Positions 1 to 64,000 of a stretch of DNA of 64,000 bases are shown in pieces. Made by a program: the position numbers and the translations under genes. Under the pieces are notes generated by a model. It did not search any database. It worked only from the letters and a program-made list of their open reading frames with translations, and was not told where the DNA came from. Position 1 is the first letter of the stretch, and the number at the start of each line of letters is the position of its first letter. This DNA comes from an uncultured Candidatus Saccharibacteria bacterium (GTDB taxonomy: Bacteria > Patescibacteriota > Dojkabacteria > SC72 > JAFGCJ01), in contig CAYZTC010000001.1 of the NCBI GenBank assembly GCA_964481345.1, positions 142,188 to 206,187 on the forward strand, read 5' to 3'.

Positions 1-480
1 TAAATACAACAAAATCATTATCCTCTGTTTTCTGTGATAACCCCTGCACAACCAACTCAAAATTACTTATTGTAGCTTCATAATCAACGTACTCTTCCTG
101 AGAACTTTCAAACAGATAATATATATTTTCTGGCAGGTATCCCTCATCAATGAGCAGATCATATGCCTGTCTCGAAGAATCCCTGAACCATCCATAATGA
201 GTATCATCACCAGAAGCGCCTCCAATCACAACTGCATATTTCTGTACACTTGAACTATCACTCTCATCAACAACCGCCTCTTCTTCACCTGATTCAGTAG
301 ACTCTTCTGTATCTTCTTCAACAGAGGTCTCTTCAGTATCAACACCAAGACCTGGAATATCCTGACCTAAAGATAGTTTCACTATGACCACAGTGACGAT
401 ACATGGAACAATACAAAGTAGAAAAATTAAAACAAAGGGCAATAATATCTTTTTAAGCTGACTTTTCTTAGGGGATACGT
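1..480 (-). CDS. Partial CDS (C-terminus runs off window start): signal-anchored protein with Glu/Asp-rich linker, then domain with motif YAVVIGGASGDD..HYGWFRDS (possibly peptidase C13/caspase-like)
   Basis: Manual translation of minus strand from ATG at 478-480 (MDVSPKKSQLKKILLPFVLIFLL...), hydrophobic N-terminal helix; domain guess from motif only. Confidence 0.3.
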
Positions 481-487
481 CCATACG

Positions 488-1069
488 TTAAACAATAAAA
501 TAATCGTTATAAAGTCTGTTGATCTTCTTATTAAATTCCTCCTTTGTTCTACTGTTATCTATACTCACTTGTGCCATATCAATACACTTTTGCACATTCT
601 GTTCATTTTCGGCATTTCCTATTCCAAGATCCCTCTTATCATCGATCTTAAACTCCTCAAAACTTTTTTTATCTTCTTTATACTGTCCTTTTCTCTGAAC
701 AATCCTTTTATACCTTACCTCAATTGGAGCAGTAACGGTCATAACAAGTAGGTCGTCATCCAGCTCACTCATTAAAAGTTTCAACTCGTTGTGATTCCGA
801 ATGCTATCTATTATGAATCTGTCGGATGGATCATTTCTGATCTTTTTAATTGCTATTTGTGCAAGTGCATCTAATCCTAGTTTTTTCCTCAAGTCATCAC
901 CAACATCCTGAAGTATAGCTCTATCTTCTCTATCAAGACCCAGCCTATCACATTCATCATAAATTGGGATCGTTAATTTGTAATACCTGAACCCTTTATC
1001 CTTAAAAAATTCTGTTAAAGTCGTCTTTCCTGCACCAATAGGCGCAACTACTGCGATATGCTTTTTCAT
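488..1069 (-). CDS. P-loop NTPase, nucleoside/nucleotide kinase-like (Walker A GAGKTT)
   Basis: ORF track 193 aa MKKHIAVVAPIGAGKTTLTEFF; 4-nt overlap with upstream AMMECR1 gene suggests co-operonic. Confidence 0.5.
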   Translation of the reverse strand: MKKHIAVVAPIGAGKTTLTEFFKDKGFRYYKLTIPIYDECDRLGLDREDRAILQDVGDDLRKKLGLDALAQIAIKKIRNDPSDRFIIDSIRNHNELKLLMSELDDDLLVMTVTAPIEVRYKRIVQRKGQYKEDKKSFEEFKIDDKRDLGIGNAENEQNVQKCIDMAQVSIDNSRTKEEFNKKINRLYNDYFIV

Positions 1070-1647
1070 ATATCATCCTCCTTAAACTTCTCTACTTTAT
1101 ACCGCCTTACCTTAAGGTCACCATTTTTCCATTCTTCAGAACTTAACCCAGCTTTCACGCATAGGTTACTTAAGAAATCTTCCGGTACCGTCAGGTCTTC
1201 CCAAACTTGAGGTAAAAATGTTGCAGTATTTTGACCTTTTTCAATAATCACACCTGGCTTTTCATCCTCAAGCTTCTTTAACAAATCTTTACCATCCTTG
1301 TATTTCAATTCCTCGGCCTTACTCAGAATAGAAATTTCAATATTAACCTTTTTTAACTCATCTTTAGATAGATGGCTAAACCTGTAATCTCCAAATGCTG
1401 CACTCACTGCATTCTCAACTATATCTTTATACATTGGATTTACCGCCACTAACTTACCTATACAGCCCCGTAGTTTTCCATCAATAGTCAATGTAACAAA
1501 AGTTGCACCTTTTTCCTTCGTTTTTTCAGACAAAGCATTCTCATCTACCTCGATCTGAGTGATACCTTCAAAAACTCCCTCTATTGCCCTTCTTGTGTAA
1601 TTCAGAAGTAGTTTCTTTTCTTCTCTTGTCAATTTAGTAATTTCCAA
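1066..1647 (-). CDS. amrA: AMMECR1 domain protein (AmmeMemoRadiSam system protein A)
   Basis: 193 aa with diagnostic LRGCIG motif (GKLRGCIGKL); adjacent to MEMO1-like and radical SAM genes. Confidence 0.8.
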   Translation of the reverse strand: MEITKLTREEKKLLLNYTRRAIEGVFEGITQIEVDENALSEKTKEKGATFVTLTIDGKLRGCIGKLVAVNPMYKDIVENAVSAAFGDYRFSHLSKDELKKVNIEISILSKAEELKYKDGKDLLKKLEDEKPGVIIEKGQNTATFLPQVWEDLTVPEDFLSNLCVKAGLSSEEWKNGDLKVRRYKVEKFKEDDI

Positions 1648-2478
1648 CTATTTTTCTTGAAAAATCATTCCAGCATAACCTACCACTGCACTTTTATCAC
1701 CGGTAACATCACCTGAGTTTTTATAGTCCACTAAACCAGATTGCCAATCATTCATCTCGGCAAGTTTCATTCCAATAAGTATCCCCTCTTTACCACATGC
1801 CTCTTTTTCGTTTTCACTAAGGCCTTCATAGTCAAAGTTTAATATTGAATCAATGGTTTTTTCATCAAGACTTTTTGCAGTTTCATATGGATGATAGTGT
1901 GAAAGATCAGAGCTAATAAGTACAACCGTTTTGTCATCTAGCAGTTTGTTTATTTCTTTTGAAACAGAATCAGTGTCCACACCTGCCCCACAGCACAGGG
2001 GAACTAATTTGATCCCTTTAAACAACTTCATCAAAAAGGGAAGCTGTACCTCCAAAGAATGCTCATACAAAAACGCATCAGAAAAGTCTACAAAACCATC
2101 TTTTTTAACAAGTACTTTACAAACACTACTGGCAATTTCAACATTCCCAAATGGAATTTCCCATTCATCGTCCATATTGACAGCCACTCCCTCAAAACCT
2201 ATTTGATGTGATACTCCAATTAAAATTATTCTTTTCAATTTATCACCCCAGTCATTTTTAATTACTTTATAGACACTTGCGGCAACACCACCCGAATAAA
2301 CCAGTCCTGCATGCGGAACGATGGCAGCACTAATCTTCTCTATACCCTCTTTATCAAATAGCACAGGAGTACTCTTCAACAGAGCACCAACCATTTTATC
2401 TAACTTCTCTTTGTCTGCGGGATAAAATGATCCGGCAGCACAAGCTTTTTTAATCTTTTTCATCCTTATTTTTTTCAC
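1648..2478 (-). CDS. amrB: MEMO1-family protein (AmmeMemoRadiSam system protein B)
   Basis: 276 aa, N-terminal AAGSFYPADKEKL typical of Memo/AmrB family; part of conserved trio. Confidence 0.8.
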   Translation of the reverse strand: MKKIRMKKIKKACAAGSFYPADKEKLDKMVGALLKSTPVLFDKEGIEKISAAIVPHAGLVYSGGVAASVYKVIKNDWGDKLKRIILIGVSHQIGFEGVAVNMDDEWEIPFGNVEIASSVCKVLVKKDGFVDFSDAFLYEHSLEVQLPFLMKLFKGIKLVPLCCGAGVDTDSVSKEINKLLDDKTVVLISSDLSHYHPYETAKSLDEKTIDSILNFDYEGLSENEKEACGKEGILIGMKLAEMNDWQSGLVDYKNSGDVTGDKSAVVGYAGMIFQEK

Positions 2479-3550
2479 TTAAATAAGACTCTGCATTCCA
2501 AATACCTGGTATTTTCTCCCCACAATATTTACACTCATCATCCTTCAACCCTAAAACATTAACCGACGCCCAACTTCTTTCAATTAGTAACTTGTTGCAT
2601 TTGGGACAGTATGTAGATTGCATATCAACATCTGAAATATTTCCCCCATATACATACTTTAATCCAGCATCTTTCCCAATATCTACTGCCTTTTTTATAC
2701 TGTCAATTGGTGTGGAAGGTTTATCAACCATCTTATATGCTGGAGAAAAGGAGGTGACATGCCAAGGGATATTGTTTGATAGTTCAGATATAAACTTTGC
2801 AACACTCTCTATCTCTTTTTCATTATCATTTTCGCCTGGTATCAACATAGTGGTAAGCTCAATCCATATTCCCCTCTTAAATGCCATTTCTATACCGTCT
2901 AACACTTCCTTAAACTTTGCATTGCAATGTTTTGTATAAAACCCTTCACTAAATGCTTTCAAATCAATATTCATTGCATCAATATGGCCATCCATATAAT
3001 CGAGCAGGGGTTTTGTAAAATATCCATTTGTTATATAGACCCCCAGTAACTTTCTTTGACCACCAACCATAGCTTTTTTCATAACATCATGACTATACTC
3101 AGCAAAAATCGTGGGCTCATTGTATGTAAACGCCACAGATGGAATATCATTTTTAACACAAAAATCAACCGTCTCCTTTGGAGCTAGCTTATAGCTTGAG
3201 TATTCTGAATTTTCCGACAAAATCTCTTCTGGATTTTTACTCCTTGATATCCTCAAAAGCTGAGAAGATTGCCAGTTTTGACAAAAATCACAGAAAAAAT
3301 TGCACCCAACAGTACCTAGCGAAAATATATTTGATCCAGGAAGAAAGTGAAACAAGGGTTTTTTCTCAATCGGATCTACACTTACAGCATTTAGGTTTTC
3401 GTAAACAAGAAGTTTAAGCTTTCCATTTTCATTCTTCCTTACTCCACAAACTCCAGTATCTCCTTCTTTAATAATACATTCTCTTTTACAGGCAAGACAT
3501 TTTATCTTTCCTTCTTTTTCAGCTTTATACAACACATCCACCACACCCAT
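2450..3550 (-). CDS. amrS: AmmeMemoRadiSam system radical SAM enzyme
   Basis: 366 aa with CNFFCDFC (CxxxCxxC) radical-SAM cluster motif plus additional Cys clusters; gene order amrS-amrB-amrA. Confidence 0.8.
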   Translation of the reverse strand: MGVVDVLYKAEKEGKIKCLACKRECIIKEGDTGVCGVRKNENGKLKLLVYENLNAVSVDPIEKKPLFHFLPGSNIFSLGTVGCNFFCDFCQNWQSSQLLRISRSKNPEEILSENSEYSSYKLAPKETVDFCVKNDIPSVAFTYNEPTIFAEYSHDVMKKAMVGGQRKLLGVYITNGYFTKPLLDYMDGHIDAMNIDLKAFSEGFYTKHCNAKFKEVLDGIEMAFKRGIWIELTTMLIPGENDNEKEIESVAKFISELSNNIPWHVTSFSPAYKMVDKPSTPIDSIKKAVDIGKDAGLKYVYGGNISDVDMQSTYCPKCNKLLIERSWASVNVLGLKDDECKYCGEKIPGIWNAESYLSEKNKDEKD

Positions 3551-3680
3551 ATTTTACCAGCTTATCTGTCATATACGTTGAAAAAGTAAATGATAGGAAA
3601 TCCAAGAAGTAAACATAATACTGAAATAAGTAAAATATTTAAGGCTTTTTTAACAAGTCGCATATCAACATTATATCTAT

Positions 3681-4472
3681 TTACTTTCTTCCTGTCAGAA
3701 GTTTAGCTCGAGTTTCTCTTACAGCAATAGCAGGAAGGGATTTTTGATTTCTTACCAAGTAACTCTCAACTTCATCCCTATGGTGTTTTATCAAGGTCCT
3801 CAATAGCCAGGAAATCGCTTTGGTAATAAGTTTATCCCTCTCATATTTCAGTCTGTCAATATTTTCAAACGCCTGTCTTGAAAATACCTCATCAGCACTA
3901 TCTCTCACTGGCTTTACCAGCAGGACAAGAGATGCTCTTCTCTTATTAATAGTTTTATCCTTAGAAAGTTTGATTATGAATTCCTTCCATTTCTTCCAAT
4001 TCTTCACATAGTCATCCTTTGTAAACACAGATTGACATAAAGAGTCTACCTCCGCCCATCCTTTCAGATTACTTAGCCATTTATCTACATCCCCCGGCTC
4101 AACAATTTCCCTTACGTCTTTTCTCTTTTGAAGAATGATGCCTGCACAATATTTTTCATCACTTGAATCAGTTTTGTATAAAGAGTTTATACCCTTCTTA
4201 ATATCTTCCGGTCTCATTTTCTTATTGCCCTCTAATACATTCTGAACAATATCCTTTCTTTGTGAAGCGGTTAAGCCATAATGAAAATCATCATTTCCTC
4301 CATAACCATCAGGTAGTTTTGACGGAACATGGCTTTTCTTAGAAACCATTTGAATTTGAGCCAATATCTGTCCATGAAATAGATGCATACTGGAATTATA
4401 TCCTATACAGACCCATCTATAAAAAATACTATCAAACCTGGTCAGAAATTTCATTGATACAAAAACAAACAT
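3681..4472 (-). CDS. DNA alkylation repair enzyme family protein (HEAT-like repeat, AlkC/AlkD-like); start probably internal Met (MHLFHGQ, ~4388)
   Basis: Motifs WAEVDS and KAISWLLR characteristic of the DNA_alkylation family. Confidence 0.5.
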   Translation of the reverse strand: MFVFVSMKFLTRFDSIFYRWVCIGYNSSMHLFHGQILAQIQMVSKKSHVPSKLPDGYGGNDDFHYGLTASQRKDIVQNVLEGNKKMRPEDIKKGINSLYKTDSSDEKYCAGIILQKRKDVREIVEPGDVDKWLSNLKGWAEVDSLCQSVFTKDDYVKNWKKWKEFIIKLSKDKTINKRRASLVLLVKPVRDSADEVFSRQAFENIDRLKYERDKLITKAISWLLRTLIKHHRDEVESYLVRNQKSLPAIAVRETRAKLLTGRK

Positions 4473-4624
4473 ACCTTACTATCAGATAAAATCTGGGACC
4501 TATAGCACCTCATACCTAGTTTCAAGTTCATGAAATTTTCATGAAGACTTTCTCAAATACAGATTTAACAACCAAAATGGAATTTCCACAAACCAGGTCT
4601 GGATTCAGACAGGAGTTAGAGAGA

Positions 4625-4690
4625 GGTAAGGCCTGCTTGTCCCGCTGTATGGTGGCTTCGCGGGGGCCCTCGCGCCACAATACACGGTAT
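4625..4690. other. GC-rich (about 70% GC) hairpin-forming island in AT-rich intergenic DNA; candidate small structured RNA or terminator
   Basis: ggtggcttcgcgggggccctcgcgccac nested inverted repeats incl. GCGAAGC mini-hairpin motif on minus strand. Confidence 0.3.
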
Positions 4691-4757
4691 TTACAGAAAA
4701 GACAGATTGTTATAATATCCTATAGAGTTCTATCACAGAAAAATAAAAGGAGAAAAA

Positions 4758-4976
4758 ATGAAAACACCAAAATGGATCATGAAATTCTTCAGGTATCTTT
4801 CCGAAGAAAAAGGCACAAAAGTCTTTTGGATACTGCTAATCCTTCCAATAACCATCATAGTTGTTGGAAAAATACAGAAACTTATGTGTCTAACAGCTTT
4901 GGGAGTGGTAACACTGGTTACCTTCATTTCAATTACCTATCTTGGCCTAGCCACCAAGTATAACTTTTCAAAGTAA
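4758..4976 (+). CDS. Small membrane protein (2 TM), hypothetical
   Basis: 72 aa ORF with strong SD AAAGGAG 7 nt upstream of ATG; hydrophobic segments. Confidence 0.4.
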   Translation: MKTPKWIMKFFRYLSEEKGTKVFWILLILPITIIVVGKIQKLMCLTALGVVTLVTFISITYLGLATKYNFSK

Positions 4977-5061
4977 AACTCCCTCTCCCCACCTTGCTGA
5001 GTCATCAGTATTCTGGGGAGAGGAAAATTCAATAGAGTAAAGCAGATAAGAGGCTAATTCT

Positions 5062-5388
5062 CTATACCTTCTTTAGTCGAAGATCTCCTTTTTCTTTCTT
5101 CAATGTATCTCCTACTTTACAGTTATGAAACATCTTCTTAGAAACCCCGATTTTTCTTTCTTTCCCTTCGTCAGTATCAACTACCAAGGTATAGTAATCA
5201 TGAGTTATATTACTATCGAAATCCTCTCTCTGTTTGTGTAGTTTATCCTTTATCTTTCCCTCCCACTCACTATCTTTGGTCTTTTTTATTAAATACACGA
5301 TTAAAACAACAAAACCGACGATAAGAATAAAAAAGATAATACCAAAGCATACCGTAGGTAATATTGAGGAGATTTGTCCCTGATCCAT
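5062..5388 (-). CDS. Hypothetical membrane-anchored protein
   Basis: 108 aa ORF, N-terminal TM helix; no clear SD. Confidence 0.3.
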   Translation of the reverse strand: MDQGQISSILPTVCFGIIFFILIVGFVVLIVYLIKKTKDSEWEGKIKDKLHKQREDFDSNITHDYYTLVVDTDEGKERKIGVSKKMFHNCKVGDTLKKEKGDLRLKKV

Positions 5389-5408
5389 AATTACTTTTTA
5401 ATAAAAAT

Positions 5409-5624
5409 TTATACAATCCCTATTATACTCCTTAAATCGTTGGCCCTAACAAGATATTCTTCTTTCCATAAATCAACTGGGTCTCCTGCTTCCTGGCCAG
5501 AGCTATTTTCAGTCTGCTCTCCTTTATTTACTTCTTCATAAAAAAGGTAGGTAACAATTCCAAGTGCTACAAATAAGGCAATGTTGGAAATAATTAAAAT
5601 GATGGGTAGTTTTTTATTTGGCAT
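5409..5624 (-). CDS. Hypothetical small membrane protein
   Basis: 71 aa ORF with TM helix. Confidence 0.3.
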   Translation of the reverse strand: MPNKKLPIILIISNIALFVALGIVTYLFYEEVNKGEQTENSSGQEAGDPVDLWKEEYLVRANDLRSIIGIV

Positions 5625-5719
5625 ACAATATATATTATATCCAAAAGTAACTACCTGTCATATGAGGTCTCAGCATACCCCTATTTAGAGGCATATCATA
5701 AATATTCAAGAATAGCCTA

Positions 5720-6382
5720 TTATTTCTTCAGCTTCGAATAAAACTCTTCCAAGATTTTCCTTGCAGTATCCTTTCCCCCAAGTCCAAAGGCTAGACCTCC
5801 TGCCAGAGCTAACATTGCAATTATTCCTGAGAATAATATTCTCACCAGATCATCTGCAACCCCAAGCTGGTTTAGTATCAAAAGAATTGTAAATACTATA
5901 ACGGCATACCTGGAAAGGGTTGACAACACCCCTATTGCAGTAGCACCAAGGTCCTCTGCGCTTTGCTTAACTAAGTCTTCAACCAAAGATGCGACTACCA
6001 TACCTATAAATGCAATTACTACAGATATGAATACGTTTGGAAGGTAAAGAAGAAGCTGGCTTAACAACTCACCAACCTGACTTAAACCCCACGCGTCTAC
6101 TGCTGCAACTAAGAAAAGAATTATGACAGTCCACCTAAGCATTTCTGATACTATCTCTATCCAAAGAGTTGTCGGTACTGATTTTTCTAACTTTATTTTT
6201 TTTGCAAAATTAGACTTCACAACAAATGTATTAAGTCCAACGATAGCCTTTCTTAATACATTTCCAAGTATTAAACCAACTACCAAAAGCAAAAGCCCAG
6301 CCAAAAGCTGTGGTGCATAAGACACAATATTTGACCAAAAGTCAGTGATTATTGTTGCTGTTGTATCAACTACTGATTCCAC
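5720..6382 (-). CDS. Integral membrane protein with 'conserved TM helix' repeats (MscS-associated family-like)
   Basis: 220 aa; GTG start with strong SD AAAGGAGG 8 nt upstream; repeated hydrophobic helix pattern. Confidence 0.5.
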   Translation of the reverse strand: MESVVDTTATIITDFWSNIVSYAPQLLAGLLLLVVGLILGNVLRKAIVGLNTFVVKSNFAKKIKLEKSVPTTLWIEIVSEMLRWTVIILFLVAAVDAWGLSQVGELLSQLLLYLPNVFISVVIAFIGMVVASLVEDLVKQSAEDLGATAIGVLSTLSRYAVIVFTILLILNQLGVADDLVRILFSGIIAMLALAGGLAFGLGGKDTARKILEEFYSKLKK

Positions 6383-6566
6383 TCTACTTACCTCCTTTCA
6401 TCGAGATATAGTAATATTTACTAGTGTACATTACTAAGCATATGATACCATATAATCTTTTATTCCTGGTCTTTTCCTTACGTTTCCAGAATCTTACTTT
6501 GAAACCGACAAGAGATTCTTTCATTACTTTTAAACCCGGGAAAATAGATTGAAGAGGAGTAAAGGT

Positions 6567-6902
6567 TCAGGCCGTTAACAAAAGTGTTTTTATTTCAGTT
6601 GAAGATGCTTGTATTTTCTTTCCATTATTAAATTTTACAAAAAAGTCTGAGTTTTCTCTTACTAAATCTATTAATCTTACAGCCTGAGAAAAATCAGATA
6701 CCATTCTTCCTGGACCATTATTAATCAGGTCGTCATCGATCACTTCTGCCTTAAGCTCATTGTTATACCTCTTGGAAAGCTCAGCCAATAATGAGCAACT
6801 TGCTATATACCAATTACCTTTCTGGTCTTCAAAAACAGTATAGTCTTGAACCCCACCCCTTAACCTTTCTATCACTTTTCTTTTATAGATTTTACTAATC
6901 AT
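6567..6902 (-). CDS. Hypothetical protein
   Basis: 111 aa ORF, no recognisable motif. Confidence 0.4.
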   Translation of the reverse strand: MISKIYKRKVIERLRGGVQDYTVFEDQKGNWYIASCSLLAELSKRYNNELKAEVIDDDLINNGPGRMVSDFSQAVRLIDLVRENSDFFVKFNNGKKIQASSTEIKTLLLTA

Positions 6903-7028
6903 AATATTTAAATTCTAACACATTTTAACTAGATCCTTGGGTAGGTATTTTGCCCCGTAAGCGTGACTTCGCACTACCTATTCTACCATCAGAAAGATCT
7001 TTTACCTCCAATACTTTTTCACAGATAA

Positions 7029-7703
7029 CTAATACCCCGCCTTTACCAGTTTATCATAGGCATCTTGAACTTCAGGTGGTATTTCTTGTTCTGTTTGGAA
7101 GCCCTGTTTGGGGTATTCAATGATTCTTTTCATATTTCCAACCATATCTTTTACCAGTTTCTCCAACGTTCTCTCCTCATTACAGTAGTCCATCATACTC
7201 ACTTTCAATGATGTTACAATCGTCCTCATTTCAGGCCATTGCTTTTCTAATGTAGCCTTACCTCTTCTTTGTTTATCAGGAATATAGACCCAGATTGATT
7301 TATTTACCTTATCTCCTCTTTCCCTAAATATATCCCTGACGTTAGTTACTACCTCGCCAGCATTCTTCGATTTATCCTGCATAATTAAAGATTTTTCATC
7401 CACACCACTTTCAATTGCCCTATTCTTAAATACTTCTGCCTCAGTCAGATTTGCAAGTTTATGATCTTTTCCTAGTCCCAGCACCTCACCATAATGATGT
7501 CCACCTGAACAGACAATAATAGGTGCTAGCCCTTTCTTATAAAGATCTACCCCTACTTCAATAAGCCTTATGTCATGTCCGGTTATAACGATAAAATCAG
7601 ATTTCTCAACTGGTTCATATAAAGTATGGTAATCCCAAAGTATTTCTGCATTTTTCATGACCTCTTTTGGGATAGATGTTTCACTTTTAGAAATTTTCTC
7701 CAT
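7029..7703 (-). CDS. DUF218 / YdcF(ElyC/SanA)-like domain protein
   Basis: 224 aa; VITGHD...VCSGG pattern typical of DUF218. Confidence 0.5.
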   Translation of the reverse strand: MEKISKSETSIPKEVMKNAEILWDYHTLYEPVEKSDFIVITGHDIRLIEVGVDLYKKGLAPIIVCSGGHHYGEVLGLGKDHKLANLTEAEVFKNRAIESGVDEKSLIMQDKSKNAGEVVTNVRDIFRERGDKVNKSIWVYIPDKQRRGKATLEKQWPEMRTIVTSLKVSMMDYCNEERTLEKLVKDMVGNMKRIIEYPKQGFQTEQEIPPEVQDAYDKLVKAGY

Positions 7704-7753
7704 ATCGAAGGAATTATATCACAACAAAGAAATCTGACGGGTGTTTTAAGCAG

Positions 7754-8599
7754 TTAAATTTTTCTAAAAAGAAGGGTCGAAAAACTAGAAGCGGTTAAAT
7801 AAACTTCTTTTGCCTTTTTAGGATCGTACTTCCAATCTTCAAAATGCTCTTTTGCTACCAGTATTTTCTGAGCTAATTCTGCAGCTTCGGGAAATCGAGT
7901 TTTGTAGAGCTCTAATAGTTTTTCTCTATCATGAAAAACTTTAAGGAACTTCTTTTCTTTCAGCTCCTCATCGGACATCAACAGTTCCACTCCAAAATAT
8001 AAAAGGTTCTTTCCGTGCGACAAGGATTCGTTAAAAATTAAATCTACATCTCGATTTAAGTGATAGCCCAAAGGAATTCTATCCAGTTGTACCTTATGAG
8101 AGATTATCTTCCCCATAGCATCAGCGTGAATAGCTTTTTTTGAAACTTGAAAAACAATATCTTTCAAAACATCTTTTCCAAAAACAAGCTTTCTGCTTGA
8201 TTTAAAGCCTTCAAATACATATTCCGGGATAAAGCTGTTCCTTCTTTTAAATTCATCTGATGAGCTGGCACTAGAAACAATCGATATATTTACAAAAACG
8301 TCTTCCCCTCTCTTAAGAGGATAAGAAAATTTAAAGGGTCGTAGTTCCGAACGAACAACAAAGTCATTTATAAATTTATCAATTGCCTCAGTTAATATTT
8401 CTCCTAGTTTCCACCTACTATCATCCTGAACGGGTTCTTTATGAACTAACAACCAATTTATATCTGGCCGTGAAAGCGAGAGTTTTCCTTTCGTATAACT
8501 ACCCACCAGGTAGACAGACTCAAGTCTATTACCTAATTTTTTCTTAATTCTCTGATTTATAAAGCTGACTAGTTTTTCTACGTTTTTCTTTGTAATCAT
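7754..8599 (-). CDS. Nucleotidyltransferase (Pol-beta superfamily) domain protein
   Basis: 281 aa; N-terminal ...VYLVGSYTKGKLSLSRPDINWLL (GS...D.[DN] NTase motif, second acidic residue replaced by N). Confidence 0.5.
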   Translation of the reverse strand: MITKKNVEKLVSFINQRIKKKLGNRLESVYLVGSYTKGKLSLSRPDINWLLVHKEPVQDDSRWKLGEILTEAIDKFINDFVVRSELRPFKFSYPLKRGEDVFVNISIVSSASSSDEFKRRNSFIPEYVFEGFKSSRKLVFGKDVLKDIVFQVSKKAIHADAMGKIISHKVQLDRIPLGYHLNRDVDLIFNESLSHGKNLLYFGVELLMSDEELKEKKFLKVFHDREKLLELYKTRFPEAAELAQKILVAKEHFEDWKYDPKKAKEVYLTASSFSTLLFRKI

Positions 8600-8618
8600 T
8601 TTTTTATTTCAACTTCCT

Positions 8619-9368
8619 TTAGCTCAAATCAAACTCCTGAACTAGAACTGATTTTTTCATTATTTTTTTGAGATTCTTATAAGGATATTGCTTAAGCTCA
8701 ATTATTTCCCACTCCTCAGCTACGTTTTCCCAAGGGAACAGAGGCTCTCTCTTGTATTCAAGCCCCAACTTTTTACATTCCTCCACTGAAAGCTCCTTGC
8801 AATCATTCGTAAGTCTTCCGTAGAAGCAGACATCTGCATCTTTAACTACATGCTGATAGTTGTAGTCCATGTTCGAGGCACCATAGATAATTTTGCATTT
8901 AGGAAATGCTTCTTTTATGTCTGAGGCCGCATGTCTTGCTTGATTACCATAGCAGTGATTACCCTCTATAAGGAGGAATGTTGGATCCTTTCTAAATATT
9001 AGATCTTTGCTAATAGTCATTAATCGCCTAAGCTCACACTTATCTTTAACGAAAAAATATTTGTACTGCACAGGCAAAATAACCAGAACATCAAGGATAA
9101 AGGCAAGAAAGGTAGCAGGGATATTTCCTCCTCTCAATATTGGTACAACTGCATCAATAGTGACTTTGTTTTCCTTAACATAATCAGTGATTTTTTCAAC
9201 CAAGCATCTAAATTCTTTCTCATACTCAATCCAGCTGCGAACATAGTAACTGCTTTTCTTATACTTCTTGAGAGCGTTTTTGAGCTTGTCTTTTTCTTGC
9301 ATGGCCGAATTATACAATACTACAGGGGATGTTGTACTCAAACCTTTCAAAAAAAGGCCTACCGACAC
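8619..9368 (-). CDS. Hypothetical protein
   Basis: 249 aa ORF immediately upstream of NTase gene, 20-bp gap, probably co-transcribed. Confidence 0.45.
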   Translation of the reverse strand: MSVGLFLKGLSTTSPVVLYNSAMQEKDKLKNALKKYKKSSYYVRSWIEYEKEFRCLVEKITDYVKENKVTIDAVVPILRGGNIPATFLAFILDVLVILPVQYKYFFVKDKCELRRLMTISKDLIFRKDPTFLLIEGNHCYGNQARHAASDIKEAFPKCKIIYGASNMDYNYQHVVKDADVCFYGRLTNDCKELSVEECKKLGLEYKREPLFPWENVAEEWEIIELKQYPYKNLKKIMKKSVLVQEFDLS

Positions 9369-9404
9369 GACTGGACTGAGCCACTCTGAAGCTTTAGCGT
9401 AGAA

Positions 9405-9479
9405 TGGCTCCCCGGGTAGGACTCGAACCTACAACCAACCGGTTAACAGCCGGTTGCTCTACCATTGAGCTACCGAGGA
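9405..9479 (-). tRNA. tRNA-Asn (anticodon GTT), CCA encoded
   Basis: Minus-strand sequence TCCTCGGTAGCTCAATGGTAGAGCAACCGGCTGTTAACCGGT...GGTTCGAGTCCTACCCGGGGAGCCA folds into a canonical cloverleaf; anticodon loop CTGTTAA. Confidence 0.85.
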
Positions 9480-9525
9480 TCGATGCAGCGAAATGTTACT
9501 ATAAAAGCAACATTTTGTTAATTCG

Positions 9526-10347
9526 TCACCTCTTCTCCCTAATTTTTTTTACCCTACTTGTAAGGGATTTAACTTTAGAAGAATCTACCCTCTGATTATA
9601 CCCCTTAACATTTCTCTCCTTCGAGCTGGATTCCCCCTCCTTCAGAGCAGTACTTACTATCACCATGTCACTAAACTTCAGTAAATCTTTGATATTTTCT
9701 TCGTTTGCACCACTTCCAATTATTACAGGAACTTTCCCTCCTACTGAATTATAAACATTCTCTAATTTATTTAAATCTGGAGCATCTCCCGTCCATTTAC
9801 CTGTCACAATCACCCCATCAGAACCTTCTTGTATAGCCTCCTCAGCTGCATCAGATATTGGTCTTTTGTTTAATAACTCAGAATGCTTTACCTGAATATC
9901 TGTAAACAATTTCACATTCTCTGCCCCAATGTTTTTTCGGTAGCCTACAACTTTCTCTGATTTTCCAACTATCTCCCCAAAATCAGTCATGACATGATCA
10001 ACGAAAACCGGAACTCTGACGAACTCGCAATCATGTTTCAATGCAAGATTCAGCGCTGACTCATATGAATTCCAAAGAATACTTATTCCAATAGGAAGTT
10101 TCGTCTTTAATGAAATAAGATTAATCACATCTGACATAAAATTCTCTGTTTCCTTTTTGATTGTTATTTGATGAGGAAGATCGTAGTTGTTTTCAATAAC
10201 TATTCCATCAATTCCCCCTTTTTCAAGAGATTCAAGATCTTTAAGAGCTGTATCAACAACGACTTCCTTACCAGGAAATCCTTCAAATCCAGGAGTAGGA
10301 AGAAGGTGTACAGCTCCAAAAATTGTATTCGAACTAACAAACTTCAT
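9526..10347 (-). CDS. BtpA/SgcQ-family TIM-barrel protein
   Basis: 273 aa; GAVHLLPTPGFEGF resembles BtpA signature. Confidence 0.55.
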   Translation of the reverse strand: MKFVSSNTIFGAVHLLPTPGFEGFPGKEVVVDTALKDLESLEKGGIDGIVIENNYDLPHQITIKKETENFMSDVINLISLKTKLPIGISILWNSYESALNLALKHDCEFVRVPVFVDHVMTDFGEIVGKSEKVVGYRKNIGAENVKLFTDIQVKHSELLNKRPISDAAEEAIQEGSDGVIVTGKWTGDAPDLNKLENVYNSVGGKVPVIIGSGANEENIKDLLKFSDMVIVSTALKEGESSSKERNVKGYNQRVDSSKVKSLTSRVKKIREKR

Positions 10348-10494
10348 AGACTTAGTTATATTAAAAGATTGGATACCAAGTAGGGATGGGACTTCCTCCT
10401 ACATTTCATTTCGGCGGGATAAACTTCTCATCCCACTCTGTTAATAATGAACAACAACATTTCTACATTGCGCAAATTAATAATCTTGTACAAT

Positions 10495-10582
10495 CGATAG
10501 GGGTGGGATTCGAACCCACGGCCCCGCATTGCGGGGCACAGCTTTTCGAAAGCTGCACCTTAAGCCACTCGGTCACCCTACC
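10495..10582 (-). tRNA. tRNA-Ser (anticodon CGA) with long variable arm; CCA not encoded
   Basis: Minus-strand GGTAGGGTGACCGAGTGG...CAGCTTTCGAAAAGCTG...GCCCCGCAATGCGGGGC...GGGTTCGAATCCCACCCCTATCG; anticodon loop TTCGAAA. Confidence 0.85.
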
Positions 10583-10585
10583 CAA

Positions 10586-11119
10586 TTATTTCTGGACAGG
10601 TTTTTCTTTCTCGAGCAGGTTTATCCACCTTCCCTCAGACAACTTATCAAATGCCTTTTGATCTCTTAAGTCCTTATACCTCAGTCTCTCTTTTAATAGT
10701 TTATGAACCTCATTCATGTCCTTAGCCCCCACCAACATAATCAACCTGCTTGGAAAGGCTACCCTTGTATCTATATTCAGCAATTTCTGACCATCTTTTT
10801 CTGAAAACCAATACTCTCCCAGCCTCTCCCATTCATACTGTTTCTCTATTGTTTCCACCCCCAATGTCGTCACTAAATGATTAACATTTTCTGGCGGAAT
10901 CGTACCAAGCACATATACCAAAAACATCAAAGCCGCTATTGCCAGCATGAGACCATATTGTCCAAGAATCGCAAGTACAACAAAAAGTGCTAATACCGCA
11001 ACTGCTATACTCCAAAACTTCTTTTTATCTAGTTTTTGAAAAGTTCTCATTGGAGCTGTCCACTTATACAGAATCTCTCTTTGTATCACTTTCTCGTTCT
11101 TTTTCTCTTTTTCAGGCAT
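10586..11119 (-). CDS. Hypothetical membrane protein
   Basis: 177 aa ORF with two TM helices. Confidence 0.45.
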   Translation of the reverse strand: MPEKEKKNEKVIQREILYKWTAPMRTFQKLDKKKFWSIAVAVLALFVVLAILGQYGLMLAIAALMFLVYVLGTIPPENVNHLVTTLGVETIEKQYEWERLGEYWFSEKDGQKLLNIDTRVAFPSRLIMLVGAKDMNEVHKLLKERLRYKDLRDQKAFDKLSEGRWINLLEKEKPVQK

Positions 11120-11136
11120 TTTATTATTTATTTAAC

Positions 11137-11526
11137 TTATTTAATTAAGATTATACCAATTATAAGCAGAGCCGCTACAACTACTCCTGCTCCAATACTG
11201 AAAAAATGAAAAATATGCAATGTCAAAAGTATAAAAGTAGCAACAAAAAAACCAATCCCAAACTTAATAGGGCGATAAACATCAGGGAATTCCTTTCTCC
11301 CACAATATAAAAAATACTCAAATAGATACTCAAGTAATGACGCTAGAAGTGAAACTCCCGATGACACTAAAAAGACAAAGAAAACAATATTCCAATTATC
11401 TATATCACCCTTATAGCTAAATGGCGAAAAATATTCAAGATTCACAAGATACCAAAGTAATGATAAGTCAGAAACCAAAAGTAATATTGTTGTTACGATA
11501 AATCTCAAAAAGTGCCTTTCTAACAA
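11137..11526 (-). CDS. Hypothetical polytopic membrane protein
   Basis: 129 aa, 4 predicted TM. Confidence 0.4.
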   Translation of the reverse strand: MLERHFLRFIVTTILLLVSDLSLLWYLVNLEYFSPFSYKGDIDNWNIVFFVFLVSSGVSLLASLLEYLFEYFLYCGRKEFPDVYRPIKFGIGFFVATFILLTLHIFHFFSIGAGVVVAALLIIGIILIK

Positions 11527-11637
11527 ATAAACTTCTCGCTGTTTACTATCGACATTTACTCTGATACAATTCTACCAGAATTTCCCCCTCAAATACTGCT
11601 TTCTATCTGTCCAAAATAATTTATTAACCTTTATAAG

Positions 11638-12360
11638 GTGAACGTCTTCATTATTGAAGACTCCCCTACAATAACCCTCATTCTAGAAAGAACACTCAGT
11701 TCATACGGATACATTCCTCTTTGTCACACAAGTGACACCTTCTCAACAAAATTCCTTAAAGATAAACCTCATGAATTTTTTATTATGGATACAAATCTAT
11801 ACAAAGCAGACAGCCTAGAAATCTGTTCAAAAATAAAAGAAGTATGTCCATCTGCATACGTCATAGGTATAAATCATAGAGGAACATGGAAAGACAGAAT
11901 AGAATTTTTAAAAAGTGGTGCAGATGACTGTATTTCGTACCCTTTTCCACCAGAAGAAATACTTGTAAGAATCCAGGCCCTTCTAAGAAGACCCAAAAAA
12001 TATATCTCAAGTAACCTAAAATATGGGAAATTCTTGATTGACACATATAATCAAGAAGCCTTCTACAACAGTAGATTACTTAAACTTTCTAAAAAGGAAT
12101 ACCAAATACTTGAGTATTTTATTCGAAATAAAGAAAGGAAAGTCTCAAGATCTGAATTACTTGATCATGTATGGGACTACCGTAAATCAAGCAGCTCTAA
12201 TACAGTAGATGTTCATATCACAAAGCTTAGAAGGAAAATTACAAAAGCTAAAAACAAAAGATATCTCAACAAAGATAATTTTCAACAAAACTCTGAAATA
12301 CAAACGATATACGGAGTAGGATATCAACTTAAAGATAATTTCGAAGAAAAAGGAAGCTAA
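11638..12360 (+). CDS. OmpR/PhoB-family response regulator (receiver + winged-helix)
   Basis: 240 aa; receiver motifs (IMDTNL, KSGADDCISYPF) and C-terminal trans_reg_C-like region (ELLDHVWDY...VDVHITKLRRKI); GTG start. Confidence 0.75.
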   Translation: MNVFIIEDSPTITLILERTLSSYGYIPLCHTSDTFSTKFLKDKPHEFFIMDTNLYKADSLEICSKIKEVCPSAYVIGINHRGTWKDRIEFLKSGADDCISYPFPPEEILVRIQALLRRPKKYISSNLKYGKFLIDTYNQEAFYNSRLLKLSKKEYQILEYFIRNKERKVSRSELLDHVWDYRKSSSSNTVDVHITKLRRKITKAKNKRYLNKDNFQQNSEIQTIYGVGYQLKDNFEEKGS

Positions 12361-13499
12361 TCTATCCTCATAGGCATTATTATATGTAGGTAGTTTTCAT
12401 CCTTTTCTGACTTAAACACACCAGGTGCTGTAGAGTTACTACTCTCCATTATCATAGTCTCCCCCTCGATACAGGAAAGCATATCACTAAGAAACTTTGC
12501 ACTAAATCCAATCTCTAGCTTATCACCCTCCACTTTAGCCTTGAAACTACTCTCATTTTCACCCACCTCTACAAGTGCTGCCCCTACCTTCACTTCACCT
12601 TTTTTAGGGTCTATTTCTATTATTGCCTTATTTCCAATTACATTTCTTGCAAATATATTTACTATTCTCACAGCATTTCTAAACTCATCTGTGTCTACTT
12701 CTACCCTTGTCTGATACCCAGTAGGAATTATTTGCTTATACTCTGGAAACTGACCGTCTATCAATCTTGACGTAAGATCAACTTCCTTATATCTAAGTAT
12801 TACCTGATTTTTGCTTTTTAAAAGGTAAACCTCTACATAATCCTTCTTTTTTGAGTCTCCATCCTCATACAGATCACCTATTATTCTTGCTAACTCCTGC
12901 ATTGTTCTTGCTGGTATTAATAGATCCAAAGATTCTTTAGTACTCTTCTCAAGCTCTATAAACTGTCTTGCAAGCCTAAACCCATCCACAGATATCAGGG
13001 TTAACTTTTTTCCATCCACCTCTACTTTTATACCTGTAAGTACTGGTCTAGACTCATCAGATGCCGAAGCTATTGCTACTCTATTTATAGCATTTTGTAT
13101 TTCCTCTGGTTTAACCGAAAAAAGAAGATTCCCGTCCTCTATACTTGGAACTTTTGGAAAATCATCGGCTGGTAAAGTGTTAAATTGAGCAGAATTGTTC
13201 TTCGTTGTTACCTTTAGAATCTGCTTATCTAAAGTAAGATCAACTTTTTCCGAAGGCAGTGAGTTTACAAATTCGGAAAAAGTTCTCGCTGGAATTGTTA
13301 TTATTCCTTCTTCTTTTGCTTCAGCACCAATCCATGTATGTACCCCCATCTCTAGATCAGTTGCTGTTAGCTTAAGCTTGCTACCCTCCGCCTCTACTAA
13401 TACATTAGCAAGGATTGGAAGTCCCGGTTTACTACTTACTAATCTTCCCACTATACCTAACTGCTTAGCTAAACTAATTTGATTACAACCAATCTTCAT
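12357..13499 (-). CDS. dnaN: DNA polymerase III beta sliding clamp
   Basis: 380 aa, typical DnaN N-terminus MKIGCNQISLAKQLGIVGRL..PILANVLVEA. Confidence 0.9.
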   Translation of the reverse strand: MKIGCNQISLAKQLGIVGRLVSSKPGLPILANVLVEAEGSKLKLTATDLEMGVHTWIGAEAKEEGIITIPARTFSEFVNSLPSEKVDLTLDKQILKVTTKNNSAQFNTLPADDFPKVPSIEDGNLLFSVKPEEIQNAINRVAIASASDESRPVLTGIKVEVDGKKLTLISVDGFRLARQFIELEKSTKESLDLLIPARTMQELARIIGDLYEDGDSKKKDYVEVYLLKSKNQVILRYKEVDLTSRLIDGQFPEYKQIIPTGYQTRVEVDTDEFRNAVRIVNIFARNVIGNKAIIEIDPKKGEVKVGAALVEVGENESSFKAKVEGDKLEIGFSAKFLSDMLSCIEGETMIMESSNSTAPGVFKSEKDENYLHIIMPMRID

Positions 13500-13956
13500 A
13501 AAAAGATACTCACAAAATTATGTTTGGGCAGACTAATATAACGTAAGTTTTTTAATACAGTAATAGTATATAGTAGGCGGTGTGGAATTGTCCAGAAATA
13601 TTGATTGAGTACTGATAATACAACGTTTTTATAGAGTTCTTTATTGTCGAAAACTTTTATTTTGGTAATACTTCCAGTAGAGGTGTCTATTTGGTTGTTT
13701 TGATAGTATTTTCCTAACAAAAGAAATAGTGAAGAGAAAGAATTTCCCTTATCTATAGATATATTAACGATGTAAAACGTTTTGTGGATAACTTTTGGAA
13801 AAGTTGTTGATAAACAACATATGTTTAGTTTTTATCCATTACTGAGATTAGCTTTGAGATGGGGAACTTTTAATGGTTGTAGGTAAATATGTTAAAAGAG
13901 AGACCCGTTATTATTGCAGGCACTGTCCACAAAATGTGTCCTATTGTCCACAATAT
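13500..13956. promoter_or_regulatory. oriC half (DnaA-box cluster + AT-rich unwinding region) upstream of dnaN
   Basis: TGTGGATAA at 13783-13791, TTATCCATT 13832-13840, TGTCCACAA at 13924-13932 and 13945-13953; AT-rich stretch ~13600-13700. Confidence 0.6.
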
Positions 13957-15387
13957 TTAAGATGAGGTTTTACTTTGGTAGAGAGGTATTTCAAAATAAA
14001 ATATTGATCCTTTCCCTTTTTCACTTTTAACCCCTATTTTTCCTTTGTGCGCTTCTATAATGTTTTTTGAGACATATAGACCTAGTCCAGTACCGCCTGT
14101 TCTTACAAGAGAGTTTTGGTCTCCTCCGGTATATGGGTCTATCCTCGAGAATTTTTGAAAAAGCTCATCCTGATCCTTTTTATCAATCCCTCCCCCTGTA
14201 TCTCTTACTGACATTTTCAGAGAGCTTTGGTCTGATATTATTTCTATTTCTATGTATCCCTTGTTAGTATATTTAATGGCATTATTTAAAAGGTTATCAA
14301 TAACCTCTCTTATCCTTACTTTGTCTACTTCAGCGTGGACTTTGTTTTTAGGCTTGTCAAACTCTATTGATAACCCTTTTTCATTAGCAAGGGGGGTAAC
14401 GTCTTTAATTGCTTCACTAACAATATCTACAAAATCATGGGTGTCGATCTGGAGAACAAAATACTCATTGTCTATCCTTGTTGTTTCGAGGAAGGAATTT
14501 ATTATTTGTATTTGCCTTTCTATGCTGTCAATTAATCGTTGGAGATACGTTTTAACTTTGGAGTCAATGGCCTTTGGACTTTCTTTTTTAAGATAATCTT
14601 GCAACATATGGAGGTTTGTCTTAATAACGGACGCAGGTGTTCTGATTTCATGGCCTGCCATATCCATTAAATTCTTCTCTTTCTGATATAAAGCCTCAAG
14701 GTCATCATATAGTTTTTGAAGTTCTTTATTTTTTGACTGGAGAGATTCCGTTGCCTTGTCGATCTTTTGCTGAAGAGTTTCATTAAATGATTCAACTTCT
14801 TTATATAGAAGTGCTCTACCAATCGCTATAGAAGTATTGTCGATGATGCTTTTTAGAAGGGAAGTCTCTTTCCCCTTTGGTATTTTCTTATCGCTTGACT
14901 CTCCAAATAGAAAGAGCCCGGAATATTTAGCTTCCTTAGTCATTGGAATCACTATTTGGATATTGTGCTTCTTCATGATTTCTAATACTTCCATTTTTTG
15001 ATTTGATATCTTGTTACTTGAGTCTTCTCCAATGAGGAAGAGCTCATCTTGGAGAATAAGAGTTTTGTCGCTGTTACTGGAATAGAAGTATTTTGCAAGT
15101 TTTTTTAGCTGGTGAATATCTGGAATTTTTACCTGTTGGCTTTGTTCATAAATGATCTTCTTTTCGTCTGTATCTAATAGGACAACAGCAGATGAGGAAA
15201 TATTGAAGGTGCTATTTATTATTGAAATGAAGAGAGTGGCGATTGCATCAAGATCAAGTTCTGAGGAAAATGTGCTTGTAGAGTACAGCCTGCTTGCCGC
15301 CTTGCTCTTACGTTTAGCGAACGTGTAAAGAGACAGGGCTAGAGAGATAATTCCTGTTATTATTATTGAAACATTCTCAATTCTCAT
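13957..15387 (-). CDS. Sensor histidine kinase (HisKA + HATPase_c)
   Basis: 476 aa; H-box MAGHEIRTPASVIK, N/G-box NLLNNAIKYT...GGTGLGLYVSK; N-terminal TM. Confidence 0.85.
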   Translation of the reverse strand: MRIENVSIIITGIISLALSLYTFAKRKSKAASRLYSTSTFSSELDLDAIATLFISIINSTFNISSSAVVLLDTDEKKIIYEQSQQVKIPDIHQLKKLAKYFYSSNSDKTLILQDELFLIGEDSSNKISNQKMEVLEIMKKHNIQIVIPMTKEAKYSGLFLFGESSDKKIPKGKETSLLKSIIDNTSIAIGRALLYKEVESFNETLQQKIDKATESLQSKNKELQKLYDDLEALYQKEKNLMDMAGHEIRTPASVIKTNLHMLQDYLKKESPKAIDSKVKTYLQRLIDSIERQIQIINSFLETTRIDNEYFVLQIDTHDFVDIVSEAIKDVTPLANEKGLSIEFDKPKNKVHAEVDKVRIREVIDNLLNNAIKYTNKGYIEIEIISDQSSLKMSVRDTGGGIDKKDQDELFQKFSRIDPYTGGDQNSLVRTGGTGLGLYVSKNIIEAHKGKIGVKSEKGKGSIFYFEIPLYQSKTSS

Positions 15388-15487
15388 AGGACAGTTTATA
15401 AGTGTAAGTCTAAAGGTATTATAGTGGACAGGCTAAACTTTTTGAAATGTCTTTGTGGTGATGAAAACATCAGTTTTAAAAAATTCG

Positions 15488-15507
15488 TGGGAGTTATTTT
15501 TTGACTC
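15488..15507 (-). terminator. Hairpin GGAGT-N10-ACTCC downstream of dnaA stop, with T-run
   Basis: gggagttattttttgactcc palindrome followed by a T-run on the minus strand. Confidence 0.35.
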
Positions 15508-15532
15508 CTGTGTTGGGGTATAAAGCCCTTAT

Positions 15533-16972
15533 TCATAGCTCTATATTGTGAATTTTTTCCTTGAGTGTTTCATCCTCCTCCATCTTCTCTTCTATCCTAT
15601 CTACGGCATTGAGAACAGTCGTATGGTCATTCCTATTTAGTTCTCTTGCAATTCTCTCAAGTGGAAGGTCAAGCTCCTTTCTCATAAGGTACATGCATAT
15701 ATGTCTAGGTACCACTATCTCCGATGTTCGTCTTTTACCCCTAATATCTTTTACTGAAATCCCAAACTCTTTACTTACATTTCTGATGATATCTCTTGGA
15801 GATGTTTTCTTCCTTTTACTAGCAGAGTCTATATGAAGCATCATTGCAACTTCCTCTTGTGAGGGAATTGTTCCTCCTATTTTTACATGAGTACCTACCT
15901 TAATTAACGCACCTTCAAGTTCTCGGATATTGTCATCAAACTCTTTAGCCACAAAGTTAAGGATGTAGTCTGGAAGGAAGATTCCTTTATCATCAGCCTT
16001 TTGCTTTATTATTGCTATTCTAGTCTCATAGTCTGGTGCAGAAATATCGGCTACCATTCCACCTTCAAACCTAGACTTCAGTCGATCAGTTAGTTTTTCA
16101 ATTTCTCTTGGTGGGCAGTCCGAGGCTAGTACGATCTGTTTACCAGTTTGGTATAGGGTGTTGAAAGTGTGAAAAATCTCAGTCTGTGCCATGTCCCAGT
16201 TTGATATAAACTGGATGTCGTCTATCATTAATATATCAAGCTTTCTGTACATGTTCCTGAATTCGTTAGTATTGCCCTTTCTTATAGAATTAACCATCTC
16301 GTTTAAGAAAGATTCGCTTGGACAATAAAGAACTTTTTTGTTTGGATCTCTGTTTATTACTCTGTTTGCAATAGCATGCATTAGGTGAGTTTTTCCTAAT
16401 CCAACTCCTCCATAAATAAAAAGTGGATTGTATGATCTTCCAGGGTTGTCAGAGACAGCATCGGCTGCAGCATGGGCAAGTTTGTTGAAAGACCCAACGA
16501 CGAAGGTTTCAAATGTATATAGTGGGCTTACGTTCCCCTTTTCTCTTGCATCATCTACGAGATTTTGGTGAGTATATGGAATGTTAAAAATGGGTGCCTC
16601 GTTTGGGGAAATTGTTGTGCCATCATATCTGCTTTTTACTTTTTCTTCGCCACCATCTATTTCAAAGACAATGTCGATGTCTCTACCGGTAATTTCCTCC
16701 AGTAAGTTTTTGATAAGTTTGTGGTGATTTGAGTCAAGCCATTCTCTTGCAAAATTAGAGGGGCATGATATTGTAGCAATTCCATTTTCAACTTGTGCTA
16801 GTTCAGTATTTTTAAACCAAGCTGAAAAGTTCTGCGAGGTTATCTTCATCTGAATTTTTTCAAGTGCAATCTTCCAAACCTCGTTTGTATCAATAACCTT
16901 TTCCTTAGATCCTTTAGTGTTTGGAGTCTTCAATTTTTTTACAATAGTCTTTAGTCGGGGCAGATGGGACAA
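15533..16972 (-). CDS. dnaA: Chromosomal replication initiator DnaA
   Basis: 479 aa; Walker A GGVGLGKTHLMHAIAN, C-terminal DNA-binding domain. Confidence 0.95.
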   Translation of the reverse strand: MSHLPRLKTIVKKLKTPNTKGSKEKVIDTNEVWKIALEKIQMKITSQNFSAWFKNTELAQVENGIATISCPSNFAREWLDSNHHKLIKNLLEEITGRDIDIVFEIDGGEEKVKSRYDGTTISPNEAPIFNIPYTHQNLVDDAREKGNVSPLYTFETFVVGSFNKLAHAAADAVSDNPGRSYNPLFIYGGVGLGKTHLMHAIANRVINRDPNKKVLYCPSESFLNEMVNSIRKGNTNEFRNMYRKLDILMIDDIQFISNWDMAQTEIFHTFNTLYQTGKQIVLASDCPPREIEKLTDRLKSRFEGGMVADISAPDYETRIAIIKQKADDKGIFLPDYILNFVAKEFDDNIRELEGALIKVGTHVKIGGTIPSQEEVAMMLHIDSASKRKKTSPRDIIRNVSKEFGISVKDIRGKRRTSEIVVPRHICMYLMRKELDLPLERIARELNRNDHTTVLNAVDRIEEKMEEDETLKEKIHNIEL

Positions 16973-17172
16973 ATCCTGTTAGGATAGGACAAGTGGAATG
17001 TATCACCTTGTGGATAAGTTTTCAAACCCTTAGTGTGAAATTATGAAATTATGTTGTTGAATAGAAAGTTATCCACATGAAATATTAGCTATAATTTCGA
17101 TAGAGAGTTTTTCCATGTGAGGGAAAGTACATCCTTGAGCATTACAAAACCATATGATAAACTCCTTTCGCA
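16973..17172. promoter_or_regulatory. Second oriC half / dnaA-rpmH divergent promoter region with DnaA boxes
   Basis: TGTGGATAA at 17010-17018 and TTATCCACA at 17069-17077. Confidence 0.55.
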
Positions 17173-17358
17173 ATGCCAAAGAGAACCTATCAACCCAAAA
17201 AGAGAAGAAGACTTAAAGTACATGGATTTAGAGCTAGGATGAAAAACCCTGGAGGAAGAAATATTTTAAAAAAAAGGAGGGCTAAGGGAAGGAAGGTCCT
17301 TACAGTATCGGATGAGTTTAGAATCCTCAAAAAGAAACCAAAATCTAGAAACAAATAA
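17173..17358 (+). CDS. rpmH: 50S ribosomal protein L34 (with ~15-aa basic C-terminal extension)
   Basis: [23 protein letters not shown]...[11 protein letters not shown] matches the L34 family. Confidence 0.85.
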
Positions 17359-17702
17359 TGCTTTCAAAGGAACACAGGCTAAAAAAAACCTCTAGTTTTC
17401 AAAAAGCTCATAAGCTTGGTAAACATATCTCTGGAAAAATTGGAAGAGTAATCATTTATAATCGAAAAGATAATAGCCCATCAAAATTTGGTGTTGTAAT
17501 ATCAGCCGATAGAGGAAATGCGGCAAGACGAAACACTGCTAAAAGGAGGATAAGGCACATTTTTAGGGAAATTTGTAGTAATGTTAAGGATGGATATGAC
17601 ATTTTTTATGTAATTTGGAATGTGGAATTTAAGTATGTTGAAGCTAAATTTGAGATTGAAAAAATGTTGAAAGATGAAATACATACTAATGGGGATAATT
17701 AA
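17358..17702 (+). CDS. rnpA: Ribonuclease P protein component
   Basis: 114 aa, basic, conserved position after rpmH; RnpA-like KRRIRHIFRE. Confidence 0.85.
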   Translation: MLSKEHRLKKTSSFQKAHKLGKHISGKIGRVIIYNRKDNSPSKFGVVISADRGNAARRNTAKRRIRHIFREICSNVKDGYDIFYVIWNVEFKYVEAKFEIEKMLKDEIHTNGDN

Positions 17703-17913
17703 AATATATCAATTTTTCTTTTCATTTGACTATGGAATACCAGGAAAGTTGTTTCCTGGTGTTAGGGTGTGTCGTTTGTATCCCAGCTGTTCTCAGTATT
17801 TTTATGATGCAGTGAAAAAACATGGAAGTGTAAAAGGTACTTTTCTTGGAGTCAAAAGAATTGTAAAATGCGGGCCGTGGACGGAGTATGGTACTTATGA
17901 TCCAGTACCCTAG
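17674..17913 (+). CDS. yidD: Membrane protein insertion efficiency factor YidD
   Basis: CRLYPSCSQYFYDAVKKHGSVKG...KRIVKCGPW matches YidD signature. Confidence 0.8.
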   Translation: MKYILMGIIKIYQFFFSFDYGIPGKLFPGVRVCRLYPSCSQYFYDAVKKHGSVKGTFLGVKRIVKCGPWTEYGTYDPVP

Positions 17914-17935
17914 TTTATTTTTTTAGGTGCTTTAA

Positions 17936-18718
17936 ATGCTTTCTACAATTTGGAATACAATAATCTTTTATCCAATAATGAACGCATTGCTTGTTTTGTA
18001 TTCAGTTTTTGGTAGGAGTCTTGGATGGGCAGTAACGGTACTCACGATCGTTTTAAAGATCTGTCTTTATCCATTTACTAAAAGTCAGTTGGAAGCATCT
18101 AGAAAAATAAAGATCATCCAGCCTCAGCTAGAGAAACTTCAAAAAAAATATAAGAGAAATCCTAAGAAATTACAGGAGGAACAGCTTAAACTTTACAAAA
18201 AAGTTGGGTATAATCCTCTCGGTTGTTTTGCTTCTGTTCTCCTACCACTACCTATACTTTTGGCGATTTATCAGGCAATAAGGATATTTTCTAGCGGTGA
18301 AGTTACAGGAATTTACCAGGTTGTAAAAGATATGCTTGGTACGAATGGTGAGATAGATATCAATACATACTTTTATGTCCTCGACCTTTCAGAGTCATAC
18401 CTTCCTGTTGCCCAAGAGATTGGCTATTTTGCACTCAAGTCTATTCCCTATCTTTTTCTTGTGGTTCTGACTGGTTTAGCTCAGTACCTTTCAGTTAAAG
18501 TGTCTTCCTTGAATACTTCAGATAAGGGGAAAAAGAAGAGTGAAAATGAAGAGATGGCAGCGAGTATGAGCAAATCTATGTCTCTTACGTTTCCACTGAT
18601 GACGACTCTTGTGGCGATGAGTATGCCAGCTGGAGTTACCCTGTATTGGGTAGTACAATCTTTTGTAACCGTTGCTACCTATCTTATATATAACAAACTT
18701 AACAACAAAGTAACATGA
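17936..18718 (+). CDS. yidC: YidC/Oxa1-family membrane protein insertase (short form)
   Basis: 260 aa polytopic protein in conserved rnpA-yidD-yidC context. Confidence 0.85.
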   Translation: MLSTIWNTIIFYPIMNALLVLYSVFGRSLGWAVTVLTIVLKICLYPFTKSQLEASRKIKIIQPQLEKLQKKYKRNPKKLQEEQLKLYKKVGYNPLGCFASVLLPLPILLAIYQAIRIFSSGEVTGIYQVVKDMLGTNGEIDINTYFYVLDLSESYLPVAQEIGYFALKSIPYLFLVVLTGLAQYLSVKVSSLNTSDKGKKKSENEEMAASMSKSMSLTFPLMTTLVAMSMPAGVTLYWVVQSFVTVATYLIYNKLNNKVT

Positions 18719-19224
18719 AGAAAGAGAAGGATATACTCAAAGCAGTAAAGAAAACATTAAAAGATTTATTGAAATTTCTGAATGTTGAGGCAGGGTTTGA
18801 TGTCAAGGTTTCCAAGTATGAGGATAATGAGAAAAACAAGATAGAGTACATTGATATTGAGGTAAAAGGTGAAGATTTAGGTGTGTTGATAGGCTACTTA
18901 GGGAGAAACTTAAGAGCTATTCAGAGGATACTTGGAATGATGGTGAATAAAGAGGTGAAAGATATTGATAAAGATGCTGAGTATGTAAGAGTGGTGGTCG
19001 ATGTTGCCGGATATAGAGAAGGAAGAAAGGATCACCTGGAAAAGTATGCACTTCAGGTAAAGGATGAGGTGTTGGAATCAGGGGACGAGGTAGATATGCC
19101 AAGCATGACGGCCTTTGAAAGAAGAGTAATACATCTTACATTATCAAAATATGGTGAGGTAAAGACTGAAAGTTTTGGTGAAGGAAGAGAGAGACATGTG
19201 AGGGTGATGCCTGCCGGCAAATAA
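18715..19224 (+). CDS. jag: Jag/KhpB-like RNA-binding protein (KH + R3H)
   Basis: 169 aa; C-terminal R3H-like MPSMTAFERRVIHLTLSKYGEV; follows yidC. Confidence 0.8.
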   Translation: MKKEKDILKAVKKTLKDLLKFLNVEAGFDVKVSKYEDNEKNKIEYIDIEVKGEDLGVLIGYLGRNLRAIQRILGMMVNKEVKDIDKDAEYVRVVVDVAGYREGRKDHLEKYALQVKDEVLESGDEVDMPSMTAFERRVIHLTLSKYGEVKTESFGEGRERHVRVMPAGK

Positions 19225-20540
19225 TGAAAATTAATAAGGTAGCCTCTAAATTTACATATCTTTTACCTGCCCTAATAATATTCTTTGGCCAGTTTAATCT
19301 GGCGTATCATTTTCTTTCAACATACGCATATGTCGATGGCTGTTATGTGAATTATTACGAATTTGTTGTTCATATAGTAGACCTCTGTTTTTTAGGGAGT
19401 TTATTGTGGTATGTTTTTTACATTAAACTTTGGAAAAACAAAAACTGGATTATCCTTTCAACATTTTCTTTTTTTCTGTGGATTGTGCATAACCTGATTT
19501 TCCTTGATCCGATAGTCTTTTATTGGTCAGCAAGGTTGTTTTTGTACTTTCTCAGCGCTTTCTCCATTCATTATTCACTTTCGAGTCTGGGGAAAAAGCA
19601 AAAAGCAATAACTGGTAGATATATTGTTTTAGGCCTTGCAGTATCTTCCATATTTCAATCGGTAGTTGTTCTACTTCAGTTTTTCAGAAATCGCACAGTA
19701 GGCTTGCATTTTTTGGGAGAGTCGTTTGTTCAGTCTGGTATAAGTGGAACCAGTGCAGTTGTCCTTTCTGCTGGGACATTTTTAAGGGGATATGGGACAT
19801 TTCCACATCCAAATATTGTTGGTGGGTTTCTTTCTGTATGCTTGATATTTTATTTGTCCTATTTACTTTTTCAAAAAGAGAAAACGAGGTTATGGATACT
19901 TATACCGTTGTTGACTACCGCTGCTGGTCTGATCGTTACTTGGTCTAGGAGTGCGTGGATTTTTTTTAGTGTTGGTTTTCTTATTCTACTTTACTTATTT
20001 TTTAGAAAGCAGAGGTCGAGTTTTGCAAGAAAAGGGCTAGGTGTTTTGCTTGTTATATTTGGTGCACTTCTTATTTGGTTTGCGGTTGGTAACGATCAGA
20101 TTTCTGTTGGATTGAGAAAAAGAATAATAAGGCAGAGTGCTAATTACGACGAGAGTGTCATTCAAAGAAGGCAGCTAAACCAAAAGGCTGTACAGATGTA
20201 TGAGGACAATATTTTGACAGGTGTGGGAGCTGGGAAATTTATTGAAAGGATAAGTGCAAGTCCAGTATATACAGGTGATGGCCTAAGGATAGTGCAGCCG
20301 GTTCACAATGTGTTTCTTCTTGCAGCTGCTGAGCTAGGGTTTATGGCACTTTGGATATTTTCTTATTTTCTGTATCACTCCATTAAAGGCTTAAGAAGAT
20401 CGTGTTATTTATTCTTTCCTCTTTTGTTTCTTCTTACGGTTGGAAATCTGGATCACTATCCTATTACTCTCCCGCAAGGCTTACTAATACTCATTATTCT
20501 TGATTGGCTGGTGGTACTTGGGGAAAGTATTGGCAGTTAA
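19224..20540 (+). CDS. O-antigen ligase/polymerase (Wzy_C) family membrane protein
   Basis: 438 aa polytopic; TWSRSAWIFFSVGF loop motif typical of O-antigen ligase family. Confidence 0.65.
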   Translation: MKINKVASKFTYLLPALIIFFGQFNLAYHFLSTYAYVDGCYVNYYEFVVHIVDLCFLGSLLWYVFYIKLWKNKNWIILSTFSFFLWIVHNLIFLDPIVFYWSARLFLYFLSAFSIHYSLSSLGKKQKAITGRYIVLGLAVSSIFQSVVVLLQFFRNRTVGLHFLGESFVQSGISGTSAVVLSAGTFLRGYGTFPHPNIVGGFLSVCLIFYLSYLLFQKEKTRLWILIPLLTTAAGLIVTWSRSAWIFFSVGFLILLYLFFRKQRSSFARKGLGVLLVIFGALLIWFAVGNDQISVGLRKRIIRQSANYDESVIQRRQLNQKAVQMYEDNILTGVGAGKFIERISASPVYTGDGLRIVQPVHNVFLLAAAELGFMALWIFSYFLYHSIKGLRRSCYLFFPLLFLLTVGNLDHYPITLPQGLLILIILDWLVVLGESIGS

Positions 20541-20581
20541 GTATTTATAAAACTGGTAAATTCCTATAAAATTGTTTCATT

Positions 20582-22858
20582 GTGAAAGATTCAACTGTGG
20601 AAATTTCAAAAGCCTACGATCTTAAGGAAGAAATGGGAATATATAAGCTATGGGAGGATTCGGGTTTTTTTGATCCGGATAAGATGGAAAGTAAAAAAGA
20701 TCCATTTGTAATAACTCTCCCACCTCCTAACGCAAACGCAGGGCTTCACGTTGGAACCACTTGCGGATATTCATTTCAAGATGCGATGGGAAGATATCAT
20801 AGGATGAAGGGGCAGCCCACTCTCCTACTTCCAGGGAAAGATCATGCCGGTATTCAAACGGAGGCTGTGTTCGCAAAGGTGTTAAAAAAACAAGGTGTTG
20901 ATAAATGGGAAATTGGGAGAAAAGAGTTTTATAAGAGAGCTTATAAATTCTGTATGGATAATGCAGAACATGCAAGAAATCAGGAGAGAAGAATTGGACT
21001 TTCGGCAGATTGGTCGAGAGAGAAGTTCACGTTAGATCCAAAACTTTCGGGAGTTGTATTTGAGACTTTTTATAAAATGTTTGACGAAGGTCTGATATAT
21101 AGAGGTAGTTATATTATCAACCAGTGTACGAACTGTAGAACTGCTCTCGCTGATATTGATACAGATCATGTTATGAAAAAGGGAATTTTTGCATATATCA
21201 AATATCCGATTGCAGGGAGTAAAGATGAGTTTGTGACCGTTGCTACAACTAGACCTGAGACTATGCTTGGAGATACAGCTGTTGCTGTGAATCCAAGAGA
21301 CAAAAAGAACAAGAAGTATGTGGGGAAAATGTTGGTGCTTCCCCTTACAGACAGACAAATACCTGTGGTTTCTGATGACAGCATAGATATGGATCTTGGT
21401 GCCGGTGCATTGAAGGTTACCCCAGCCCACTCTTCCATCGATTATAAACTTGGTATAAAACATGGACTTGAAATTCTCAATGTAATAAATGAGGAAGGTA
21501 AAATGAATGAAAATGCCCCGAAGAAGTATGTTGGAATGACGGTAAATGAGTGTAGAGATGAAGTGTTAAAAGACCTGAAAGATCAGGGATATCTTGAGAA
21601 AGTTGAGGATATTCAACATGAGGTGATTGTGTGTGAACGGTGTCAGAATGATATTGAACAGATAATGTCCAAGCAGTGGTTTGTAAATGTTGATCCGCTT
21701 GCAAAGGAATGTTTGAAGGCATTAGACGAAGGTGGAACCAAGGTTATTCCAACATTTCAGGAAAAAGTATTAAGGAATTGGTTTGAGAATATTGAGCCTT
21801 GGTGTATTTCTCGACAATTGTGGTGGGGACATAGGGTTCCAGTTTGGTATTGTGGGAGTAAAGAGCTTTATGACTGGTTGCTTGATAATCCAGAAAAATC
21901 TAAGGCTGGGTTTGAAAAGGAGACAGGAAAAAAGGCCGAGGGATGTGGGCATGTGATTACAGGGGAAGTAAAGCCAGAAAAATGTAATAAGTGTGGATGC
22001 ACAAAATTTGAGCAGGAGACTGATGTGTTTGATACATGGTTTTCTTCTGGACAGTGGCCATTCAGTACAATGGGTGGAATTGAGGGAGAAGATTTCAAGA
22101 GGTTTTACCCTACTGATGTCATGGAAACTATGCATGATATTCTCTTTTTCTGGGTGGCCAGGATGATGATGCTTGGAATGTATAGGACAGGGAAAACACC
22201 ATTTCATACGGTATATCTTCATGGGATGATACTTGCGCCAGATGGAAAGAAGATGTCAAAGTCAGCTGGCAACGGTATTGAGCCTGAGGAGGTATATGAT
22301 AAGTATGGTGGGGATGCTCTTAGACTGTGGTATTTTCTGGATACTATGCCGGCAAGGCCCTCTCCTATTCGGTATGAAAAGCTTCAGGGAAATAGGAATT
22401 TCGTAAACAAGATATGGAATGCCAGTAGGTTTGTAATGATGCAGCTAGAAGATTTGTCAGGTACAGATATGAAAGAACTGGACGGTTTAGTCGAGGAAAA
22501 TGTGAAGTCTTTATCTAAATCCAAAGATAAGTGGATATCACAAACAAATGATTTTGCAAAAAGCGTGACCGAATTTATTGAGAAGTACAGATTTAATCTG
22601 GCGGTAGAAAGCTCAAGGGAGTTTTTCTGGCACACATTCTGTGATGAATGGATTGAGGAAACAAAGAATCTCATCCAAAGGGAGCCGGATAAAAAATTGG
22701 AATATTTGTCTAGGCTTATTTCTGTGCTTGTGATACAAATGAAGGTACTCCATCCGTTTGCGCCTTTTGTAACAGAAAAAGTATGGCAAAGCTTGATTAA
22801 AATAGGATTACTTGACTGGGAGAGTGAGTTATTGATGGTATCAGATTGGCCGGTTTAG
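20582..22858 (+). CDS. valS: Valyl-tRNA synthetase (short form lacking C-terminal coiled coil)
   Basis: 758 aa; PPPNANAGLHVGTT (HIGH-like) and KMSKSAGNGIEP (KMSKS); GTG start. Confidence 0.85.
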   Translation: MKDSTVEISKAYDLKEEMGIYKLWEDSGFFDPDKMESKKDPFVITLPPPNANAGLHVGTTCGYSFQDAMGRYHRMKGQPTLLLPGKDHAGIQTEAVFAKVLKKQGVDKWEIGRKEFYKRAYKFCMDNAEHARNQERRIGLSADWSREKFTLDPKLSGVVFETFYKMFDEGLIYRGSYIINQCTNCRTALADIDTDHVMKKGIFAYIKYPIAGSKDEFVTVATTRPETMLGDTAVAVNPRDKKNKKYVGKMLVLPLTDRQIPVVSDDSIDMDLGAGALKVTPAHSSIDYKLGIKHGLEILNVINEEGKMNENAPKKYVGMTVNECRDEVLKDLKDQGYLEKVEDIQHEVIVCERCQNDIEQIMSKQWFVNVDPLAKECLKALDEGGTKVIPTFQEKVLRNWFENIEPWCISRQLWWGHRVPVWYCGSKELYDWLLDNPEKSKAGFEKETGKKAEGCGHVITGEVKPEKCNKCGCTKFEQETDVFDTWFSSGQWPFSTMGGIEGEDFKRFYPTDVMETMHDILFFWVARMMMLGMYRTGKTPFHTVYLHGMILAPDGKKMSKSAGNGIEPEEVYDKYGGDALRLWYFLDTMPARPSPIRYEKLQGNRNFVNKIWNASRFVMMQLEDLSGTDMKELDGLVEENVKSLSKSKDKWISQTNDFAKSVTEFIEKYRFNLAVESSREFFWHTFCDEWIEETKNLIQREPDKKLEYLSRLISVLVIQMKVLHPFAPFVTEKVWQSLIKIGLLDWESELLMVSDWPV

Positions 22859-25207
22859 TTACAGCAAATTCTCCACTAGTTTTTTGAATTCTTTTAATTT
22901 CTCCTCAATTTTTTTCTTATCAATCTGGGAATTTCCTTGGAGTATTACAAGTATATCCTTTGTGTCGGTTGTAATTTTTGTTCTATCGCATTGTTTTACT
23001 GTAAGTCTGCATATTACACCTTTATCATCAATGTAACAGTATTCTCCTTTTTTAGCCGTCATTTTTTCATCATTTCCCATTTGAGTAAATTCTTGATCTT
23101 CTTTTAACATCACCAACTTTACATTTCCAACTATTTTTGACATATCGTGTGCGCCAAATGTAATTCCAGATTCGATTGAAAAGATGTTGTATAGGTCGAC
23201 AAATGTATTTATATTGGGGATATTTCCCTTCTCCAGAAGCAATTCAGTAAGTTTTTCACTTGCGGCCGGAAGGTTCTTTTCCTTTGAATACATGTCATGT
23301 TGCTCTCTGTATGCCTTATTTTCTGGAATGGCGGAAATGTCTTGTTTTTCATATTTTTTAATTAGTTCCTTTTGCTTTTCTTCCATCCATTTTTTTAAGG
23401 TTGAACTTTGTCTTTTGATGTTCAAGTTCTTAATTATTGTCCATGTGATTGGGATATCCTTTTTAAGATTTTCATTCTGAACTAGTTCAAAATTTGAATA
23501 GTCAACGGTTTTCACATTCTCTGTTACTGGGTCAATTTTATTAAAGAGTACTTCTGGCTTTTCTTTTATTTTGATATTCTTTAATTCTTCAAATTTCCAG
23601 CCTTCATCTTCATATTCAATGTTCAAAAGTCTGAATATTTTGTCGGATATTTCTGGCATGAATGGCCTCGATGTTATCGCCAAGGCCTTTATGATTTGAA
23701 TACAGTCATATATTGTCTGGCTGCACTTTTGTGGATCTGACTTGAGTGTGGCCCAAGGTTGATTCCTATCAAAATATTTATTTCCAAATTGGGCAAGTTC
23801 TATAAAGCTGTCAGTTGCTTTTGAAAACTCACATTTTTCGATAAGATCACCGACCCCTTTAATTGACTTGTCTATTGCGTTTTTGACCTCTGTGCTTATG
23901 GTCAGTTTTTCTTCGATTATTCCATCGAGTTTTGAAAATACAAAGTAGAGATTTCTATTTATAAAGTTCCCGAAAGTTGCGACAAGTTCATTATTATTTA
24001 GATCTACGATATCCTTATACGTGAACTTTCGATCGTGGTTTTCAGGTGCATATTTGCAGAAGAAATATCTCACTAAATCTGTACCGTACTGATCTAACAG
24101 TAAATCTGCTTCAAGTAATGTGCCTTTGCTTTTTGAAATTTTTGTTCCTCTTTCAGTAAGAAACTGGTTTGCAGGTATATTGTATGGAAGATTTAGTGGT
24201 TCGGCTCTTGTTTCTCCAGGCAAACTTGGCTCATATTTTCCATTTTTATATTTCTTGTTGTATGCAATTATTATTGCTGGCCATAGTATTGTATGAAACG
24301 GAATATTGTCTTTGGCGATGAAGTAGAAATGCTTTGCCTTAGGGTTTTTCCAAAAGTGTTCCCATTTACTTGGATCTTTGCTTTTACTTGCCCACTCGAT
24401 GGATGCGCTTAGATATCCCATTACTGCCTCAAACCATACGTATATGTCTTGGTCTTTGTATTTTTCGATTGGGATATCAACTCCGTACCCTATTTTTCTT
24501 GACACGGCCCTTTCTCTTAGTCCCTCTTTTAACCATGATTGAGCAAATCCTATTACCCTTTCTCTCCAAACATTTTTACTGTTTTTAACTAATTCTCTTA
24601 TCTGTTTATCAAACCTGGGTAGATCAAAAAATAACACTGTATGTTTTTTCAGTATAGGTTTTTCTCCCGTAAGTTTACTTTTGGGGTTTTTTAGATCTGA
24701 AGGATCAAGAGTTCTTTCACAGCCATCATTGCACTGATCGCCTCTTGCTTTTGTGTTGCCACAATATGGGCATGTGCCCTCGATATATCTGTCTGCTAGA
24801 AACTGTTTTGCTTTTGGATCGTAGTACTGTTCGACTTCTTTTGGGTATATGTCTTTGTTTTCGTACATTACTTTAAATAGGTTTTGTGCGATCTCTTTGT
24901 GGTTTTGTGATTCTGTAGTAGTAAAGATGTCCCATTGAGTATTTAGTTTTTTAAATGTTTCTAGAAAGGATTTACTGTACTTTTCTGCAAGTTTATCTGG
25001 CGGCAGTCCTTCTTTTTGGGCTTTTACTGTAACAGGAGTTCCGTGTGCATCAGCACCGGAGACCAAAAGTACGTCATTACCTTTTTGTCTGTGGTATCTT
25101 GCAAAGACATCGCATACCACATTTTGTCCTGCGAGATGACCAATATGTAACTTTGAGTTAGCATATGGCCAGGAAACACCTATAAATATTGTTTCTTTGA
25201 TTTTTAT
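22859..25207 (-). CDS. metG: Methionyl-tRNA synthetase; 5' end extended beyond ORF-track start (25120) to include HIGH motif; start codon non-canonical/uncertain
   Basis: Zn knuckle CPYCGNTKARGDQCNDGCE, KISKSKG; manual translation upstream of 25120 gives ...IKIKETIFIGVSWPYANSKLHIGHLAGQNV in frame with no ATG/GTG/TTG before the stop at 25238-25240. Confidence 0.8.
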   Translation of the reverse strand: MKIKETIFIGVSWPYANSKLHIGHLAGQNVVCDVFARYHRQKGNDVLLVSGADAHGTPVTVKAQKEGLPPDKLAEKYSKSFLETFKKLNTQWDIFTTTESQNHKEIAQNLFKVMYENKDIYPKEVEQYYDPKAKQFLADRYIEGTCPYCGNTKARGDQCNDGCERTLDPSDLKNPKSKLTGEKPILKKHTVLFFDLPRFDKQIRELVKNSKNVWRERVIGFAQSWLKEGLRERAVSRKIGYGVDIPIEKYKDQDIYVWFEAVMGYLSASIEWASKSKDPSKWEHFWKNPKAKHFYFIAKDNIPFHTILWPAIIIAYNKKYKNGKYEPSLPGETRAEPLNLPYNIPANQFLTERGTKISKSKGTLLEADLLLDQYGTDLVRYFFCKYAPENHDRKFTYKDIVDLNNNELVATFGNFINRNLYFVFSKLDGIIEEKLTISTEVKNAIDKSIKGVGDLIEKCEFSKATDSFIELAQFGNKYFDRNQPWATLKSDPQKCSQTIYDCIQIIKALAITSRPFMPEISDKIFRLLNIEYEDEGWKFEELKNIKIKEKPEVLFNKIDPVTENVKTVDYSNFELVQNENLKKDIPITWTIIKNLNIKRQSSTLKKWMEEKQKELIKKYEKQDISAIPENKAYREQHDMYSKEKNLPAASEKLTELLLEKGNIPNINTFVDLYNIFSIESGITFGAHDMSKIVGNVKLVMLKEDQEFTQMGNDEKMTAKKGEYCYIDDKGVICRLTVKQCDRTKITTDTKDILVILQGNSQIDKKKIEEKLKEFKKLVENLL

Positions 25208-25284
25208 GGTAGTAAAAATTTGATTGTTACAATAGGATTATACAAAGATTGCCATTTTTTAACAATAAAATCTATAATATCTTC

Positions 25285-25725
25285 ATGTCCATAGAACTAT
25301 TTCAACAGTATTGCAAACAAAATAAAATAGAGGTTGATGTTCTTAATGAGGGGTCTACAACTCATACAGCGAGGGACTCGGCGAAAACTCACGGTATTGA
25401 CTTGAACAGGATTGTTAAATCATTATTGATCAAAATTGGAGGTGAGTTTTGTGTTTTTCTTGTGCCAGGTAACAAAAGGTTAGACTTTAAATATCTTGAG
25501 GAACGTTTTGGTACGGAGGATATTAGAATGGCAACTGCAGACGAGGTGAAGGAGATGACCGGTTATTCTATCGGAGGTGTTCCACCTTTTGGGCATAAGA
25601 AAAAGTTGAAAACGCATATTGAAGATGGTTTTCCAGCCAGTAAGCAACTGTTAGCAGCAGCTGGAAGAGAAGATTCTGTGTTTTGGGTAGGTTTGGATAA
25701 GTTGAAAGAGATTGCCGCTGGCTAG
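25285..25725 (+). CDS. YbaK/ProX-type aminoacyl-tRNA deacylase (start may be 25249)
   Basis: MSIELFQQYC...GYSIGGVPPFGHKKK matches YbaK deacylase domain. Confidence 0.7.
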   Translation: MSIELFQQYCKQNKIEVDVLNEGSTTHTARDSAKTHGIDLNRIVKSLLIKIGGEFCVFLVPGNKRLDFKYLEERFGTEDIRMATADEVKEMTGYSIGGVPPFGHKKKLKTHIEDGFPASKQLLAAAGREDSVFWVGLDKLKEIAAG

Positions 25726-25760
25726 ACTCATAGTGTGTTTTCGTGAGATAATTCCATACG
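25721..25760. repeat. Repeat element A copy 1 (gctggctagactcatagtgtgttttcgtgagataattcc), promoter-like (TAGACT-N18-GATAAT) 25 bp upstream of gene
   Basis: Identical 40-mer recurs at 27022-27060, a degenerate third copy ~27905-27945. Confidence 0.7.
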
Positions 25761-25783
25761 TTTAATGTTTTTGGCTGGATATT

Positions 25784-26785
25784 ATGTCTCCGCAAGAAGA
25801 ATTAGATGATTATATTGCTGGCAGTGAGGATCGTGATCCATTACTAACCTTTCTGCCCCTGGGACTACCTGATATGTTCGGGCAAGAAATCATCGCTAGT
25901 CCCGATAATAAGAAATTTGAGATTATTATTCACAATGATCCTGGAGGCCACAGACCAATTGATATTTTCGAAAAGGTTGTCGGTTTCACATATGAAGTGT
26001 TGATTAATGCAAAGCGAGTTAGTGTGTGTGGGTCCTCTTTCTGCAAAGAAGACGGTAAGGAAAATATTGGAAAGATAGATAAGTTTAACGAAGACCTTGT
26101 TCTTTTCCTCCAAAAAGGGGTAATGTCGAAGTTTTTATATGATGCATTTCCCGATAATGGACTCAGAAGATCCTTTTTGGGTCGTATTATTCTTGGAGCA
26201 CCGCGGGAAATATCTATTGACTGGTATGAAAATTCACAGGAAGAGGCAGAAAAAAGAAAAAGGGAAGAAGAAGCTTTTGGATCGTTAGTAGAAATGGATC
26301 CATTAGTCGTTATGAGAATGGTGGGGGATTTCTGCTCTGAGATACCTTTAAGATATAAACAAATAATACGGAAGGAAGGGAAGAATACAGCAAATGGATC
26401 TGGACGTGTTTCTATTGCAATAACCAAGAAGGAATTTACGCTCATAAAGTATTTTGCACATAAGTTCGAACAATTCAGCCGTTTGGATGGCGTTGGTAAA
26501 CATCGCTCATTTAAGCCAGGAGGTAAATATCGTTCAAAAAAGCCAAGAGGAAGAAGAGGGAGGGAAATTATGGACCTAGAACAAAACGAGATAAAAAACA
26601 TGCTCGAATCGAATAAAGAAGCTTTATCTCCAAGGGAGAGAATCATACTTGAGTTAAGGTTTGGTCTTCAGGGTAGAGAACCAAGAACTCTTGAGGAAGT
26701 GGGAGAAAAGTTTAACTTAACAAAACAAAGAATTAAACAAATTGAAGCAAAAGCATTAGAAAAGTTAGAAGACGCATCTACTTAA
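25784..26785 (+). CDS. Sigma-70 region 4 domain protein (stand-alone r4 HTH fused to novel N-terminal region)
   Basis: C-terminus [48 protein letters not shown] is ~75% identical to region 4 of RpoD encoded at 41101-42243; no regions 1.2-3 present. Confidence 0.6.
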
Positions 26786-26917
26786 GAATTTAGCAATAGT
26801 TGAATATGTATAAACGTTGTGCAACGGCATATATTAATGATTTCCAACTTGAGGTGTTCGTAATTCCTATTTTTCCTTTTTTATAACAGCATAATTGGTA
26901 GGTGCTATCTTGAGAGA

Positions 26918-27021
26918 ATAAGAAAAGAAGAAAAGGTCAGTGAGATTTTTTGGGTTTTGTCCCCATATAGGTTTTTTAGCCAAACCACGAATTCCTTTAT
27001 CCCACTGACCATTTTGTTATC
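26918..27021. repeat. Repeat element B copy 1 (~100 bp nested inverted-repeat element) directly fused to element A copy 2
   Basis: gaaaagaagaaaaggtcagtgag...cccactgaccattttgttatcgctggctag; outer arms ggtcagtgag/cccactgacc; second copy at 27805-27915. Confidence 0.7.
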
Positions 27022-27060
27022 GCTGGCTAGACTCATAGTGTGTTTTCGTGAGATAATTCC
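27022..27060. repeat. Repeat element A copy 2
   Basis: Exact 39/40 match to 25721-25760; 30 bp upstream of ORF 27092. Confidence 0.7.
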
Positions 27061-27091
27061 CCTATCAACTAATTTCTGCATTTAATTAATA

Positions 27092-27781
27092 ATGAACTCC
27101 ATAAATGGAGGGACGAATGCTAGGAAACAAGGTTCAAGTCCTACTGAAAGAGGGGATGCAATTACTCCCATAGTCATTAATTTTTCGATGAAAGAAATTG
27201 AAAAGTGCATCAATAGTGCGGAGAAAAATCCATATGGTAGTTATTTAATAGATGTTTCTGGTGGCAATGATAGTGATGGATATGTAGACTCTTTTTGGGG
27301 TGCGGAGAACCATCTAAAAGTTTGTTTGGGGCAATATTTAGGCAGTAGAGAAAAGATCCAAAAATTGGCTGAAAGTTATGATGGTATTGAAATTTTTTAT
27401 AGGCATGTATCAGAATTTTTAGAAAATGGATTAATAAGTACTGGGTTCTACAAAAAGTTTGGAAGAGATTATTTGTTTTTGAAGTACTATGCCATGTATC
27501 TTATATTAAATAGAGATAGAGTCCTTATCCGTTACGGAGAGGAGAAGAAAAAGTCTCGGGCGCAAATCAGGCTATATGAATTGGAGAGAAAACATGGAAA
27601 CTTAGTAAATTTGGACAGCATTGACAAAATGCATCAATCTAAGGCTGCGATAGGGAGAGTCAGGCGGAAACTTCAAAGAGATCGTAAAATACAGATTAGT
27701 GCTTGTGATTACAAGGTTTTGAGTTTGTATATAGATTTGATAAAGCCATTTTTTCGTATGAGCCTTGACGACAAAGAGTAG
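27092..27781 (+). CDS. Hypothetical protein
   Basis: 229 aa ORF flanked by repeat A (upstream) and repeat B (downstream). Confidence 0.5.
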   Translation: MNSINGGTNARKQGSSPTERGDAITPIVINFSMKEIEKCINSAEKNPYGSYLIDVSGGNDSDGYVDSFWGAENHLKVCLGQYLGSREKIQKLAESYDGIEIFYRHVSEFLENGLISTGFYKKFGRDYLFLKYYAMYLILNRDRVLIRYGEEKKKSRAQIRLYELERKHGNLVNLDSIDKMHQSKAAIGRVRRKLQRDRKIQISACDYKVLSLYIDLIKPFFRMSLDDKE

Positions 27782-27804
27782 TGTTGTCGTTTTATTGAAA
27801 ACAT

Positions 27805-27915
27805 TAAGAAAAGAAGAAAAGGTCAGTGAGATTTTTGGGTTTGGTTCCCGTACGGGCTTGCTAACCAAACCACAAATCCCTTTATCCCACCGACCTTCTG
27901 TTATCGCTAGCTAGA
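27805..27915. repeat. Repeat element B copy 2 (inner palindrome cccgtacggg; inner arms gggtttggtt/aaccaaaccac)
   Basis: ~85% identical to 26918-27021 with indel in apical region. Confidence 0.7.
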
Positions 27916-28181
27916 AACTATGGATCACTTACTTTCGGTGATCATTTTTCTCTCCCACACCACGTGTAGGTCTCGTTCGCGTCTTCTTTCTCTCCTCTTT
28001 TTTGTGATCAGAGTTACGCTGTTTAGTTCCTTTTTTGCACATATATACTCCTTTGCAATTTGTGCCCTCCGACCGGGGGTTTTACAATGAGCTAGCGACA
28101 TGAGCTATAGGATATACTCTTATACCCCATTCTGTCAATATTCTGTTGTTCATAAAATATTTCTGGTAATATTTCTATTGA

Positions 28182-29207
28182 ATGGGAATACCTCTGAAAA
28201 TCGCAAAAATTGTAGGAAAAGTTCTACTTGGGTTTTTAGGTTTGATAGTGATCTTCTGGATTGTTTTATCAATACTGTCCCCTTTTGGAATTCCAGAAGG
28301 GAATAGTGTTGACTATATGAAAGGGGTATGGATGCCTGATCCGCGAGAGCATTTTTCTGCCTATTTCAATATGGAACGTTTGAGGGAAGATGGAGTGAAC
28401 ACAATTTCCCTTGGTCCCCTTGCCTACAATAAATTACTAGCGACTATTCACAGACCGTTCATTTCAGCGATAGTAAAAAAAGCACATAAAAATGGTATGG
28501 CGGTTCATATTGCCCCAAATAGCTGGGGTCCAGGATTTAGTCATGAAGATCCACACATTGAAATGGAAGATTTGCTTACAGAACAAGCTATTTACTGGGC
28601 AGAATTTGCTGAACAGTACAATGTGGAATATTTTTCTCCTCAGAATGAACATGATGTTGTACTTGGATGTGGGTTTGGTGCAAAGTGGGCCCAGGATATT
28701 TTGGATGATATTCGAGAGGTATATTCAGGTGAGATAATACTTAAAATTGGATCGGTATACTGTGAAGCTGATCCAGATTATCAAATAGAAATAAAGTCTT
28801 TAGGAGATGAAAATAGCTTCTGGCCAGGCAAATTTTCGGATGCTACGGGATACGACTATTTCATGATAGATATATTGCCATTTAGTGATGATGTGGATAG
28901 GGATTTGTTTTTGGAAGATCTTGAAAATATATTGGGGTATGCAAGACAGGAGGTTGAAAGGAAAGAATTGAAGGGGTTTATGATAGGTGAATTTGGATAT
29001 CTGACCGAAAAGCCTGCGATGGTTGCAAGTATTATGCCTGGACCAGAATTAACAGAAGAGGAACAGGCTCAAGGAATTGAGGACTATTTGGAGGTTGCAA
29101 TGCCAATGGTTGATGGAATAGTATATTGCGGCTGGACTCTAGATGGATATGGATTTAAGGACAAACTTGCCGAAGATGTAATAAAAGAAAAATTTAGTTC
29201 ATACTGA
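28182..29207 (+). CDS. Membrane-anchored putative glycoside hydrolase (TIM-barrel, GH5/GH113-like)
   Basis: 341 aa; N-terminal TM, then motifs NTISLGP, ...FSPQNEHD suggestive of clan GH-A catalytic NE[PH] motif; weak. Confidence 0.4.
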   Translation: MGIPLKIAKIVGKVLLGFLGLIVIFWIVLSILSPFGIPEGNSVDYMKGVWMPDPREHFSAYFNMERLREDGVNTISLGPLAYNKLLATIHRPFISAIVKKAHKNGMAVHIAPNSWGPGFSHEDPHIEMEDLLTEQAIYWAEFAEQYNVEYFSPQNEHDVVLGCGFGAKWAQDILDDIREVYSGEIILKIGSVYCEADPDYQIEIKSLGDENSFWPGKFSDATGYDYFMIDILPFSDDVDRDLFLEDLENILGYARQEVERKELKGFMIGEFGYLTEKPAMVASIMPGPELTEEEQAQGIEDYLEVAMPMVDGIVYCGWTLDGYGFKDKLAEDVIKEKFSSY

Positions 29208-29246
29208 GGAGCACATGTGAGGCAGAGTGCCCCTCAGAAAGAACTC

Positions 29247-29675
29247 TTATAGATGAATAGAAACGTAATATCGCTGTTGCCAGAGGTAAAAGATTTCCTC
29301 AAAATCTAAAATATGTTTCTCTGGGAAGAAAAGTTCCCAGTTTTTCTGAGTGGATAATCCGATGATATACATCGGTAGTTTGGGTAATGTTTTTCCGTCA
29401 GAAAAAGAGATAATCTTTTGATTGTATCTAACAACAATTAAATATCTTGGGCCATCTCTAGAGGGTAGAAATTTGTCCCTTCTTGTTTCGGACCCTCTCA
29501 TTATGATCTCCAACTCCTTGTATGGATCTTCTGAAACCCAGACATTTCCAGTATGGAGAGGAGAAACGTGAGATTTTTCAGCTTCTGATAACAATGCCAA
29601 TCCTAGACCTTTTAGTATAGCCTTATACTTCCAGTTTAATCTCGCGGTTTCTAAAAATGCAATTATTTCCGCCAT
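29247..29675 (-). CDS. Hypothetical protein
   Basis: 142 aa ORF. Confidence 0.4.
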   Translation of the reverse strand: MAEIIAFLETARLNWKYKAILKGLGLALLSEAEKSHVSPLHTGNVWVSEDPYKELEIIMRGSETRRDKFLPSRDGPRYLIVVRYNQKIISFSDGKTLPKLPMYIIGLSTQKNWELFFPEKHILDFEEIFYLWQQRYYVSIHL

Positions 29676-29770
29676 TTCTTCTTCTCCTTTCGTTTTTTAA
29701 GAGCTTTAGAGGATTATATGTTTTCTATGGGGTACTTGGCAATATCATTGTTGTAATACTGATATAATCT

Positions 29771-30364
29771 TTGAGTATGAAAATTGCAGTTGATTTAGAT
29801 GATGTGTTAATCCAGTTTAATAAAGGGTTTCTAGATTATCATAATAAGAAGTACAATACCTCTTTCGATATGGTTTCGGATCGTCCTTTTAGATACGATG
29901 AGTTTCTTGGGATATCTGTAGAAGAGGTTGTAGTAAGAGTTGTAGATTTTTATAAATCATCAGAATTTATGAAGTTGAAGCCTATGGATTTTTCACAGGA
30001 ATCGGTTAACAAACTTGTTAAAAATAACAAACTAATAATACTTACTTCTAGACCTCCGGACATGAGAGGACTTACAGAAGTTTGGACAAAGAAATACTTT
30101 GGGAATGTTTTTGAAGAAATTATTTTAACGGGACAATTTGATCTGTCCGCTAATAAGAAAGAGATTACCAAATCTGCAGTCTGTGAAGAAAAAGATGTTA
30201 GTCTATTTATCGATGATGCAGTTCATTATATTGAAGAGGTATCCAGGATTGGGGTCAAGTGCTTGCTTTTTGATAGGCCATGGAATAAAAGTTATGATCC
30301 TCCTAAAAATGTAAAAAGAGTGATGAACTGGAAGGAAATTGTGGATGCTGTAAGTGGATTTTAA
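29771..30364 (+). CDS. HAD-superfamily 5'(3')-deoxyribonucleotidase (NT5C-like)
   Basis: 197 aa; IAVDLDDVL motif I and IDDAVHY motif IV of HAD/NT5C family. Confidence 0.65.
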   Translation: MSMKIAVDLDDVLIQFNKGFLDYHNKKYNTSFDMVSDRPFRYDEFLGISVEEVVVRVVDFYKSSEFMKLKPMDFSQESVNKLVKNNKLIILTSRPPDMRGLTEVWTKKYFGNVFEEIILTGQFDLSANKKEITKSAVCEEKDVSLFIDDAVHYIEEVSRIGVKCLLFDRPWNKSYDPPKNVKRVMNWKEIVDAVSGF

Positions 30365-30425
30365 GTTGGACTTTCTTTTCCCTTCCCTATATATTTAGTA
30401 AAGATAAATTAATCTGTCTCTATCA

Positions 30426-31313
30426 ATGGTAACAGAAACACCTTCAAGTGCCCCTATCCCTAATCCACCAGCTCAGCAGCCTGCTCAACCAGCTCCACAG
30501 CAAGCTCAAGCTTCAAGTGAAGTTAAGGAGGTTCCAAAGCCAGCAGGAGAAAAGAAAAAGATGAAAGAAATTTACATTCTCGTTATTATGCTGGCAATTA
30601 TTGCGCTTGGACTTGTAGGGTATATCGTCTATTCTGAAATATTTTTAAGCGAAGAGCAGGAGGCTACTGAAGAAGAGGGAGAGGTGCCAGTGGAGGAAGA
30701 AGCGACGGACGTTGAAGTTGAGGATGTCGATGAGGGGGTGAGTGATACGGAAACATTTACAGGAGACTATCTTACAGCAGAAATTCCAGTTGGATGGGAT
30801 ATTATTGAGTACGAGGATGGTGATGGAACAGATATGGTCGCAAGTGGTGTCGATTTTGTGGGGTTGACTGCATTTGAGGTTTTAAACTATGGAGGTGAGA
30901 TAGTATTTAGAATGTATGCAGTATATGGCATCGGTGGTATTGATGCATGTGATGAGTATGTTCAGTTTGAGGATTTTAATGAGGATGATTATGACGATAT
31001 CGTTGAGTCATCGGCATTTGTTGATACCGTAACTGAGCTAGTTGACTACACAGATGTTGAATATACAGAGTTTACATTTCTTGGTTTAAGGGTTCGAAGG
31101 GTGGAAAAAGAGTTATTTTGGGATACGATTGAGGGAGAGACGTATTTTGAACCTGCATGTAACATATCTTATGCTGTATGGAATCTGGAAGGCCTTGTCT
31201 TTAGTGATGGTGATATGGATTCAAGTGCGTATATGTGGGAAGTGTCAGATACTGCTACAGAGGAGGAATTGCTGAAGCTTGATGAGATTCTGGATTCAAC
31301 GGACCCAGCGTAG
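30426..31313 (+). CDS. Membrane-anchored, highly acidic (D/E-rich) surface protein with PQ-rich N-terminus
   Basis: 295 aa; TM at ~50-70; long acidic low-complexity segments. Confidence 0.5.
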   Translation: MVTETPSSAPIPNPPAQQPAQPAPQQAQASSEVKEVPKPAGEKKKMKEIYILVIMLAIIALGLVGYIVYSEIFLSEEQEATEEEGEVPVEEEATDVEVEDVDEGVSDTETFTGDYLTAEIPVGWDIIEYEDGDGTDMVASGVDFVGLTAFEVLNYGGEIVFRMYAVYGIGGIDACDEYVQFEDFNEDDYDDIVESSAFVDTVTELVDYTDVEYTEFTFLGLRVRRVEKELFWDTIEGETYFEPACNISYAVWNLEGLVFSDGDMDSSAYMWEVSDTATEEELLKLDEILDSTDPA

Positions 31314-31324
31314 ATACAATTGAT

Positions 31325-32473
31325 CTATACAAAGAGCCTGAGAATACTTTGGGGTTTTGCATGTTTGTCGTATAAGTATTGTATTACTGCCTTGATAGGA
31401 AAGTATTCCAGATGAAGAATTGGAAGAAGATCCTCGAGTAAATCTGAGTTTGCCTCGTTATCGATATAAGTAACCTTTGGTTTTGGTAAGGCATGTAACC
31501 GTCTATTATCTAGTAATATATAGAACAGTGATGACTTTATATTGTCACCGTTCTCGTCTTTCTGGATATATGTGTATAATTCTTTTGGCTTAATCTTGCT
31601 TAGCTGAGACATTATCGAAACCGCATCTTTGGACACTAACGTTTTGTTTTTAAGTACCCCTAGCGCTTGTTCCGGATCGTTCACTGATTTTTCAATTGCC
31701 GTATAAGGTAAGATATATTTTTCGATTTCATATAGGTTATTTAAGGTAGCATTGGAATATTCTTGGACCATGGGATATCTTTCATCTTTTATGCAAAATC
31801 TTAATCCTGGAGATCCACTAAGAATTAAATGTTTGTCTCCGTCGCTGTGTCCCAAGGAAATAACTCTTTCAAACTGACCTTTTTCAATTAAACGTAAAAC
31901 CCCCCATCCCTTTTCTTTATCTCCTATTGTCAACCCTGGTCTCTCTATGGAGTTATTTTCATCGAATTTTACCTTGCTTGCTAGGACATTTATGTAATTC
32001 AAGCAGTTTCTATGTAGTGACATATTGATCAAATCATATATTCCACTACTAACCAGGACAGAAAAGATATTTGAGTTTTTAAGATATCGGTTTGAAATTT
32101 GTATGAAATCATTTGAAAGTGGTACCTGATCAGCAGCGTAAGACATCATTAGCAAGTACTGCATATTATTTGTCCCGAGATAGTTATCCCAGAGCATAAT
32201 AGTACTTTCAAGTGAAGAGTCTGGGACTTTGGGGTGATCTCTTCCAGTAATTGTTGAAACACCGTTAGATAATGTGCGCGAAAGGTGCCCCTGGGTAATA
32301 CACTCGTCCACATCGCTAACAAATAATGTATCTTGGTGAGGTTTTTTGTTTGATAATATTTGGTCTATCTCTGCATCTAAAAGTTGAGGATTTTCTTGGA
32401 TAATGATATCAATGATCTCTGGGGTAATGTTTGGCTTTTGAGTTTGTGGATCATTTTCTGACAAGTCTTTCAT
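31325..32473 (-). CDS. Hypothetical protein
   Basis: 382 aa ORF; no confident motif. Confidence 0.5.
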   Translation of the reverse strand: MKDLSENDPQTQKPNITPEIIDIIIQENPQLLDAEIDQILSNKKPHQDTLFVSDVDECITQGHLSRTLSNGVSTITGRDHPKVPDSSLESTIMLWDNYLGTNNMQYLLMMSYAADQVPLSNDFIQISNRYLKNSNIFSVLVSSGIYDLINMSLHRNCLNYINVLASKVKFDENNSIERPGLTIGDKEKGWGVLRLIEKGQFERVISLGHSDGDKHLILSGSPGLRFCIKDERYPMVQEYSNATLNNLYEIEKYILPYTAIEKSVNDPEQALGVLKNKTLVSKDAVSIMSQLSKIKPKELYTYIQKDENGDNIKSSLFYILLDNRRLHALPKPKVTYIDNEANSDLLEDLLPILHLEYFPIKAVIQYLYDKHAKPQSILRLFV

Positions 32474-32558
32474 TATGGAGAATGATACTATAGGGCTGGG
32501 ATAAGTTCAAGCTGGAATATTGGTTTGTTCTGTTCCAGAAGACTTTAGTGGAAAAGTA

Positions 32559-32616
32559 GTACAGGCAGCAAAAAAGGGCAATTCCAACAGATGTTCATGT
32601 TGTGAACCGCCCTTTT
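32559..32616. terminator. Cassette terminator T_A: bidirectional hairpin (aaaaagggc...gccctttttc) with A- and T-runs on both sides
   Basis: Stem aaaaagggc / gccctttttc enclosing caattccaacagatgttcatgttgtgaacc; paralogous to hairpins at 37647-37694 and 38445-38496. Confidence 0.6.
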
Positions 32617-32634
32617 TCTCTTTTGCTCATTTCT

Positions 32635-33144
32635 TTACTCGTCTAACCAACGTTGAACAACTTTCCTTGTCTCTAAAACAAGTGCTTCAACGTTTTGTCC
32701 ATCAAGGACCTTCAATACCGTGATGCTTACGGAAAGTTTCGTAGAAACTTTCCAATGTTCAGTCGTGAAAACATAGTATCTCGGATTGTCGTCATGTATG
32801 ATAATTTTTGAAAACATGATTGGCTTTCCAATATACTCTAACGTTGGGTCGTTGTCCGAGAGACGTGGGTCACTATATCTGTGTCGGGGTTGTATAGGTA
32901 TTTCAGTTAACCCATGCGATAAACCTGCTTCGCGAATACCTTTGTCTTCAACCACATATATTCTGTCGACCATCCTCGTTCCGTTAATGAGTTCCCTCAC
33001 GGTTGGAATTCGTAAGAGCCAGTCAATCTGTAAGGTCTCAACAGAAATTGTCGAAACCTTCTTGTAGTAATGTTCATCTCCCAGAGCTAGTAAGCCCAAG
33101 AACACGAAATCATCTACATAACCTAACCATTTTTTCTTTCTCAT
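32635..33144 (-). CDS. Cassette ORF A, hypothetical protein (~169 aa; true start ATG at 33142-33144 with SD GGAGG, not the GTG at 33231)
   Basis: ORF track 32635-33231; upstream 29 codons lie in the conserved non-coding leader (equivalent region in copy C carries a stop). Confidence 0.5.
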   Translation of the reverse strand: MRKKKWLGYVDDFVFLGLLALGDEHYYKKVSTISVETLQIDWLLRIPTVRELINGTRMVDRIYVVEDKGIREAGLSHGLTEIPIQPRHRYSDPRLSDNDPTLEYIGKPIMFSKIIIHDDNPRYYVFTTEHWKVSTKLSVSITVLKVLDGQNVEALVLETRKVVQRWLDE

Positions 33145-33149
33145 CGGAA

Positions 33150-33344
33150 CCTCCGATATGAGTGTTATCCTTGGATTTTCCACGTCACCGACGGGAAGGA
33201 GTAACACTACCTTCCTATGTTCCAAAAACACAAAAAGGTAATGTCACTTACAAGGATTTTTGTATAAGAGCAAAAGAGAAATTGATGTAATTGGGGCAGC
33301 CATCAATCTGGGGTGATTGTACTATGGGATGGATATTTATTCAA
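33150..33344 (-). promoter_or_regulatory. Cassette leader L_A: promoter TTGAAT-N17-TACAAT (-35 at 33339-33344, -10 at 33316-33321) plus conserved ~165-nt structured 5' leader
   Basis: ~85% identical to 38984-39191 and (first ~70 nt) 38190-38258; begins with palindrome ATTGATGG-N12-CATCAAT. Confidence 0.6.
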
Positions 33345-33579
33345 TATGTAAGATGCGTATCTTTTTATCTCTCTTCCAACTTTTTATCTGAGCTTCCCTT
33401 TTAAGAGCCTCTGACCTAGTATTGAATTTTTCTGTATAAACAAGTTTGAATGGGAGTTTTGAAGCAACGTATTTGGATCCTTTCTTTTGCTTGTGTTCGG
33501 ATAGTCTTCTTTTAAGATTTGTTGTAATACCGGTGTAAAGGGAGTTATCGTTGCATTTTAGTATATAAAGTGTGTACAT
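33337..33579 (-). CDS. GIY-YIG nuclease family protein (stand-alone, UPF0213/YhbQ-like)
   Basis: 80 aa MYTLYILKCNDNSLYTGITTNLKRRLSEHK... classic GIY-YIG core. Confidence 0.75.
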   Translation of the reverse strand: MYTLYILKCNDNSLYTGITTNLKRRLSEHKQKKGSKYVASKLPFKLVYTEKFNTRSEALKREAQIKSWKRDKKIRILHIE

Positions 33580-33773
33580 ACTGTGATTATAGAATCAGAG
33601 GGTGTGAACACAAGGGTTTCTGGTTTTCCTTCCTTTGGCCCTTCGACCAGACTCATCGCAGGTGAGTTCAGTATAGAAAAAATCAACACCGATATAACGG
33701 TATTTTAGAATAATTGTTGAAAAGCTGATTCAAAATGTGAAATAATGGTTGGTAATCTCATCAACCATTTTAG

Positions 33774-35114
33774 ATGTCTAAATATGATGTAATTGTTGTT
33801 GGTGCGGGACCTGCTGGAATATTTTCCTGTATTGAACTTATCAAGTTATCCTCCAAGAAGAATATTCTCCTTTTGGAGCTTGGGGATGGGATAGAAAAGA
33901 GGAAAGAATCTGACGTTATGACAGGTTTTGGTGGGGCTGGCACATTTTCTGATGGTAAGCTTCACTACACTCCCAAACTCTCTCATGAAAGAGCTCTGCA
34001 TCTGTTAGATATTGAAAAATATCAGGAAATACTGGATCAGGTTGATAAGACATTTAAGAAGTTTGGAGTTGAGGCGAAGTATTATCCTAAAAACGTTAAA
34101 GAGGTAGAAGCTCTTGTAGAAGATGCAATTCTTCATGACATCGATCTTGTAGTCAGGAAAACTCAGCATGTGGGTACAGACAAATTAATGCCGGTAATGA
34201 AGAAGATGCAGAAGTATTTAGAGACGTCAGGAGTCAAACTGAAGACCCATGTCAATGTGAAAGATATTATTAGAAATAGAGGGAAAGCCATTGGTGTAAA
34301 AGATAGCAATGGGAAAGAATATTTCTCAGAAAAAGTATTACTTTGTCCAGGCAGATATGGAGCAAAGTGGCTACAAAAGCTTGGAGATAAGCAAGGAATA
34401 GAATATAGGTATGAGAAGGTAGAAGTTGGTGTAAGAGTAGAGTTTCCAGCAGTAGTGATGAAAAAGTATGCTGATGCTCTATATGAAGTTGTGTTTCAGA
34501 TGCGAACACCTACATTTGATGATTTAGTAAGAACCTTCTGTTCCTGTCCGAATGGGTATGTGTCTGTGGAGAACTATGGAGGATATATATGTGTGAACGG
34601 ATGCTCGAATTCTGACCATAAGTCGAAGAATTCAAACTTTGCCCTTCTTTGTAAAGTTGGCTTGACGGAGCCAGTGGAAAACACGATTGAATATGCAAAA
34701 TCTATTGCGGAAGTTGCATCTACAATTGGTGGTGGAAAACCAATTATTCAAAGACTTGCAGATCTTCGAGCTGGAAGAAGAAGTACCTGGTCAAGTATTC
34801 TCAAATCTCTGGTATCTCCAAGTTTAAGGGAAGTTACTCCCGGTGATATTACAATGGCACTTCCGTATCGTATAGTTACTGGAATTATTGAGGGTCTAGA
34901 AAGGCTTGATGAGGTAATGCCTGGTTTAAATTCTGGATCTACCCTACTCTATGCACCAGAGGTTAAGCTTCGATCATCTAAAGTGAAGGTCACTTCAGAT
35001 ATGCAAACTACAGTAAGAAATCTCTTCGTTGCAGGTGATGCGTCTGGTGTGTCTGGATCAGTCACTGGTGCTGCTGTTACCGGAATTATGGCAGCAAGAG
35101 GTATTTCAAAATAA
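33774..35114 (+). CDS. FAD-dependent dehydrogenase (COG2509-like, Rossmann GxGxxG N-terminus)
   Basis: 446 aa; MSKYDVIVVGAGPAGIFSCIEL dinucleotide-binding motif; C-terminal GDASG. Confidence 0.7.
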   Translation: MSKYDVIVVGAGPAGIFSCIELIKLSSKKNILLLELGDGIEKRKESDVMTGFGGAGTFSDGKLHYTPKLSHERALHLLDIEKYQEILDQVDKTFKKFGVEAKYYPKNVKEVEALVEDAILHDIDLVVRKTQHVGTDKLMPVMKKMQKYLETSGVKLKTHVNVKDIIRNRGKAIGVKDSNGKEYFSEKVLLCPGRYGAKWLQKLGDKQGIEYRYEKVEVGVRVEFPAVVMKKYADALYEVVFQMRTPTFDDLVRTFCSCPNGYVSVENYGGYICVNGCSNSDHKSKNSNFALLCKVGLTEPVENTIEYAKSIAEVASTIGGGKPIIQRLADLRAGRRSTWSSILKSLVSPSLREVTPGDITMALPYRIVTGIIEGLERLDEVMPGLNSGSTLLYAPEVKLRSSKVKVTSDMQTTVRNLFVAGDASGVSGSVTGAAVTGIMAARGISK

Positions 35115-35130
35115 TTTATTTATTAATAAA

Positions 35131-36303
35131 ATGAGAACTGTGGGTACTATTGTGCGTGGCATTCGAACTCCTATTATTAGACATGGTGATGATTTGGAGC
35201 AAATAGTCATGGATTCGATAGAAAGGGCTGCTAAAAATGAAAATTTTAAGTTAAATGATAGGGATGTTATAGGTATTACAGAAGCGGTTGTAAGCATTAC
35301 ACAGGGTAATTTTGTTACGCTAGACCAATTGTCAAAAGAGTTTAAAAAGGTCTTTCCTTCAAAAGTAGGGGTAGTGTTTCCGATATTAAGCAGGAATAGA
35401 TTTTCACTCATACTTAAGGCTCTGGCAGATGTGTCGAAAGAGGTTCATGTATTATTAAGTTATCCTTCTGATGAAGTTGGTAATCAGCTAGTTAACTCGG
35501 AAGTTATGGATGCAAAAGGAGTGGACCCCTTCAAGGATTCGTTTGAAGAGCGTGAGTTTAGGGAAATATTTGGAGATAAGTTGGCTCATCGGTTTACAGG
35601 TGTAGACTATATTGAGGCGTATAAAAAGTTGGGAGATGGAAATGTAACGATACATTTTTCAAATGATCCGACATCAATACTTAAGTATACGAAAAATGTG
35701 CTCGTTTCAGATATTCACACAAGGTTTAAAACGAAAAAGATTATAAAAAAGGCGGGAGGTAAGCTAATTATTGGCTTGGATGAGATCTGTAATAAGAAAA
35801 TTAGGAAGCATGGATATAACATTGAGTATGGTTTGCTAGGATCGAATAAGGTTGCAGAGGATAGATTGAAACTTTTTCCTAGAGATTGTGATATTTTTGT
35901 TGATAAAATAAAAGATAGAATTAAGAAACGGTATAAGAAAGAGGTAGAGGTTTTAGTTTATGGTGATGGTGCATTCAAAGATCCTGTTGGAAAAATCTGG
36001 GAGCTTGCAGATCCAGTGGTGTGCCCAGGGTTCACCGAGAAACTTATTGGAACGCCCAAGGAGTTGAAATTAAAGTACATTTCTGAGAACTGGGACTCAC
36101 AGGGTGATCTTGGTGATTATGTGAAGAGTATGATTAGAATGAAAAATACTAAGGATTATGATGTAGAAAAATCTTTAGGTACTACACCAAGACAGCTAAC
36201 AGATCTGCTCGGAAGCTTATGTGATTTAACAAGTGGAAGTGGGGATAAGGGAACGCCCGTTGTGTTGGTACAAGGGTACTTTGATGACTACACTGTAGAG
36301 TAG
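35131..36303 (+). CDS. CofE-like (F420-0:gamma-glutamyl ligase family) protein; start taken at MRTVG (ORF track starts 35029)
   Basis: N-terminus MRTVGTIVRGIRTPIIRHGDDLEQIV resembles CofE/FbiB N-terminal pattern; weak, motif-based only. Confidence 0.4.
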   Translation: MRTVGTIVRGIRTPIIRHGDDLEQIVMDSIERAAKNENFKLNDRDVIGITEAVVSITQGNFVTLDQLSKEFKKVFPSKVGVVFPILSRNRFSLILKALADVSKEVHVLLSYPSDEVGNQLVNSEVMDAKGVDPFKDSFEEREFREIFGDKLAHRFTGVDYIEAYKKLGDGNVTIHFSNDPTSILKYTKNVLVSDIHTRFKTKKIIKKAGGKLIIGLDEICNKKIRKHGYNIEYGLLGSNKVAEDRLKLFPRDCDIFVDKIKDRIKKRYKKEVEVLVYGDGAFKDPVGKIWELADPVVCPGFTEKLIGTPKELKLKYISENWDSQGDLGDYVKSMIRMKNTKDYDVEKSLGTTPRQLTDLLGSLCDLTSGSGDKGTPVVLVQGYFDDYTVE

Positions 36304-36342
36304 TAGGTGGAGTTGAAGTGCTTGTACTGAGCTTGCCGAAGT

Positions 36343-36375
36343 GAAGAGAGGCAATGGGACTGGTTAGAACTTTGA
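36343..36375. repeat. Partial copy of conserved terminator-flank motif (gaggcaatgggacNggttNgaact)
   Basis: Matches 37603-37631 and 38408-38436; similar to tmRNA 3' end (gagacggtgggaattgaac). Confidence 0.45.
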
Positions 36376-36382
36376 GACTGTC

Positions 36383-37456
36383 CTATTTATTATCTGAAGT
36401 GGTGTCAAAAAGTAGTCGATTAAATAGTACTGTTACGAAAGAGGCATTAAAAAATATTCCCAACATAGCGGCAAATTGATACAAGATACTGTAGAAAGAC
36501 GGCAATTTATCTAGCTTTTCTATATTATTTCCAAGTGTTAGCATGGCTCCGGAAGTAACAAGTATAGACGCACACAAATCCTTTAACCCTGTGAAAAATA
36601 TCAAAGATAAAATTAATAATGCAATTAGATACATTCCGAGAACCCTGAAGGGTTTTTGTCCATATCCTGTTAGGCAATTGAAAACCAAAACTCTGAATAA
36701 TTTCTCGCTAAAATTATTTATGTTATATTTGGTGAAGTTATTGTTCTCTTCTATTAGGTATTGTCTGGCTTTATCTGTTACCTCTCCTGCTAGATACGAT
36801 TTCTTCAAACCCTTATAAAATAAGTATCTTTCTTTGTTTTCGGTGCCATCTCCATATCGACCTTCGAGCTTTATGTCTTTAAAAATAGTGTTTGCGTTAA
36901 AAGTACAGTTATTGAAAGAATGAGGATAGAATGAGCAATTTTCGAAAACTACATTGAAAAAATATGATTTTGTGAATTGACTAAATTGAGTGAAATCGCA
37001 ATTGATAAATTTTACGTTTCTAAACGTTGAGTAACTTGAATTGAAGAAATGAAAGTCACATTTTTTAAAGGTGGTTTGAGCAGTGTAAATATTGTCTGCC
37101 GAACAAGAGAGAAATGTGGCGCCATTAAACGTCGAAAATTCAAATTTGGCATAGTCGAATCTTATACCTTTGAAATTATCATCTTCGGGGAAATCGAGAT
37201 GTTCTCTTAACAAATATATCCCCTTTAAATCTCTTGGGGAGTCGAGTATGGGGAGATTTCCTTGGGCGTATTCGTTCGAGAGAAAGTTCTCCCCTGCACC
37301 TCCTTTAATCAGTTTGAAAATTCTCTTTTTTTGCTTTATGTTTTCTGCAGCATGCCAACGAGTTTGCCATCTTATGACGTCAGCCTCTTCATCTTTTTTT
37401 CTGGGTACTATTATTGTCACGGTCAGATAATAACAGAAGCAATACCCTATTGTCAT
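36383..37456 (-). CDS. Pentapeptide-repeat protein with C-terminal 2-TM pore-like (ion-channel-like) membrane domain
   Basis: 357 aa; long run of A(D/N)LxF/C-type pentapeptide repeats (FSTFNGATFLSCSADNIYT...NCTFNANTIF) then hydrophobic helices with TLGNN loop. Confidence 0.6.
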   Translation of the reverse strand: MTIGYCFCYYLTVTIIVPRKKDEEADVIRWQTRWHAAENIKQKKRIFKLIKGGAGENFLSNEYAQGNLPILDSPRDLKGIYLLREHLDFPEDDNFKGIRFDYAKFEFSTFNGATFLSCSADNIYTAQTTFKKCDFHFFNSSYSTFRNVKFINCDFTQFSQFTKSYFFNVVFENCSFYPHSFNNCTFNANTIFKDIKLEGRYGDGTENKERYLFYKGLKKSYLAGEVTDKARQYLIEENNNFTKYNINNFSEKLFRVLVFNCLTGYGQKPFRVLGMYLIALLILSLIFFTGLKDLCASILVTSGAMLTLGNNIEKLDKLPSFYSILYQFAAMLGIFFNASFVTVLFNRLLFDTTSDNK

Positions 37457-37602
37457 AATTATGATTTATATCAGAAGAGAAAATTCTTCAATTTTATATT
37501 TGAACGAAATTTGGAGTATGACAAAAACAAGGGATATCGAACCCATGAATATTCTGTTCCAATAAGACTTTTCGATGAAATAGATAACACAGACTCTCAT
37601 CT

Positions 37603-37631
37603 GGTAGAGGCAATGGGACGGGTTGGAACTT
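37603..37631. repeat. Conserved terminator-flank motif copy (gaggcaatgggacgggttggaacttgagg)
   Basis: Direct repeat of 38408-38436 and 36343-36375. Confidence 0.5.
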
Positions 37632-37646
37632 GAGGTTTAGGCAACA

Positions 37647-37694
37647 AAAAAGCGGCTTGTTCGTTTTTACGGAACTCGCCGCGATTTTGCTTTT
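37647..37694. terminator. Cassette terminator T_B (aaaaagcggc...gccgcgatttt hairpin, bidirectional)
   Basis: Hairpin immediately 3' of ORF B stop (37696); flanked by A-run and T-run. Confidence 0.55.
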
Positions 37695-37695
37695 G

Positions 37696-38070
37696 CTAAA
37701 TAATTTTGAGTCGAATATCTGTTACTGGATATCCGTAATATTCTCCTCTTATTTTTTCTCGGAACACAAAAGGTTGAATGTGTACTGGGGTCAGGAGTAT
37801 TTTTCTATTAGGGGAATGTTCAAAACAGACAATTCTCACAAAGGTGTCATCAGAAAGGAATCTTCTTATTGGTTTGTAGTATGTCCATTTACCGTTACGA
37901 TTCATGTGTCTGAAGGATACTACATTATCCAATCGTTCTAATCCTCTGTAGATTTCTACCAAAGACCCCTTCTTTAGTAAGAATTCGTTTTGTCCTTTTC
38001 TATGTTGACGACGGGCTATTTTTTTAGCTCGAGGTCTTAATAAGTAAGTCCACAACTCTTTAATATTCAT
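37696..38070 (-). CDS. Cassette ORF B, small basic hypothetical protein (~124 aa; start ATG 38068-38070 with SD GGAGAA)
   Basis: ORF track gives 37696-38220 but N-terminal 50 codons overlap conserved leader; internal Met MNIKELW has SD. Confidence 0.45.
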   Translation of the reverse strand: MNIKELWTYLLRPRAKKIARRQHRKGQNEFLLKKGSLVEIYRGLERLDNVVSFRHMNRNGKWTYYKPIRRFLSDDTFVRIVCFEHSPNRKILLTPVHIQPFVFREKIRGEYYGYPVTDIRLKII

Positions 38071-38258
38071 TTTGCTTCTCCGTTTATTTTCTTTTTCAAA
38101 AGATGATAAGTTCAGTTCCCCCGTTCTATCCACGAGGTGTGAACAGGATGGGAGAACCAAATAAATGAGAATATTGTATAAGAGCAAAAGCAAAATTGAT
38201 GTAATCGGGGTAGCCATCAATGTAGATGGATTGTACTATGGGATAATAGAAATATCAA
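38071..38258 (-). promoter_or_regulatory. Cassette leader L_B: promoter TTGATA-N17-TACAAT (-35 38253-38258, -10 38230-38235) plus leader sharing first ~70 nt with L_A/L_C
   Basis: Sequence alignment of three copies; palindrome ATTGATGG-N12-CATCAAT retained. Confidence 0.55.
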
Positions 38259-38260
38259 GT

Positions 38261-38293
38261 TGGCAATATTGTTTGTGTTGTTGTATTGCCAAT
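38261..38293. other. Perfect 9-bp inverted repeat TTGGCAATA-N15-TATTGCCAA just upstream of the L_B -35 box
   Basis: ttggcaatattgtttgtgttgttgtattgccaa. Confidence 0.4.
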
Positions 38294-38407
38294 ATGGAGC
38301 ATAGTAGATAAAGTCGGAAATTATTTCAGAATCAACAATTCCCCTATCCTACTAGTGTAAACTGATGTTTGTTGAAGTATGGAGTGTAGATAAGTGAAAA
38401 ATGAGGA

Positions 38408-38436
38408 GAGACAACGGGACAGGTTGGAACTTGGAG
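38408..38436. repeat. Conserved terminator-flank motif copy (gagacaacgggacaggttggaacttggag)
   Basis: Direct repeat, see 37603-37631. Confidence 0.5.
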
Positions 38437-38444
38437 TACAGCCA

Positions 38445-38496
38445 GCAAAAAAGGGGGTCATAACAGATGTTCATGTCATGAACACCCCTTTTTTCT
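38445..38496. terminator. Cassette terminator T_C (aaaaagggggt...acccctttttt hairpin enclosing palindrome gttcatgtcatgaac)
   Basis: Strong GC stem with flanking A6 and T6 runs; 5 bp from ORF C stop. Confidence 0.6.
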
Positions 38497-38500
38497 TTTG

Positions 38501-38983
38501 CTACTTATTTTTCAGTACAATAACATTGTACCGTGGAATGATATTCAAAATACCCGTCTCTTCTTGGTAAGTTGTTTGGACATAGATATATCTAACAACC
38601 TTACGGAAGTGAAATTGGGGTAAATTTTGGATTGGCTCCCCGTGTACAATAATTCTTTTCCGAATAATTGGGAATTTCTTAAGGAGACCACTCAAAATAT
38701 TGCTCACTGCTCGTTGTTCTTTTTGAGCTGGTATCTTCAGTATATCCCATTCCTCCTTCGGATTTGTACTTTCTCTAACGGAATATATATTTTCCGTAGT
38801 GAAGATGCCAGTATCTGCATTGTATTCATCAACAAGGGTTCTATTGAACCATTCCTGATTCATGATACCAACCGTTATTGATTCTCCTTTTTGTAAAAAA
38901 ACTAGAGCACCTCTTCGTATCTTCAGAATCCTCCTTAATTCGGAGAACTCTTTTAACAATCCGGAAAGCTTTTGTTTATTCAT
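38501..38983 (-). CDS. Cassette ORF C, hypothetical protein (160 aa)
   Basis: ATG with SD GGGAGG 5 nt upstream; sits between L_C and T_C. Confidence 0.5.
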   Translation of the reverse strand: MNKQKLSGLLKEFSELRRILKIRRGALVFLQKGESITVGIMNQEWFNRTLVDEYNADTGIFTTENIYSVRESTNPKEEWDILKIPAQKEQRAVSNILSGLLKKFPIIRKRIIVHGEPIQNLPQFHFRKVVRYIYVQTTYQEETGILNIIPRYNVIVLKNK

Positions 38984-39191
38984 GGAAACCTCCCGTCTCC
39001 CTTTCTAAGTGTTATCCTTTGATTTTCCACATCACGTGGAAGGAGTAACACTACCTTTATATGTTCCTAGGAACACATGAAGGTAATGTCACACATCAAG
39101 GATATTTGTATAAGAGCAAAAGAGAATATTGATGGAATTGGGACAGCCATCAATCTGGGTGGATTATACTATGGGGTGATAGAAATGTCAA
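38984..39191 (-). promoter_or_regulatory. Cassette leader L_C: consensus sigma70 promoter TTGACA-N17-TATAAT (-35 39186-39191, -10 39163-39168) and ~170-nt conserved structured leader, 36 bp downstream of tmRNA 3' end
   Basis: Perfect consensus hexamers with 17-bp spacer; leader begins with perfect palindrome ATTGATGG-N11-CCATCAAT. Confidence 0.65.
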
Positions 39192-39227
39192 TGTAGTGAA
39201 GTCGGGATTATGCTGTTATATAAGCAC

Positions 39228-39638
39228 TGGTGGAGACGGTGGGAATTGAACCCACGTCCAAAAGAATCGTCAAATGCAATGATACAAGCTTAGTCAGTTT
39301 GACTAATCAAGGATTTAAAAACTGACAAAATAATCCCTGAAGAGGTGATTTTAAAAATTCTCAGGTTGGGCTCACCTGGTTACCCTTCCTGTATATCCCG
39401 AAAATGAACGAGCTTTAGATACCTCATCGGGAAGAAGTGACCCAAGCTCACAGTGGAATTACCCTACTGACATGTTCATGTTGAGACCAGCAAAAGCTGA
39501 GTTAACACCTGCTGCAAATTTCTTTGCTGCTAGTTGAACACGGTTTTTAAGTGAATCTGCACTTATTTTTTGTTTTTAAGAGCGATTACTCTGCTTGGTG
39601 CATAGGACTTTAGCTTTTGTCGAAGCCTTGTCGTCCCC
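39228..39638 (-). ncRNA. ssrA: tmRNA (ssrA), one-piece, ~411 nt
   Basis: 5' GGGGACGACAAGGCTTCGAC... pairs with 3' ...GGGTTCAATTCCCACCGTCTCCACCA (tRNA-Ala-like acceptor with G3:U70, T-arm, encoded CCA); TATAAT boxes just upstream at 39651-39666. Confidence 0.8.
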
Positions 39639-39731
39639 AAGTAAAAAAGCATTATACCACATTATAGGATATAGAAATTTTGTGTTATTCTGTCGACAAT
39701 GAAATTGAAAAATGCTAACCTAGTGGGAGCT

Positions 39732-40298
39732 ATGGCCCAAAAGAAACTGCCCAAGAATATAAATCTGCTTCAACCATCATTTTCTCCCCAAACAACATGG
39801 GACAAAATATATGACTGGGTATTCCTCGCTGGAAGATATGTGATAGTTATTGTTGAGTTGGTAGTATTGATTGCGCTTGGTTCTAGGTTTTATTATGACA
39901 GAAAAAACAATGATCTCTCAGAATCAATCAGAGCCAAAACTCTCATGCTGGACAGCATGCAGGAAACTGAAGGAGAAATTAGAGGAGCTCAAGAAACCCT
40001 AGCAAATATCGCAGTGATGCTTGCGACACAGGAAAAAGAGTCGATCGTTCTTAGTGATATTGAGGCAAACATCCCATCTTCTATTGTAATTCAAGGACTG
40101 TCCTTGAACGAAGATAGCTTAAGCATTACTGGTATGGCTTATGGATATACATACATAGAGAAACTGGAAAGCAATTTCGAGTCGGATGCTAACTGGGCGG
40201 AGGTTGAGGTTACCCTAGTATCATCTGGATCTGAGAGACAAGTGGATTTTACAATGACCGCTAATTATATTGGGGGAGGTGAAAATGCCACAGACTAA
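39732..40298 (+). CDS. pilN: Type IV pilus assembly protein PilN-like (start at MAQKK with SD GGGAG; ORF track 39699)
   Basis: N-terminal NINLLQP motif followed by single TM, ~190 aa. Confidence 0.55.
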   Translation: MAQKKLPKNINLLQPSFSPQTTWDKIYDWVFLAGRYVIVIVELVVLIALGSRFYYDRKNNDLSESIRAKTLMLDSMQETEGEIRGAQETLANIAVMLATQEKESIVLSDIEANIPSSIVIQGLSLNEDSLSITGMAYGYTYIEKLESNFESDANWAEVEVTLVSSGSERQVDFTMTANYIGGGENATD

Positions 40299-40878
40299 AG
40301 GAAGTCCAACAATCAGAAGGGCGATGGAGTCAGTTACGTCAAAGACCTATACGTTTATAGGTGTCACTCTAATTACTGTTTTGGTGTTTCTCTTGGGTGC
40401 AATTAAACCTACGTTTTCTGCAATCTCTAGAATTCAAAATGAGGTTCAAGAAAAGGAGAGGGTTGATGCTCAATTACAAAGTAAAATCAATGTGCTAACT
40501 ACTCTTCAAAACTCAGTGAGTGAATATGAGGAGGACTTGGAAATTCTCAATACTTATTTTCCATCGAACTCTGACTACAGTGTGCTCATGGCTGGCTTGG
40601 AAAGAATAACCGCTTCTTATGGATTTCAAATGGCTAGTTTAAGCATTAAAGTAGATGAAATTGAAGATGAGTCTACTCAGATATATCCGGAAATGCAACT
40701 TGTGGAAATCAAGATTGTGACTTCTGGACCAAAATCTCAGGTAACGGAGATAGTGGAGCATCTTGAGAATATTCCAGTAATTCCTGATATTGTAAAGCTA
40801 AGCTATGTGTTGGATGAGTCTTACAGAACAGGGTTTGTAAGCCTCTCGGTTATCATGAATATATATAAAATGGAGTAA
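40285..40878 (+). CDS. pilO: Type IV pilus assembly protein PilO-like (start MPQTKG with SD GGAGGTG)
   Basis: Single TM followed by coiled coil; gene order after PilN; overlaps pilN stop. Confidence 0.5.
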   Translation: MPQTKGSPTIRRAMESVTSKTYTFIGVTLITVLVFLLGAIKPTFSAISRIQNEVQEKERVDAQLQSKINVLTTLQNSVSEYEEDLEILNTYFPSNSDYSVLMAGLERITASYGFQMASLSIKVDEIEDESTQIYPEMQLVEIKIVTSGPKSQVTEIVEHLENIPVIPDIVKLSYVLDESYRTGFVSLSVIMNIYKME

Positions 40879-40885
40879 GAAAAAA

Positions 40886-41104
40886 ATGACTAAAAGATTA
40901 CTAGGAATAATAATTTTTTCAGTATTGACTGTTGTTATATGGATTGGATTTGAGGTATGGATGAGGCTTGGTTCTCAGGAAATACAGTTGAACTATGAAA
41001 ACTATCTTCAGACTGTAGATTCAGAGTTTGATTCAGAAACGATAGATGAACTTGTGACAAGGGAGGAAGAGTATATGCTTATAGATCGTGACGACTTGGA
41101 CTAG
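40886..41104 (+). CDS. Small membrane-anchored hypothetical protein
   Basis: 72 aa ORF with N-terminal TM, follows pilO. Confidence 0.35.
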
Positions 41105-42243
41105 TCAATATAATCCTTGAGCTGTTTTTCAGAGGAAAATGTCTTTAGCTTTTTCAGTGCCTTTGCTTCAATCTGTCGGATTCTTTCTCTTGTTACGCCA
41201 AACTCTCTTCCCACTTCTTCAAGGGTTCTCGTGACTCCATCCTGAAGACCAAACCTTAACTCAAGTACCCTTCTTTCCCGGTCCTGGAGAGAGTTTAAGA
41301 TATCTCTCATTTGGCTTTGAAGAAATGCGTTTGTGGCAAGATCTTCTGGCGAAAGAGTTTTTTCGTCAGGGATTATGTCTTGAAGTTGGCTATCCTGCTC
41401 TTTTCCGATGGGAGTAGAAAGAGACTTAGGATGCTGTTGAATTTTGAGAATATTATTTACCTTATCCACCTCTAGTTCCATCACCTTTCCTATCTCTTCT
41501 GGGGTGGGTTTTCTTCCGAGTTCTGCTGAAAGCTGAGCTGAGACCTTACTCAGTTTATTGATTGTTTCATGCATATGTACTGGTATTCTGATGGTTCTTG
41601 CCTGGTCAGCAATAGATCTTGTAATTGCCTGTCTTATCCACCAGGTAGCGTATGTTGAAAACTTAAATCCCCTTTTATAATCAAACTTTTCAACAGCCCT
41701 CATTAGTCCAATATTACCCTCCTGGATGAGATCTAGAAGATGTAATCCCCTGTTTGCATACTTCTTTGCTATGCTAACAACAAGTCTCAGGTTTGCAGTC
41801 ACGAGAAGCTGCTTTGCCTCCTCCTCCTTCTTTTCGACTCTTTTTGCCAGAGTAACCTCTTCCTCTTTAGTGAGAAGTGGGGTCTTTCCGATCTCTTGAA
41901 GATATGATCTAATAGCGTCATTTGAGATATTTGACTGGATAGATTTAAGTATCTTTATCTTCTTCTCCAATGTCATCTCTTCCTCTTCTTCCTCAAGCTT
42001 CTCCTCTGGCACATCAAGTACTTCGATACCGTTGTATTGGAGGGTGATAAATATTTCATCTAGTGCATCTAGATGGTTTTCTATGTGTGGAATTTCTTTT
42101 AGTATGTCCTCCTGTGTTAAAAAACCCTGCTCTTTTCCCTGCTTTACTAACAGTTTCATAACCTTTTCAATTTTTGCTTTTCTTGAGCTCTTGGGTTTAG
42201 TTTTTGTTTTTTTAGTTCTTTTAGTTTTTTTCTTACCAGCCAT
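41101..42243 (-). CDS. rpoD: RNA polymerase sigma factor RpoD (sigma-70) with basic N-terminal tail
   Basis: 380 aa; regions 1.2, 2 ([12 protein letters not shown]), 3 and 4 ([12 protein letters not shown]...[13 protein letters not shown]) all present. Confidence 0.9.
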
Positions 42244-42274
42244 TGTTTAGTGCTATGTTATAATACTATATCTT

Positions 42275-42631
42275 ATGGCAAATTTTAAAAAGATTCGTAA
42301 TTCCAATGATGAGCAGAAGCAGATTTTTCTTGAGAATGTTGCTCGATACTGTGATAAATGTGGTAAACCATATGATATTAATGATGTTGAAATACTTCAA
42401 CAAAATAACTACTCGGTCATTATACACTTCTCGTGCAAAAATTGTAAAGCAAGGCATCTTGCTACGTTTATTAAGCCTCTAGGAGTGTCGAGTAGGATGC
42501 CTGTAAATACAGATCTGTCAATCGATGAGATTGCAGGGTTTGCCTCTAAAAGGGCTATTTCTACGAACGAGGTGCTCGATGTGCACGACGCTCTGAAAAG
42601 CAAGGATGTCAAAATCTCTGATATTGCCTAG
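42275..42631 (+). CDS. Hypothetical Cys-rich (zinc-ribbon-like) protein
   Basis: 118 aa; CDKCG...CKNCK; TTATAAT -10 element in the 32-bp divergent region with rpoD. Confidence 0.45.
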   Translation: MANFKKIRNSNDEQKQIFLENVARYCDKCGKPYDINDVEILQQNNYSVIIHFSCKNCKARHLATFIKPLGVSSRMPVNTDLSIDEIAGFASKRAISTNEVLDVHDALKSKDVKISDIA

Positions 42632-42699
42632 TTTGATAAACAATGGAACAACCATGGAGATAGAGTTTGTTTATTCCTTGATTTATTATTTGAATTTGA

Positions 42700-43044
42700 A
42701 TGAAAAAAATTGATAAGAATAATCAAAATATTGTAAATAGTGAAACCTGTGGTGAGCTATTGGAAGTATTGAATTTGAAGGGTGTACCAGTAAGTGTAAC
42801 TCAAGCTGTAAACCTCAGACCTACAAAACCTCATTATCATAAAGTTGGTACAGAAATATTTTGGGTAAGAAAAGGTGAGATTACAGTGAAGGTAGATGAA
42901 AGTGAACCAGTAAAAATTTGCTCAGGTGAAGTCCTCGTAATTTCTCCTAACGAGGTTCATGAAGTTGTTGAGACATCGGATGATAATGAGGTTATTGTGA
43001 TTAATAATCCCCGTTGGGAAAAGGGGGATGAATATCAAAGTTGA
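42700..43044 (+). CDS. Cupin-2 domain protein
   Basis: 114 aa; HYHKVGTEIFWV...EVHEV metal-binding cupin motifs. Confidence 0.65.
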   Translation: MKKIDKNNQNIVNSETCGELLEVLNLKGVPVSVTQAVNLRPTKPHYHKVGTEIFWVRKGEITVKVDESEPVKICSGEVLVISPNEVHEVVETSDDNEVIVINNPRWEKGDEYQS

Positions 43045-43066
43045 TTGGTACAACATTTGAATAGTT

Positions 43067-43456
43067 GAGGTTTTGAACGAAATGGAAGAGATTCTATCGT
43101 CCCCTTGTCAGGGTCCTCCAGAAATACTCATTTTTCATAGTTTGAACTGAATTCATAGAGTATCTCTGGACTCCCGCGAAGCGGGGGGATAGAGTCTTGA
43201 ACCATTGGGAAATTGAGGTTGAACCTGAAGATTATCGTGTAACAGCAGCAAAGATCAATAGTTTCAAATTGTTTTATTTTTAAATCGATAAGTGATGTCG
43301 TTAGACTAGTGTTTTCTTGAGGTTGAACCTCAAGACTCTTTTGATTAACATTTATCTAGTAACATTAACTGCATCCAAATTTACTATAAGGTGTATGTTA
43401 AGAGTAAAAAGTAAAGGTTTAGTTATTGCGAGGATACATTTTGCAGGTTCGACCTG
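43067..43456. repeat. Series of short palindromes GAGGTT-G-AACCTC and variants in a 426-bp convergent intergenic region, plus GC mini-hairpin cccgcGAAgcggg at 43173-43186
   Basis: gaggttttgaacg 43067; gaggttgaacctgaag 43215; gaggttgaacctcaag 43319; caggttcgacctg 43444. Confidence 0.5.
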
Positions 43457-43471
43457 ATTTTCTCAGATCGT

Positions 43472-45037
43472 TCAAAACTCAGAAATTCCTACTAGATACT
43501 CCAGCACAGATGTTTTGTCACTTCCTGTGAGGAATCTTGGCTGGCAGTAGTCATGCATCCTTGTTGGTAAGACATCTACGTTTGCTATTGTTCCATTGAA
43601 TAAGTGAATCTTCAGAACTATGCTGAGTCTTGTCTCTGCTGACCACATTTGGTCAAAAAGAAAATTGCCAAGGCCATAAAATACCGGTTTGTCATTGTAA
43701 AAAGTAATCCCTTGAACCTCGTGAGAGGACACTCCAGTCACAATATCTACACTATTGTCTATGGCTTCTTGGGTAAGGGCGATCTGCTCCTCTGAGGGAG
43801 ATATGCCGTATTCTGGCCAAAGATGCGTATCCAACCAAATGATATCTACAGTGTCTACGATTTCGTTTAAGGTCTGAAGAAAAATCTCTTGGTCGTAGTA
43901 TGCTGTACCTGCAAGGACGTCTGTTGCAATTATTCCGTCTGGCCCCATTCTGTTATATCCCAGAAATGCTATTGTGCCAGCAGTAGTCTCAATAATCAGA
44001 GGCTCCCATGCTTTATTGGAGTTTTCTCCTGACGCAAAGTATAGAATGTCGTTTTCCAGATATGTTTGCATTGTATTGGAAAAATAGTCCCTACCATAAT
44101 CGTTCATATGGTTTCCGGTTAAGCTGACGATATCGATTCCCATATCTAAAAGATTTTGAATGTATGTTGGCTTTCCGCAAAATGCAGTTGTGCCAGCTGG
44201 TTGTGAACATCCTTCTACAAATGATGACTCGTTGCTGATCATTGAAATATCAGCATTTTCCATGGTTTCTTTCACCTCATCGATTGGGTATGACAGGATT
44301 CCCTTTGAGTTTTCGCATAACTGCCATCCTGGGCCGCCCGCTACTGTTGTGCCAGTCTTTATTATCTCAACAAAATCGTTGGGTTCTGGATAGTTTAAAG
44401 TGTAGCCACTAGATGTCAGTTCTAGATTATTCTCAAGCTGATCAAAAAGATCACTCACTCTTTCGTTTCCCCATACTTCAATTTCAAGGGTAAGTGGATA
44501 ATTTTTATTTTCCCACCATGAGTCTTCGAAGGTACTTTTGTTTGCAATATCTATTGCAATTCTGGTTGAGTCGATATCATTTAATGTCTCAAGTTTCAAA
44601 CCACTATTGCTTTCCGTATTTATGGAAAAATATGTTTGGTCTATAAGGCCAAAGGTATCTTCATCTATATTTTCAGATATTTGAGATATTGTATCTCCTG
44701 GACTAATTGCAAGTTGACTCCAGTCTTTTGTGACAACCCAGAATTGATATATTGATCTATATTCTTCATCTGAAGAGTCAATACCGATATAAACATCCGC
44801 ACTTTCATCTACAATTTTCCAGTCATTCTCTGATGCAATTTCTTGAATTATTTCCCTTAAGTTTTCAGGAATGTTACTGAATGTGTGTATACTCACGGTA
44901 GAATTATTATCTTGTGTGGGTTCCGGTGGGGATGTTTCGTTTTTGTAAAATATTGAGTATAAATAAAACCCTACAACCCCTATTATTGCAGTAAAAATGA
45001 GGATTATCAGGAACTTTTTTAATCTAGTACATCCCAT
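43472..45037 (-). CDS. CapA/PGA_cap-family metallophosphoesterase (poly-gamma-glutamate/capsule biosynthesis-like), N-terminal TM anchor
   Basis: Motifs SLTGNHMNDYG, DIIWLDTHLWPEYG, GLGNF typical of PGA_cap; start set at MGCTRLKK (SD GGAG) rather than 45130. Confidence 0.65.
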   Translation of the reverse strand: MGCTRLKKFLIILIFTAIIGVVGFYLYSIFYKNETSPPEPTQDNNSTVSIHTFSNIPENLREIIQEIASENDWKIVDESADVYIGIDSSDEEYRSIYQFWVVTKDWSQLAISPGDTISQISENIDEDTFGLIDQTYFSINTESNSGLKLETLNDIDSTRIAIDIANKSTFEDSWWENKNYPLTLEIEVWGNERVSDLFDQLENNLELTSSGYTLNYPEPNDFVEIIKTGTTVAGGPGWQLCENSKGILSYPIDEVKETMENADISMISNESSFVEGCSQPAGTTAFCGKPTYIQNLLDMGIDIVSLTGNHMNDYGRDYFSNTMQTYLENDILYFASGENSNKAWEPLIIETTAGTIAFLGYNRMGPDGIIATDVLAGTAYYDQEIFLQTLNEIVDTVDIIWLDTHLWPEYGISPSEEQIALTQEAIDNSVDIVTGVSSHEVQGITFYNDKPVFYGLGNFLFDQMWSAETRLSIVLKIHLFNGTIANVDVLPTRMHDYCQPRFLTGSDKTSVLEYLVGISEF

Positions 45038-48000
45038 TGTATTTCGAACTCCTTGTCTGTATCTAGCTCTGTCCTGATCATCAATGAGTTTATTTCTCTT
45101 TGGATATTGGTTGAGTCTATAGGTGTCCATGAACTTGGATGGTTTATTTCTATTGTTACAGGATCATCAATAAGTCCTGGTTGTTTTATTAAGTTAAGAG
45201 TATAGCTTATTCTTCCATCACTTGTTGCTAGTGGGAAGTTTTCAACCAGAAATCTATTGAGTGTATAACTAACCTTAAGTGTCTCGTTTTCCTCAATAGG
45301 TACAGTAATGAATCCAGCAACCACCTCCTTTTGTACAGAGCTGTCCGTATATTTTCTTGAGTTTTCCATACCTGTTACGTTTGAAATACTTGCTCCCAAT
45401 GGAAGATATATTCTTATGTAGTTTTCATATGGTCCTTCTGGGTATTCATCTTGAGTACTGTTATTTAGGTAGCTAATCTCGATCTCTTGGTTTATTGTAG
45501 TCTCATCGATGATATTTACATTTACTTTTGTAGATCTATCTATGAAATAGTTGGCTTTATTTCCACCCCAATTCCATTCTACTGGAAACAAAGTATTTGT
45601 CTTGTTTCCTACTCGTCCGCTTAACCCGAGACGATTAATATTTTCGTCGATTTCTGTGTTGTAGAAGTATATAAGTACATGTTTTTTCTCTAACCCATCA
45701 GATATTACTTGAGATATTTCGGACCATTTATCTTTTGAAGTTTGGAAGATATTTTGCATAATCTCATTAGCCAGATTTGAAAGAAAGACCTCTTTCCTAT
45801 TACTTCCCGGAGTAAACTGTCTATGAATTTCAATAACTTTGTAGTACAGATTATCTTTTGTTACTGGTTCTGTCTCTCCCGGTACTATAACTTGGCCCCA
45901 TATATCAATTAAATTTCTAACAAATTCTAAGTCGATGGCGATTACTCCGTCCACAGAGTAGACCTGGTCAGTCAAAGTAAGAAAGTACTCCGCCGCCTCT
46001 GCGGCTTGTGGAAAGTCTGGATTCCAGTTTGATAAAGATAATGTCCATTCGTCGATATTGAGCTGTGACTTCATGTCAGAGGGTGGCTCTACAGTTTCAC
46101 TTATTTGGCCGTCTACGTTATATACATCTTCAACCTCAAGAACTCTGATCTGTCCCTGCTCTATCCCTACTATTGCAAAGCTTGTTAGCCAGCCGCCAGT
46201 ACTTCTTATCTCCATCGGGTTTTGGAAAAGAACGATGTAGTTTTTTCTTTCATCCTTACCCAGAATATCAGGTATAAACCTCACAAAATCATTTAAAGTA
46301 CTAAGAATATTCTCTGCATCCTTAGTGGAATGCTGAAGCTGTCCTATATATTCACCTATTATGCTTGGGTATACATCCTTATCGATAGCATTTAAAGAGT
46401 TTGTAGCCTGTGCAATTTCAATAGTAGCCCTATCAATATAGGGAGTACTCTTTTCGATACGCTTAAGTTCATTTAGATACGTTCTAGAGCCTCCAGTGCC
46501 ACCTCCGTCAAAAGATGTTATAGGTTCAAATACTTTGAAATACTCAACGTATGGATGGACTCCTTGTGATAGGTAGTATGCACCTTCGGATAGGTGGTTG
46601 ATTCCGTTTAATAGTAAGGAAGTATTGTCATAAAAGTTTGCTACCGGAGGAATATAGCTTATCCATTTCAAGCCATGCCATCCTTGTCTAAGTACATCTG
46701 AAAAGAATTTTGCCTTTTCAAAACTGTTTTGTGCTGTTTCGGTTTCAAGTTCGTATGACTGGCGATATCCTCTTTTTCCATAGTAATAAGTTAGTCCTCC
46801 TCCAATAATTAGCTGAGTGAGTGGTGCAAAGACGAATAAGTATAATGTGACAAAAAGTCCTATCTTGAATGATGTTTTGGCTATTCCGGCTGGGGTTATT
46901 TTTATTTTTTTTATTTTTTTGACTGATCTTTCGAAAAACTCGAATAAGTATATAAATGGTAGGGCAAAAGATTGGAAAAATTTTCCTACTGGTGTTACCT
47001 GCTCTGATATATGAATTTTAATGTCATCTCTTTTCTTTCTCTTTTCCGGTTCGATTTTTTCTGGAATGAAATCCTGTTCTGGTTTATCTTTCCACGCTAT
47101 CTTGTACTGTTCATGGACATGCTCAAGGGTTTCGAGTATTGCTTTATCAAATCTTACTTTTGGTTTCCATCCAATTTTGCTGAGGTTTTTGGCTGGAACG
47201 TATATCTGTTGTGGAGTTTCATCTTCCGCTTCTGTAAAAGCAATCTCTTGTGCTTTAGGGTTTAGTTCTAGTACTTTGTATGCAAGACTTAGGGTCGATA
47301 TTTCTTCAGGATATGAAAGTGAAAAAACTTCTCCATTTGTTTTATTACTGAAGACGGTTTTAATAAGGCCATAAACAACGTCCAGTATGTGAATGTAGTA
47401 AGCAGAATCCAACCCTTCTCCCTTTATTGTTATTCTTGGTTTTGTTACAGACTCTTTTATGAGATCTGTAAAAACAGTGTTTTTTTCAAGTGAAATTCCT
47501 TTTCCTATGATTTCCCCTACTCTTGCAATTCTAATATCTAGGGATGTTTGGTCATGGTACTCAGCTGAGAGTGTTTCGCAGTACCTTTGAAGTTCAACAA
47601 GAGCATAAGCCTTACTTCTTGAGGTGTCAGAAAGGTTTTCGATTCTTAGTGACTCTAGATTTGCAAGCTTTCTGTGAAGTCTGATTGTAGAAGTAAGTAG
47701 TACCTTCGAGCCGTGCTTGTGTGCCAACTTTAGGATTGCATCTACCGAGTTTGTTATCGATAAGAACTGTTTACTTGAAATCTCTGGATGAAGATCAACA
47801 TACTGATTTAAAAGGACGAATACATAGTCGACTCTCTTTATTTTATCTGTAAGAGACTCCATTCCTGAAAAGTCATACCCCTTAACATTGTGGTCTTTTT
47901 TAATTTGTTTTATTTGAGCTTTTGTTTCTCTATTAAACTCGTCAATAAGTATGATGTTGCTTTTTTGAGTAGAAAGGAGTTCGACGAGTTTTGCACCGAG

Positions 48001-48060
48001 AGGATTTCCCCCAAATACAATTAAAGTTGTTGGTTTGTTTGACTGCATTGTATTTGTCAT
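45019..48060 (-). CDS. Large multidomain envelope protein: N-terminal NAD-dependent epimerase/dehydratase-like Rossmann domain, central TM segments, C-terminal ~570-aa extracytoplasmic domain (DUF4012-like)
   Basis: 1013 aa; LIVFGGNPLGAKLVELL Rossmann motif; hydrophobic helices ~aa 360-440. Confidence 0.55.
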   Translation of the reverse strand: MTNTMQSNKPTTLIVFGGNPLGAKLVELLSTQKSNIILIDEFNRETKAQIKQIKKDHNVKGYDFSGMESLTDKIKRVDYVFVLLNQYVDLHPEISSKQFLSITNSVDAILKLAHKHGSKVLLTSTIRLHRKLANLESLRIENLSDTSRSKAYALVELQRYCETLSAEYHDQTSLDIRIARVGEIIGKGISLEKNTVFTDLIKESVTKPRITIKGEGLDSAYYIHILDVVYGLIKTVFSNKTNGEVFSLSYPEEISTLSLAYKVLELNPKAQEIAFTEAEDETPQQIYVPAKNLSKIGWKPKVRFDKAILETLEHVHEQYKIAWKDKPEQDFIPEKIEPEKRKKRDDIKIHISEQVTPVGKFFQSFALPFIYLFEFFERSVKKIKKIKITPAGIAKTSFKIGLFVTLYLFVFAPLTQLIIGGGLTYYYGKRGYRQSYELETETAQNSFEKAKFFSDVLRQGWHGLKWISYIPPVANFYDNTSLLLNGINHLSEGAYYLSQGVHPYVEYFKVFEPITSFDGGGTGGSRTYLNELKRIEKSTPYIDRATIEIAQATNSLNAIDKDVYPSIIGEYIGQLQHSTKDAENILSTLNDFVRFIPDILGKDERKNYIVLFQNPMEIRSTGGWLTSFAIVGIEQGQIRVLEVEDVYNVDGQISETVEPPSDMKSQLNIDEWTLSLSNWNPDFPQAAEAAEYFLTLTDQVYSVDGVIAIDLEFVRNLIDIWGQVIVPGETEPVTKDNLYYKVIEIHRQFTPGSNRKEVFLSNLANEIMQNIFQTSKDKWSEISQVISDGLEKKHVLIYFYNTEIDENINRLGLSGRVGNKTNTLFPVEWNWGGNKANYFIDRSTKVNVNIIDETTINQEIEISYLNNSTQDEYPEGPYENYIRIYLPLGASISNVTGMENSRKYTDSSVQKEVVAGFITVPIEENETLKVSYTLNRFLVENFPLATSDGRISYTLNLIKQPGLIDDPVTIEINHPSSWTPIDSTNIQREINSLMIRTELDTDKEFEIQWDVLD

Positions 48061-48674
48061 TCTGTGGTAATTGGCTTAATCATTAAATCAAACTCTGCAA
48101 TTAACGTATATCCATCTCTGGATATTACCGAGACTTCCGATCCTTCATACCCCTCCGCTTCTACCGATATTACATGCTCACAGCTTTCGATATCGTCTAT
48201 TACTAAAGGGGAATCAGTATATTCATCGCTATCAATTGTGAGTGTAGAATTCTTTGGATTTGTACTGATGTACATCGATGAATTATGGGAATTGTTATCC
48301 CTGTAATAGACAACCGTTGTTGAACTAAACTGTTGTGAAGGACCAATCTCAACTTCTACAAGTGTTCGGGTGTTCTGCTCAATATGGATTTCCCTTGTTA
48401 CCGTAGTGTAAAACCCTTGTTGTGAAGTGATTCTTTTTATTTCAATGCTATAATCACCAGGAGAAAGATTATCCGCCGATAGTGGTGTCTCTCCCATCTT
48501 ATCTCCATTTAGAAAAACCTCTGATTTTCCTCCAGATGAGTTTACAGTAAGTGCAGAGTTTTGCCCAATCAATGAAAGATTAAACAGGTATTTCCATGGT
48601 TGCCAAATAGAGATACCAATCACGATACATATTACAAGTAGAACTAAAGCTATCTTTTTAAGCGATTTCGGCAT
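48057..48674 (-). CDS. PEGA-domain protein (two PEGA repeats) with N-terminal TM
   Basis: 205 aa; VFLNGDKMGETPL...LSPGDYSIEIKR PEGA-like repeats. Confidence 0.55.
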   Translation of the reverse strand: MPKSLKKIALVLLVICIVIGISIWQPWKYLFNLSLIGQNSALTVNSSGGKSEVFLNGDKMGETPLSADNLSPGDYSIEIKRITSQQGFYTTVTREIHIEQNTRTLVEVEIGPSQQFSSTTVVYYRDNNSHNSSMYISTNPKNSTLTIDSDEYTDSPLVIDDIESCEHVISVEAEGYEGSEVSVISRDGYTLIAEFDLMIKPITTE

Positions 48675-48712
48675 GTTAGTATTATAAGTTTGAGGCAGAT
48701 AAAAAACAACAT

Positions 48713-49879
48713 TTAGTATGAGTACTTCTTTTCTGGAGATTCCTTTTCGATATTTTCCTCTTTGGTTTTTTGTTTTTTACTTTCCCTGATTGTGATGTAG
48801 GCTATGAAAACTGAGATTCCTATAAATCCCATTAATATTACAAATGCTCTCAATGCGCCAGAAACAGCAAGAGTGATGGCTCCAAAAACAGTTGTGATAA
48901 GGTATTCAGTAAATGAAACCTGTGTTTCAGATAGTCCTAGGTGAAGAAGTCTGTAATGAAGGTGAGTTTGGTCGCTTATTCCGAGTATTGAGAGTATGTT
49001 TTTAGGTTTGTGTTTTCTATATCTACCAATGAGTACCCATGTAAAATCGAGAATTGGGAGCAACAAGATAAGGATACTTGTCGCTAGTTTTGCCCCTACA
49101 GATACACTTATGGTAGCAAGTATGAAGCCGTAGGAAGATTTTCCCGCTGAGCCTGACCGGATTTTAGCTGGATAGAAGTTATAAAATAGAAATCCAAGTA
49201 TAAGTCCTGCAAAAAGTACACTAATCATTGCGGAATCCCATATTTGGAATCTTATTGCAAGAATAAACACTATTATTGTCGATATCAAAGTATTTCCCTC
49301 CATTAGACCGTCTGTACCTGCCGACACTTTTATTGCAATAGAACAAATTGCAATCCAGAGGATCATTAATAAATCACCTGGCCAAACAAATTCTATCGGA
49401 AGACCGATAAGAGTTGAGGTCCATTTGAATGATTCTAGGTTGATATTAACTCCAAGAGGGTTTCTCATTTCATCAAGATTTAGTGGTGATATTGCTACAA
49501 TAGTTGATGCAATAACGATTGTGAGTAGCTGTAGTCTTCCTGAGAGGTCTAAAGAGTCATCGATTACTCCCATTATGACGATAAGCAGAAGTGCCAGTAT
49601 AAAGAAAATAATTTGAGAGGATGGTGAAGTGTGAATAAGTATCAGGATAATTAGTGGAAGTACGACAGCAAGTCCTCCGAGAAGTGGTGTTGGTTGTTTT
49701 TCTAGGTGTCTAAAATCTGATGGTTTGGTACCTTCTCTCATACTTGGCGGAAGTCCGACCATGACAAGTTTTCTTGAAATATAGCCAACAATTGGGGTTA
49801 ATATGAAACTTACAGCGAATGCAAGTATGAACTCGGGAAGGTAGTTTAGATATTTTTCATATTCAGTGGGAATAGTCAT
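48713..49879 (-). CDS. Glycosyltransferase family 4 polyprenyl-phosphate sugar-1-phosphate transferase (WecA/MraY family)
   Basis: 388 aa polytopic; VIDDSLDLSG (DDxxD-like) motif and 10-11 TM segments. Confidence 0.7.
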   Translation of the reverse strand: MTIPTEYEKYLNYLPEFILAFAVSFILTPIVGYISRKLVMVGLPPSMREGTKPSDFRHLEKQPTPLLGGLAVVLPLIILILIHTSPSSQIIFFILALLLIVIMGVIDDSLDLSGRLQLLTIVIASTIVAISPLNLDEMRNPLGVNINLESFKWTSTLIGLPIEFVWPGDLLMILWIAICSIAIKVSAGTDGLMEGNTLISTIIVFILAIRFQIWDSAMISVLFAGLILGFLFYNFYPAKIRSGSAGKSSYGFILATISVSVGAKLATSILILLLPILDFTWVLIGRYRKHKPKNILSILGISDQTHLHYRLLHLGLSETQVSFTEYLITTVFGAITLAVSGALRAFVILMGFIGISVFIAYITIRESKKQKTKEENIEKESPEKKYSY

Positions 49880-49901
49880 ATTTCACATGTTAATAATATT
49901 T

Positions 49902-50351
49902 TTATGCAACTACAAGAGATAGTGACTTATAGAGAGATATAAAAAATGTAACTGATGTTATAGCAATACATACGAGCAAGAAAGTTGCCAAAGGTCTAAA
50001 TCTGGAGGAAATTTTATAGGCAAGGATAACTGAGACGAGTTGGATAAAAAGGTAAATGAAAATTGTATTTATAACATCAGTGAGAGAAATAAATCTTTTT
50101 GATTCGTTGGAAAAATAGTAGAAGAATGTAATTTCATCTGGAAGTTTATCCCAATTTGAATAAATCCAAGTTGTGGAATATGTTGTTGCAGCAGCATTTA
50201 TGAATATGTCAAACCATAGTAAGGGTGATCTCCAGAATTTGAACTGATCTAAAAATGCAGAAATTTTTAAAAGTCTGTATTTAATCCGGTTCAAAATGTT
50301 TCCAGAATACTTTAGTCCCATCTTCATCTGAGGTTCTTTCTTTTTACTCAT
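49902..50351 (-). CDS. Hypothetical membrane protein
   Basis: 149 aa, 4 TM. Confidence 0.4.
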   Translation of the reverse strand: MSKKKEPQMKMGLKYSGNILNRIKYRLLKISAFLDQFKFWRSPLLWFDIFINAAATTYSTTWIYSNWDKLPDEITFFYYFSNESKRFISLTDVINTIFIYLFIQLVSVILAYKISSRFRPLATFLLVCIAITSVTFFISLYKSLSLVVA

Positions 50352-50709
50352 CGTGCCTTATTATACAACATTAAAATGTCAGTGATTTGTTCAGTCTATG
50401 ATTGAGATGAATGTCTTGATTAGTTATCATACTTTTTGAAATACTTAGATATAATCTCAAATATTGTTTAGATCGGCGTAGATATTAGATTATTCTTAGG
50501 GTGTTTCTTGGTTTTCGAGAATTTATTTTTTAATTAAGATATGTACATATAAAATTATTCAGTAATCAGCCTTGAGTGGTGGTGGATAGAATCTCCAACT
50601 AACATTGATAAACATGGGACGAAATAGGATGATATCTCTTTTTGTTATACTATATTACTTCCTGATCTTTTGATATAATCCGTCTGGGATCTTTAAATGG
50701 AGGTTAACG

Positions 50710-50946
50710 ATGGAAATAGAAAAAGTACTTGCTGGTCTAGCAATAATGTGTGCTGGAGGGCTTGTGTGTGTGAAGGGATATTTTACAGCAGCAGCACATG
50801 TTATTGTAGCTGCAGAGCTGCTTGCAGTAACCACCGTTGGGGTTTCTGATCGATTTGAAAAACTCCCGGCGCTAGTGCAAATGATCATGGGCCTGATGGT
50901 ACCGGGGATTATATATCTTGGGCTATGTCTTGATACTGCCCAATGA
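50710..50946 (+). CDS. Small hydrophobic protein, hypothetical
   Basis: 78 aa ORF; overlaps antisense ORF 50655-50888; either may be spurious. Confidence 0.25.
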   Translation: MEIEKVLAGLAIMCAGGLVCVKGYFTAAAHVIVAAELLAVTTVGVSDRFEKLPALVQMIMGLMVPGIIYLGLCLDTAQ

Positions 50947-51114
50947 ATTTCTCCAACACTTTAATACTCCTGGTATTACCCCAAAGATCCTATACCAGGA
51001 GTAAATTTCTAGTTGCAACAAGGCTCTCTTTCAACATCATCCAGTATTACCTTTAGGATTTCTAATTAGGTTTGTATAAAGGGAAAAGGGTTTAACCTAA
51101 AGCCTGTAGAGGGG

Positions 51115-52065
51115 TCACCTTGAGATTAGAGGGTATCTTAAATCGTATATCCCGTTTTCAAATTTATACATTGATTTACAGTTCCTACACCTGATTTTAG
51201 AGTTTTCAAACTGTAAAGAACCTTTGCATTTTGGACAGGATAGTATTTCCTCCATATTATTAACCTTTTGGTTGTTTCCAGATCGTTTTCTTAGTTTAAG
51301 GAAAATACTTGGAGGCAAGTTTGACCAGCCTAATAGTTTTTGAAAAATTTTCTCGGTAAGGAGAAGTGGCTTTGTACCTAAAAGCCTTTTAAGGAAGGGA
51401 ATTCTTAAGAAGGATACTGAGATTTTCTTTAGAATTCTATATTCATGAGAAACGAGTAGAGTTTTTATCCACTGTGGGTGGAGATTAAGAATAATTCCCT
51501 CATTCTTCCTATTAGCTCCCTCGCATGATCCCTTAGATTCTATTTCATAGGGCTTCTTTGAGAAGATGAAAAATGGTTTAAACCTAAAAAGTGCTCTAAT
51601 TGATGCCTTAATGTTAATTTTGTTTGCATATTCAAGAATAAAGATACCTGATTTTTGAATAACTCTGGATGTTTCATTTATAGCCCTCTCGGGCTCCTCA
51701 AGGTGGTGAATTACTCTTATCATTGATATACCGTTGAATACCGAGTCCTTGAAAGGAAGATTGTAAGCATTGGCAGCAACAAGAAAGACATTTTTTGCAG
51801 AGTTATCTTTTATTGTTTTTTTTGCTTGTTTTAGTGCTCCGATTGAGTAATCACAAATAATCTTGTTTTCATAGTTATCCTGATAGAGGTTTAAGTGTCT
51901 GCCGTACGAACCACCAATATCTAAAAACCAGGTACCTTTTTCCCCAGAAAGCATATTGTTTATTGCGTATTGCTCTGATAGATGCTCATACTGTCTGTTT
52001 TTCCAGTAAGTACTATAGTCATAACTAAACTTGTCGTAATCAGTGATATCGGGTGAAGTTATCAT
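51115..52065 (-). CDS. Class I SAM-dependent methyltransferase with C-terminal Trm112-like zinc ribbon
   Basis: 316 aa; FLDIGGSYGRH (motif I), C-terminal CPKCKGSL...CRNCKSMY. Confidence 0.6.
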   Translation of the reverse strand: MITSPDITDYDKFSYDYSTYWKNRQYEHLSEQYAINNMLSGEKGTWFLDIGGSYGRHLNLYQDNYENKIICDYSIGALKQAKKTIKDNSAKNVFLVAANAYNLPFKDSVFNGISMIRVIHHLEEPERAINETSRVIQKSGIFILEYANKINIKASIRALFRFKPFFIFSKKPYEIESKGSCEGANRKNEGIILNLHPQWIKTLLVSHEYRILKKISVSFLRIPFLKRLLGTKPLLLTEKIFQKLLGWSNLPPSIFLKLRKRSGNNQKVNNMEEILSCPKCKGSLQFENSKIRCRNCKSMYKFENGIYDLRYPLISR

Positions 52066-52093
52066 ATTGTGATTCTACAGGAAACAATAGTAT

Positions 52094-53896
52094 TTAGGAA
52101 CGAGTTAATTTGTCTAGTTCCTCAATTTTTTGGTTTACCTTATTTAATATTTCATTCGATATTTTTGTGTTGCCTTTTTGTTCTGTAATTGTGAGCTTCT
52201 CTCTTAGTTGTGAAATTTCGTTTTTTACAAGATCAACAGTGAGTTTTTTTACGGTATCTTCAAACTCTATTATTAGGTCTTTTATTAATGGTTTTTCGGA
52301 CCAAATAGGTCTCATGGCAGAATCTTGAAGAATACTTGCTCCTTTTTCCGATAGTTTTTTCTTTATGCTTTCAATGTTTAGTTCCTTTTGGTTGATTATT
52401 TGGTCGATAGCGTTTTTTATAGCCTTTTTTATGTTATTGTTTTGTATTATCTCTGCATCTATATCTATTATTTCATTTTTAAGTTCCTGAGAGTATTGAA
52501 GGATCATTGCGAGAAGGTAAGCCTCGGTTGGAATTTCTTTTTTGGGCGGAAGAGTGCTTTTGATTGATGCTTCAATGTTTTCAACTCCCTTCCCTGTCAG
52601 GGTTTCTCGGAGAATTTCTTCACTGATTTCTGTAAGGTTTGAGATCTCTTTTATATGGTGCTCTTTTGTTACATTATCCTTTAGTGATAACATTAATGGC
52701 CATATCTTCTCAATGATTGCTTTTTTACCATTAAGACTCTTGGGAGAATATTTTTGGGCTATTATATTAAGGAAAAAGCTCACGACTGGAATCCTTTTTT
52801 CTATCGTTTTTTCCCATAGCCCTTTATCTTTCTTAATACATTCATCAGCGTCTTGGCCATATAATATCTGTGATGCATACACATTCATTTCTTTATTTAA
52901 TGCAAGTAATGCTGTTCTCATGATTGCTCTTAGACCCGCACTGTCAGAGTCAAACGCGAGTATAAGATCGGGAGTTATTTTTTTAAGCTTTTCAAGTTGC
53001 TCTGTAGTTACTCCTGTACCAAGAGGTGCGACTATGTTTTTTATCCCTGCTTGCCAAGATGAAATAACATCAGTTTGACCCTCAACCAGGATTGTATATT
53101 TGTGCTTTCTTATTGACTGCCTTGCTTGGTAAAAGCCAAATAGGTTTCTTCTTTTCTGGAAGATTATTGTTTCAGGAGAGTTTAAGTATTTTGGTCTATC
53201 TTTATCTTTTCCAAGTATCCTTCCGCTAAATGCGATAGTTCTACCGGATTGGTCAAGTATTGGAAACATTAGCCTGTCAACAAATTTGTCTACAATTTTT
53301 CCATCTCTTTCTACAGCAAGTCCCAGATCAATTAGGTCTTTTTCGGTACATTTATGTTTTGATAGATAGTTTGATAAAGCACGACCGTTGGTTAGTCGAG
53401 GAGCATATCCAATCTTAAATTCATTTATTGCCTTTTGAGAGAATTTTCGCTTTTTAATGTAGTTCCTCGCTTTTTCTCCAAGCTTGCTTTCCTTAAGTAC
53501 CTTGGAGTAAAAATTTGAGGCAAGCTTATGCGATTCATTTGCCTTGTTGAATTTTTCTGATTCTTTTGGATCTCTTTGGGTGTATTTCAACTTGATGCCC
53601 GCTTCATCTGCAAGCAGAGAAAGGACCTCCTTGAATTCAAGGTTTTCAATCTTTTCGAGAAAGGTAAAAACATCTCCACCTTCACCACAGCCAAAGCACT
53701 TGAAGATTTGCATTTCGGGATTGACGGAAAAGGATGGGGTATCTTCTTTATGAAAGGGGCATAGCCCAAATAAATTTTTTCCAGAGGGCTTGAGTCTAAC
53801 GTACCTAGAGACAACGTCTTCTATGGATATACGTGATTTGATTTCATCAATTTGGCTTCTGTCAAATCCTGTTGGTTTAACAATGTTTCCTGCCAT
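52094..53896 (-). CDS. dnaG: DNA primase
   Basis: 600 aa; CHC2 zinc finger CPFHKEDTPSFSV...CFGCGEGGDVFTF and Toprim region. Confidence 0.9.
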   Translation of the reverse strand: MAGNIVKPTGFDRSQIDEIKSRISIEDVVSRYVRLKPSGKNLFGLCPFHKEDTPSFSVNPEMQIFKCFGCGEGGDVFTFLEKIENLEFKEVLSLLADEAGIKLKYTQRDPKESEKFNKANESHKLASNFYSKVLKESKLGEKARNYIKKRKFSQKAINEFKIGYAPRLTNGRALSNYLSKHKCTEKDLIDLGLAVERDGKIVDKFVDRLMFPILDQSGRTIAFSGRILGKDKDRPKYLNSPETIIFQKRRNLFGFYQARQSIRKHKYTILVEGQTDVISSWQAGIKNIVAPLGTGVTTEQLEKLKKITPDLILAFDSDSAGLRAIMRTALLALNKEMNVYASQILYGQDADECIKKDKGLWEKTIEKRIPVVSFFLNIIAQKYSPKSLNGKKAIIEKIWPLMLSLKDNVTKEHHIKEISNLTEISEEILRETLTGKGVENIEASIKSTLPPKKEIPTEAYLLAMILQYSQELKNEIIDIDAEIIQNNNIKKAIKNAIDQIINQKELNIESIKKKLSEKGASILQDSAMRPIWSEKPLIKDLIIEFEDTVKKLTVDLVKNEISQLREKLTITEQKGNTKISNEILNKVNQKIEELDKLTRS

Positions 53897-53908
53897 ATAG
53901 TGTGTAAA

Positions 53909-54877
53909 CTAAGGTTTTTGGCAGTTTACAGTTTCTTTTTCTAACTTGCACTCGATTATACCTATACCCGAATCACTTATGTATAGTAGTTTTTCTTCTT
54001 CATTAATTTTTAGCTTCGTCGATGGAACCTTTCCTGTTTTTAAGTAGATGCTCTTCTCCGCTTGATATTCTAAAGTTGTACCGGGAAGTACTATAGATGT
54101 AATTTCTGGCCTTTCGTCTATTTCTACTTCCAGCCATGTACTTTCTTGGGTTATTTCTATTGAAATTTGCATCGTTATTGAAGTTTCTTCTTTTTCTATT
54201 TCCTCACCAGCAACTTCCTCATTAGCTTCTTCTGCAATAGGAGGACTGTATTCAATATTTCTGGTTAGTACTGCCTCTTTGCCTATATCATCTGGATGTT
54301 TTGATTTAATCACAATGGTGTTCTGACCTTCACTTAGTGTTATATTCACTTCAAAACTACCATCCTCGTTAATTCTGATTGCTTCGTCGTTTATTGTTAG
54401 AAACATATCTCTTTTCGTCTTTCCCTTTACGGTGATTTCGTTTGATTCAACGGTAGAGTTATTTTCGGGAGAATGAATCTCTAGCATTGGGGGCTTTTGA
54501 AAGTTGTAAAACTGGTAGAAAAGATATCCGAGTGTAGAAACCACAAGAAGTATTATCGAAGTAATAATTATTACACTTGGTGTTACAGTAAATTTGACAT
54601 CTTTAATAGATCTTTTAGAGTACCTCACTTCCGCTTTCGAGTTGTCATCTACCGATCTTCTAAAAAGGGCAAGTACTTTTCCTGGATCGATTTTGAGGTA
54701 CCTTGCATAGTTTTGGAGAAAACCTTTCGCATATACAGCAGATGGAAATTTCTCGTATTCGTCGTTTTCCAATGCTTCAAGATAGTGCTTTTGAATTTTT
54801 GTTCCTGCCGATATGTCCTCCAATGACAGATTTTGTCTTTCTCTTTCTTTTTTTATTATTGTACCTGCAGTTAACAT
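53909..54877 (-). CDS. rodZ: RodZ-like cytoskeleton protein (XRE-type HTH + TM + extracytoplasmic domain)
   Basis: 322 aa; N-terminal HTH MLTAGTIIKKERERQNLSLEDIS..., single TM ~aa 100-120. Confidence 0.55.
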   Translation of the reverse strand: MLTAGTIIKKERERQNLSLEDISAGTKIQKHYLEALENDEYEKFPSAVYAKGFLQNYARYLKIDPGKVLALFRRSVDDNSKAEVRYSKRSIKDVKFTVTPSVIIITSIILLVVSTLGYLFYQFYNFQKPPMLEIHSPENNSTVESNEITVKGKTKRDMFLTINDEAIRINEDGSFEVNITLSEGQNTIVIKSKHPDDIGKEAVLTRNIEYSPPIAEEANEEVAGEEIEKEETSITMQISIEITQESTWLEVEIDERPEITSIVLPGTTLEYQAEKSIYLKTGKVPSTKLKINEEEKLLYISDSGIGIIECKLEKETVNCQKP

Positions 54878-54963
54878 TTGGCTTTTGTAATAGGCTTATA
54901 TTTAAGTGATGAAACGAGTGGGCTGTGCTCAATTATATCATCACTGGGGCAGTGAATGAATTT

Positions 54964-57159
54964 CTACTGATCTTCTGTCATCTCTCCATCCATCCTGGTA
55001 AAGAATGCTTCGGCACTCGATATCAGTACCTCCCGTGGTTTACTTCCATCTTGTGGTCCAATTATCTTTGCAGCAAATAGTTCGTCAGTAATTCTTGCGG
55101 CCCTATTGTATCCAATTCTCAGCTTTCTTTGAAGAAGAGAGGATGATCCTTTTCCTGCATTCACTACCACCTTGACGGCTTCTCTAAAAAGTGGATCTTC
55201 TGGCTTTTTCATTACCATTCCGGGTCCAATCTTACTGCCTGGTTTCGGTTTAGTAACCTCTTTATTATATCTGTGATTCTTGCCCTGATCTCTACAATGA
55301 CTTGTTATTTTTGATATTTCATCGTTTGAAAGAAATGCACCTTGTATTCTAAAAGGCCTTGAGCTGCTGGGATCCCTAAATAGCATATCTCCATTTCCTA
55401 AAAGATTTTCTGCGCCATTCATATCTAGTATCACCCTTGAGTCGGTAGAGGTTGCTACGTTCATTCCTACTCTTGCTGGTATGTTTGCCTTAATTAGTCC
55501 CGTTAGCACATCCACTGAGGGTCTCTGGGTAGCCAAAATCAAGTGTATTCCAGTAGCTCTAGACATTTGTGCCAGTTTTACAATTTTGTTTTCAACTTCT
55601 ATTCCAGATGAAAGCATTAGATCAGCCATTTCATCTACAACAAGGCACAAATATTGCAGGGCAGGAAATCCCATTTTTGCATTGTATTCTTGGATATTTC
55701 TCACTGCAGATTTATTAAATATTCTGAATCTTTTTTTCATCTCGACAAGTAGCCAGTCAAGTGAATATACAACCTTTTCAACATCAGTAATTACCGGAGT
55801 TAACAGATGGGGGATACCATTATATGGAGGGAGTTCTACCATTTTTGGATCTACGAGTATGAATTTTACATAGTCGGGAGAGTGTCTCATCAGCATTCCA
55901 CAAATTATCGCATTTATACTTACAGACTTTCCTGATCCAGTAGCTCCAGCCACTAAGATATGGGGCATTTTTGTAAGGTCTCTAACGATAATTTTTCCAG
56001 TAAGGCCTTTTCCAAAAATAAGTGGAAGGTTTCCCTCAAATTCCTGCCATTCTTTTGAGTCAGTTACCTCACTCATTGATACAAGGGATGCATTAGCATT
56101 TGGCATTTCGATTCCAATGAGTGATGTTCCCGGTATTGGCGCAACGATTCTAACTGATCCTGAAGGTGCCGCAAGAGCAAGTGCGAGGTCATTTCCTAGG
56201 CTGCTGATTCTTGATACTCTTGTTCCGATAGTGATGCTAAGTGCATACTGTACAACCCTTGGTCCGACAGATCTTTCTGTAACTTTTGCCATAATCTTAA
56301 AGCTCTTTAGTGTATCTTCTATAATCTTTGCATTCTTCTTATGAATTTCTGGATCTTGTTTTACCGGTTGGGATGGATTTAAAAGGTCGAGAGATGGTAT
56401 TTTCCAGCTTGGATATTTAATAATGTCCTCTTCTTTCGTTGACTCCACATTTCCGACTCCGTTGTCATTAGTTAGATACGCAGGTGATTCTTTGGGAGTT
56501 TGTTTTTCTTCCTTTAACTTAGACTTTTCGATTTTATCTGATTCGTCAGTTTGAGAGTCATTTATTTTTGTTGAGCTACCTACAAATTGGGTTGAGGTCT
56601 CTAAATCTTCTGAGATTTTGGGTTTTCTTGAGAATGTCTCTGAAAGCTTTTTGAAGAGGTTGTCGAAGAACTCTTTCATCTGGTTGATACTCGTGTCTGA
56701 TATAAGGGAGATGGATATGAGTCCGGTTATTGCAAATATTATTACAGAAGCTATCCTTCCAAATGTGTCAATCATTACCTTATTTAGCTGATATCCTAGC
56801 ATTCCCCCTCCTTCGCCTTGGAGTGCTTCGAATTTTGCGTCCTCAACTGGGATTACAAAATGTGAGATTGTAGAGAATATTAATGTTAACAACACAAAGC
56901 CAATAATTTGCTTGGGCTTGTTGATGAAAAGATCGTATCCAAGTATGTACAGTCCAAGTAATATTAAGGTTATTCCTCCAGGTACTGCACCAATACCTAC
57001 CAATCCTTTTACTTTTTCAAAAATAAGCCCATCTAAACTGAAACTCATCACTGAAAGTAATCCAAGTATTGAGAAGATTAAGCCAACGAAAGTCTTTGTT
57101 TCCTGGCTTTTTATAGTAATTTCTTTTTTGCGTGGACGTCCTCGTTTTCTCCTACTCAT
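54964..57159 (-). CDS. ftsK: DNA translocase FtsK/SpoIIIE
   Basis: 731 aa; N-terminal TM segments, Walker A ILVAGATGSGKSV, C-terminal gamma domain. Confidence 0.9.
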   Translation of the reverse strand: MSRRKRGRPRKKEITIKSQETKTFVGLIFSILGLLSVMSFSLDGLIFEKVKGLVGIGAVPGGITLILLGLYILGYDLFINKPKQIIGFVLLTLIFSTISHFVIPVEDAKFEALQGEGGGMLGYQLNKVMIDTFGRIASVIIFAITGLISISLISDTSINQMKEFFDNLFKKLSETFSRKPKISEDLETSTQFVGSSTKINDSQTDESDKIEKSKLKEEKQTPKESPAYLTNDNGVGNVESTKEEDIIKYPSWKIPSLDLLNPSQPVKQDPEIHKKNAKIIEDTLKSFKIMAKVTERSVGPRVVQYALSITIGTRVSRISSLGNDLALALAAPSGSVRIVAPIPGTSLIGIEMPNANASLVSMSEVTDSKEWQEFEGNLPLIFGKGLTGKIIVRDLTKMPHILVAGATGSGKSVSINAIICGMLMRHSPDYVKFILVDPKMVELPPYNGIPHLLTPVITDVEKVVYSLDWLLVEMKKRFRIFNKSAVRNIQEYNAKMGFPALQYLCLVVDEMADLMLSSGIEVENKIVKLAQMSRATGIHLILATQRPSVDVLTGLIKANIPARVGMNVATSTDSRVILDMNGAENLLGNGDMLFRDPSSSRPFRIQGAFLSNDEISKITSHCRDQGKNHRYNKEVTKPKPGSKIGPGMVMKKPEDPLFREAVKVVVNAGKGSSSLLQRKLRIGYNRAARITDELFAAKIIGPQDGSKPREVLISSAEAFFTRMDGEMTEDQ

Positions 57160-57329
57160 GCTTTCATTCTATATTGATATTGAAGTAAAATGCAATTATA
57201 TTGCTAATGTAAATATTGTATTGGTAATTTTTAAGATTCTGAAGTGTCAAATGTGAAAAGAGGCAATGTGACTGGCTGGAAAAGGCACGTGGTATAATCG
57301 AAACGTTAAGTTAATCCTCATAAATCACA

Positions 57330-58271
57330 ATGTTCAAGAAAGCAGTTCTTATTGATTTTCAAGAAGGAGATATTCCTGATAAGTATTTCAATAAACTTAA
57401 GAAGAGTCTTGAGTCATATGAAATGGTGACGAGAGATAAAGCTCCTAATTTTGTTGGTGACTCAGATTGTTTTTTGGTGAAGATTTCCACAAAAATTGAT
57501 AAGGAATTAATTGATTCTGCGCCTAATCTCAAGTATATAGGTGTACTTTCTACTGCTTATGATGCAATAGATGCAAAGTATGCTAGAGAAAAGGGAGTTG
57601 ATGTGTGTAACTTGGGTGGCTATAGTACTGAAGCAGTTGCAGAATTTGCAATTGCGGCATTACTTGAGGTAGTGAGAGAACTTACTAGGGCTAAGGAACA
57701 GGAACAAAATCAGGATTACTCCTTCAACAAGTTTATGTGTTCTGAGTTGAAGGATAAAGTCCTTGGGGTTATTGGTGCTGGAAAAATTGGTGGAAGAATA
57801 GCAGAGATAGCGAATGGTTTTGGGATGAAGGTGAAATATTTTTCTCGTTCAAAGAAACCTAATTTGGACAAGTTTGGAGCTATTAAAGAAGAGTTAGATA
57901 AGGTTATCTCTGACTCTGATTATCTCGCTTTAGCACTTGTCTTGAATGATGAAACAAGAGAAATTTTATCCAAAGAGAAATTAGATATGATTAAGAAAGA
58001 TGTAATTCTTGTAAATATTGCACCTATGGAATTACTGGATAAAGATGCTGTATTAGAAAAAACTAATAGGGGAGATTTTACTTTGATTTTTGACCATTCA
58101 GATGATATTACTCCAGGACTTGCAAAGAAATTTCTTGGTTCTAAAGGATGTATTGTGTATCCGCCTGTTGCATTCAGGACAGATGAGGCAAATATTGCGA
58201 AGCTAACAATTTTTGTGGAAAATGTTGAAAAATTTCTATCTGGGAAACCGATAAATGTAGTGAATGTGTGA
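57330..58271 (+). CDS. D-isomer-specific 2-hydroxyacid dehydrogenase (NAD-binding)
   Basis: 313 aa; GVIGAGKIGGRIAE NAD motif; TATAAT at 57283-57288 upstream. Confidence 0.75.
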   Translation: MFKKAVLIDFQEGDIPDKYFNKLKKSLESYEMVTRDKAPNFVGDSDCFLVKISTKIDKELIDSAPNLKYIGVLSTAYDAIDAKYAREKGVDVCNLGGYSTEAVAEFAIAALLEVVRELTRAKEQEQNQDYSFNKFMCSELKDKVLGVIGAGKIGGRIAEIANGFGMKVKYFSRSKKPNLDKFGAIKEELDKVISDSDYLALALVLNDETREILSKEKLDMIKKDVILVNIAPMELLDKDAVLEKTNRGDFTLIFDHSDDITPGLAKKFLGSKGCIVYPPVAFRTDEANIAKLTIFVENVEKFLSGKPINVVNV

Positions 58272-58348
58272 ACGTTATAGTAATAAGTGAAGCTGCAATT
58301 TGAAAAACCGAGAATTATGTGTATAATAAGTATTTAGCGCGTTTTTAG

Positions 58349-58378
58349 TTTGACTTTGGCGTTTTGCTGTGATAAAAT
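58349..58378 (+). promoter_or_regulatory. Putative sigma70 promoter for rpoB-rpoC (TTGACT-N18-TAAAAT)
   Basis: ttgactttggcgttttgctgtgataaaat ~150 bp upstream of rpoB ATG. Confidence 0.4.
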
Positions 58379-58528
58379 CAGCGAACTTTTTTGTGCCAAT
58401 TGGCTAAGAACATTTTTGTAATAGTGTTTTTTGAAGTTTTTACAGATTCAAAGTAGGTTTTAAACAGAAAGAGGCTCTCTAGAGGAGCTTTTTTTACGGT
58501 TCAAATATATAACAATTAAGAGCCTGAT

Positions 58529-61500
58529 ATGAAAGAACCAACAACAAATTCTGCAGGTAGGTACAATTTAGGTTCCATCGATCCACTCATTCCACTGCCA
58601 AACCTAATAGAAGCTCAGAAGAAATCATTTGGAAGATTTATTGATGGAGGAATGAAGATTCTGTTTGATGAGATTTCTCCTGTGAAAGATACGTTGGGGC
58701 GAATGTGGACATTAGAGTTTGGTAAATATAGGTATGGTAAACCGAATAGGTCTCCAGGGGAAGCTGTAGAAAAGAACCTTTCTCACGATGCACCACTTTA
58801 TGTAACTTTTCGACTAACAAATGAGAGAACTGATGAAATAAAGGAGGAGGAGATTTTCGTTGCGGATATGCCAATAATGACTGACAGTGGAACTTTTGTC
58901 TTTAATGGAGTTACTAAGGTGGTTGTTCATCAGATTGTCAGAGCTGAGGGTGTACTTTTTGATGAGTGTAAATATAAAGCACCTGATAGAAAACTATATT
59001 CTGCTAGATTGATGCCAACAAGGGGTCCATGGTTTGAGTTTGAGGTAAACAAAAACGATGTGATGATGATAAGGTTAGTAAATAAGAGACCTAAGGTTTT
59101 AGTGACGACATTGCTTAGAGTTCTTGGTTTTTCAACGGATGACGATATAAAAAAACTGTTTAAGGGTGTACTTGGAGTGGAGCACGACCTTATCGAGTCT
59201 ACGCTAGAGAAAGACGCTACTATCAATAGAGAACAGGCAATAATAGAGATTTATAATAAGATACGGCCTGATGAGTCTGTTACTCTTGAGTCTGCAGAAA
59301 AGTATATAAAAGGGTTCTTTTTTGATACAAGAAGATTTGATCTTGGGGAAATTGGTAGATACCAGATTAATAAGAAGCTAGATCTTGATTTCAAGATGAA
59401 ACCAGAGAACTTCAGGCTTTTTGTTGAGGATGTTGTTGCAATAATAAAGTCACTTGTCGAAGTAAATAACGGAATTAGATCTCCTGACGATATTGATAGT
59501 CTAGCAAATAGAAGAGTTAGAAGTGTTGGTGAGATAATGGTTGATGAGTTTAGGGTGGGTGTAAGAAGGATGGAAAAGACAATAAGAGATAGGATGAGTA
59601 TGCATGGAGAGGATGAAAAGGTTACTCCTTCAATGCTTATCAGTACCAAGCCTATTACAGCAGCAATTAACAGTATGTTTGGTACTGGTCAGTTCTCAAG
59701 ATTTATGGAACAGAATAACATTTTGTCTGAGTTAGCACATAAAAGAGAGGTAACTGCCGCCGGTCCAGGTGGTTTGACGAAGGAAAGAGCAACATTTTCA
59801 GTAAGGGATGTCCATTTTTCTCATTACTCAAGGTTTTGTCCAGTTCAAACTCCTGAGGGTCAAAATGTTGGTTTAGTATTGCAGCTTTCTTTGTATGCAA
59901 GGATTAATGATTTTGGATTTGTTGAGGCACCTTATGTAAAAGTATTGCAAAAGGTTAAGAGTAATAAGACCTCACTTGTTGGAAGGATCCCGCTTTCCGA
60001 TGTAAAAACCAAAAGAGGAAAAGTTTTAGCAAAGGGTGGAAAAATAATTGACGAAAAAACAGCTGACAAGATAGTAAGTGAAAAATCTATAAAAGAAGTT
60101 GAAGTTAGGTCTTTTAGAAGCGACGAGGTTGAGTATTTAGATGCATCTGATGAACTTGAGCATGTAGTTTCCATGTCTACATTAGATATGGATGAGTATG
60201 GGAATATTAAAGATAAACTTGTTTCAGTAAGGGCTGAGGGTCACTTTTTTGTTAGGCCAGCTCAAGATGTTGATTTGATGGATGTAGTGCCATCTCAGAT
60301 GGGTGGGCTATCTCTTGCCACAATTCCCGGAGTGCCCAATGACTACTCATATCGTGTAATGATGGGTTCAAACATGCAGAAACAGGCGGTACCTTTAATT
60401 AAAAATGAGTCAGCAATAGTAGGCACTGGCTATGAAGATGTAATTGGCAAGGAGTCTGGCTGGGGAATCTACTCAGAGGGTGATGGTGAGGTGGAGTATG
60501 TTGACGGCAAAAAAGTAATTGTTAAATACGACGGAGTTGGTAAGCCTGGAGAATATGAAATAACATCATTTTTTGGTACAAACCAGGGAACATGTTATGC
60601 CCAAAGACCAGTTGTTGATGTGGGGCAAAAGGTGAAAGAAGGAGATGTTTTGGTCGATGGTCCCAGTATGGAAAATGGTGAAATGGCATTAGGTACAAAC
60701 ATTGTTAGTGCATACATGTTTTTTGAGGGGTATGTATATGAGGATGGGTTCTTGATTTCTGAAAGACTAGTTCAAGATGATGTTCTAACCTCAATCCATA
60801 TTAAAAAGTACGAGCATGAAATCCAAGAGACTGATTTGGGTCCACAGATTATGACAAATGATATTCCTAATGTTAGCGAAAGAGCATTAAGAAACCTTGA
60901 TGAGAGAGGTATTGTAAGGGTTGGATCTAGAGTTCAATCACAGGATGTTCTTGTAGGCACAATTTCTCCAAAGGGAGAGCAAGAGCTTACCTCAGAAGAA
61001 AGACTTCTTAGGGCAATCTTTGGTGAACAAGCTAGTGATGTAAGGGACGTCTCGTTGAAATTACCACATGGTCAATCTGGTGTAGTAATAAAAACCCAAG
61101 AGTTATCTGCTGAAAATGATGACAAGCTATCCTCTGGTGTTATAAGACAGGTAAATGTGTGGGTAGCGCAGACAAAGAAAATTTCCTATGGAGATAAACT
61201 TGCAGGAAGGCATGGTGATAAAGGAACGATTGCTGGAATTCTTCCCGTCGAGGATATGCCATTTATGGAGGATGGTACTCCTATTGATATAGTTATTAAT
61301 CCAAATATTATTAAGAGAATGAATATTGGACAGCTATGGGAAGTAAGGCTTGCAAAGTTATCCGATGAACTTGGAATAAAAATTGCAGCTCCTAATTTTG
61401 AGGGCTTGAACATAAAATGGCTGTATGATCAATGTGAAAAAGAAGGGTTAGATACAGATGAAAGGGTAACTCTTTATGACGGTAGGACTGGTAGGAAGTT

Positions 61501-61924
61501 TCCAAGAAAAATTAAGGTTGGGCCAAAGTATACTGGCAAGCTTGAACATATTGCTGACATGAAAATACATGCGAGGTCAACAGGTCCATATACTTTAGTC
61601 ACCCAGCAGCCACTTGGTGGTAAGGCACAAATGGGTGGACAGAGGTTCGGAGAGATGGAGGTGTGGGCGCTTGAAGCACATGGTGTACCAAATACTTTGC
61701 AGGAAATGTTGACGATTAAGTCGGATGATATGAGAGGAAGAGCAGAAGCATACAAAGCGATCATTCATGGTGAAAAGGTTGAATCAGTTTCAACACCGGA
61801 AGCGTTTAAAGTGTTGGTTAAAGAGCTAAATGCACTGTCATTAAATATTGATTTAATTTATCAGGAAGATGAAGAAGATGGATTCGGAGAAAAGGCCGTT
61901 TCTACAAAAGAAGAGGAGAAATAA
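58529..61924 (+). CDS. rpoB: DNA-directed RNA polymerase beta subunit
   Basis: 1131 aa; conserved RpoB blocks throughout. Confidence 0.95.
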   Translation: MKEPTTNSAGRYNLGSIDPLIPLPNLIEAQKKSFGRFIDGGMKILFDEISPVKDTLGRMWTLEFGKYRYGKPNRSPGEAVEKNLSHDAPLYVTFRLTNERTDEIKEEEIFVADMPIMTDSGTFVFNGVTKVVVHQIVRAEGVLFDECKYKAPDRKLYSARLMPTRGPWFEFEVNKNDVMMIRLVNKRPKVLVTTLLRVLGFSTDDDIKKLFKGVLGVEHDLIESTLEKDATINREQAIIEIYNKIRPDESVTLESAEKYIKGFFFDTRRFDLGEIGRYQINKKLDLDFKMKPENFRLFVEDVVAIIKSLVEVNNGIRSPDDIDSLANRRVRSVGEIMVDEFRVGVRRMEKTIRDRMSMHGEDEKVTPSMLISTKPITAAINSMFGTGQFSRFMEQNNILSELAHKREVTAAGPGGLTKERATFSVRDVHFSHYSRFCPVQTPEGQNVGLVLQLSLYARINDFGFVEAPYVKVLQKVKSNKTSLVGRIPLSDVKTKRGKVLAKGGKIIDEKTADKIVSEKSIKEVEVRSFRSDEVEYLDASDELEHVVSMSTLDMDEYGNIKDKLVSVRAEGHFFVRPAQDVDLMDVVPSQMGGLSLATIPGVPNDYSYRVMMGSNMQKQAVPLIKNESAIVGTGYEDVIGKESGWGIYSEGDGEVEYVDGKKVIVKYDGVGKPGEYEITSFFGTNQGTCYAQRPVVDVGQKVKEGDVLVDGPSMENGEMALGTNIVSAYMFFEGYVYEDGFLISERLVQDDVLTSIHIKKYEHEIQETDLGPQIMTNDIPNVSERALRNLDERGIVRVGSRVQSQDVLVGTISPKGEQELTSEERLLRAIFGEQASDVRDVSLKLPHGQSGVVIKTQELSAENDDKLSSGVIRQVNVWVAQTKKISYGDKLAGRHGDKGTIAGILPVEDMPFMEDGTPIDIVINPNIIKRMNIGQLWEVRLAKLSDELGIKIAAPNFEGLNIKWLYDQCEKEGLDTDERVTLYDGRTGRKFPRKIKVGPKYTGKLEHIADMKIHARSTGPYTLVTQQPLGGKAQMGGQRFGEMEVWALEAHGVPNTLQEMLTIKSDDMRGRAEAYKAIIHGEKVESVSTPEAFKVLVKELNALSLNIDLIYQEDEEDGFGEKAVSTKEEEK

Positions 61925-64000
61925 CAATTTTGACGCAATAAAGGTAACGCTTGCTTCACCAGATCAAATACTCTCTTGGTCTCATGGTGAGGTTAAAAAG
62001 GCTGAAACAATAAATTATCGAACTCTTAAAACAGAAGTAGATGGGCTGATGTGTGAAAAGATATTTGGGCCCACAAAGAACTATGAGTGTTATTGTGGAA
62101 AATACCGAAAGGTAAGGTATAAAGGAATCATTTGTGATAAGTGTGGTGTTGAAGTAACTCATAAGGGTGTAAGAAGAGAAAGGATGGGACATATAAAACT
62201 GGCCGTTCCTGTCACTCATCTTTGGTTTGCATATAGTATTCCCAACAAGATTGCTACGGTACTGGATTTATCTCAGAAAATCCTACTTTCAGTCGTTTAT
62301 TACACAAGGTATATGGTAGTTGAGACGGATAAATCGAAGAAAAAAGAGATACTTCCATCGGTAGATAAAGAGCAGGAAGAAAGTGAGAAGAATTTAGACA
62401 AAGAGTTGAAGGACAAGATCTCTGAGATTGAGGGTGAGTATAAGAAACAGATTGGTAAGATTTCTAAATCAGAAAAGAACAAGGAAAAAGCGGAGTTCCA
62501 GTCAGAGACGCTTAAGCATGAGCAGAGTAAAAAGGTTGCCGCCTTAAGGAAAGAGTATGCAGAATTAGAGGAAAATCTGGCTGAAAAATATAATTCATTA
62601 AGAAAGCTTGTTGAAAGGATTGAGGTAAAAGAGATTCTTTCTGAAGATGAATATATTATTTTAAAAGAAAAGGATTACGAATTCTTTAGGGCAGAGATGG
62701 GTGCTCCAGCGATTAAAGAACTTCTGTCTCGAATCGATTTAGGAAAGGAGTCAAGGAAATTGAGAAATGCTATTAACTCAACTCAATCATCTGCGAAAAG
62801 AGCAAAACTTATTAACAGGATGAGACTTATAGAGGGCTTCACTAAGAATAATGTCAATCCAGAATGGATGGTTCTCGATGTTCTACCGGTATTGCCACCA
62901 GACTTAAGGCCAATAATTCAGCTTCCTGGTGGGAAGTTTGCGACATCTGACTTAAATGATCTCTATAGAAGGGTTATAAATAGAAATAATAGATTGAAAA
63001 GACTTATTGAAATAGGAGCCCCTGACGTTATTCTAAGAAACGAAAAAAGAATGCTTCAGGAATCTGTAGACTCACTGATTGATAATAGTCATAGACCAAG
63101 TAAGCCCTTTGTAAATCTTAGGAGAATGCCGTATAAGGCTTTAACAGATAACCTTAGAGGTAAAAAGGGAAGGTTTAGGAGAAATCTTTTGGGTAAAAGA
63201 GTCGATTATTCTGGTAGGGCTGTAATCATTGGCTCTTCAAAGCTTAGGCTTAATCAGTGCGGTATTCCTAAAACTATGGCTCTTGAGATGTTTAAACCCT
63301 TTGTAATAAGAAAGCTTATCGAAGAGGATGATGCACTAAATATTAGAATGGCAAAGCAAATGATAGATGATGAAGAAGATATAATTTGGGATATTCTTGA
63401 AGAGATTACAAAGGATAGACCGGTACTTCTTAATCGTGCACCAACACTACATAAGCAGGGTATTCAGGCGTTCTATCCAATACTTATTGAAGGTGACGCA
63501 ATCAGGATTCATCCACTTGTTTGTGGGGGCTTCAATGCTGACTTTGATGGTGACCAGATGGCAGTGCATATTCCTTTGACTGATGATGCAATTAAAGAGG
63601 CAAAAGAGGTGATGCTTGCCCAGGAAAATATTATTAAACAGGCAGATGGAAGTATACTATCTGTTCCTGTAAAAGGAATGCTTTTAGGGTTATTCATGCT
63701 TACTGAGATGAACGATGAAGATGAAAATCCAGTGACATTTGTCTCTCGAGATGAGGCTGTTTCAGCCTATGACCTGGGAGAAATATCACTTATTAAAAGA
63801 ATCGCATTGAAAATTGGTGGTAGGGTAATTGAGACTAGCACAGGTAGGATAATTTTCAATGAGGCGCTTCCTAAAGGTTATCCATTTGTAAATGAGCAAA
63901 TTAATAAGAAAATGACTGGGCAACTAATAAAGGATGTGGTTATGAATTACCCGAGGGATCAGGTGGTAGATGTGCTGGATAAAATTAAGGATTTGGGCTT
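61869..64000 (+). CDS. rpoC: DNA-directed RNA polymerase beta' subunit, 5' part (runs off window end); start overlaps rpoB 3' end
   Basis: Manual translation: MKKMDSEKRPFLQKKRRNNNFDAIKVTLASPDQILSWSHGEVKKAETINYRTLKTEVDGLMCEKIFGP..., zinc finger CYCGKY...CDKCG, catalytic NADFDGDQM at ~63530-63560; not in ORF track because unterminated. Confidence 0.9.
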   Translation, partial: MKKMDSEKRPFLQKKRRNNNFDAIKVTLASPDQILSWSHGEVKKAETINYRTLKTEVDGLMCEKIFGPTKNYECYCGKYRKVRYKGIICDKCGVEVTHKGVRRERMGHIKLAVPVTHLWFAYSIPNKIATVLDLSQKILLSVVYYTRYMVVETDKSKKKEILPSVDKEQEESEKNLDKELKDKISEIEGEYKKQIGKISKSEKNKEKAEFQSETLKHEQSKKVAALRKEYAELEENLAEKYNSLRKLVERIEVKEILSEDEYIILKEKDYEFFRAEMGAPAIKELLSRIDLGKESRKLRNAINSTQSSAKRAKLINRMRLIEGFTKNNVNPEWMVLDVLPVLPPDLRPIIQLPGGKFATSDLNDLYRRVINRNNRLKRLIEIGAPDVILRNEKRMLQESVDSLIDNSHRPSKPFVNLRRMPYKALTDNLRGKKGRFRRNLLGKRVDYSGRAVIIGSSKLRLNQCGIPKTMALEMFKPFVIRKLIEEDDALNIRMAKQMIDDEEDIIWDILEEITKDRPVLLNRAPTLHKQGIQAFYPILIEGDAIRIHPLVCGGFNADFDGDQMAVHIPLTDDAIKEAKEVMLAQENIIKQADGSILSVPVKGMLLGLFMLTEMNDEDENPVTFVSRDEAVSAYDLGEISLIKRIALKIGGRVIETSTGRIIFNEALPKGYPFVNEQINKKMTGQLIKDVVMNYPRDQVVDVLDKIKDLG

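Follow-up and report, generated by a model that had tools for sequence, protein, structure and literature searches.

On the minus strand of the window, as we call the whole 64-kb stretch of DNA analysed here, lies metG, the gene for methionyl-tRNA synthetase (MetRS). The host is a small-genome, Dojkabacteria-like bacterium. The longest metG open reading frame (ORF) with a canonical start spans positions 22859 to 25120 of the minus strand, opens with a GTG and encodes 753 amino acids (MVCDVFARY...). The frame itself is open from a TAA at 25240–25238 through the HIGH signature (CAT ATT GGT CAT, 25147–25136, minus strand), and the GTG at 25120, downstream of HIGH, is the first ATG, GTG or TTG that it contains. 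Between the TAA and 25120 the minus strand holds no in-frame ATG, GTG or TTG, and translation from the stop onwards reads SYCNNQIFTTIKIKETIFIGVSWPYANSKLHIGHLAGQNV. Near-cognate codons occur in this frame as ATT (25219–25217), ATA (25207–25205) and ATC (25201–25199), with further ATA codons at 25189 and 25183, within the first beta-strand of MetRS. An earlier note on this DNA had reported the GTG-initiated ORF, the upstream frame, its TAA and the near-cognates, and rechecking upheld every coordinate; frame translation likewise bore out its statement that canonical starts are lacking between the stop and 25120. A short stretch free of canonical starts is, by itself, not rare by chance. Of the window's 48 ORFs with 150 codons or more, however, metG is the only one with a Pfam domain beginning upstream of its first canonical start.

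Counted from the ATC at 25201–25199, the re-annotated coding sequence (22859–25201, minus strand) comprises 780 codons plus a stop codon at 22859–22861. It places HIGH at residue 19 and a KMSKS-type signature, KISKS (24128–24142, minus strand), at residue 354, and carries a fused C-terminal B3_4 domain (22910–23266, minus strand; Pfam PF03483, E = 2.4e-20, residues 658–776 of the post-stop translation). The Pfam profile tRNA-synt_1g (PF09334) matches with E = 8e-136 over positions 2–390 of 391, PF19303 likewise matches the product, and the TIGR00398 score, 484 bits, clears the cut-off of 336. With HIGH, a KMSKS-type motif, a full catalytic domain and an anticodon-binding domain, the product is a class I methionyl-tRNA synthetase. 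HIGH is encoded in the same polypeptide as the rest of the enzyme, which disposes of the idea, entertained in the earlier note, that a separate polypeptide supplies it. A second metG copy may lie elsewhere in the genome, beyond the 64-kb window.

The tRNA-synt_1g alignment begins, at profile position 2, at I of IFIGV, 21 codons before the GTG at 25120. Since both the Pfam and the PDB alignments reach IFIGV, translation is needed upstream of it. The N-terminus predicted from the ATC, MKETIFIGV..., equals those of solved MetRS structures in length, and the pattern MK(K)E(T/V)IFIGV resembles usual family N-termini such as MEKIFIGV and MKKILIGV. In the PDB alignment, the residue at 25201–25199 falls on residue 4 of E. 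coli MetRS, while the Thermus thermophilus enzyme has five residues before the equivalent of F18, the same number as predicted for the window MetRS.

The GTG at 25118–25120 (minus strand) is an internal valine codon and a false start; relatives have ATT, ATC or GTA there. An AGGA sits 6 nt upstream of it and probably draws gene callers. As the earlier note had anticipated, callers do truncate the N-terminus: the public call for the window genome's MetRS is the 753-aa protein (P0001), and the closest relatives are represented by 735-aa proteins starting MVSGADAHG (P0003, P0004). In another of these relatives the call (P0002) begins at a TTG immediately adjoining the −10 box of the promoter. All public MetRS gene calls for this clade are therefore wrong, either lacking HIGH (753 or 735 aa) or using a spurious TTG start. 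Consequently, automated pipelines would score the metG of this clade as truncated or as a pseudogene when assessing the completeness and metabolism of these reduced genomes.

Upstream of metG, a promoter scan predicts a −35 box TTGTTA (25260–25265, minus strand; conserved in relatives, TTGTGA in L002), a 17-nt spacer and a −10 box TATAAT (25237–25242, minus strand), giving 10 of 12 matches. The −10 box contains the in-frame TAA at 25240–25238 that closes the metG frame, and the sequence TTTGTATAAT at this region shows no variation in any of seven aligned sequences. The divergent neighbour, a YbaK-like aminoacyl-tRNA editing gene (25285–25725, plus strand), appears leaderless, with a −35 box TTGCCA at 25249–25254, a −10 box TATAAT at 25273–25278 and its ATG 6 nt later. 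From the 6–9 nt spacing between −10 box and ATG at the window's leaderless genes, we infer where metG transcription starts, which gives a predicted 5′ leader of about 29 nt (25202–25230, minus strand). It is A/U-rich and includes a conserved core, TCAAYCAAATTWTTA (ACAAT... in the window). Its folding energy is no better than that of shuffled sequence and no consensus helix emerges, with L002 as a marginal exception; an A-U hairpin in the window leader (AUUUUUA / UAAAAAU) is not kept in relatives. Searches against Rfam, covering the whole window and, at a relaxed threshold, the leader, returned no leader, T-box or riboswitch family, and the sole match was a chance snoRNA (E = 0.6).

The earlier note had also remarked on the absence of a Shine-Dalgarno sequence, and none of the GGAGG type was found ahead of metG. 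Neither GGAGG, AGGA nor GAGG occurs within 20 nt upstream of the proposed start in any of the five lineages compared below, so that the element which could position a weak codon is missing here. This is normal in the window, where few genes have a Shine-Dalgarno sequence and many first genes are leaderless. Unlike those leaderless genes, metG has a −10 box that ends 35 nt before the ATC, and its mRNA would thus not be leaderless; to our knowledge, leaderless initiation needs a 5′-terminal AUG or GUG. A second promoter yielding a leaderless AUC transcript was considered and rejected: the closer candidate hexamer (TACTAC, TATCAC, TATCAT or TAACTC) is missing the essential final T in four of five lineages. 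Also rejected were the leader core TCAAYCAAATTWTTA as a shared enhancer or operator, which is not enriched in the window (23 matches against 29.6 expected), and as an operator the palindrome ATTGTAACAAT at the predicted transcription start, which is perfect in the window only and degraded in L001, L002 and L006.

Five lineages were compared: the window, L001, L002, L003/L015, and L006, the one useful relative found by a scan of genome_contigs. The four non-window lineages show 64–76% protein identity. In metagenome_contigs, the leader DNA pattern gave zero matches, and a protein-guided scan recovered only distant loci or loci without a 5′ end. No in-frame ATG or GTG serves as a metG start in any of the five lineages. 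The comparison with orthologues that the earlier note had advised thus shows the lack of a usable canonical start to be shared by four other lineages. Outgroup metG genes have a real ATG, placed 8–13 nt past a −10-like box with a short leader or none, and likewise have no Shine-Dalgarno sequence.

This sharing bears directly on whether the missing start is real. The window belongs to a metagenome-assembled genome, and a frameshift does seem to have occurred in one homologue, L012, where the ATG lies 1 nt out of frame beside an A-run; a genuine ATG might likewise have been destroyed by sequencing or assembly error, or metG might be a decaying pseudogene. We regard both as highly improbable. The error option, raised in the earlier note, is rejected because L014, a second assembly of the window's population that differs at 1 of 5262 nt, is identical in the start region, and because four diverged lineages have the same defect. 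Nor does the gene look decayed: its ORF runs unbroken for 780 codons, HIGH and KISKS are both present, Pfam coverage is full, and third-position bias is strong. The particular repair suggested in that note, ATA to ATG at 25205–25207, finds no support in the relatives, whose codon there is CAA, TGA, CAG or CTA.

In three of the five lineages, a stop codon closes the frame shortly before the start region: the TAA inside the −10 box in the window and L006, and in L002 a TGA one codon ahead of AAG-ATC-AAA. In L001 and L003, the sole canonical candidate is the TTG of TTGTATAAT, which directly abuts the −10 box (TTG-TATAAT). A programmed event could in principle recruit a canonical start beyond these stops, and the window offers material for one. 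An ATG at 25255–25253 lies in the metG frame five codons ahead of the TAA that closes it (MAIFV) and might be used by readthrough of the TAA at 25240; a frameshift might occur out of the frame of a TTG at 25245, which ends at a TAA (25206–25204) that overlaps the ATA preceding the ATC; and a short upstream ORF might be followed by termination-reinitiation. Yet the ATG, which sits between the −35 and −10 boxes, occurs in no relative. The TTG adjoins the −10 hexamer and thus precedes the inferred transcription start, and its frame relation to metG varies by lineage because of a 1-nt indel. Neither a slippery site nor a stimulatory structure is kept across the lineages, and no upstream ORF with a canonical start is conserved either. 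We therefore think a programmed event, the earlier note's other option, scarcely credible.

The sole near-cognate common to all five lineages is the codon at 25201–25199, which is ATC in four and ATT in L001 (hereafter ATY), and is followed in each by an invariant AAA. In L002, the ATC is the only candidate between the in-frame TGA and beta-strand 1. The sequence also changes character at this codon. Downstream of ATY, the alignment has 39 variable columns, 26 of which fall on third codon positions, and a single indel, 3 nt long. Upstream, 16 variable columns split 7/5/4 by phase, with no periodicity, and the 1-nt indel falls there. The interval from ATY to beta-strand 1 spans only 4–5 codons, and the evidence that it is coding is accordingly thin. 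Five lineages are also too small a sample to demonstrate that selection keeps the third base from making ATG; we estimate P under neutrality at about 0.24.

Initiation at one of the other upstream isoleucine codons, ATT 25219–25217 or ATA 25207–25205 (both minus strand), is unlikely in our estimation. Both are in frame, past the TAA and within the predicted transcript, and every lineage retains the ATT as sequence. It is followed in L002, however, by an in-frame TGA four codons after its equivalent. The codons from ATT to ATY show no conservation when translated (FTTIK, FNSLE, FITQK, IITRQ) and display no third-position bias, and the 1-nt indel falls in the region upstream of ATY; the ATA, as noted above, is not kept in any of the other four lineages. 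Less probable still is a start inside IFIGV, at ATA 25189 or 25183. ATA or ATT is present at both positions in all lineages, and the NCBI start of the Dojkabacteria protein WKZ31574.1 (P0099; MGVSW...) is the equivalent ATA. Against this, both codons specify conserved isoleucines of beta-strand 1, and MetRS structures and Pfam align from the strand or before it, so that a protein begun there would lack some of its Rossmann-fold core. Translation upstream of IFIGV is also indicated by the variation between ATY and this motif, which consists of the 3-nt indel and of changes that are synonymous or conservative.

With canonical starts missing in the window and in four other lineages, metG most likely starts at the conserved ATC/ATT. 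We consider it probable, judging from sequence, that metG is an intact, expressed gene initiated at the non-canonical AUC at 25201–25199. The rare non-AUG start that the earlier note had listed among its options thus gains support from the comparison, which favours the ATC among the three codons named there.

The events at such a start might be as follows. A sigma-70-type promoter would begin transcription about 7–10 nt after TATAAT, producing a transcript with an unstructured, A/U-rich leader of some 29 nt and no Shine-Dalgarno sequence. The 30S subunit would load independently of such a sequence, as it apparently does for most genes in the window. The initiator tRNA would then read AUC despite a third-position mismatch, with help from the invariant AAA second codon, and the resulting MetRS, of 780 aa, would have the N-terminus (f)Met-Lys-Glu-Thr-Ile-Phe-Ile-Gly-Val. 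Initiation in E. coli at AUA, AUC, AUU and CUG reaches about 1–2% of that at AUG (10.1101/063800). By analogy, the AUC start would be weak and under IF3 proofreading, and the MetRS level would consequently be low, possibly tuned via IF3 or initiator-tRNA availability. A point against this start is that, with no ribosome-binding site at metG, an already weak start would be weaker still, and this for an essential enzyme.

MetRS makes the Met-tRNAfMet that every initiation requires, and the weak start of infC is a sensor in IF3 autoregulation. A start that IF3 and the abundance of initiator tRNA disfavour could therefore tie MetRS synthesis to the state of initiation. We speculate that the AUY start might be more than a weak start that is tolerated, namely a selected sensor of this kind, coupling MetRS synthesis to the initiation machinery in an infC-like homeostatic loop for an aminoacyl-tRNA synthetase, but we rate the idea as improbable. 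If true, metG might for example be initiated relatively more under relaxed proofreading, or with Ile-tRNA during a shortage of initiator tRNA; an elongator tRNA is reported to be able to initiate in E. coli when tRNAfMet abundance is low (PMC3017606). Within the 64-kb window, infC was not found, and the only tRNA genes are those for tRNA-Asn and tRNA-Ser, alongside tmRNA.

Two further Dojkabacteria lineages with anomalous metG starts hint that this state may arise repeatedly. In L013, the metG start is annotated as ATA, and a BLAST comparison with P0098, which was to show whether the N-terminal extension of L013 is coding, aligns only from QKIFIGV onward; the start of L012 is anomalous in the manner described above. 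Conserved AUC or AUU starts are rare, and our literature search turned up no report of a non-canonical (AUC/AUU) start in an aminoacyl-tRNA synthetase gene or from the Candidate Phyla Radiation. The pairing would be an unusual one, in which the enzyme that charges the initiator tRNA is made from a codon mismatching that tRNA, with no Shine-Dalgarno sequence. As such, metG is a concrete case in which ideas on initiation fidelity, and on initiation independent of a Shine-Dalgarno sequence, can be tested for Patescibacteria.

Among known systems, metG resembles most genes of its own window in having no Shine-Dalgarno sequence and an unstructured, A/U-rich start region; initiation that is leaderless or independent of such a sequence appears common in this genome. 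In phylogenetic distribution it is comparable to Streptomyces sigR, which uses a GTC start codon repressed by IF3 (Feeney et al. 2017, PMC5472188). Both starts are kept in a clade of about genus level and no farther, both are misplaced in all annotations, and the low protein output that the sigR start is proposed to set is the same as we propose for metG. The non-canonical starts of sigR and infC each have a good ribosome-binding site behind them (PMC5472188); that of sigR, AGGAGGTG, is very strong and its start is experimentally proven, whereas metG has no ribosome-binding site and its case is built on sequence. E. coli has two confirmed AUU genes, infC (IF3) and pcnB (10.1101/063800). From these metG differs in that its codon is mostly AUC, a Shine-Dalgarno sequence is lacking, and the feature is confined to one small clade with ATG in the outgroups. 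Like them, it combines a near-cognate AUY, conserved in relatives, with a housekeeping role in translation and routine mis-annotation (10.1101/063800; PMC5472188). It further fits this kind of gene in that its frame, from the stop to the conserved N-terminal domain, is free of ATG, GTG and TTG, and in that orthologues retain the near-cognate (four ATC and one ATT, with AAA next). On this evidence, the AUC start of metG probably joins the infC and pcnB kind of non-canonical starts.

Read from 25270 downward on the minus strand, the metG frame gives FYC, a stop, KMAIFV, a stop and then SYCNNQIFTTIKIKETIFIGVSWPYANSKLHIGHLAGQNVVCDVFARY. The upstream in-frame stop is the TAA at 25240-25238, and the first in-frame ATG, GTG or TTG after it is GTG 25120, which heads the canonical ORF (22859..25120, 753 aa). 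The HIGH signature (25147-25136, minus strand) lies upstream of this GTG, and the canonical ORF consequently lacks it. The earlier note's claims that metG has no canonical start before HIGH and that gene callers truncate its N-terminus therefore stand; P0001, the public protein of the window genome, is the 753-aa call without HIGH. The near-cognate codons that the earlier note listed (ATT 25219, ATA 25207 and ATC 25201, minus strand) match the in-frame translation exactly, and two more, ATA 25189 and ATA 25183, lie inside IFIGV.

From its sequence signatures, the predicted gene product is a methionyl-tRNA synthetase (MetRS). It matches Pfam tRNA-synt_1g with E = 8e-136, profile positions 2-390/391 aligning from the I of IFIGV onward, exceeds the TIGR00398 cut-off, and carries KISKS at 24142-24128 (minus strand). 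The protein also has a C-terminal B3_4 domain (PF03483; 22910-23266, minus strand), a domain type that serves editing and tRNA binding in PheRS-beta, in place of the usual tRNA_bind/EMAP domain. This fusion is common to about 40 of the 120 best homologues, some of which have B3_4 in addition to the usual domain. Downstream, metG (ending at 22859) converges on plus-strand valS (ending at 22858) with no base between their ends and no terminator; in the related lineages L001 and L003 their counterparts share 4 nt.

A sequencing error, which the earlier note had allowed for, is not borne out. A second assembly of the same population (L014, a JGI metagenome contig) shows one difference from the window in 5262 nt and none in the start region. 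We also compared the closest relatives at the DNA level: L006, a MAG (76% identity), L001, encoding P0002 (64%), L002, encoding P0003 (67%), and L003 with L015, encoding P0004 and P0124 (65%). None of these four other lineages has an ATG or GTG ahead of HIGH. Because L014 is identical and the relatives are alike in this respect, the missing start is a property of the clade and not a fault of a single assembly. Upstream contexts vary. In the window and L006, the TAA of the TATAAT box falls in the metG frame, while L002 has an in-frame TGA one codon ahead of AAG-ATC-AAA. In L001 and L003 the frame is open back to the TTG of TTGTATAAT, where the P0002 gene call begins (MYNPYC...); the L003 call skips this TTG and takes an internal ATG instead (MVSGADAHG).

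The rare non-AUG start proposed earlier is supported by the pattern of substitutions across five distinct lineages, the window included. The alignment contains a highly conserved block (TTGTTAAAAA, about 10 nt, then TTTGTATAATCC(T)TATTGTAWCAAYCAAATTWTTA), followed by a variable stretch, an ATC or ATT codon before AAA (ATY-AAA), and clearly coding sequence. From ATY onward, 26 of the 39 variable columns are third codon positions, and the sole indel amounts to one Lys codon (3 nt). Of the 36 columns that separate the -10 box from ATY, 16 are variable and spread over the three phases without bias (7/5/4), and a 1-nt indel shifts the frame of everything upstream. ATY, which is ATC in four lineages and ATT in L001, is the sole near-cognate found in all five, and the AAA after it is invariant, third base included. 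In L002 it is the sole candidate remaining between the TGA and beta-strand 1. Initiation at ATC 25201 would give MKETIFIGV... in the window and L006, and MKK(E/Q)VIFIGV... in the other lineages; ordinary N-termini of the family are alike (MEKIFIGV, MKKILIGV, MNSKKIFVGV). Against solved structures, the residue encoded by ATC 25201 aligns with residue 4 of E. coli MetRS, and the protein from this codon would have five residues ahead of the position that corresponds to residue 6 of the T. thermophilus enzyme. Initiation at either of the two ATA codons inside IFIGV would truncate the strand aligned with these structures. Among ATT 25219, ATA 25207 and ATC 25201, the best-supported candidate is thus ATC 25201-25199.

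The promoter scan gave a predicted metG promoter (TTGTTA, 17 nt, TATAAT; 25265 to 25237, minus strand) and a predicted divergent one (TTGCCA, 18 nt, TATAAT; 25249 to 25278, plus strand). The TATAAT of the second stops 6 nt short of the ATG of a divergent YbaK-like trans-editing gene (25285-25725). That gene adjoins one for a 333-aa protein (25766-26785, plus strand) whose only domain is a C-terminal Sigma70_r4; a complete RpoD-like sigma factor gene occupies 41101-42246. At least 11 first genes in the window have a -10 box (at least 5/6 match) ending 6-9 nt before the ATG, as at 25273-25287 (plus strand) and 7719-7733 (minus strand) with TATAAT-like boxes, and leaderless architecture appears widespread on this basis. 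In the literature searched, leaderless mRNAs of Patescibacteria receive passing mentions only. Given this frequency, and GGAG-type Shine-Dalgarno sequences at only about six window genes, the lack of one at metG is ordinary. What is unusual is the 35-nt spacing from the -10 box to the proposed start, together with the codon itself. With the -10-to-ATG distance of the window's leaderless genes as a guide, transcription would be expected to start near 25230-25227, which would leave ATG 25255 and TTG 25245 outside the mRNA. Folding found no structure in the leader and start region, and no Rfam family matched. Elsewhere in the window, a tmRNA gene (39228-39638, minus strand) has a long predicted tag peptide, ADSLKNRVQLAAKKFAAGVNSAFAGLNMNMSVG, ending at a stop.

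As a control, we searched Pfam with stop-to-stop translations of the other 47 window ORFs that reach 150 codons or more, and domain starts were compared with first canonical starts, leaving out about 15 of the 47 that had no match. In every matching ORF the domain begins at or after a canonical start (dnaN, domain at 7 and ATG at 6; a response regulator, 9 and GTG at 6; dnaA, 32 and TTG at 2). The sole exception is metG, with its domain at 18 and first canonical start at 39. Judged by this control, non-canonical starts are not in wide use in the organism. The dnaA gene itself probably starts at TTG, because its DnaA_N domain begins upstream of the first ATG. Both dnaN (12357-13517) and dnaA (15533-16978), on the minus strand, lie at the cumulative GC-skew minimum (~14-18 kb), probably the replication origin region.

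Three outgroup metG genes retain a genuine ATG (L016, encoding P0006, 13 nt after TAAAAT; L018, encoding P0005, 8 nt after TAATAT; and L017, encoding P0008), and ATG loss, traced in this way, is therefore specific to the window clade. Anomalous starts were also sought among the 120 best homologues. P0099 (WKZ31574.1), from the complete Dojkabacteria genome CP129478.1 (L013, 1429-1503), represents a second, distant lineage (48% identity) with no in-frame ATG, GTG or TTG over 24 codons after TAA; in the NCBI annotation it starts at an ATA within IFIGV (MGVSW), and ATT-AAA occurs one codon past the stop (TAA-AAT-ATT-AAA). In P0048 (L012, 1360-1395), the ATG is offset by one base from the frame of the catalytic domain (ATGAAAAGATC; ATGAAAAGATCTACATCGGC), reflecting either a frameshift at an A-run or another near-cognate case, with an in-frame ATA or ATC. 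These two anomalous starts point to a possible recurrence of the state in the Dojkabacteria group.

Confirmed AUU genes in E. coli comprise only infC and pcnB (10.1101/063800). IF3 represses non-canonical starts, including the conserved GTC of Streptomyces sigR, which determines how much SigR is made and which every genome annotation misplaces (PMC5472188). We speculate that the metG start is linked to the state of initiation, an attractive idea because initiator Met-tRNA is made by MetRS and, in E. coli, initiation becomes less faithful when tRNAfMet is scarce (PMC3017606). The metG start is relevant to translation-initiation biology in Patescibacteria, and has practical value for annotation. 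The proposed metG start fits this kind of case, as a conserved near-cognate start in a translation gene that annotation has overlooked, and differs from it in lacking any Shine-Dalgarno sequence.

Follow-up and report, generated by a model that had tools for sequence, protein, structure and literature searches.

Paired repeats downstream of ybaK in a Patescibacteria-like genome: probable local duplication of a gene-family promoter and an RNA-gene terminator

Introduction

Short repeats and palindromes associated with genes are known from several bacterial systems. Integron cassettes are mostly promoterless and carry unrelated genes, and attC sites may also be clustered where no integrase is present. 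Among dispersed repeats (REP/BIME, ERIC and Correia elements), Correia elements can carry promoters. The locus studied here resembles both kinds of systems: like an integron array, it is made of short tandem units of a gene and a ~100-nt imperfect palindrome, with a short core at the boundaries, and like REP, ERIC and Correia-type repeats, it features a nested, imperfect palindrome of comparable size. A preliminary description of this DNA had proposed a modular repeat system, in which a 40-bp promoter-like element (A) and a ~100-bp nested-hairpin element (B) bracket two unrelated genes (ORF 25784 and ORF 27092, hereafter gene1 and gene2). Our analysis recovers the repeats themselves but points to another origin: A and B are probably the promoter of a gene family and the terminator of a neighbouring RNA gene, of which one extra copy arose when a local duplication took place between very diverged paralogues.

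Results and Discussion

Element A as the Candidate Promoter of One Gene Family

The genes of the locus and the two copies of element A are the following (positions are those of the window, i.e., the whole stretch of 64,000 nucleotides that was analysed):

25249–25725, plus strand: ybaK-like aminoacyl-tRNA editing gene (Pfam tRNA_edit, E = 2.8e-26)
25716–25755, plus strand: element A copy 1 (A1), putative family promoter, conserved before homologous genes in the relatives L141, L153 and L154
Boxes of A1, plus strand: −35-like TAGACT (25723–25728), CATAGT (25729–25734), TG (25744–25745) and −10 GATAAT (25747–25752)
25784–26785, plus strand: gene1, with a lineage-restricted fast-evolving domain (residues ~1–240) and an RpoD-like sigma-70 region 4 (residues 280–328)
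27021–27060, plus strand: element A copy 2 (A2), putative promoter of gene2
27092–27781, plus strand: gene2, probably a strongly diverged gene1-family gene that lacks the sigma-region-4 tail (profile match and family promoter)

The two copies of element A are 40 nt long and 100% identical, none of 100 shuffles gave a chance match to the element, and the gap from its end to the ATG is 28 nt for gene1 and 31 nt for gene2, in agreement with the preliminary description. No other copy was found in the window or in ~100 kb from relatives. A1 overlaps the upstream gene: its first 7 nt (CGCTGGC) are the 3′ end of the ybaK coding sequence, and the ybaK stop codon TAG (25723–25725) is at the same time the 5′ half of the −35-like hexamer, an overlap that is also present in L153.

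Element A matches TAGACT-N18-GATAAT with an extended −10 TG (9/12 hexamer matches), but a sigma-70 scan of shuffled sequence yields about as many such sites, so that this match alone is weak. More telling is an alignment of six promoters from four related, Patescibacteria-like lineages (i.e., the present one and three others), in which TAGACT.ATAGT and TG..ATAAT are invariant and the spacer between ATAGT and TG (10–11 nt) is variable. The resulting consensus, TAGACT-yATAGT-N10/11-TGnnATAAT, precedes six genes of one small fast-evolving family and, in L154, successive family genes have one A apiece. Across 152 loci searched, the pattern TAGACTYATAGT-N8-12-TGAGATAAT was only found before gene1, gene2 and the L141 homologue. 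Judging from this conservation, element A, rightly called promoter-like from the start, is probably the gene family's own sigma-70-type promoter, of which we infer that each copy drives its own gene. The invariant ATAGT, one base past the −35 hexamer, may belong to an overlapping site for a regulator or reflect a need for a specialised sigma factor. A motif so well defined and strongly conserved is of interest in a group (Patescibacteria/CPR) whose promoters are poorly known.

Gene1 and Gene2 as Putative Paralogues

The sole Pfam match of gene1 is Sigma70_r4, and its tail is 54% identical to region 4 of the host RpoD. Its N-terminal domain has a homologue in a 278-aa protein of L141 (E = 3e-10), while the only other matches among the 1.84 billion representatives searched were two sequences (P0242 and P0243). 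Family members diverge very quickly, gene1 being 24% identical to its L141 homologue, vs. 65% for MetRS. With an AF2 model of the N-terminal domain (pLDDT 70), a structure search of BFVD returned weak matches to phage sigma factors (E ~6e-3, TM < 0.2); comparison of the family profile with the host RpoD (hhalign) and a profile search of PDB sequences were both negative.

In line with the initial impression of two unrelated genes, no similarity between gene1 and gene2 was found by BLASTP, the genes are not alignable at the DNA level, and the search for sequence relatives of gene2 recovered nothing beyond gene2 itself. Yet, hhalign aligns the gene1-family profile with gene2 in a colinear manner over 123 columns (score 28.5, P = 0.0018, z = 7), a score reached by 0 of 120 shuffles. 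Over all gene2 runs, P ranges from 0.0018 to 0.0058 and z from 5.6 to 7, for 123–140 columns, and another shuffle test gave 1/300; the corresponding hhalign probability is just 6–15%, i.e., a weak profile signal. With a four-sequence profile, gene2 scores 25.4, vs. 22.7 for the best unrelated protein of the window, and colinear motifs shared with gene2 are visible in the family alignment. This weak profile signal, the shared family promoter and the position in one array together argue for gene1 and gene2 being very diverged paralogues, contrary to what had been assumed.

Sigma-region-4 domains have been acquired repeatedly in this small family. Where members possess such a domain, as gene1 does, its operator may be the TAGACT-yATAGT box, and if this is true, domain and operator would form a self-contained, duplicable regulatory module.

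Element B and a Predicted Structured RNA on the Minus Strand

Four further features, all on the minus strand, concern element B and the transcript predicted next to it:

26919–27020, minus strand: B1, putative duplicated terminator hairpin (79 bits with model R1)
27805–27901, minus strand: B2, putative 3′ terminator of the minus-strand transcript (85.6 bits with model R1)
27902–28101, minus strand: body of the predicted transcript, or ‘nc unit’ (whole-unit fold −93.7 kcal/mol, z = −4.35)
28109–28138, minus strand: predicted promoter of the transcript, TTGACA (28138–28133), 18-nt spacer, TATCCT (28114–28109), 10/12 matches

Element B follows both genes, as initially reported (26919–27020 and 27805–27905). 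Its copies are ~86% identical, in an uneven way: the 5′ block matches at 32/32 positions, the inner part at 36/48, and the 3′ arm with the tail at 29/33. Regarding the nested inverted repeats that had been described, the outer 12-bp stem (GGTCAGTGAGAT/ATCCCACyGACC) is intact in B1 (26935–26946 with 26999–27010) as in B2 (27884–27895 with 27821–27832). In contrast, the inner 9-bp stem (GGTTTGGTT/AACCAAACC) is intact in B2 only, which also keeps its apical CCCGTACGGG hairpin, and the inner hairpin of B1 is degraded. In both copies, the outer stem (12–16 bp) is followed on the minus strand by an intact U-run (UUUUCUUCUUUUCUU), corresponding to the plus-strand A-runs 26920–26934 (B1) and 27806–27820 (B2); the U-run reads AGAAAUUUUUAUUUU in L141 and is weaker in L146 and L153. 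A simple terminator scan misses B because its loop is longer than 8 nt.

Several observations favour the minus strand. The T-to-C change between the 3′ arms of the two copies (27006 vs. 27891) is compatible with pairing only on that strand, as a G·U wobble, as had been noticed, the minus-strand fold of 27786–27925 reaches −41.4 kcal/mol (z = −3.7), and B folds more stably on the minus strand in 4/4 copies tested, even though the strand asymmetry in pairing is small by itself (90.8% vs. 86.6% paired). Six copies show changes on both sides for 16/24 pairs, and paired cells amount to 90.8%, vs. 73.8% in shuffles (0/500 reaching the observed value); these figures stem from 4–6 sequences of three or four lineages, in an alignment fitted to the model. 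Model R1 also picks up two B copies of L153 on which it was not trained (34 and 26.7 bits). As to position, a B-like hairpin immediately follows ybaK in L141 and L146, and the gene1 homologue in L153. Based on these comparisons, element B is a nested hairpin with a U-run that would end a minus-strand RNA.

The whole predicted transcript is ~295 nt long and extends on the minus strand from ~28101 to 27806; a minus-strand RNA unit convergent to ybaK is found in all relatives with synteny. The aligned promoter boxes are TTGACA/TATTCT in L141 and L146, and TATAAT in L153. A closing helix, P1, pairs 28100–28090 with 27912–27902. Both P1 and B are recovered by RNAalifold, be it with three or four lineages, and P1 is preserved in four lineages through G-C to A-U, U-A to C-G and C-G to U-A changes, its duplex energy being −15.8 on the minus strand vs. 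−12.4 on the plus strand in L146, and −17.0 vs. −8.6 in L141. The latter strand of P1 covers part of 27905–27915, the core of what had been taken for a degenerate copy of A (A′) after the second B. A′ resembles A in its first 11 nt only (CGCTAGCTAGA, 27905–27915), the remainder, which is part of a different conserved element, agreeing at 17/35 positions, which is the chance level. A′ is the 3′ strand of the closing helix of the predicted minus-strand RNA.

The interior of the RNA is purine-rich and holds a small basic ORF with an SD and an ATG, of which the sequence is not conserved. The small-ORF peptides (34–58 aa) have no Pfam match and cannot be aligned between lineages, hence a conserved small protein is not supported. 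The motif AAGGAGGUGAUC, present in the interior of L141, L146 and the second L153 copy, is a perfect 12-nt complement of the 3′ tail of the 16S rRNA. This genome otherwise rarely uses Shine–Dalgarno sites. Given this complementarity and this rare usage, the RNA could act on ribosomes or translation, or encode a tiny basic peptide. When Rfam 15 was searched at permissive E-values with the units of the window, L141, L146 and L153, only chance matches were returned, and the small RNA gene seems undescribed. That the unit represents a new conserved Patescibacteria RNA family, or that the A box is a sigma-region-4 operator, is a tentative proposal that we would not favour at present. The comparison reveals an unannotated, structurally conserved candidate RNA gene adjoining ybaK, close to the replication origin.

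Junction Anatomy and Origin of the Repeats

The three junction sequences of the locus (J0, J1 and J2) all contain CGCTRGCTAGA. Two 11-nt near-repeats can be distinguished. The first, CGCTGGCTAGA, lies at the stop codon of ybaK and the −35 box, and the second, CGCTAGCTAGA, in the closing helix just past B. Moreover, CGCTGGCTAGA makes up the first 11 nt of A2, which is the hybrid site at the B1|A2 junction, and this junction is the product expected of one unequal crossover between CGCTGGCTAGA and CGCTAGCTAGA. Stretches of 100% identity pass abruptly into sequence without similarity. These data (A 40/40, 5′ block of B 32/32, inner B 36/48, genes unalignable) are at odds with a single simple tandem duplication after which all parts diverged evenly.

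The explanation that we prefer is a two-member tandem array (gene1, gene2), lying between ybaK and the convergent minus-strand RNA gene. The ancestral order would have been ybaK–A–gene–B–RNA, as preserved in L153, which has this arrangement without B1–A2–gene2. An extra B–A–gene unit would then have been gained by unequal recombination at the CGCTGGCTAGA/CGCTAGCTAGA near-repeats, leaving the chimeric B1|A2. Because the divergence between gene1 and gene2 far exceeds that of their flanks, the partners of the recombination that we infer would have carried different family members (e.g., two strains or alleles), unless the flanks were later homogenised by gene conversion. Today, the A copies would each drive their own gene and B2 would terminate the minus-strand RNA, while B1, which retains its stem and U-run but is losing its inner hairpin, would at most serve as an insulating terminator between gene1 and gene2. 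Seen in this way, the origin of the A/B repeats is an ordinary one, i.e., a one-off local duplication. The preliminary description had itself named a plain tandem duplication as the alternative to its own proposal, should the repeats occur only here and flank paralogues, and within the sequence covered this is essentially what we found. Strain variants without the duplication were searched among contigs carrying the exact ybaK, gene1 or gene2 proteins, and none was found; more distant MetRS relatives (L147, L148, L150, L151 and L152) have neither the ybaK synteny nor B.

A variant of this explanation, differing in history only, posits an old intragenomic tandem duplication of A–gene–B, after which the genes diverged under diversifying selection, whereas A and parts of B were kept near-identical by purifying selection and gene conversion. 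The junction anatomy is compatible with one unequal crossover in that case too, evolution in the family is very rapid, and the mosaic identity along B is of the kind that gene-conversion tracts leave. It is nonetheless unlikely in our opinion: the inner hairpin of B1 is unpaired yet still 75% identical to that of B2, and thus looks young, identity gives way abruptly to no similarity, and L153, with the same overall arrangement, has one unit only.

At face value, the A–gene–B units might also be seen as mobile cassettes inserted at the 3′ end of ybaK by site-specific recombination, with CGCTRGCTAGA as the crossover core and B as a folded site that is attC-like or attP-arm-like. The models would be an integron array or a group of attC sites lacking an integrase. 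Indeed, the 11-nt core common to all three junctions draws an attL/hybrid/attR-like layout, B is an imperfect nested palindrome of ~75 nt situated 3′ of each gene, the gene content of the ybaK-to-NT5C interval varies between relatives, and the Logan contig L007 is an 886-nt cycle of A–gene2–B. As a circular element, L007 was discarded, since a k = 31 graph cycle is expected from the 32-nt block common to B1 and B2. We regard cassettes as very improbable for several reasons. B lacks the R″/R′ boxes of attC sites (no RYYYAAC...GTTRRRY, and a 3′ flank reading GTTATCG). Integrase, recombinase and transposase domains are absent from the window ORFs scanned with Pfam (most ORFs of at least 100 aa), and recombinases and transposases are absent from the precomputed Pfam lists for 17–19 kb and 33–37 kb. 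B and the core are orthologous to parts of the conserved RNA gene, found once and at the same place in relatives, A is a putative promoter conserved before homologous genes and not a cassette end, and the two ‘cargo’ genes appear to be paralogues. Finally, seven contigs from several metagenomes display no empty site or alternative arrangement. The integron/attC reading was thus rejected on account of the missing core boxes, the lack of integrase and the orthology of B in relatives. Likewise, the idea of a modular repeat system finds no support, A being found before one gene family only and the scanned ORFs being devoid of recombinases and transposases.

There is hardly more reason to believe that B, with or without A, belongs to a genome-wide REP/BIME/MITE-like repeat family or is a free-standing small structured RNA gene, as its REP-like size and palindrome and the minus-strand wobble pairs might hint: over 163 kb, the B covariance model finds the two window copies and one copy per syntenic unit in relatives only, blastn-short yields no further match in the window, the B–A unit is devoid of terminal inverted repeats and target-site duplications (its ends, TAAGAAAAG... 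and ...GATAATTCC, do not form an inverted repeat), and B is not autonomous but runs on into a larger conserved unit, the predicted transcript with its P1 and promoter. Hence, of the structured RNA or REP-like element first envisioned, the structured, minus-strand part is retained, but not the REP-like one. Wider scans returned chance matches only: the two-arm pattern of B has 85 matches in genome_contigs, in unrelated and mostly high-G+C genomes, about the number expected by chance; the 18-mer AAGGTCAGTGAGATTTTT has 47 single matches in metagenome_contigs, without similarity past ~20 nt (a weak negative, since the JGI contigs of the window itself were missed too); and in viral sequences, a single chance match was all that turned up for A and B. 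More generally, repeats bracketing relative-less genes in reduced genomes can look like a ‘modular repeat system’ and should be interpreted with caution.

Comparison with Known Systems

Beyond the likenesses mentioned in the Introduction, the locus departs from integron cassettes in having no IntI among the scanned ORFs and no R″/R′ boxes, in units that have their own (predicted) promoters, in a palindrome that is part of a resident RNA gene and in genes that are putative paralogues. It differs from REP/BIME, ERIC and Correia repeats in that B is not dispersed over the 163 kb covered, shows no terminal inverted repeats or target duplications and is an orthologous single copy in relatives.

The closest parallels are more mundane. 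Element A is similar to extended −10 sigma-70 promoters (TGnTATAAT) in its 18-nt hexamer spacing, in its TG two bases 5′ of the −10 box and in its location 30–35 nt upstream of the start codons, but its −35 box is TAGACT instead of TTGACA and is supplemented by the invariant ATAGT. As for the array, both genes would belong to one family and the arrays of relatives carry the same promoter before each gene, as in other paralog arrays. As expected of a tandem duplication by unequal crossover, two near-identical 11-mers delimit the unit and the new junction bears a hybrid site; unlike in such a duplication, similarity is far higher in the flanks than in the genes, which means that the two copies already differed when the event took place or that the flanks were homogenised later. 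Like the Rho-independent terminators of small RNA genes, element B has a stem containing G+C and, after it on the RNA strand, a U-run. It further recalls bidirectional terminators by the A-rich stretch on its other side and by its place between convergent units (ybaK or a family gene on one side, the minus-strand RNA on the other), even though its plus-strand T-run is weak and absent in relatives. Compared to intrinsic terminators, B is unusually long (~75 nt, with a 12-bp outer stem, a 9-bp inner stem and an apical mini-hairpin), and its shape is conserved with covariation, which suggests that it does more than terminate transcription.

Repeats A and B and Their Surroundings

The 40-nt sequence CGCTGGCTAGACTCATAGTGTGTTTTCGTGAGATAATTCC (element A) occurs twice in the window (25716–25755 and 27021–27060) with 0 mismatches, 0 such occurrences being expected by chance, and the ~100-nt hairpin repeat (element B) is likewise found in two copies (B1, 26919–27020; B2, 27805–27905), the first of which directly abuts the second A. 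The nested inverted repeats attributed to B in the preliminary description are real, as is the T-to-C difference between its copies, which pairs only as G.U and on the minus strand. Identity between B1 and B2 is a mosaic (5′ block: 32/32; inner part: 36/48; 3′ arm and tail: 29/33). Concerning the degenerate A proposed after B2 (A′), CGCTAGCTAGA (27905–27915) does resemble A, but the remainder aligns at chance level. Within the 64-kb window, which was the scope of the search in this genome, there are no further copies of A or B. The supposed modular repeats around unrelated genes are most probably the product of a local duplication inside an array of likely paralogues.

The window corresponds to the core chromosome around the replication origin, has a low G+C content (about 37%) and carries, among others, dnaN (12357–13499, minus), dnaA (15533–16972, minus), rpmH-rnpA-yidD-yidC (from about 17 kb, plus), LeuRS, MetRS, tmRNA, rpoD, dnaG, ftsK and rpoB. 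The origin region lies at about 12000–17500, with the cumulative GC-skew minimum at about 13–16 kb. The scanned window ORFs gave no match to a recombinase or transposase domain, and precomputed Pfam lists covering the remaining stretches contain none either. The identical locus was recovered in contigs of several metagenomes, among which no variant arrangement was seen. The contigs of relatives were obtained through MetRS homologs (L141, L146) and through two remote gene1 homologs (L153, L154), the nearest MetRS relatives being uncultured Patescibacteria-type organisms. In the MetRS of the window (22859–25120, minus), as in its closest relatives, a C-terminal B3_4 domain replaces the usual tRNA-binding domain.

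Gene order at the locus (window orientation) and ybaK-to-NT5C interval
Window: ybaK, A, gene1, B1, A, gene2, B2, A′ and spacer, 341-aa gene, 142-aa gene (minus), NT5C; interval 25726–29770
L141: ybaK, 409-nt spacer, 278-aa gene, NT5C; interval 6269–7749
L146: ybaK, 332-nt spacer, NT5C; interval 3095–3425
L153: ybaK, gene1 homolog P0242, then >570 nt of non-coding sequence up to the contig end
L154: gene1-family genes in succession

Between ybaK and NT5C lies a hot spot for changes in gene content: L146 has 0 genes there, L141 has 1 and the window has 4. In the window, the 341-aa and 142-aa ORFs have no Pfam match; the same holds for two additional ORFs between MetRS and ybaK in L141.

A Gene Family with a Probable Shared Promoter

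The N-terminal 240 residues of gene1 (25784–26785, plus) are homologous to the 278-aa protein of L141 (E = 3e-10), and this domain is also homologous to two remote proteins, P0242 and P0243, the sole other matches among 1.84 billion representatives. No sequence relatives were found for gene2 (27092–27781, plus), and BLASTP detects no similarity between gene1 and gene2. Family profiles nonetheless align colinearly with gene2, from a central FLxxG...F...IIL motif to a C-terminal I.I(S/T)..(D/E)(Y/F)..L..F motif, whether built from two sequences (P = 0.0028), four (P = 0.0058; score 25.4, reached by 1/300 shuffles) or six (P = 0.0018, z = 7.0; score reached by 0/120 shuffles). The margin is small, since the best of 31 other window proteins scored 22.7 against the four-sequence profile, compared with 25.4 for gene2. 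Gene2 also carries the family-specific promoter A. The two genes, earlier presented as unrelated, are likely paralogues, short of proof.

The tail of gene1 (26519–26785) is an RpoD-like sigma-70 region 4, 54% identical to that of the host RpoD (rpoD: 41101–42243, minus), and is the only part recognised from the predicted structure. In P0242, a similar sigma-4-like helix-turn-helix is inserted inside the family domain (residues about 212–258), while it is missing from the other family members. Being terminal in one protein, internal in another and absent elsewhere, the sigma-4 domain was either acquired more than once by the family or repeatedly lost.

The suggestion that A is promoter-like is supported by its box anatomy and by its conservation before family genes. 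A simple promoter scan reads it as TAGACT-N18-GATAAT with an extended −10 TG, and the same motif stands directly upstream of the gene1 homologs (the L141 278-aa gene, P0242, P0243) and of another family gene in L154. Across these 6 promoters from 4 lineages, TAGACT.ATAGT and TG..ATAAT are invariant and the intervening 10–11 nt variable. In the window and L153, ybaK terminates at the TAG of TAGACT; in L154, this TAG closes the ORF that comes before. From this anatomy and conservation, we infer that A would be the promoter of one gene family, and the invariance of ATAGT next to the −35 box suggests a candidate site for an additional regulator.

Across the window, Shine-Dalgarno sites are rare (6/46 long ORFs). 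A TATAAT-like box lies 5–12 nt ahead of the ATG in many ORFs, which suggests that leaderless or very short-leader mRNAs may be widespread in this genome.

A Putative Minus-Strand RNA Unit Ending in B

Downstream of gene2, B2 ends a putative minus-strand transcription unit (the RNA unit; transcript ~28101 to 27806). Behind a predicted promoter come the 5′ strand of helix P1, which closes the unit, then an interior rich in purines, the 3′ strand of P1, a long hairpin and a U-run.

Features of the RNA unit and its copies in relatives
28138–28109, minus: promoter, TTGACA-N18-TATCCT, conserved
28100–28090, minus: P1 5′ segment, paired with 27912–27902 (P1 3′ segment)
about 27950–28063, minus: small basic ORF, peptide MCKKGTKQRNSDHKKEERKKTRTRPTRGVGEKNDHRK
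L153, 2621–2945 and 2998–3197, minus: two copies in tandem
L141, about 7462–7758: one copy
L146, about 3157–3436: one copy

That B acts as a structured RNA of the minus strand is supported by fold, covariation, P1 and position in relatives. Folding of the window unit yields −93.7 kcal/mol (z = −4.35), and P1 is preserved in 4 lineages with changes on both sides. It includes G.U pairs that would be A.C if read from the opposite strand; its duplex energies in the four lineages are −17.8, −20.4, −15.8 and −17.0 kcal/mol on the RNA strand versus −15.8, −20.8, −12.4 and −8.6 kcal/mol on the opposite one. In an alignment of six B copies that was itself fitted to the model, 90.8% of cells are paired (73.8% in shuffles; 34–51% in slid controls) and 16/24 pairs show both-sided change, which 0/500 shuffles match. 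The B covariance model also scores two L153 copies left out of training at 34 and 26.7 bits. All B copies fold better on the minus strand. The strand asymmetry of B alone is small (90.8% vs. 86.6% paired). A B-like nested hairpin lies directly 3′ of ybaK in L141 and L146; in L153 it directly follows the gene1 homolog and precedes CGCTAGCTAAAAACTAT, which matches A′ of the window.

No Rfam family matches the RNA unit. Each unit (window, L141, L146, L153) has an ORF with a Shine-Dalgarno site and ATG for a very basic peptide of 34–46 aa; these peptides are not alignable between lineages and have no Pfam match. The units of L141, L146 and the second L153 copy contain AAGGAGGUGAUC, which is perfectly complementary to the 3′ tail of 16S rRNA; those of the window and the first L153 copy lack it. 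The unit is regarded as a putative small RNA gene or small-peptide mRNA, with B2 as its terminator.

Probable Origin of the Duplication

The window differs by an additional 886-bp unit from L153, which shows the presumably ancestral order ybaK-A-gene-B-RNA. Three junctions can be compared.

Junction sequences (segments separated by slashes)
J0, ybaK end, then A: ...GAGATTGC / CGCTGGCTAGA / CTCATAGTG
J1, B1, then A2: ...TTTTGTTAT / CGCTGGCTAGA / CTCATAGTG
J2, B2, then P1 3′ strand: ...TTCTGTTAT / CGCTAGCTAGA / AACTATGG

J1 is chimeric, J2-like on its left side and J0-like on its right, and the two sides meet within an 11-mer for which J0 and J2 agree at 10/11 positions. A single unequal crossover between the J0 and J2 11-mers would yield just such a B1/A2 junction. 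Between units, the flanks are 100% (A) and ~86% (B) identical while gene1 and gene2 are unalignable at the DNA level, and the B1 inner hairpin is decayed yet still 75% identical to that of B2; by these measures the split between the two genes looks far older than the junction. Either the recombining partners bore different family members, or gene conversion homogenised the flanks.

A Logan contig (L007, SRR3091743_50548, 916 nt) has identical first and last 30 nt and thus forms an 886-nt cycle, A-gene2-B (B1 type)-A. A real circle or a tandem array would give such a contig, but is the less simple explanation: the 32-nt block common to B1 and B2 itself produces this cycle at k=31. L007 is thus most simply a graph cycle, and was not counted as evidence for a circular element.

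Comparison with Other Repeat Systems

Elsewhere in the window, a 76-nt repeat (33255–33330, 38169–38244, 39102–39177) immediately precedes three minus-strand ORFs (32635–33231, 37696–38220, 38501–38983), whose proteins have no BLASTP similarity. This system, which adjoins the tmRNA gene (39228–39638, minus), has further repeat sites at 32571–32617/38447–38493 and at 36347/37606/38407. It may be the same phenomenon as A, with strongly diverged paralogues sharing one promoter or leader.

Among known systems, an integron-like or other site-specific cassette array would also alternate genes and repeats, but is rejected: the ORFs scanned include no integrase, attC boxes are missing, B and its core are resident parts of the putative RNA gene, gene1 and gene2 are probable paralogues each preceded by its own promoter, and the metagenome contigs show no empty site. 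A REP- or MITE-like family is dismissed, as no additional copies occur in 163 kb of window and relatives. Scans of public collections gave chance-level matches and were not informative on this point. Set beside these systems, the locus offers three modest new items: a family with sigma-4 domains, its conserved promoter motif and a so far undescribed ybaK-adjacent RNA.

Follow-up and report, generated by a model that had tools for sequence, protein, structure and literature searches.

Three unrelated small genes within a similar promoter, leader and terminator shell near the tmRNA gene of an uncultured Dojkabacteria chromosome

How three different small genes near the tmRNA gene of an uncultured Dojkabacteria (CPR) chromosome came to be framed by similar promoters, leaders and terminators was asked within a window of 64 kb, by which the whole analysed stretch of DNA (64,000 nucleotides) is meant. 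The tmRNA gene (39228..39638; predicted by ARAGORN and matched to Rfam RF00023 at 121 bits) and the three cassettes lie on the minus strand, as do the features given with coordinates below, on a bacterial chromosome at a distance of ~20 kb from dnaA and dnaN. The units C (39191-38407), B (38258-37552) and A (33336-32528), with all three shell copies within 6.7 kb of one genome, have in common a promoter of sigma70 type, a stem-loop immediately behind its -10 box, a pyrimidine tract of 20 nt and, at the 3' side, an intrinsic terminator; thus, the three promoter-leader-ORF-terminator modules beside tmRNA, claimed in the original prediction, were borne out by the repeat alignments and by the ARAGORN and Rfam calls. 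The reading towards which we lean, with somewhat more belief than doubt, is that they are three self-contained expression units, in which a propagated shell surrounds unrelated lineage-restricted small genes and has been spread by local duplication and recombination.

The predicted promoters are indeed near the sigma70 consensus: TTGACA-N17-TATAAT in cassette C (39163..39191; 12/12 consensus match), TTGATA-N17-TACAAT in B (38230..38258; 10/12) and TTGAAT-N17-TACAAT in A (33316..33344; 9/12). From the 3' CCA of tmRNA to the start of the -35 box of C there are 36 nt, while the -35 box of A is built from the last codons and the stop (ATT GAA TAA) of the 80-aa GIY-YIG gene (33337..33579; Pfam E = 3e-22) which abuts this cassette, and, therefore, the propagated unit at A begins past the -35 box and before the -10 box. 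The upstream repeats of A (33161-33331) and C (39008-39178) are 85.6% identical over 174 nt (E about 1e-48), that of B (38174-38258) is 83.7% identical to C over 86 nt and 87.3% to A over 71 nt, and each diagnostic sub-motif occurs exactly 3 times in the 64 kb and 0 times in shuffles. The full shared leader was thus recovered for A and C, whose common 174-nt region includes a hairpin of 21-23 bp, but in B the homology is confined to the initial ~86 nt, which comprise promoter, hairpin 1 and pyrimidine tract, and the long hairpin differs in sequence.

Directly after the -10 box, the predicted helix of hairpin 1, which is ATTGATGG-N11-CCATCAAT in C (39128..39154), is found in three copies, those of B and A being at 38195-38221 and 33281-33307, with the arms invariant and the loop variable at three positions, and it may be a 5'-terminal mRNA stem-loop or a DNA operator. 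The pyrimidine tract, TCTCTTTTGCTCTTATACAA in C (39106..39125), has its other copies in B (38174-38193) and A (33260-33279), the only three in the window where none is expected by chance, and B and C, in their MFE folds, have it paired with a purine tract or the SD. Both elements together were matched by a covariance model at 103 bits in B (38174..38221), and by motif copies, fold and covariance model in A (33260..33307). Further downstream, the long hairpin 2 of C (39045..39092; ~21 bp), the sense strand of which folds better than the antisense, is followed by CUCCUUCC, a possible anti-SD, and that of A (33200..33248; several G-U pairs among its 23 bp; sense strand -28.3 and antisense strand -12.5 kcal/mol) by UCCUUCC, while B has its own long hairpin in the analogous position (38114..38161; MFE fold, z = -5.0). 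The leader folds have z about -5, with the sense strand more stable than the antisense by 7-16 kcal/mol, so that the description of a structured leader, about 85% identical between A and C, was upheld. Between A and C, hairpin 2 contains one compensatory pair and one one-sided change, which both keep pairing, and one double change giving a C·A mismatch in copy C; the covariation support is minimal (one compensatory pair) because only two or three sequences are available. The suspicion that the leaders might be coding gained no ground: to judge from their sequence they do not look coding, and the frame of a short uORF starting within hairpin 1 is lost in copy C by a 1-nt indel.

Such similarity may also be kept by function, and not come from recent copying, if hairpin 1 is a palindromic operator (8-N11-8) which overlaps the start site and binds a repressor common to the units or, in the alternative form, if the leader is a new ligand- or protein-binding RNA. 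The invariant arms beside the variable loop, the site right after the -10 box, which is typical of operators, and the strong structure of the leaders fit such a regulon signal. However, 174 nt at 85% with the spacers included, plus a terminator, exceed the need of an operator or aptamer, and neither an Rfam family match nor an adjacent regulator gene was found, nor any homologue in the related loci fetched, although an RNA class with a function should have persisted in relatives; this explanation is, accordingly, quite improbable.

The SDs GGAGG (33150-33154), GGAGAA (38076-38081) and GGGAGG (38989-38994) stand 5 nt before the ATG of ORF A (32635..33144; 169 aa), ORF B (37696..38070; 124 aa) and ORF C (38501..38983; 160 aa), respectively. 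These ORFs had been called different and unrelated, and BLASTP detected no similarity among them, so that the homology which would speak for simple gene duplication did not appear. ORFs B and C are orphans, with a self-match only among 5.8e9 proteins and no family match in Pfam, PHROG or PADLOC, and ORF A is effectively an orphan, as an exhaustive HMMER search of 1.84e9 representatives returned itself and two weak matches, the stronger of which (P0017) is inflated by tandem repeats. The AF2 models of the ORFs (pLDDT 42 for ORF A) are too poor for fold comparison. Of the six frames, the annotated one scores highest by codon usage, but at about 0.0-0.06 it is far under the core genes (0.26 +/- 0.045), which fits young or fast-turnover genes. 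The identity profile has sharp boundaries: 80-93% up to the ATG and through about codon 5, then 30-47% (background) in the CDS, where a single stretch of 30 nt reaches 67%, and from the stop codon onwards a return to 80%; the flanks are thus far better conserved than the ORFs, as was first noticed.

In an ordinary paralogous family, a small gene with its UTRs would have been duplicated twice and the CDSs would have diverged beyond recognition under strong diversifying selection, with the flanks kept alike by regulatory constraint or gene conversion. The collinear units of similar size, the starts (~5 codons, M-x-K-x-K) and ends (a few codons) of B and C, which can still be aligned, the internal 67% stretch of the A/C alignment (KIIIHDD vs RIIVHGE) and the strict-global A-C score (z = 4.3) are what such a history would leave. 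However, the collinear A-C protein signal falls from z = 3.9 to z = 0.8 without the N-terminal 8 residues, the BLASTP signal is absent, and the CDSs are at background while about 85% identity is kept in the adjacent non-coding loops and spacers, which is hard to reconcile with divergence from one ancestor unless nearly all leader positions are constrained. This history is considered unlikely.

At the 3' side the units end in A-tract/GC-stem/T-tract hairpins, of which the intrinsic terminator of C (38447..38496) is 83% identical to that of A (32568..32620). The terminator repeats align at 82.9% over 70 nt (A 32558-32627 vs C 38435-38502) and at 80% over 50 nt (B 37606-37655 vs C 38407-38456); the conserved GC-stem terminator thus stands for A and C, but the stem of B (GCGGC...GCCGC; 37645..37692) is unlike the others and only its flanks are common. 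A 27-nt motif, CAAGTTCCAACCNGTCCCRTTGYCTCT (3 copies, 0 in shuffles), follows the terminators of C (38407..38433) and B (37606..37632) and, for the third time, lies just 3' of a pentapeptide-like ORF (motif 36347..36373; ORF 36383-37456), with none behind A. A motif of 19-20 nt is found behind A and B only (2 copies, 0 in shuffles), as AAAGTCTT-N-TGGAACAGAA after B (37552..37571) and as AAAGTCTTCTGGAACAGAA after A (32528..32546), where it is taken as the end of the unit. Such mosaic 3' flanks, with the terminator sequence common to A/C, the 27-nt motif to B/C and the 19-nt motif to A/B, would be produced by recombination among copies.

The tandem array of same-architecture modules was correct in the number of copies, but A is 4.2 kb from B, with core genes in between, and the three units are without contiguity. 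The FAD/CofE-like pair belongs to the core Patescibacteria genes (6560 FAD homologues at about 64% identity), its local order is kept in siblings, and a single island including it gained no support. Among the sibling contigs, which have 76-83% nucleotide identity to this locus, L054 keeps the order 295aa/GIY-YIG/FAD/CofE without cassette A, its homology ending at the GIY-YIG stop codon, and L055 keeps 382aa/FAD without cassette A and without the GIY-YIG gene. The variability expected at this locus was hence confirmed for cassette A, absent from two siblings, but not for one island as a whole. Cassette A is a presence/absence polymorphism, by gain in this lineage or loss in both siblings. The strain-level contigs are all 100% identical across the cassettes, therefore no ongoing shuffling was observed. 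Neither the covariance model nor blastn found a further leader copy within the window, and limited searches of the loci fetched from related Dojkabacteria, by the same two means, and of viral contigs, GenBank phages and Rfam gave no match, so that the occurrence of the leader outside the locus, on which the original prediction counted, failed to appear; with three copies in all and none seen in the related loci fetched, the word "mobile" rests on one presence/absence case and the mosaic pattern. At a distance of 5 kb, two further ORFs, also unrelated, are each preceded by one of two duplicated upstream elements (85.8% over 113 nt) of another kind, so that the reuse of regulatory regions happened more than once in this stretch.

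tmRNA is a classic integration site. Serial integration at tmRNA, as originally suggested, gained no support: the tmRNA 3' end occurs only once in the window, the Pfam matches, which cover most of the window, include no integrase, in agreement with the first reading, and the composition shows no anomaly, the GC content being uniform and the base composition that of the chromosome. The wider possibility of a site-specific cassette system, either like an integron or as an island built up by serial integration at the tmRNA 3' end, with the recombinase elsewhere and the terminator hairpin or the 27-nt motif as the recombination site, is very improbable, the least probable of the readings weighed here. 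The locus adjoins tmRNA, synteny is lost exactly behind it in comparison with three Dojkabacteria relatives, the tmRNA 3' end is duplicated in the relatives L007 and L009, and C, B and the pentapeptide gene, which follow one another, all end in the 27-nt motif, but, besides the absences above, cassette A lacks this motif and lies beyond the FAD/CofE genes kept in siblings, the hairpins resemble plain intrinsic terminators, and every unit has its own promoter, unlike integron cassettes. The ssrA-targeted islands are similar in that the tmRNA 3' end marks both the start of variable content and the loss of synteny with relatives, while here no integrase, duplicated tmRNA 3' segment or compositional shift was found, and core genes are inside the supposed island. 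Integron cassettes likewise have variable ORFs each ending in a hairpin-forming conserved element, two being in tandem here, whereas in this locus no IntI or attI was found, the units have their own promoters and are not contiguous, and their 3' hairpins are canonical intrinsic terminators without attC core sites.

A remnant of the early region of a phage or mobile element beside tmRNA would bring strong promoters, terminators and orphan genes; the architecture here, which matches the hyperplastic regions of T4-type phages (PMC2839356), the atypical codon usage of the orphan genes, a nearby NT5C-type nucleotidase and a protein with sigma70 region 4 only agree with it. It is nevertheless very improbable, given that the cassette ORFs and neighbours have no PHROG match, bar weak pentapeptide and GIY-YIG matches, that viral contigs and GenBank phages gave none, that structural, replication or integrase genes are absent, and that the base composition equals the chromosome's and core genes are interleaved. 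As an analogue in architecture, the promoter-early stem-loop cassettes (PeSLs) which T4-type phages have (Arbiol et al. 2010, PMC2839356; Comeau et al. 2014, PMC4122927) are the closest to the shell. They are compact composite motifs, around 50 per phage genome, which, as here, bound indels between close relatives, and homologous recombination between the elements was proposed as the mechanism (PMC2839356; PMC4122927). Near-consensus sigma70 promoters, stem-loop terminators and an SD before small ORFans in variable regions are common to both, but here there are three copies only, a structured leader of 70-170 nt stands behind the promoter, and terminator and next promoter are about 190 nt apart, on a bacterial chromosome.

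Intergenic repeats such as Neisseria Correia/CREE and ERIC supply promoter elements and RNA hairpins, possible RNase III targets. These promoter- and hairpin-carrying small repeats, mentioned in PMC3488235, are alike in that repeated intergenic DNA brings both elements, whereas the units here enclose a whole gene and end without terminal inverted repeats or target-site duplications. In the putative mobile promoters (PMPs), upstream regions that are 80% or more identical over a length of 50 nt or more precede non-homologous coding sequences in one genome, in families of 2 to 93 members (Matus-Garcia, Nijveen and van Passel 2012, PMC3488235), whose spread was proposed to proceed by duplication or recombination and not by a dedicated transposase (PMC3488235). 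By its sequence, the locus qualifies under these published mobile-promoter criteria (PMC3488235), as a small family with homologous upstream regions before non-homologous CDSs, but the block is longer (174 nt) with a strongly folded 5' UTR, the host belongs to CPR, which the PMP survey could not cover well, and the 3' terminator is co-conserved, therefore the whole shell, and not the promoter alone, is reused.

In the favoured reading of a propagated shell, its 5' part would consist of the consensus sigma70-type promoter, a stem-loop starting 2-3 nt past the likely start site, the 20-nt pyrimidine tract, the long hairpin, a possible anti-SD and a strong SD, and its 3' part of the A-tract/GC-stem/T-tract terminator with short downstream motifs. 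The shell would have been duplicated locally, and homologous recombination between its copies would then have placed it around different coding sequences, as was described for the PMPs and the PeSLs, for which a dedicated integrase is not needed. The strong promoter would drive each ORF on its own, insulated by the terminator, and the leader would act at the RNA level, with the 5' stem-loop stabilising or attenuating the transcript and access to the SD controlled by the long hairpin with CUCCUUCC or the pyrimidine tract, possibly via RNase III cleavage. The reuse of promoter and terminator in this bacterium is real, but small and local.

Three units, each made up of a promoter, a leader, an SD, an ORF and a terminator, lie downstream of the tmRNA gene on the minus strand, as the original prediction had it, and they are borne out by the repeats, the promoter consensus scores and the folds: cassette C at 39191-38407, cassette B at 38258-37552 and cassette A at 33336-32528. 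The host is an uncultured Candidatus Dojkabacteria (WS6, Patescibacteria/CPR), with the window RpoD being 77-90% identical to its counterparts in four MAGs, of which two bear the title Dojkabacteria, and with the gene order rpoD-pilO-pilN-tmRNA common to the window and those four MAGs. The DNA is chromosomal, holding dnaA, dnaN, rpmH, rnpA, rpoD, ftsK and tmRNA, with a flat GC content of 36-39%; judging by the positions of dnaN (12357-13499), dnaA (15533-16972) and of rpmH, rnpA and yidC (beyond ~17.2 kb), the window includes the replication origin region, at a distance of ~16-22 kb from the cassettes. The tmRNA gene (39228-39638, minus strand; found by ARAGORN and Rfam) lies between a PilN-like neighbour and cassette C. 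It is followed by ORF C (160 aa, 38501-38983) and ORF B (124 aa, 37696-38070), both on the minus strand as is tmRNA; a weak pentapeptide-repeat-like ORF (36383-37456, minus); a CofE-like gene (35131-36303) and the gene of an FAD-dependent protein (33774-35114), both on the strand opposite to the cassettes; a GIY-YIG gene of 80 aa (33337-33579, minus); ORF A (169 aa, 32635-33144, minus); and, last, a 382-aa ORF. In a population variant (L002, JGI 3300028837), a 199-bp deletion of window positions 35540-35738 splits the CofE-like gene into two ORFs.

The non-coding flanks enclosing ORFs A, B and C, i.e., the promoter with the leader on the 5' side and the terminator on the 3' side, constitute a shared shell. 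The predicted conserved leader holds for A and C in full (85.6% identity over 174 nt, 33161-33331 vs 39008-39178), while B shares only its first 71-86 nt (83.7% over 86 nt with C and 87.3% over 71 nt with A). The 64 kb contain three occurrences of every diagnostic sub-motif, against none in shuffled sequence. With a covariance model built on the 76-nt core, the three copies reach 102-107 bits, and no other site exceeds 17 bits. The source-strain contigs are 100% identical to each other over the cassettes. Promoter C is a perfect TTGACA-N17-TATAAT (12/12 consensus matches), followed by promoters B (10/12) and A (9/12); the weak -35 of the latter (TTGAAT) is built from the last GIY-YIG codons, and, therefore, the copied unit there begins between -35 and -10. 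The motif CCATAGTAYAAT was considered as a general promoter consensus of the lineage and rejected: beyond the cassettes and two other sites, it is essentially absent.

The 3' elements of all three units are bidirectional intrinsic terminators of the textbook kind (A-tract/GC-stem/T-tract), so that this part of the prediction stands; their conservation as sequence is limited to A and C (83% over 70 nt), with B sharing the flanks (80% over 50 nt with C, comprising the terminator flanks and a 27-nt motif). Thus, the 3' flanks are a mosaic, in which the terminator sequence is common to A and C, the 27-nt motif to B and C (it is also found 3' of the pentapeptide-like gene), and a 19-20-nt motif further downstream to A and B. 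The terminator loops of A and C (32591-32610 and 38467-38486) also share CAACATGAACAT, in the same sense, with tmRNA positions 39472-39491; the match, which is exact over 12 nt in A and corresponds in tmRNA to the end of the tag reading frame, may be due to chance.

The leader opens directly after the -10 with a first hairpin, ATTGATG(G)-N11-13-(C)CATCAAT, whose arms are invariant and whose loop is variable, and continues with the 20-nt pyrimidine tract TCTCTTTTGCTCTTATACAA. In A and C, the tract is followed by a second hairpin of 21-23 bp, then by CUCCUUCC and by a short hairpin ahead of the SD; the position of this second hairpin is taken in B by a different long one. All three leaders fold far better than shuffles (z about -5), and, owing to G-U pairs in the stems, the sense strand exceeds its complement in stability by 7-16 kcal/mol, as in the second hairpin of A (-28.3 vs -12.5 kcal/mol). 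This strand bias of the computed folding points to a structure formed at the RNA level in the direction of the ORF. The pairing of the second hairpin is kept between A and C by one compensatory and one one-sided change; in the consensus fold, a CUCCU segment pairs with the SD of A, and in the predicted fold of B, the conserved pyrimidine tract pairs with GGAGAAGCAAAAUG. When the stretches 31-41 kb and 25-31 kb were searched against Rfam 15 with permissive thresholds, only tmRNA and tRNAs were found, with nothing at E up to 1 over the leaders, and the gathering thresholds applied to the whole window gave likewise only tmRNA and tRNAs. A leader peptide was also considered: an ATG in the first hairpin is conserved, but its frame is broken in copy C by a 1-nt indel, most substitutions are non-synonymous and the ATG has no SD ahead of it, and hence this reading was rejected.

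The enclosed ORFs are unrelated to each other, and the flanks are far better conserved than this cargo, both as had been claimed. Between the A and C units, the identity is 80-93% up to the ATG, falls to 30-47% at the nucleotide level in the coding region, save one 30-nt stretch at 67%, and is back at 80% immediately past the stop codon. No BLASTP similarity was found among A, B and C (E of 0.09-0.95 on short segments), and the collinear A-C signal of the semi-global alignment (z = 3.9) drops to z = 0.8 after trimming the first eight residues; the coding similarity is, therefore, confined to the first few codons, which form part of the conserved flank. Among 5.8 billion clustered proteins, ORFs B and C had no match but themselves. 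The exhaustive HMMER search of ORF A against 1.84 billion representatives produced two weak hits, neither of them with an informative domain, and eight near-identical tandem repeats inflate the stronger one (P0017); Pfam, PHROG and PADLOC gave no matches for the three ORFs. Of the six frames, codon usage clearly favours the annotated one, yet it scores well below core genes, and it is plausible from these sequence data that A, B and C are real genes of a young or fast-turnover kind. The AlphaFold2 single-sequence models (pLDDT of 42 for A and 37 for C) are too poor for a fold search.

Putative mobile promoters (PMP) have been defined as upstream regions of >50 nt with >=80% identity within one genome, which precede non-aligning coding sequences and have non-homologous upstream neighbours (PMC3488235). 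All three features were found here, namely, the upstream identity, the non-aligning coding sequences and the non-homologous upstream neighbours (tmRNA for C, ORF C for B and GIY-YIG for A), so that the locus fits this published operational definition. The closest architectural analogue is the PeSL promoter/terminator cassettes, which flank ORFans and bring about the shuffling of modules in T4-type phages (PMC2839356, PMC4122927): as in PeSL, a near-consensus sigma70-like promoter stands immediately upstream of an SD-bearing orphan ORF in all three units. However, PeSL is a compact composite found in T4-like phage genomes, within the hyperplastic region, with the terminator stem-loop overlapping or abutting the promoter, whereas the elements here seem not to be compact (the stem-loop just after the -10 is weak, having 7-8 bp and a U-rich tail, and the strong terminator lies ~190 nt upstream of the next promoter). 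The bacterial chromosomal location, this apparently non-compact arrangement and the long structured leader set the cassettes apart from PeSL, and they are, therefore, not its members.

The reading of the locus as serial integration at tmRNA was not supported. The far boundary of a tmRNA-integrated island is expected to be marked by a directly repeated tmRNA 3' end; a 25-mer and a 15-mer of that end, each searched with <=3 mismatches, matched only tmRNA itself in the window. The absence of an integrase, also noted at the outset, agrees with the domains covered, there being no recombinase domain in the recorded Pfam hits for most genes of ~2-59 kb or in the scanned local ORFs, and with no integrase next to tmRNA. 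The 27-nt motif was examined as a degenerate tmRNA 3' end (att site) and rejected, since self-blastn and mismatch searches revealed no similarity. An integron would need an IntI-type tyrosine recombinase, attI and Pc, and its cassettes are promoterless and end in attC with a GTTRRRY core, whereas here each unit has its own promoter and the 3' hairpins lack the conserved GTTRRRY. The content of a tmRNA-integrated island would be foreign or variable relative to sibling genomes, and here the signs are mixed: synteny with three more distant relatives (L008-L010) is kept up to tmRNA and broken right after it, but the region includes the core FAD and CofE genes, kept in place in siblings, and the GC is uniform. 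With regard to phages, the pattern of the first hairpin had no matches in viral contigs, and a distant search of GenBank phages gave none. Thus, with no tmRNA 3' repeat in the window, no recombinase among the domains covered, no GC shift and no match in the phage collections searched, serial integrase-mediated insertion at tmRNA, an integron-like array and a prophage remnant are not supported.

The FAD protein is a core Patescibacteria protein (6560 hits at ~64% identity), and its copies in two sibling contigs, L054 and L055, are 86% and 82% identical; judged by these comparisons, FAD and CofE are core genes in place in siblings, not island cargo. L054 aligns to the window in two blocks: one, at 83% nucleotide identity, begins with GIY-YIG, takes in FAD and reaches into CofE, and the other, at 75%, covers the 295-aa gene. 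The homology ends at the GIY-YIG stop codon, and the interval between the blocks, the slot of the 382-aa gene and cassette A, is occupied by ~660 nt of different DNA. In L055, the 382-aa gene orthologue lies at a distance of 109 nt from FAD, and both GIY-YIG and cassette A are missing. Cassette A is thus a presence/absence polymorphism, and the predicted variable array is retained to that extent, though with core genes in its midst. PeSL elements delimit the indels between close relatives; in the comparison with the two siblings, one boundary of the present indel falls at the shell edge. The GIY-YIG gene, present in L054 and missing in L055, is itself variable. Small GIY-YIG genes (80-84 aa) are found directly after tmRNA in L009 (6400-6651) and L010 (15891-16145), and the window one is 34% identical, lies 5.6 kb from tmRNA and adjoins cassette A. 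Within the L054 slot, positions 1431-1589 are 68.6% identical to the window Cupin_2 gene (42877-43035), which points to another local duplication or rearrangement; the more distant FAD contexts (L056, L057) were uninformative.

The only sibling sequence reaching the B/C interval is the 268 nt after the tmRNA of the closest species (L007), and no cassette C promoter was found in it. The last 18 nt of that tmRNA (AATTCCCACCGTCTCCAT; 3447-3464) are repeated 190 nt downstream (3637-3654), which looks like an att-type duplication around a tiny insert, the latter having no match to Rfam families, introns included. In L009, a perfect 61-nt tandem duplication (6171-6231 and 6266-6326, period 95 nt) starts at the CCACCA end of tmRNA, and its first part is conserved after the tmRNA of L010.

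Recurrence of the leader beyond the locus, which had been envisaged, was not found in related loci, viral contigs or phages. In the window and the related loci fetched, blastn (word size 7) and the covariance model detected only the three known copies. The pattern ATCAAN{4,9}TTTTGCTCTTATACAA had four matches in metagenome contigs, all in unrelated AT-rich DNA; that collection gave no source-strain contigs either, and its negative is, therefore, weak. The mosaic 3' flanks, the sharp boundaries and the cassette A indel fit shell copying with homologous recombination. The regulatory shell would have been copied and homologously recombined around unrelated coding sequences, with each unit presumably providing autonomous strong transcription and terminator insulation, and the leader hairpins and anti-SD-like tracts may control stability or translation. 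It is very improbable that the shell is, instead, the substrate of a dedicated CPR gene-capture system, in which the leader, the terminator and the 27-nt motif would be recognised by an enzyme, one candidate being the small GIY-YIG nuclease next to cassette A. Such an enzyme would move promoter-equipped cassettes and turn over the orphan genes beside tmRNA, in effect an integron-like system with self-expressed cassettes.

Apart from the shell, a second, unrelated family of duplicated upstream elements was observed 5 kb away: a 113-nt element, 85.8% identical between 26919-27031 and 27805-27915 (plus strand), which folds into a long irregular hairpin with no Rfam match and precedes ORFs of 229 aa (27092-27781) and 341 aa (28182-29207), which are unrelated. 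This pair suggests that upstream-region reuse recurs in the orphan-rich stretch. A perfect 40-nt repeat (25716-25755 = 27021-27060) is shared with the upstream region of the gene at 25784-26785 (plus strand), whose 333-aa product has sigma70 region 4, without region 2, as its sole recognisable domain. The latter is 54% identical at the amino acid and 78.6% at the nucleotide level to the corresponding part of the rpoD resident in the window (41141-41279), and the protein could be a binder of -35 elements or of polymerase rather than a sigma factor.

Regulatory-shell reuse around orphan genes is real at this locus, though the example is small and local. Such reuse is already amply described in T4-type phages, as is that of promoters alone in many bacteria; the reuse of a complete shell of promoter, folded leader and terminator also occurs in a tiny Dojkabacteria (CPR) chromosome. 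The strongly folded leader with strand-specific G-U pairs, present as three copies in one genome, is a candidate for a new cis-acting RNA element. The practical value is modest, as a natural set of strong promoter, UTR and terminator for CPR genetics and as a marker of the fast-turnover region near tmRNA. For the organism, the shell may be a way for small genes, whether new or captured, to become expressed immediately and in an insulated manner.
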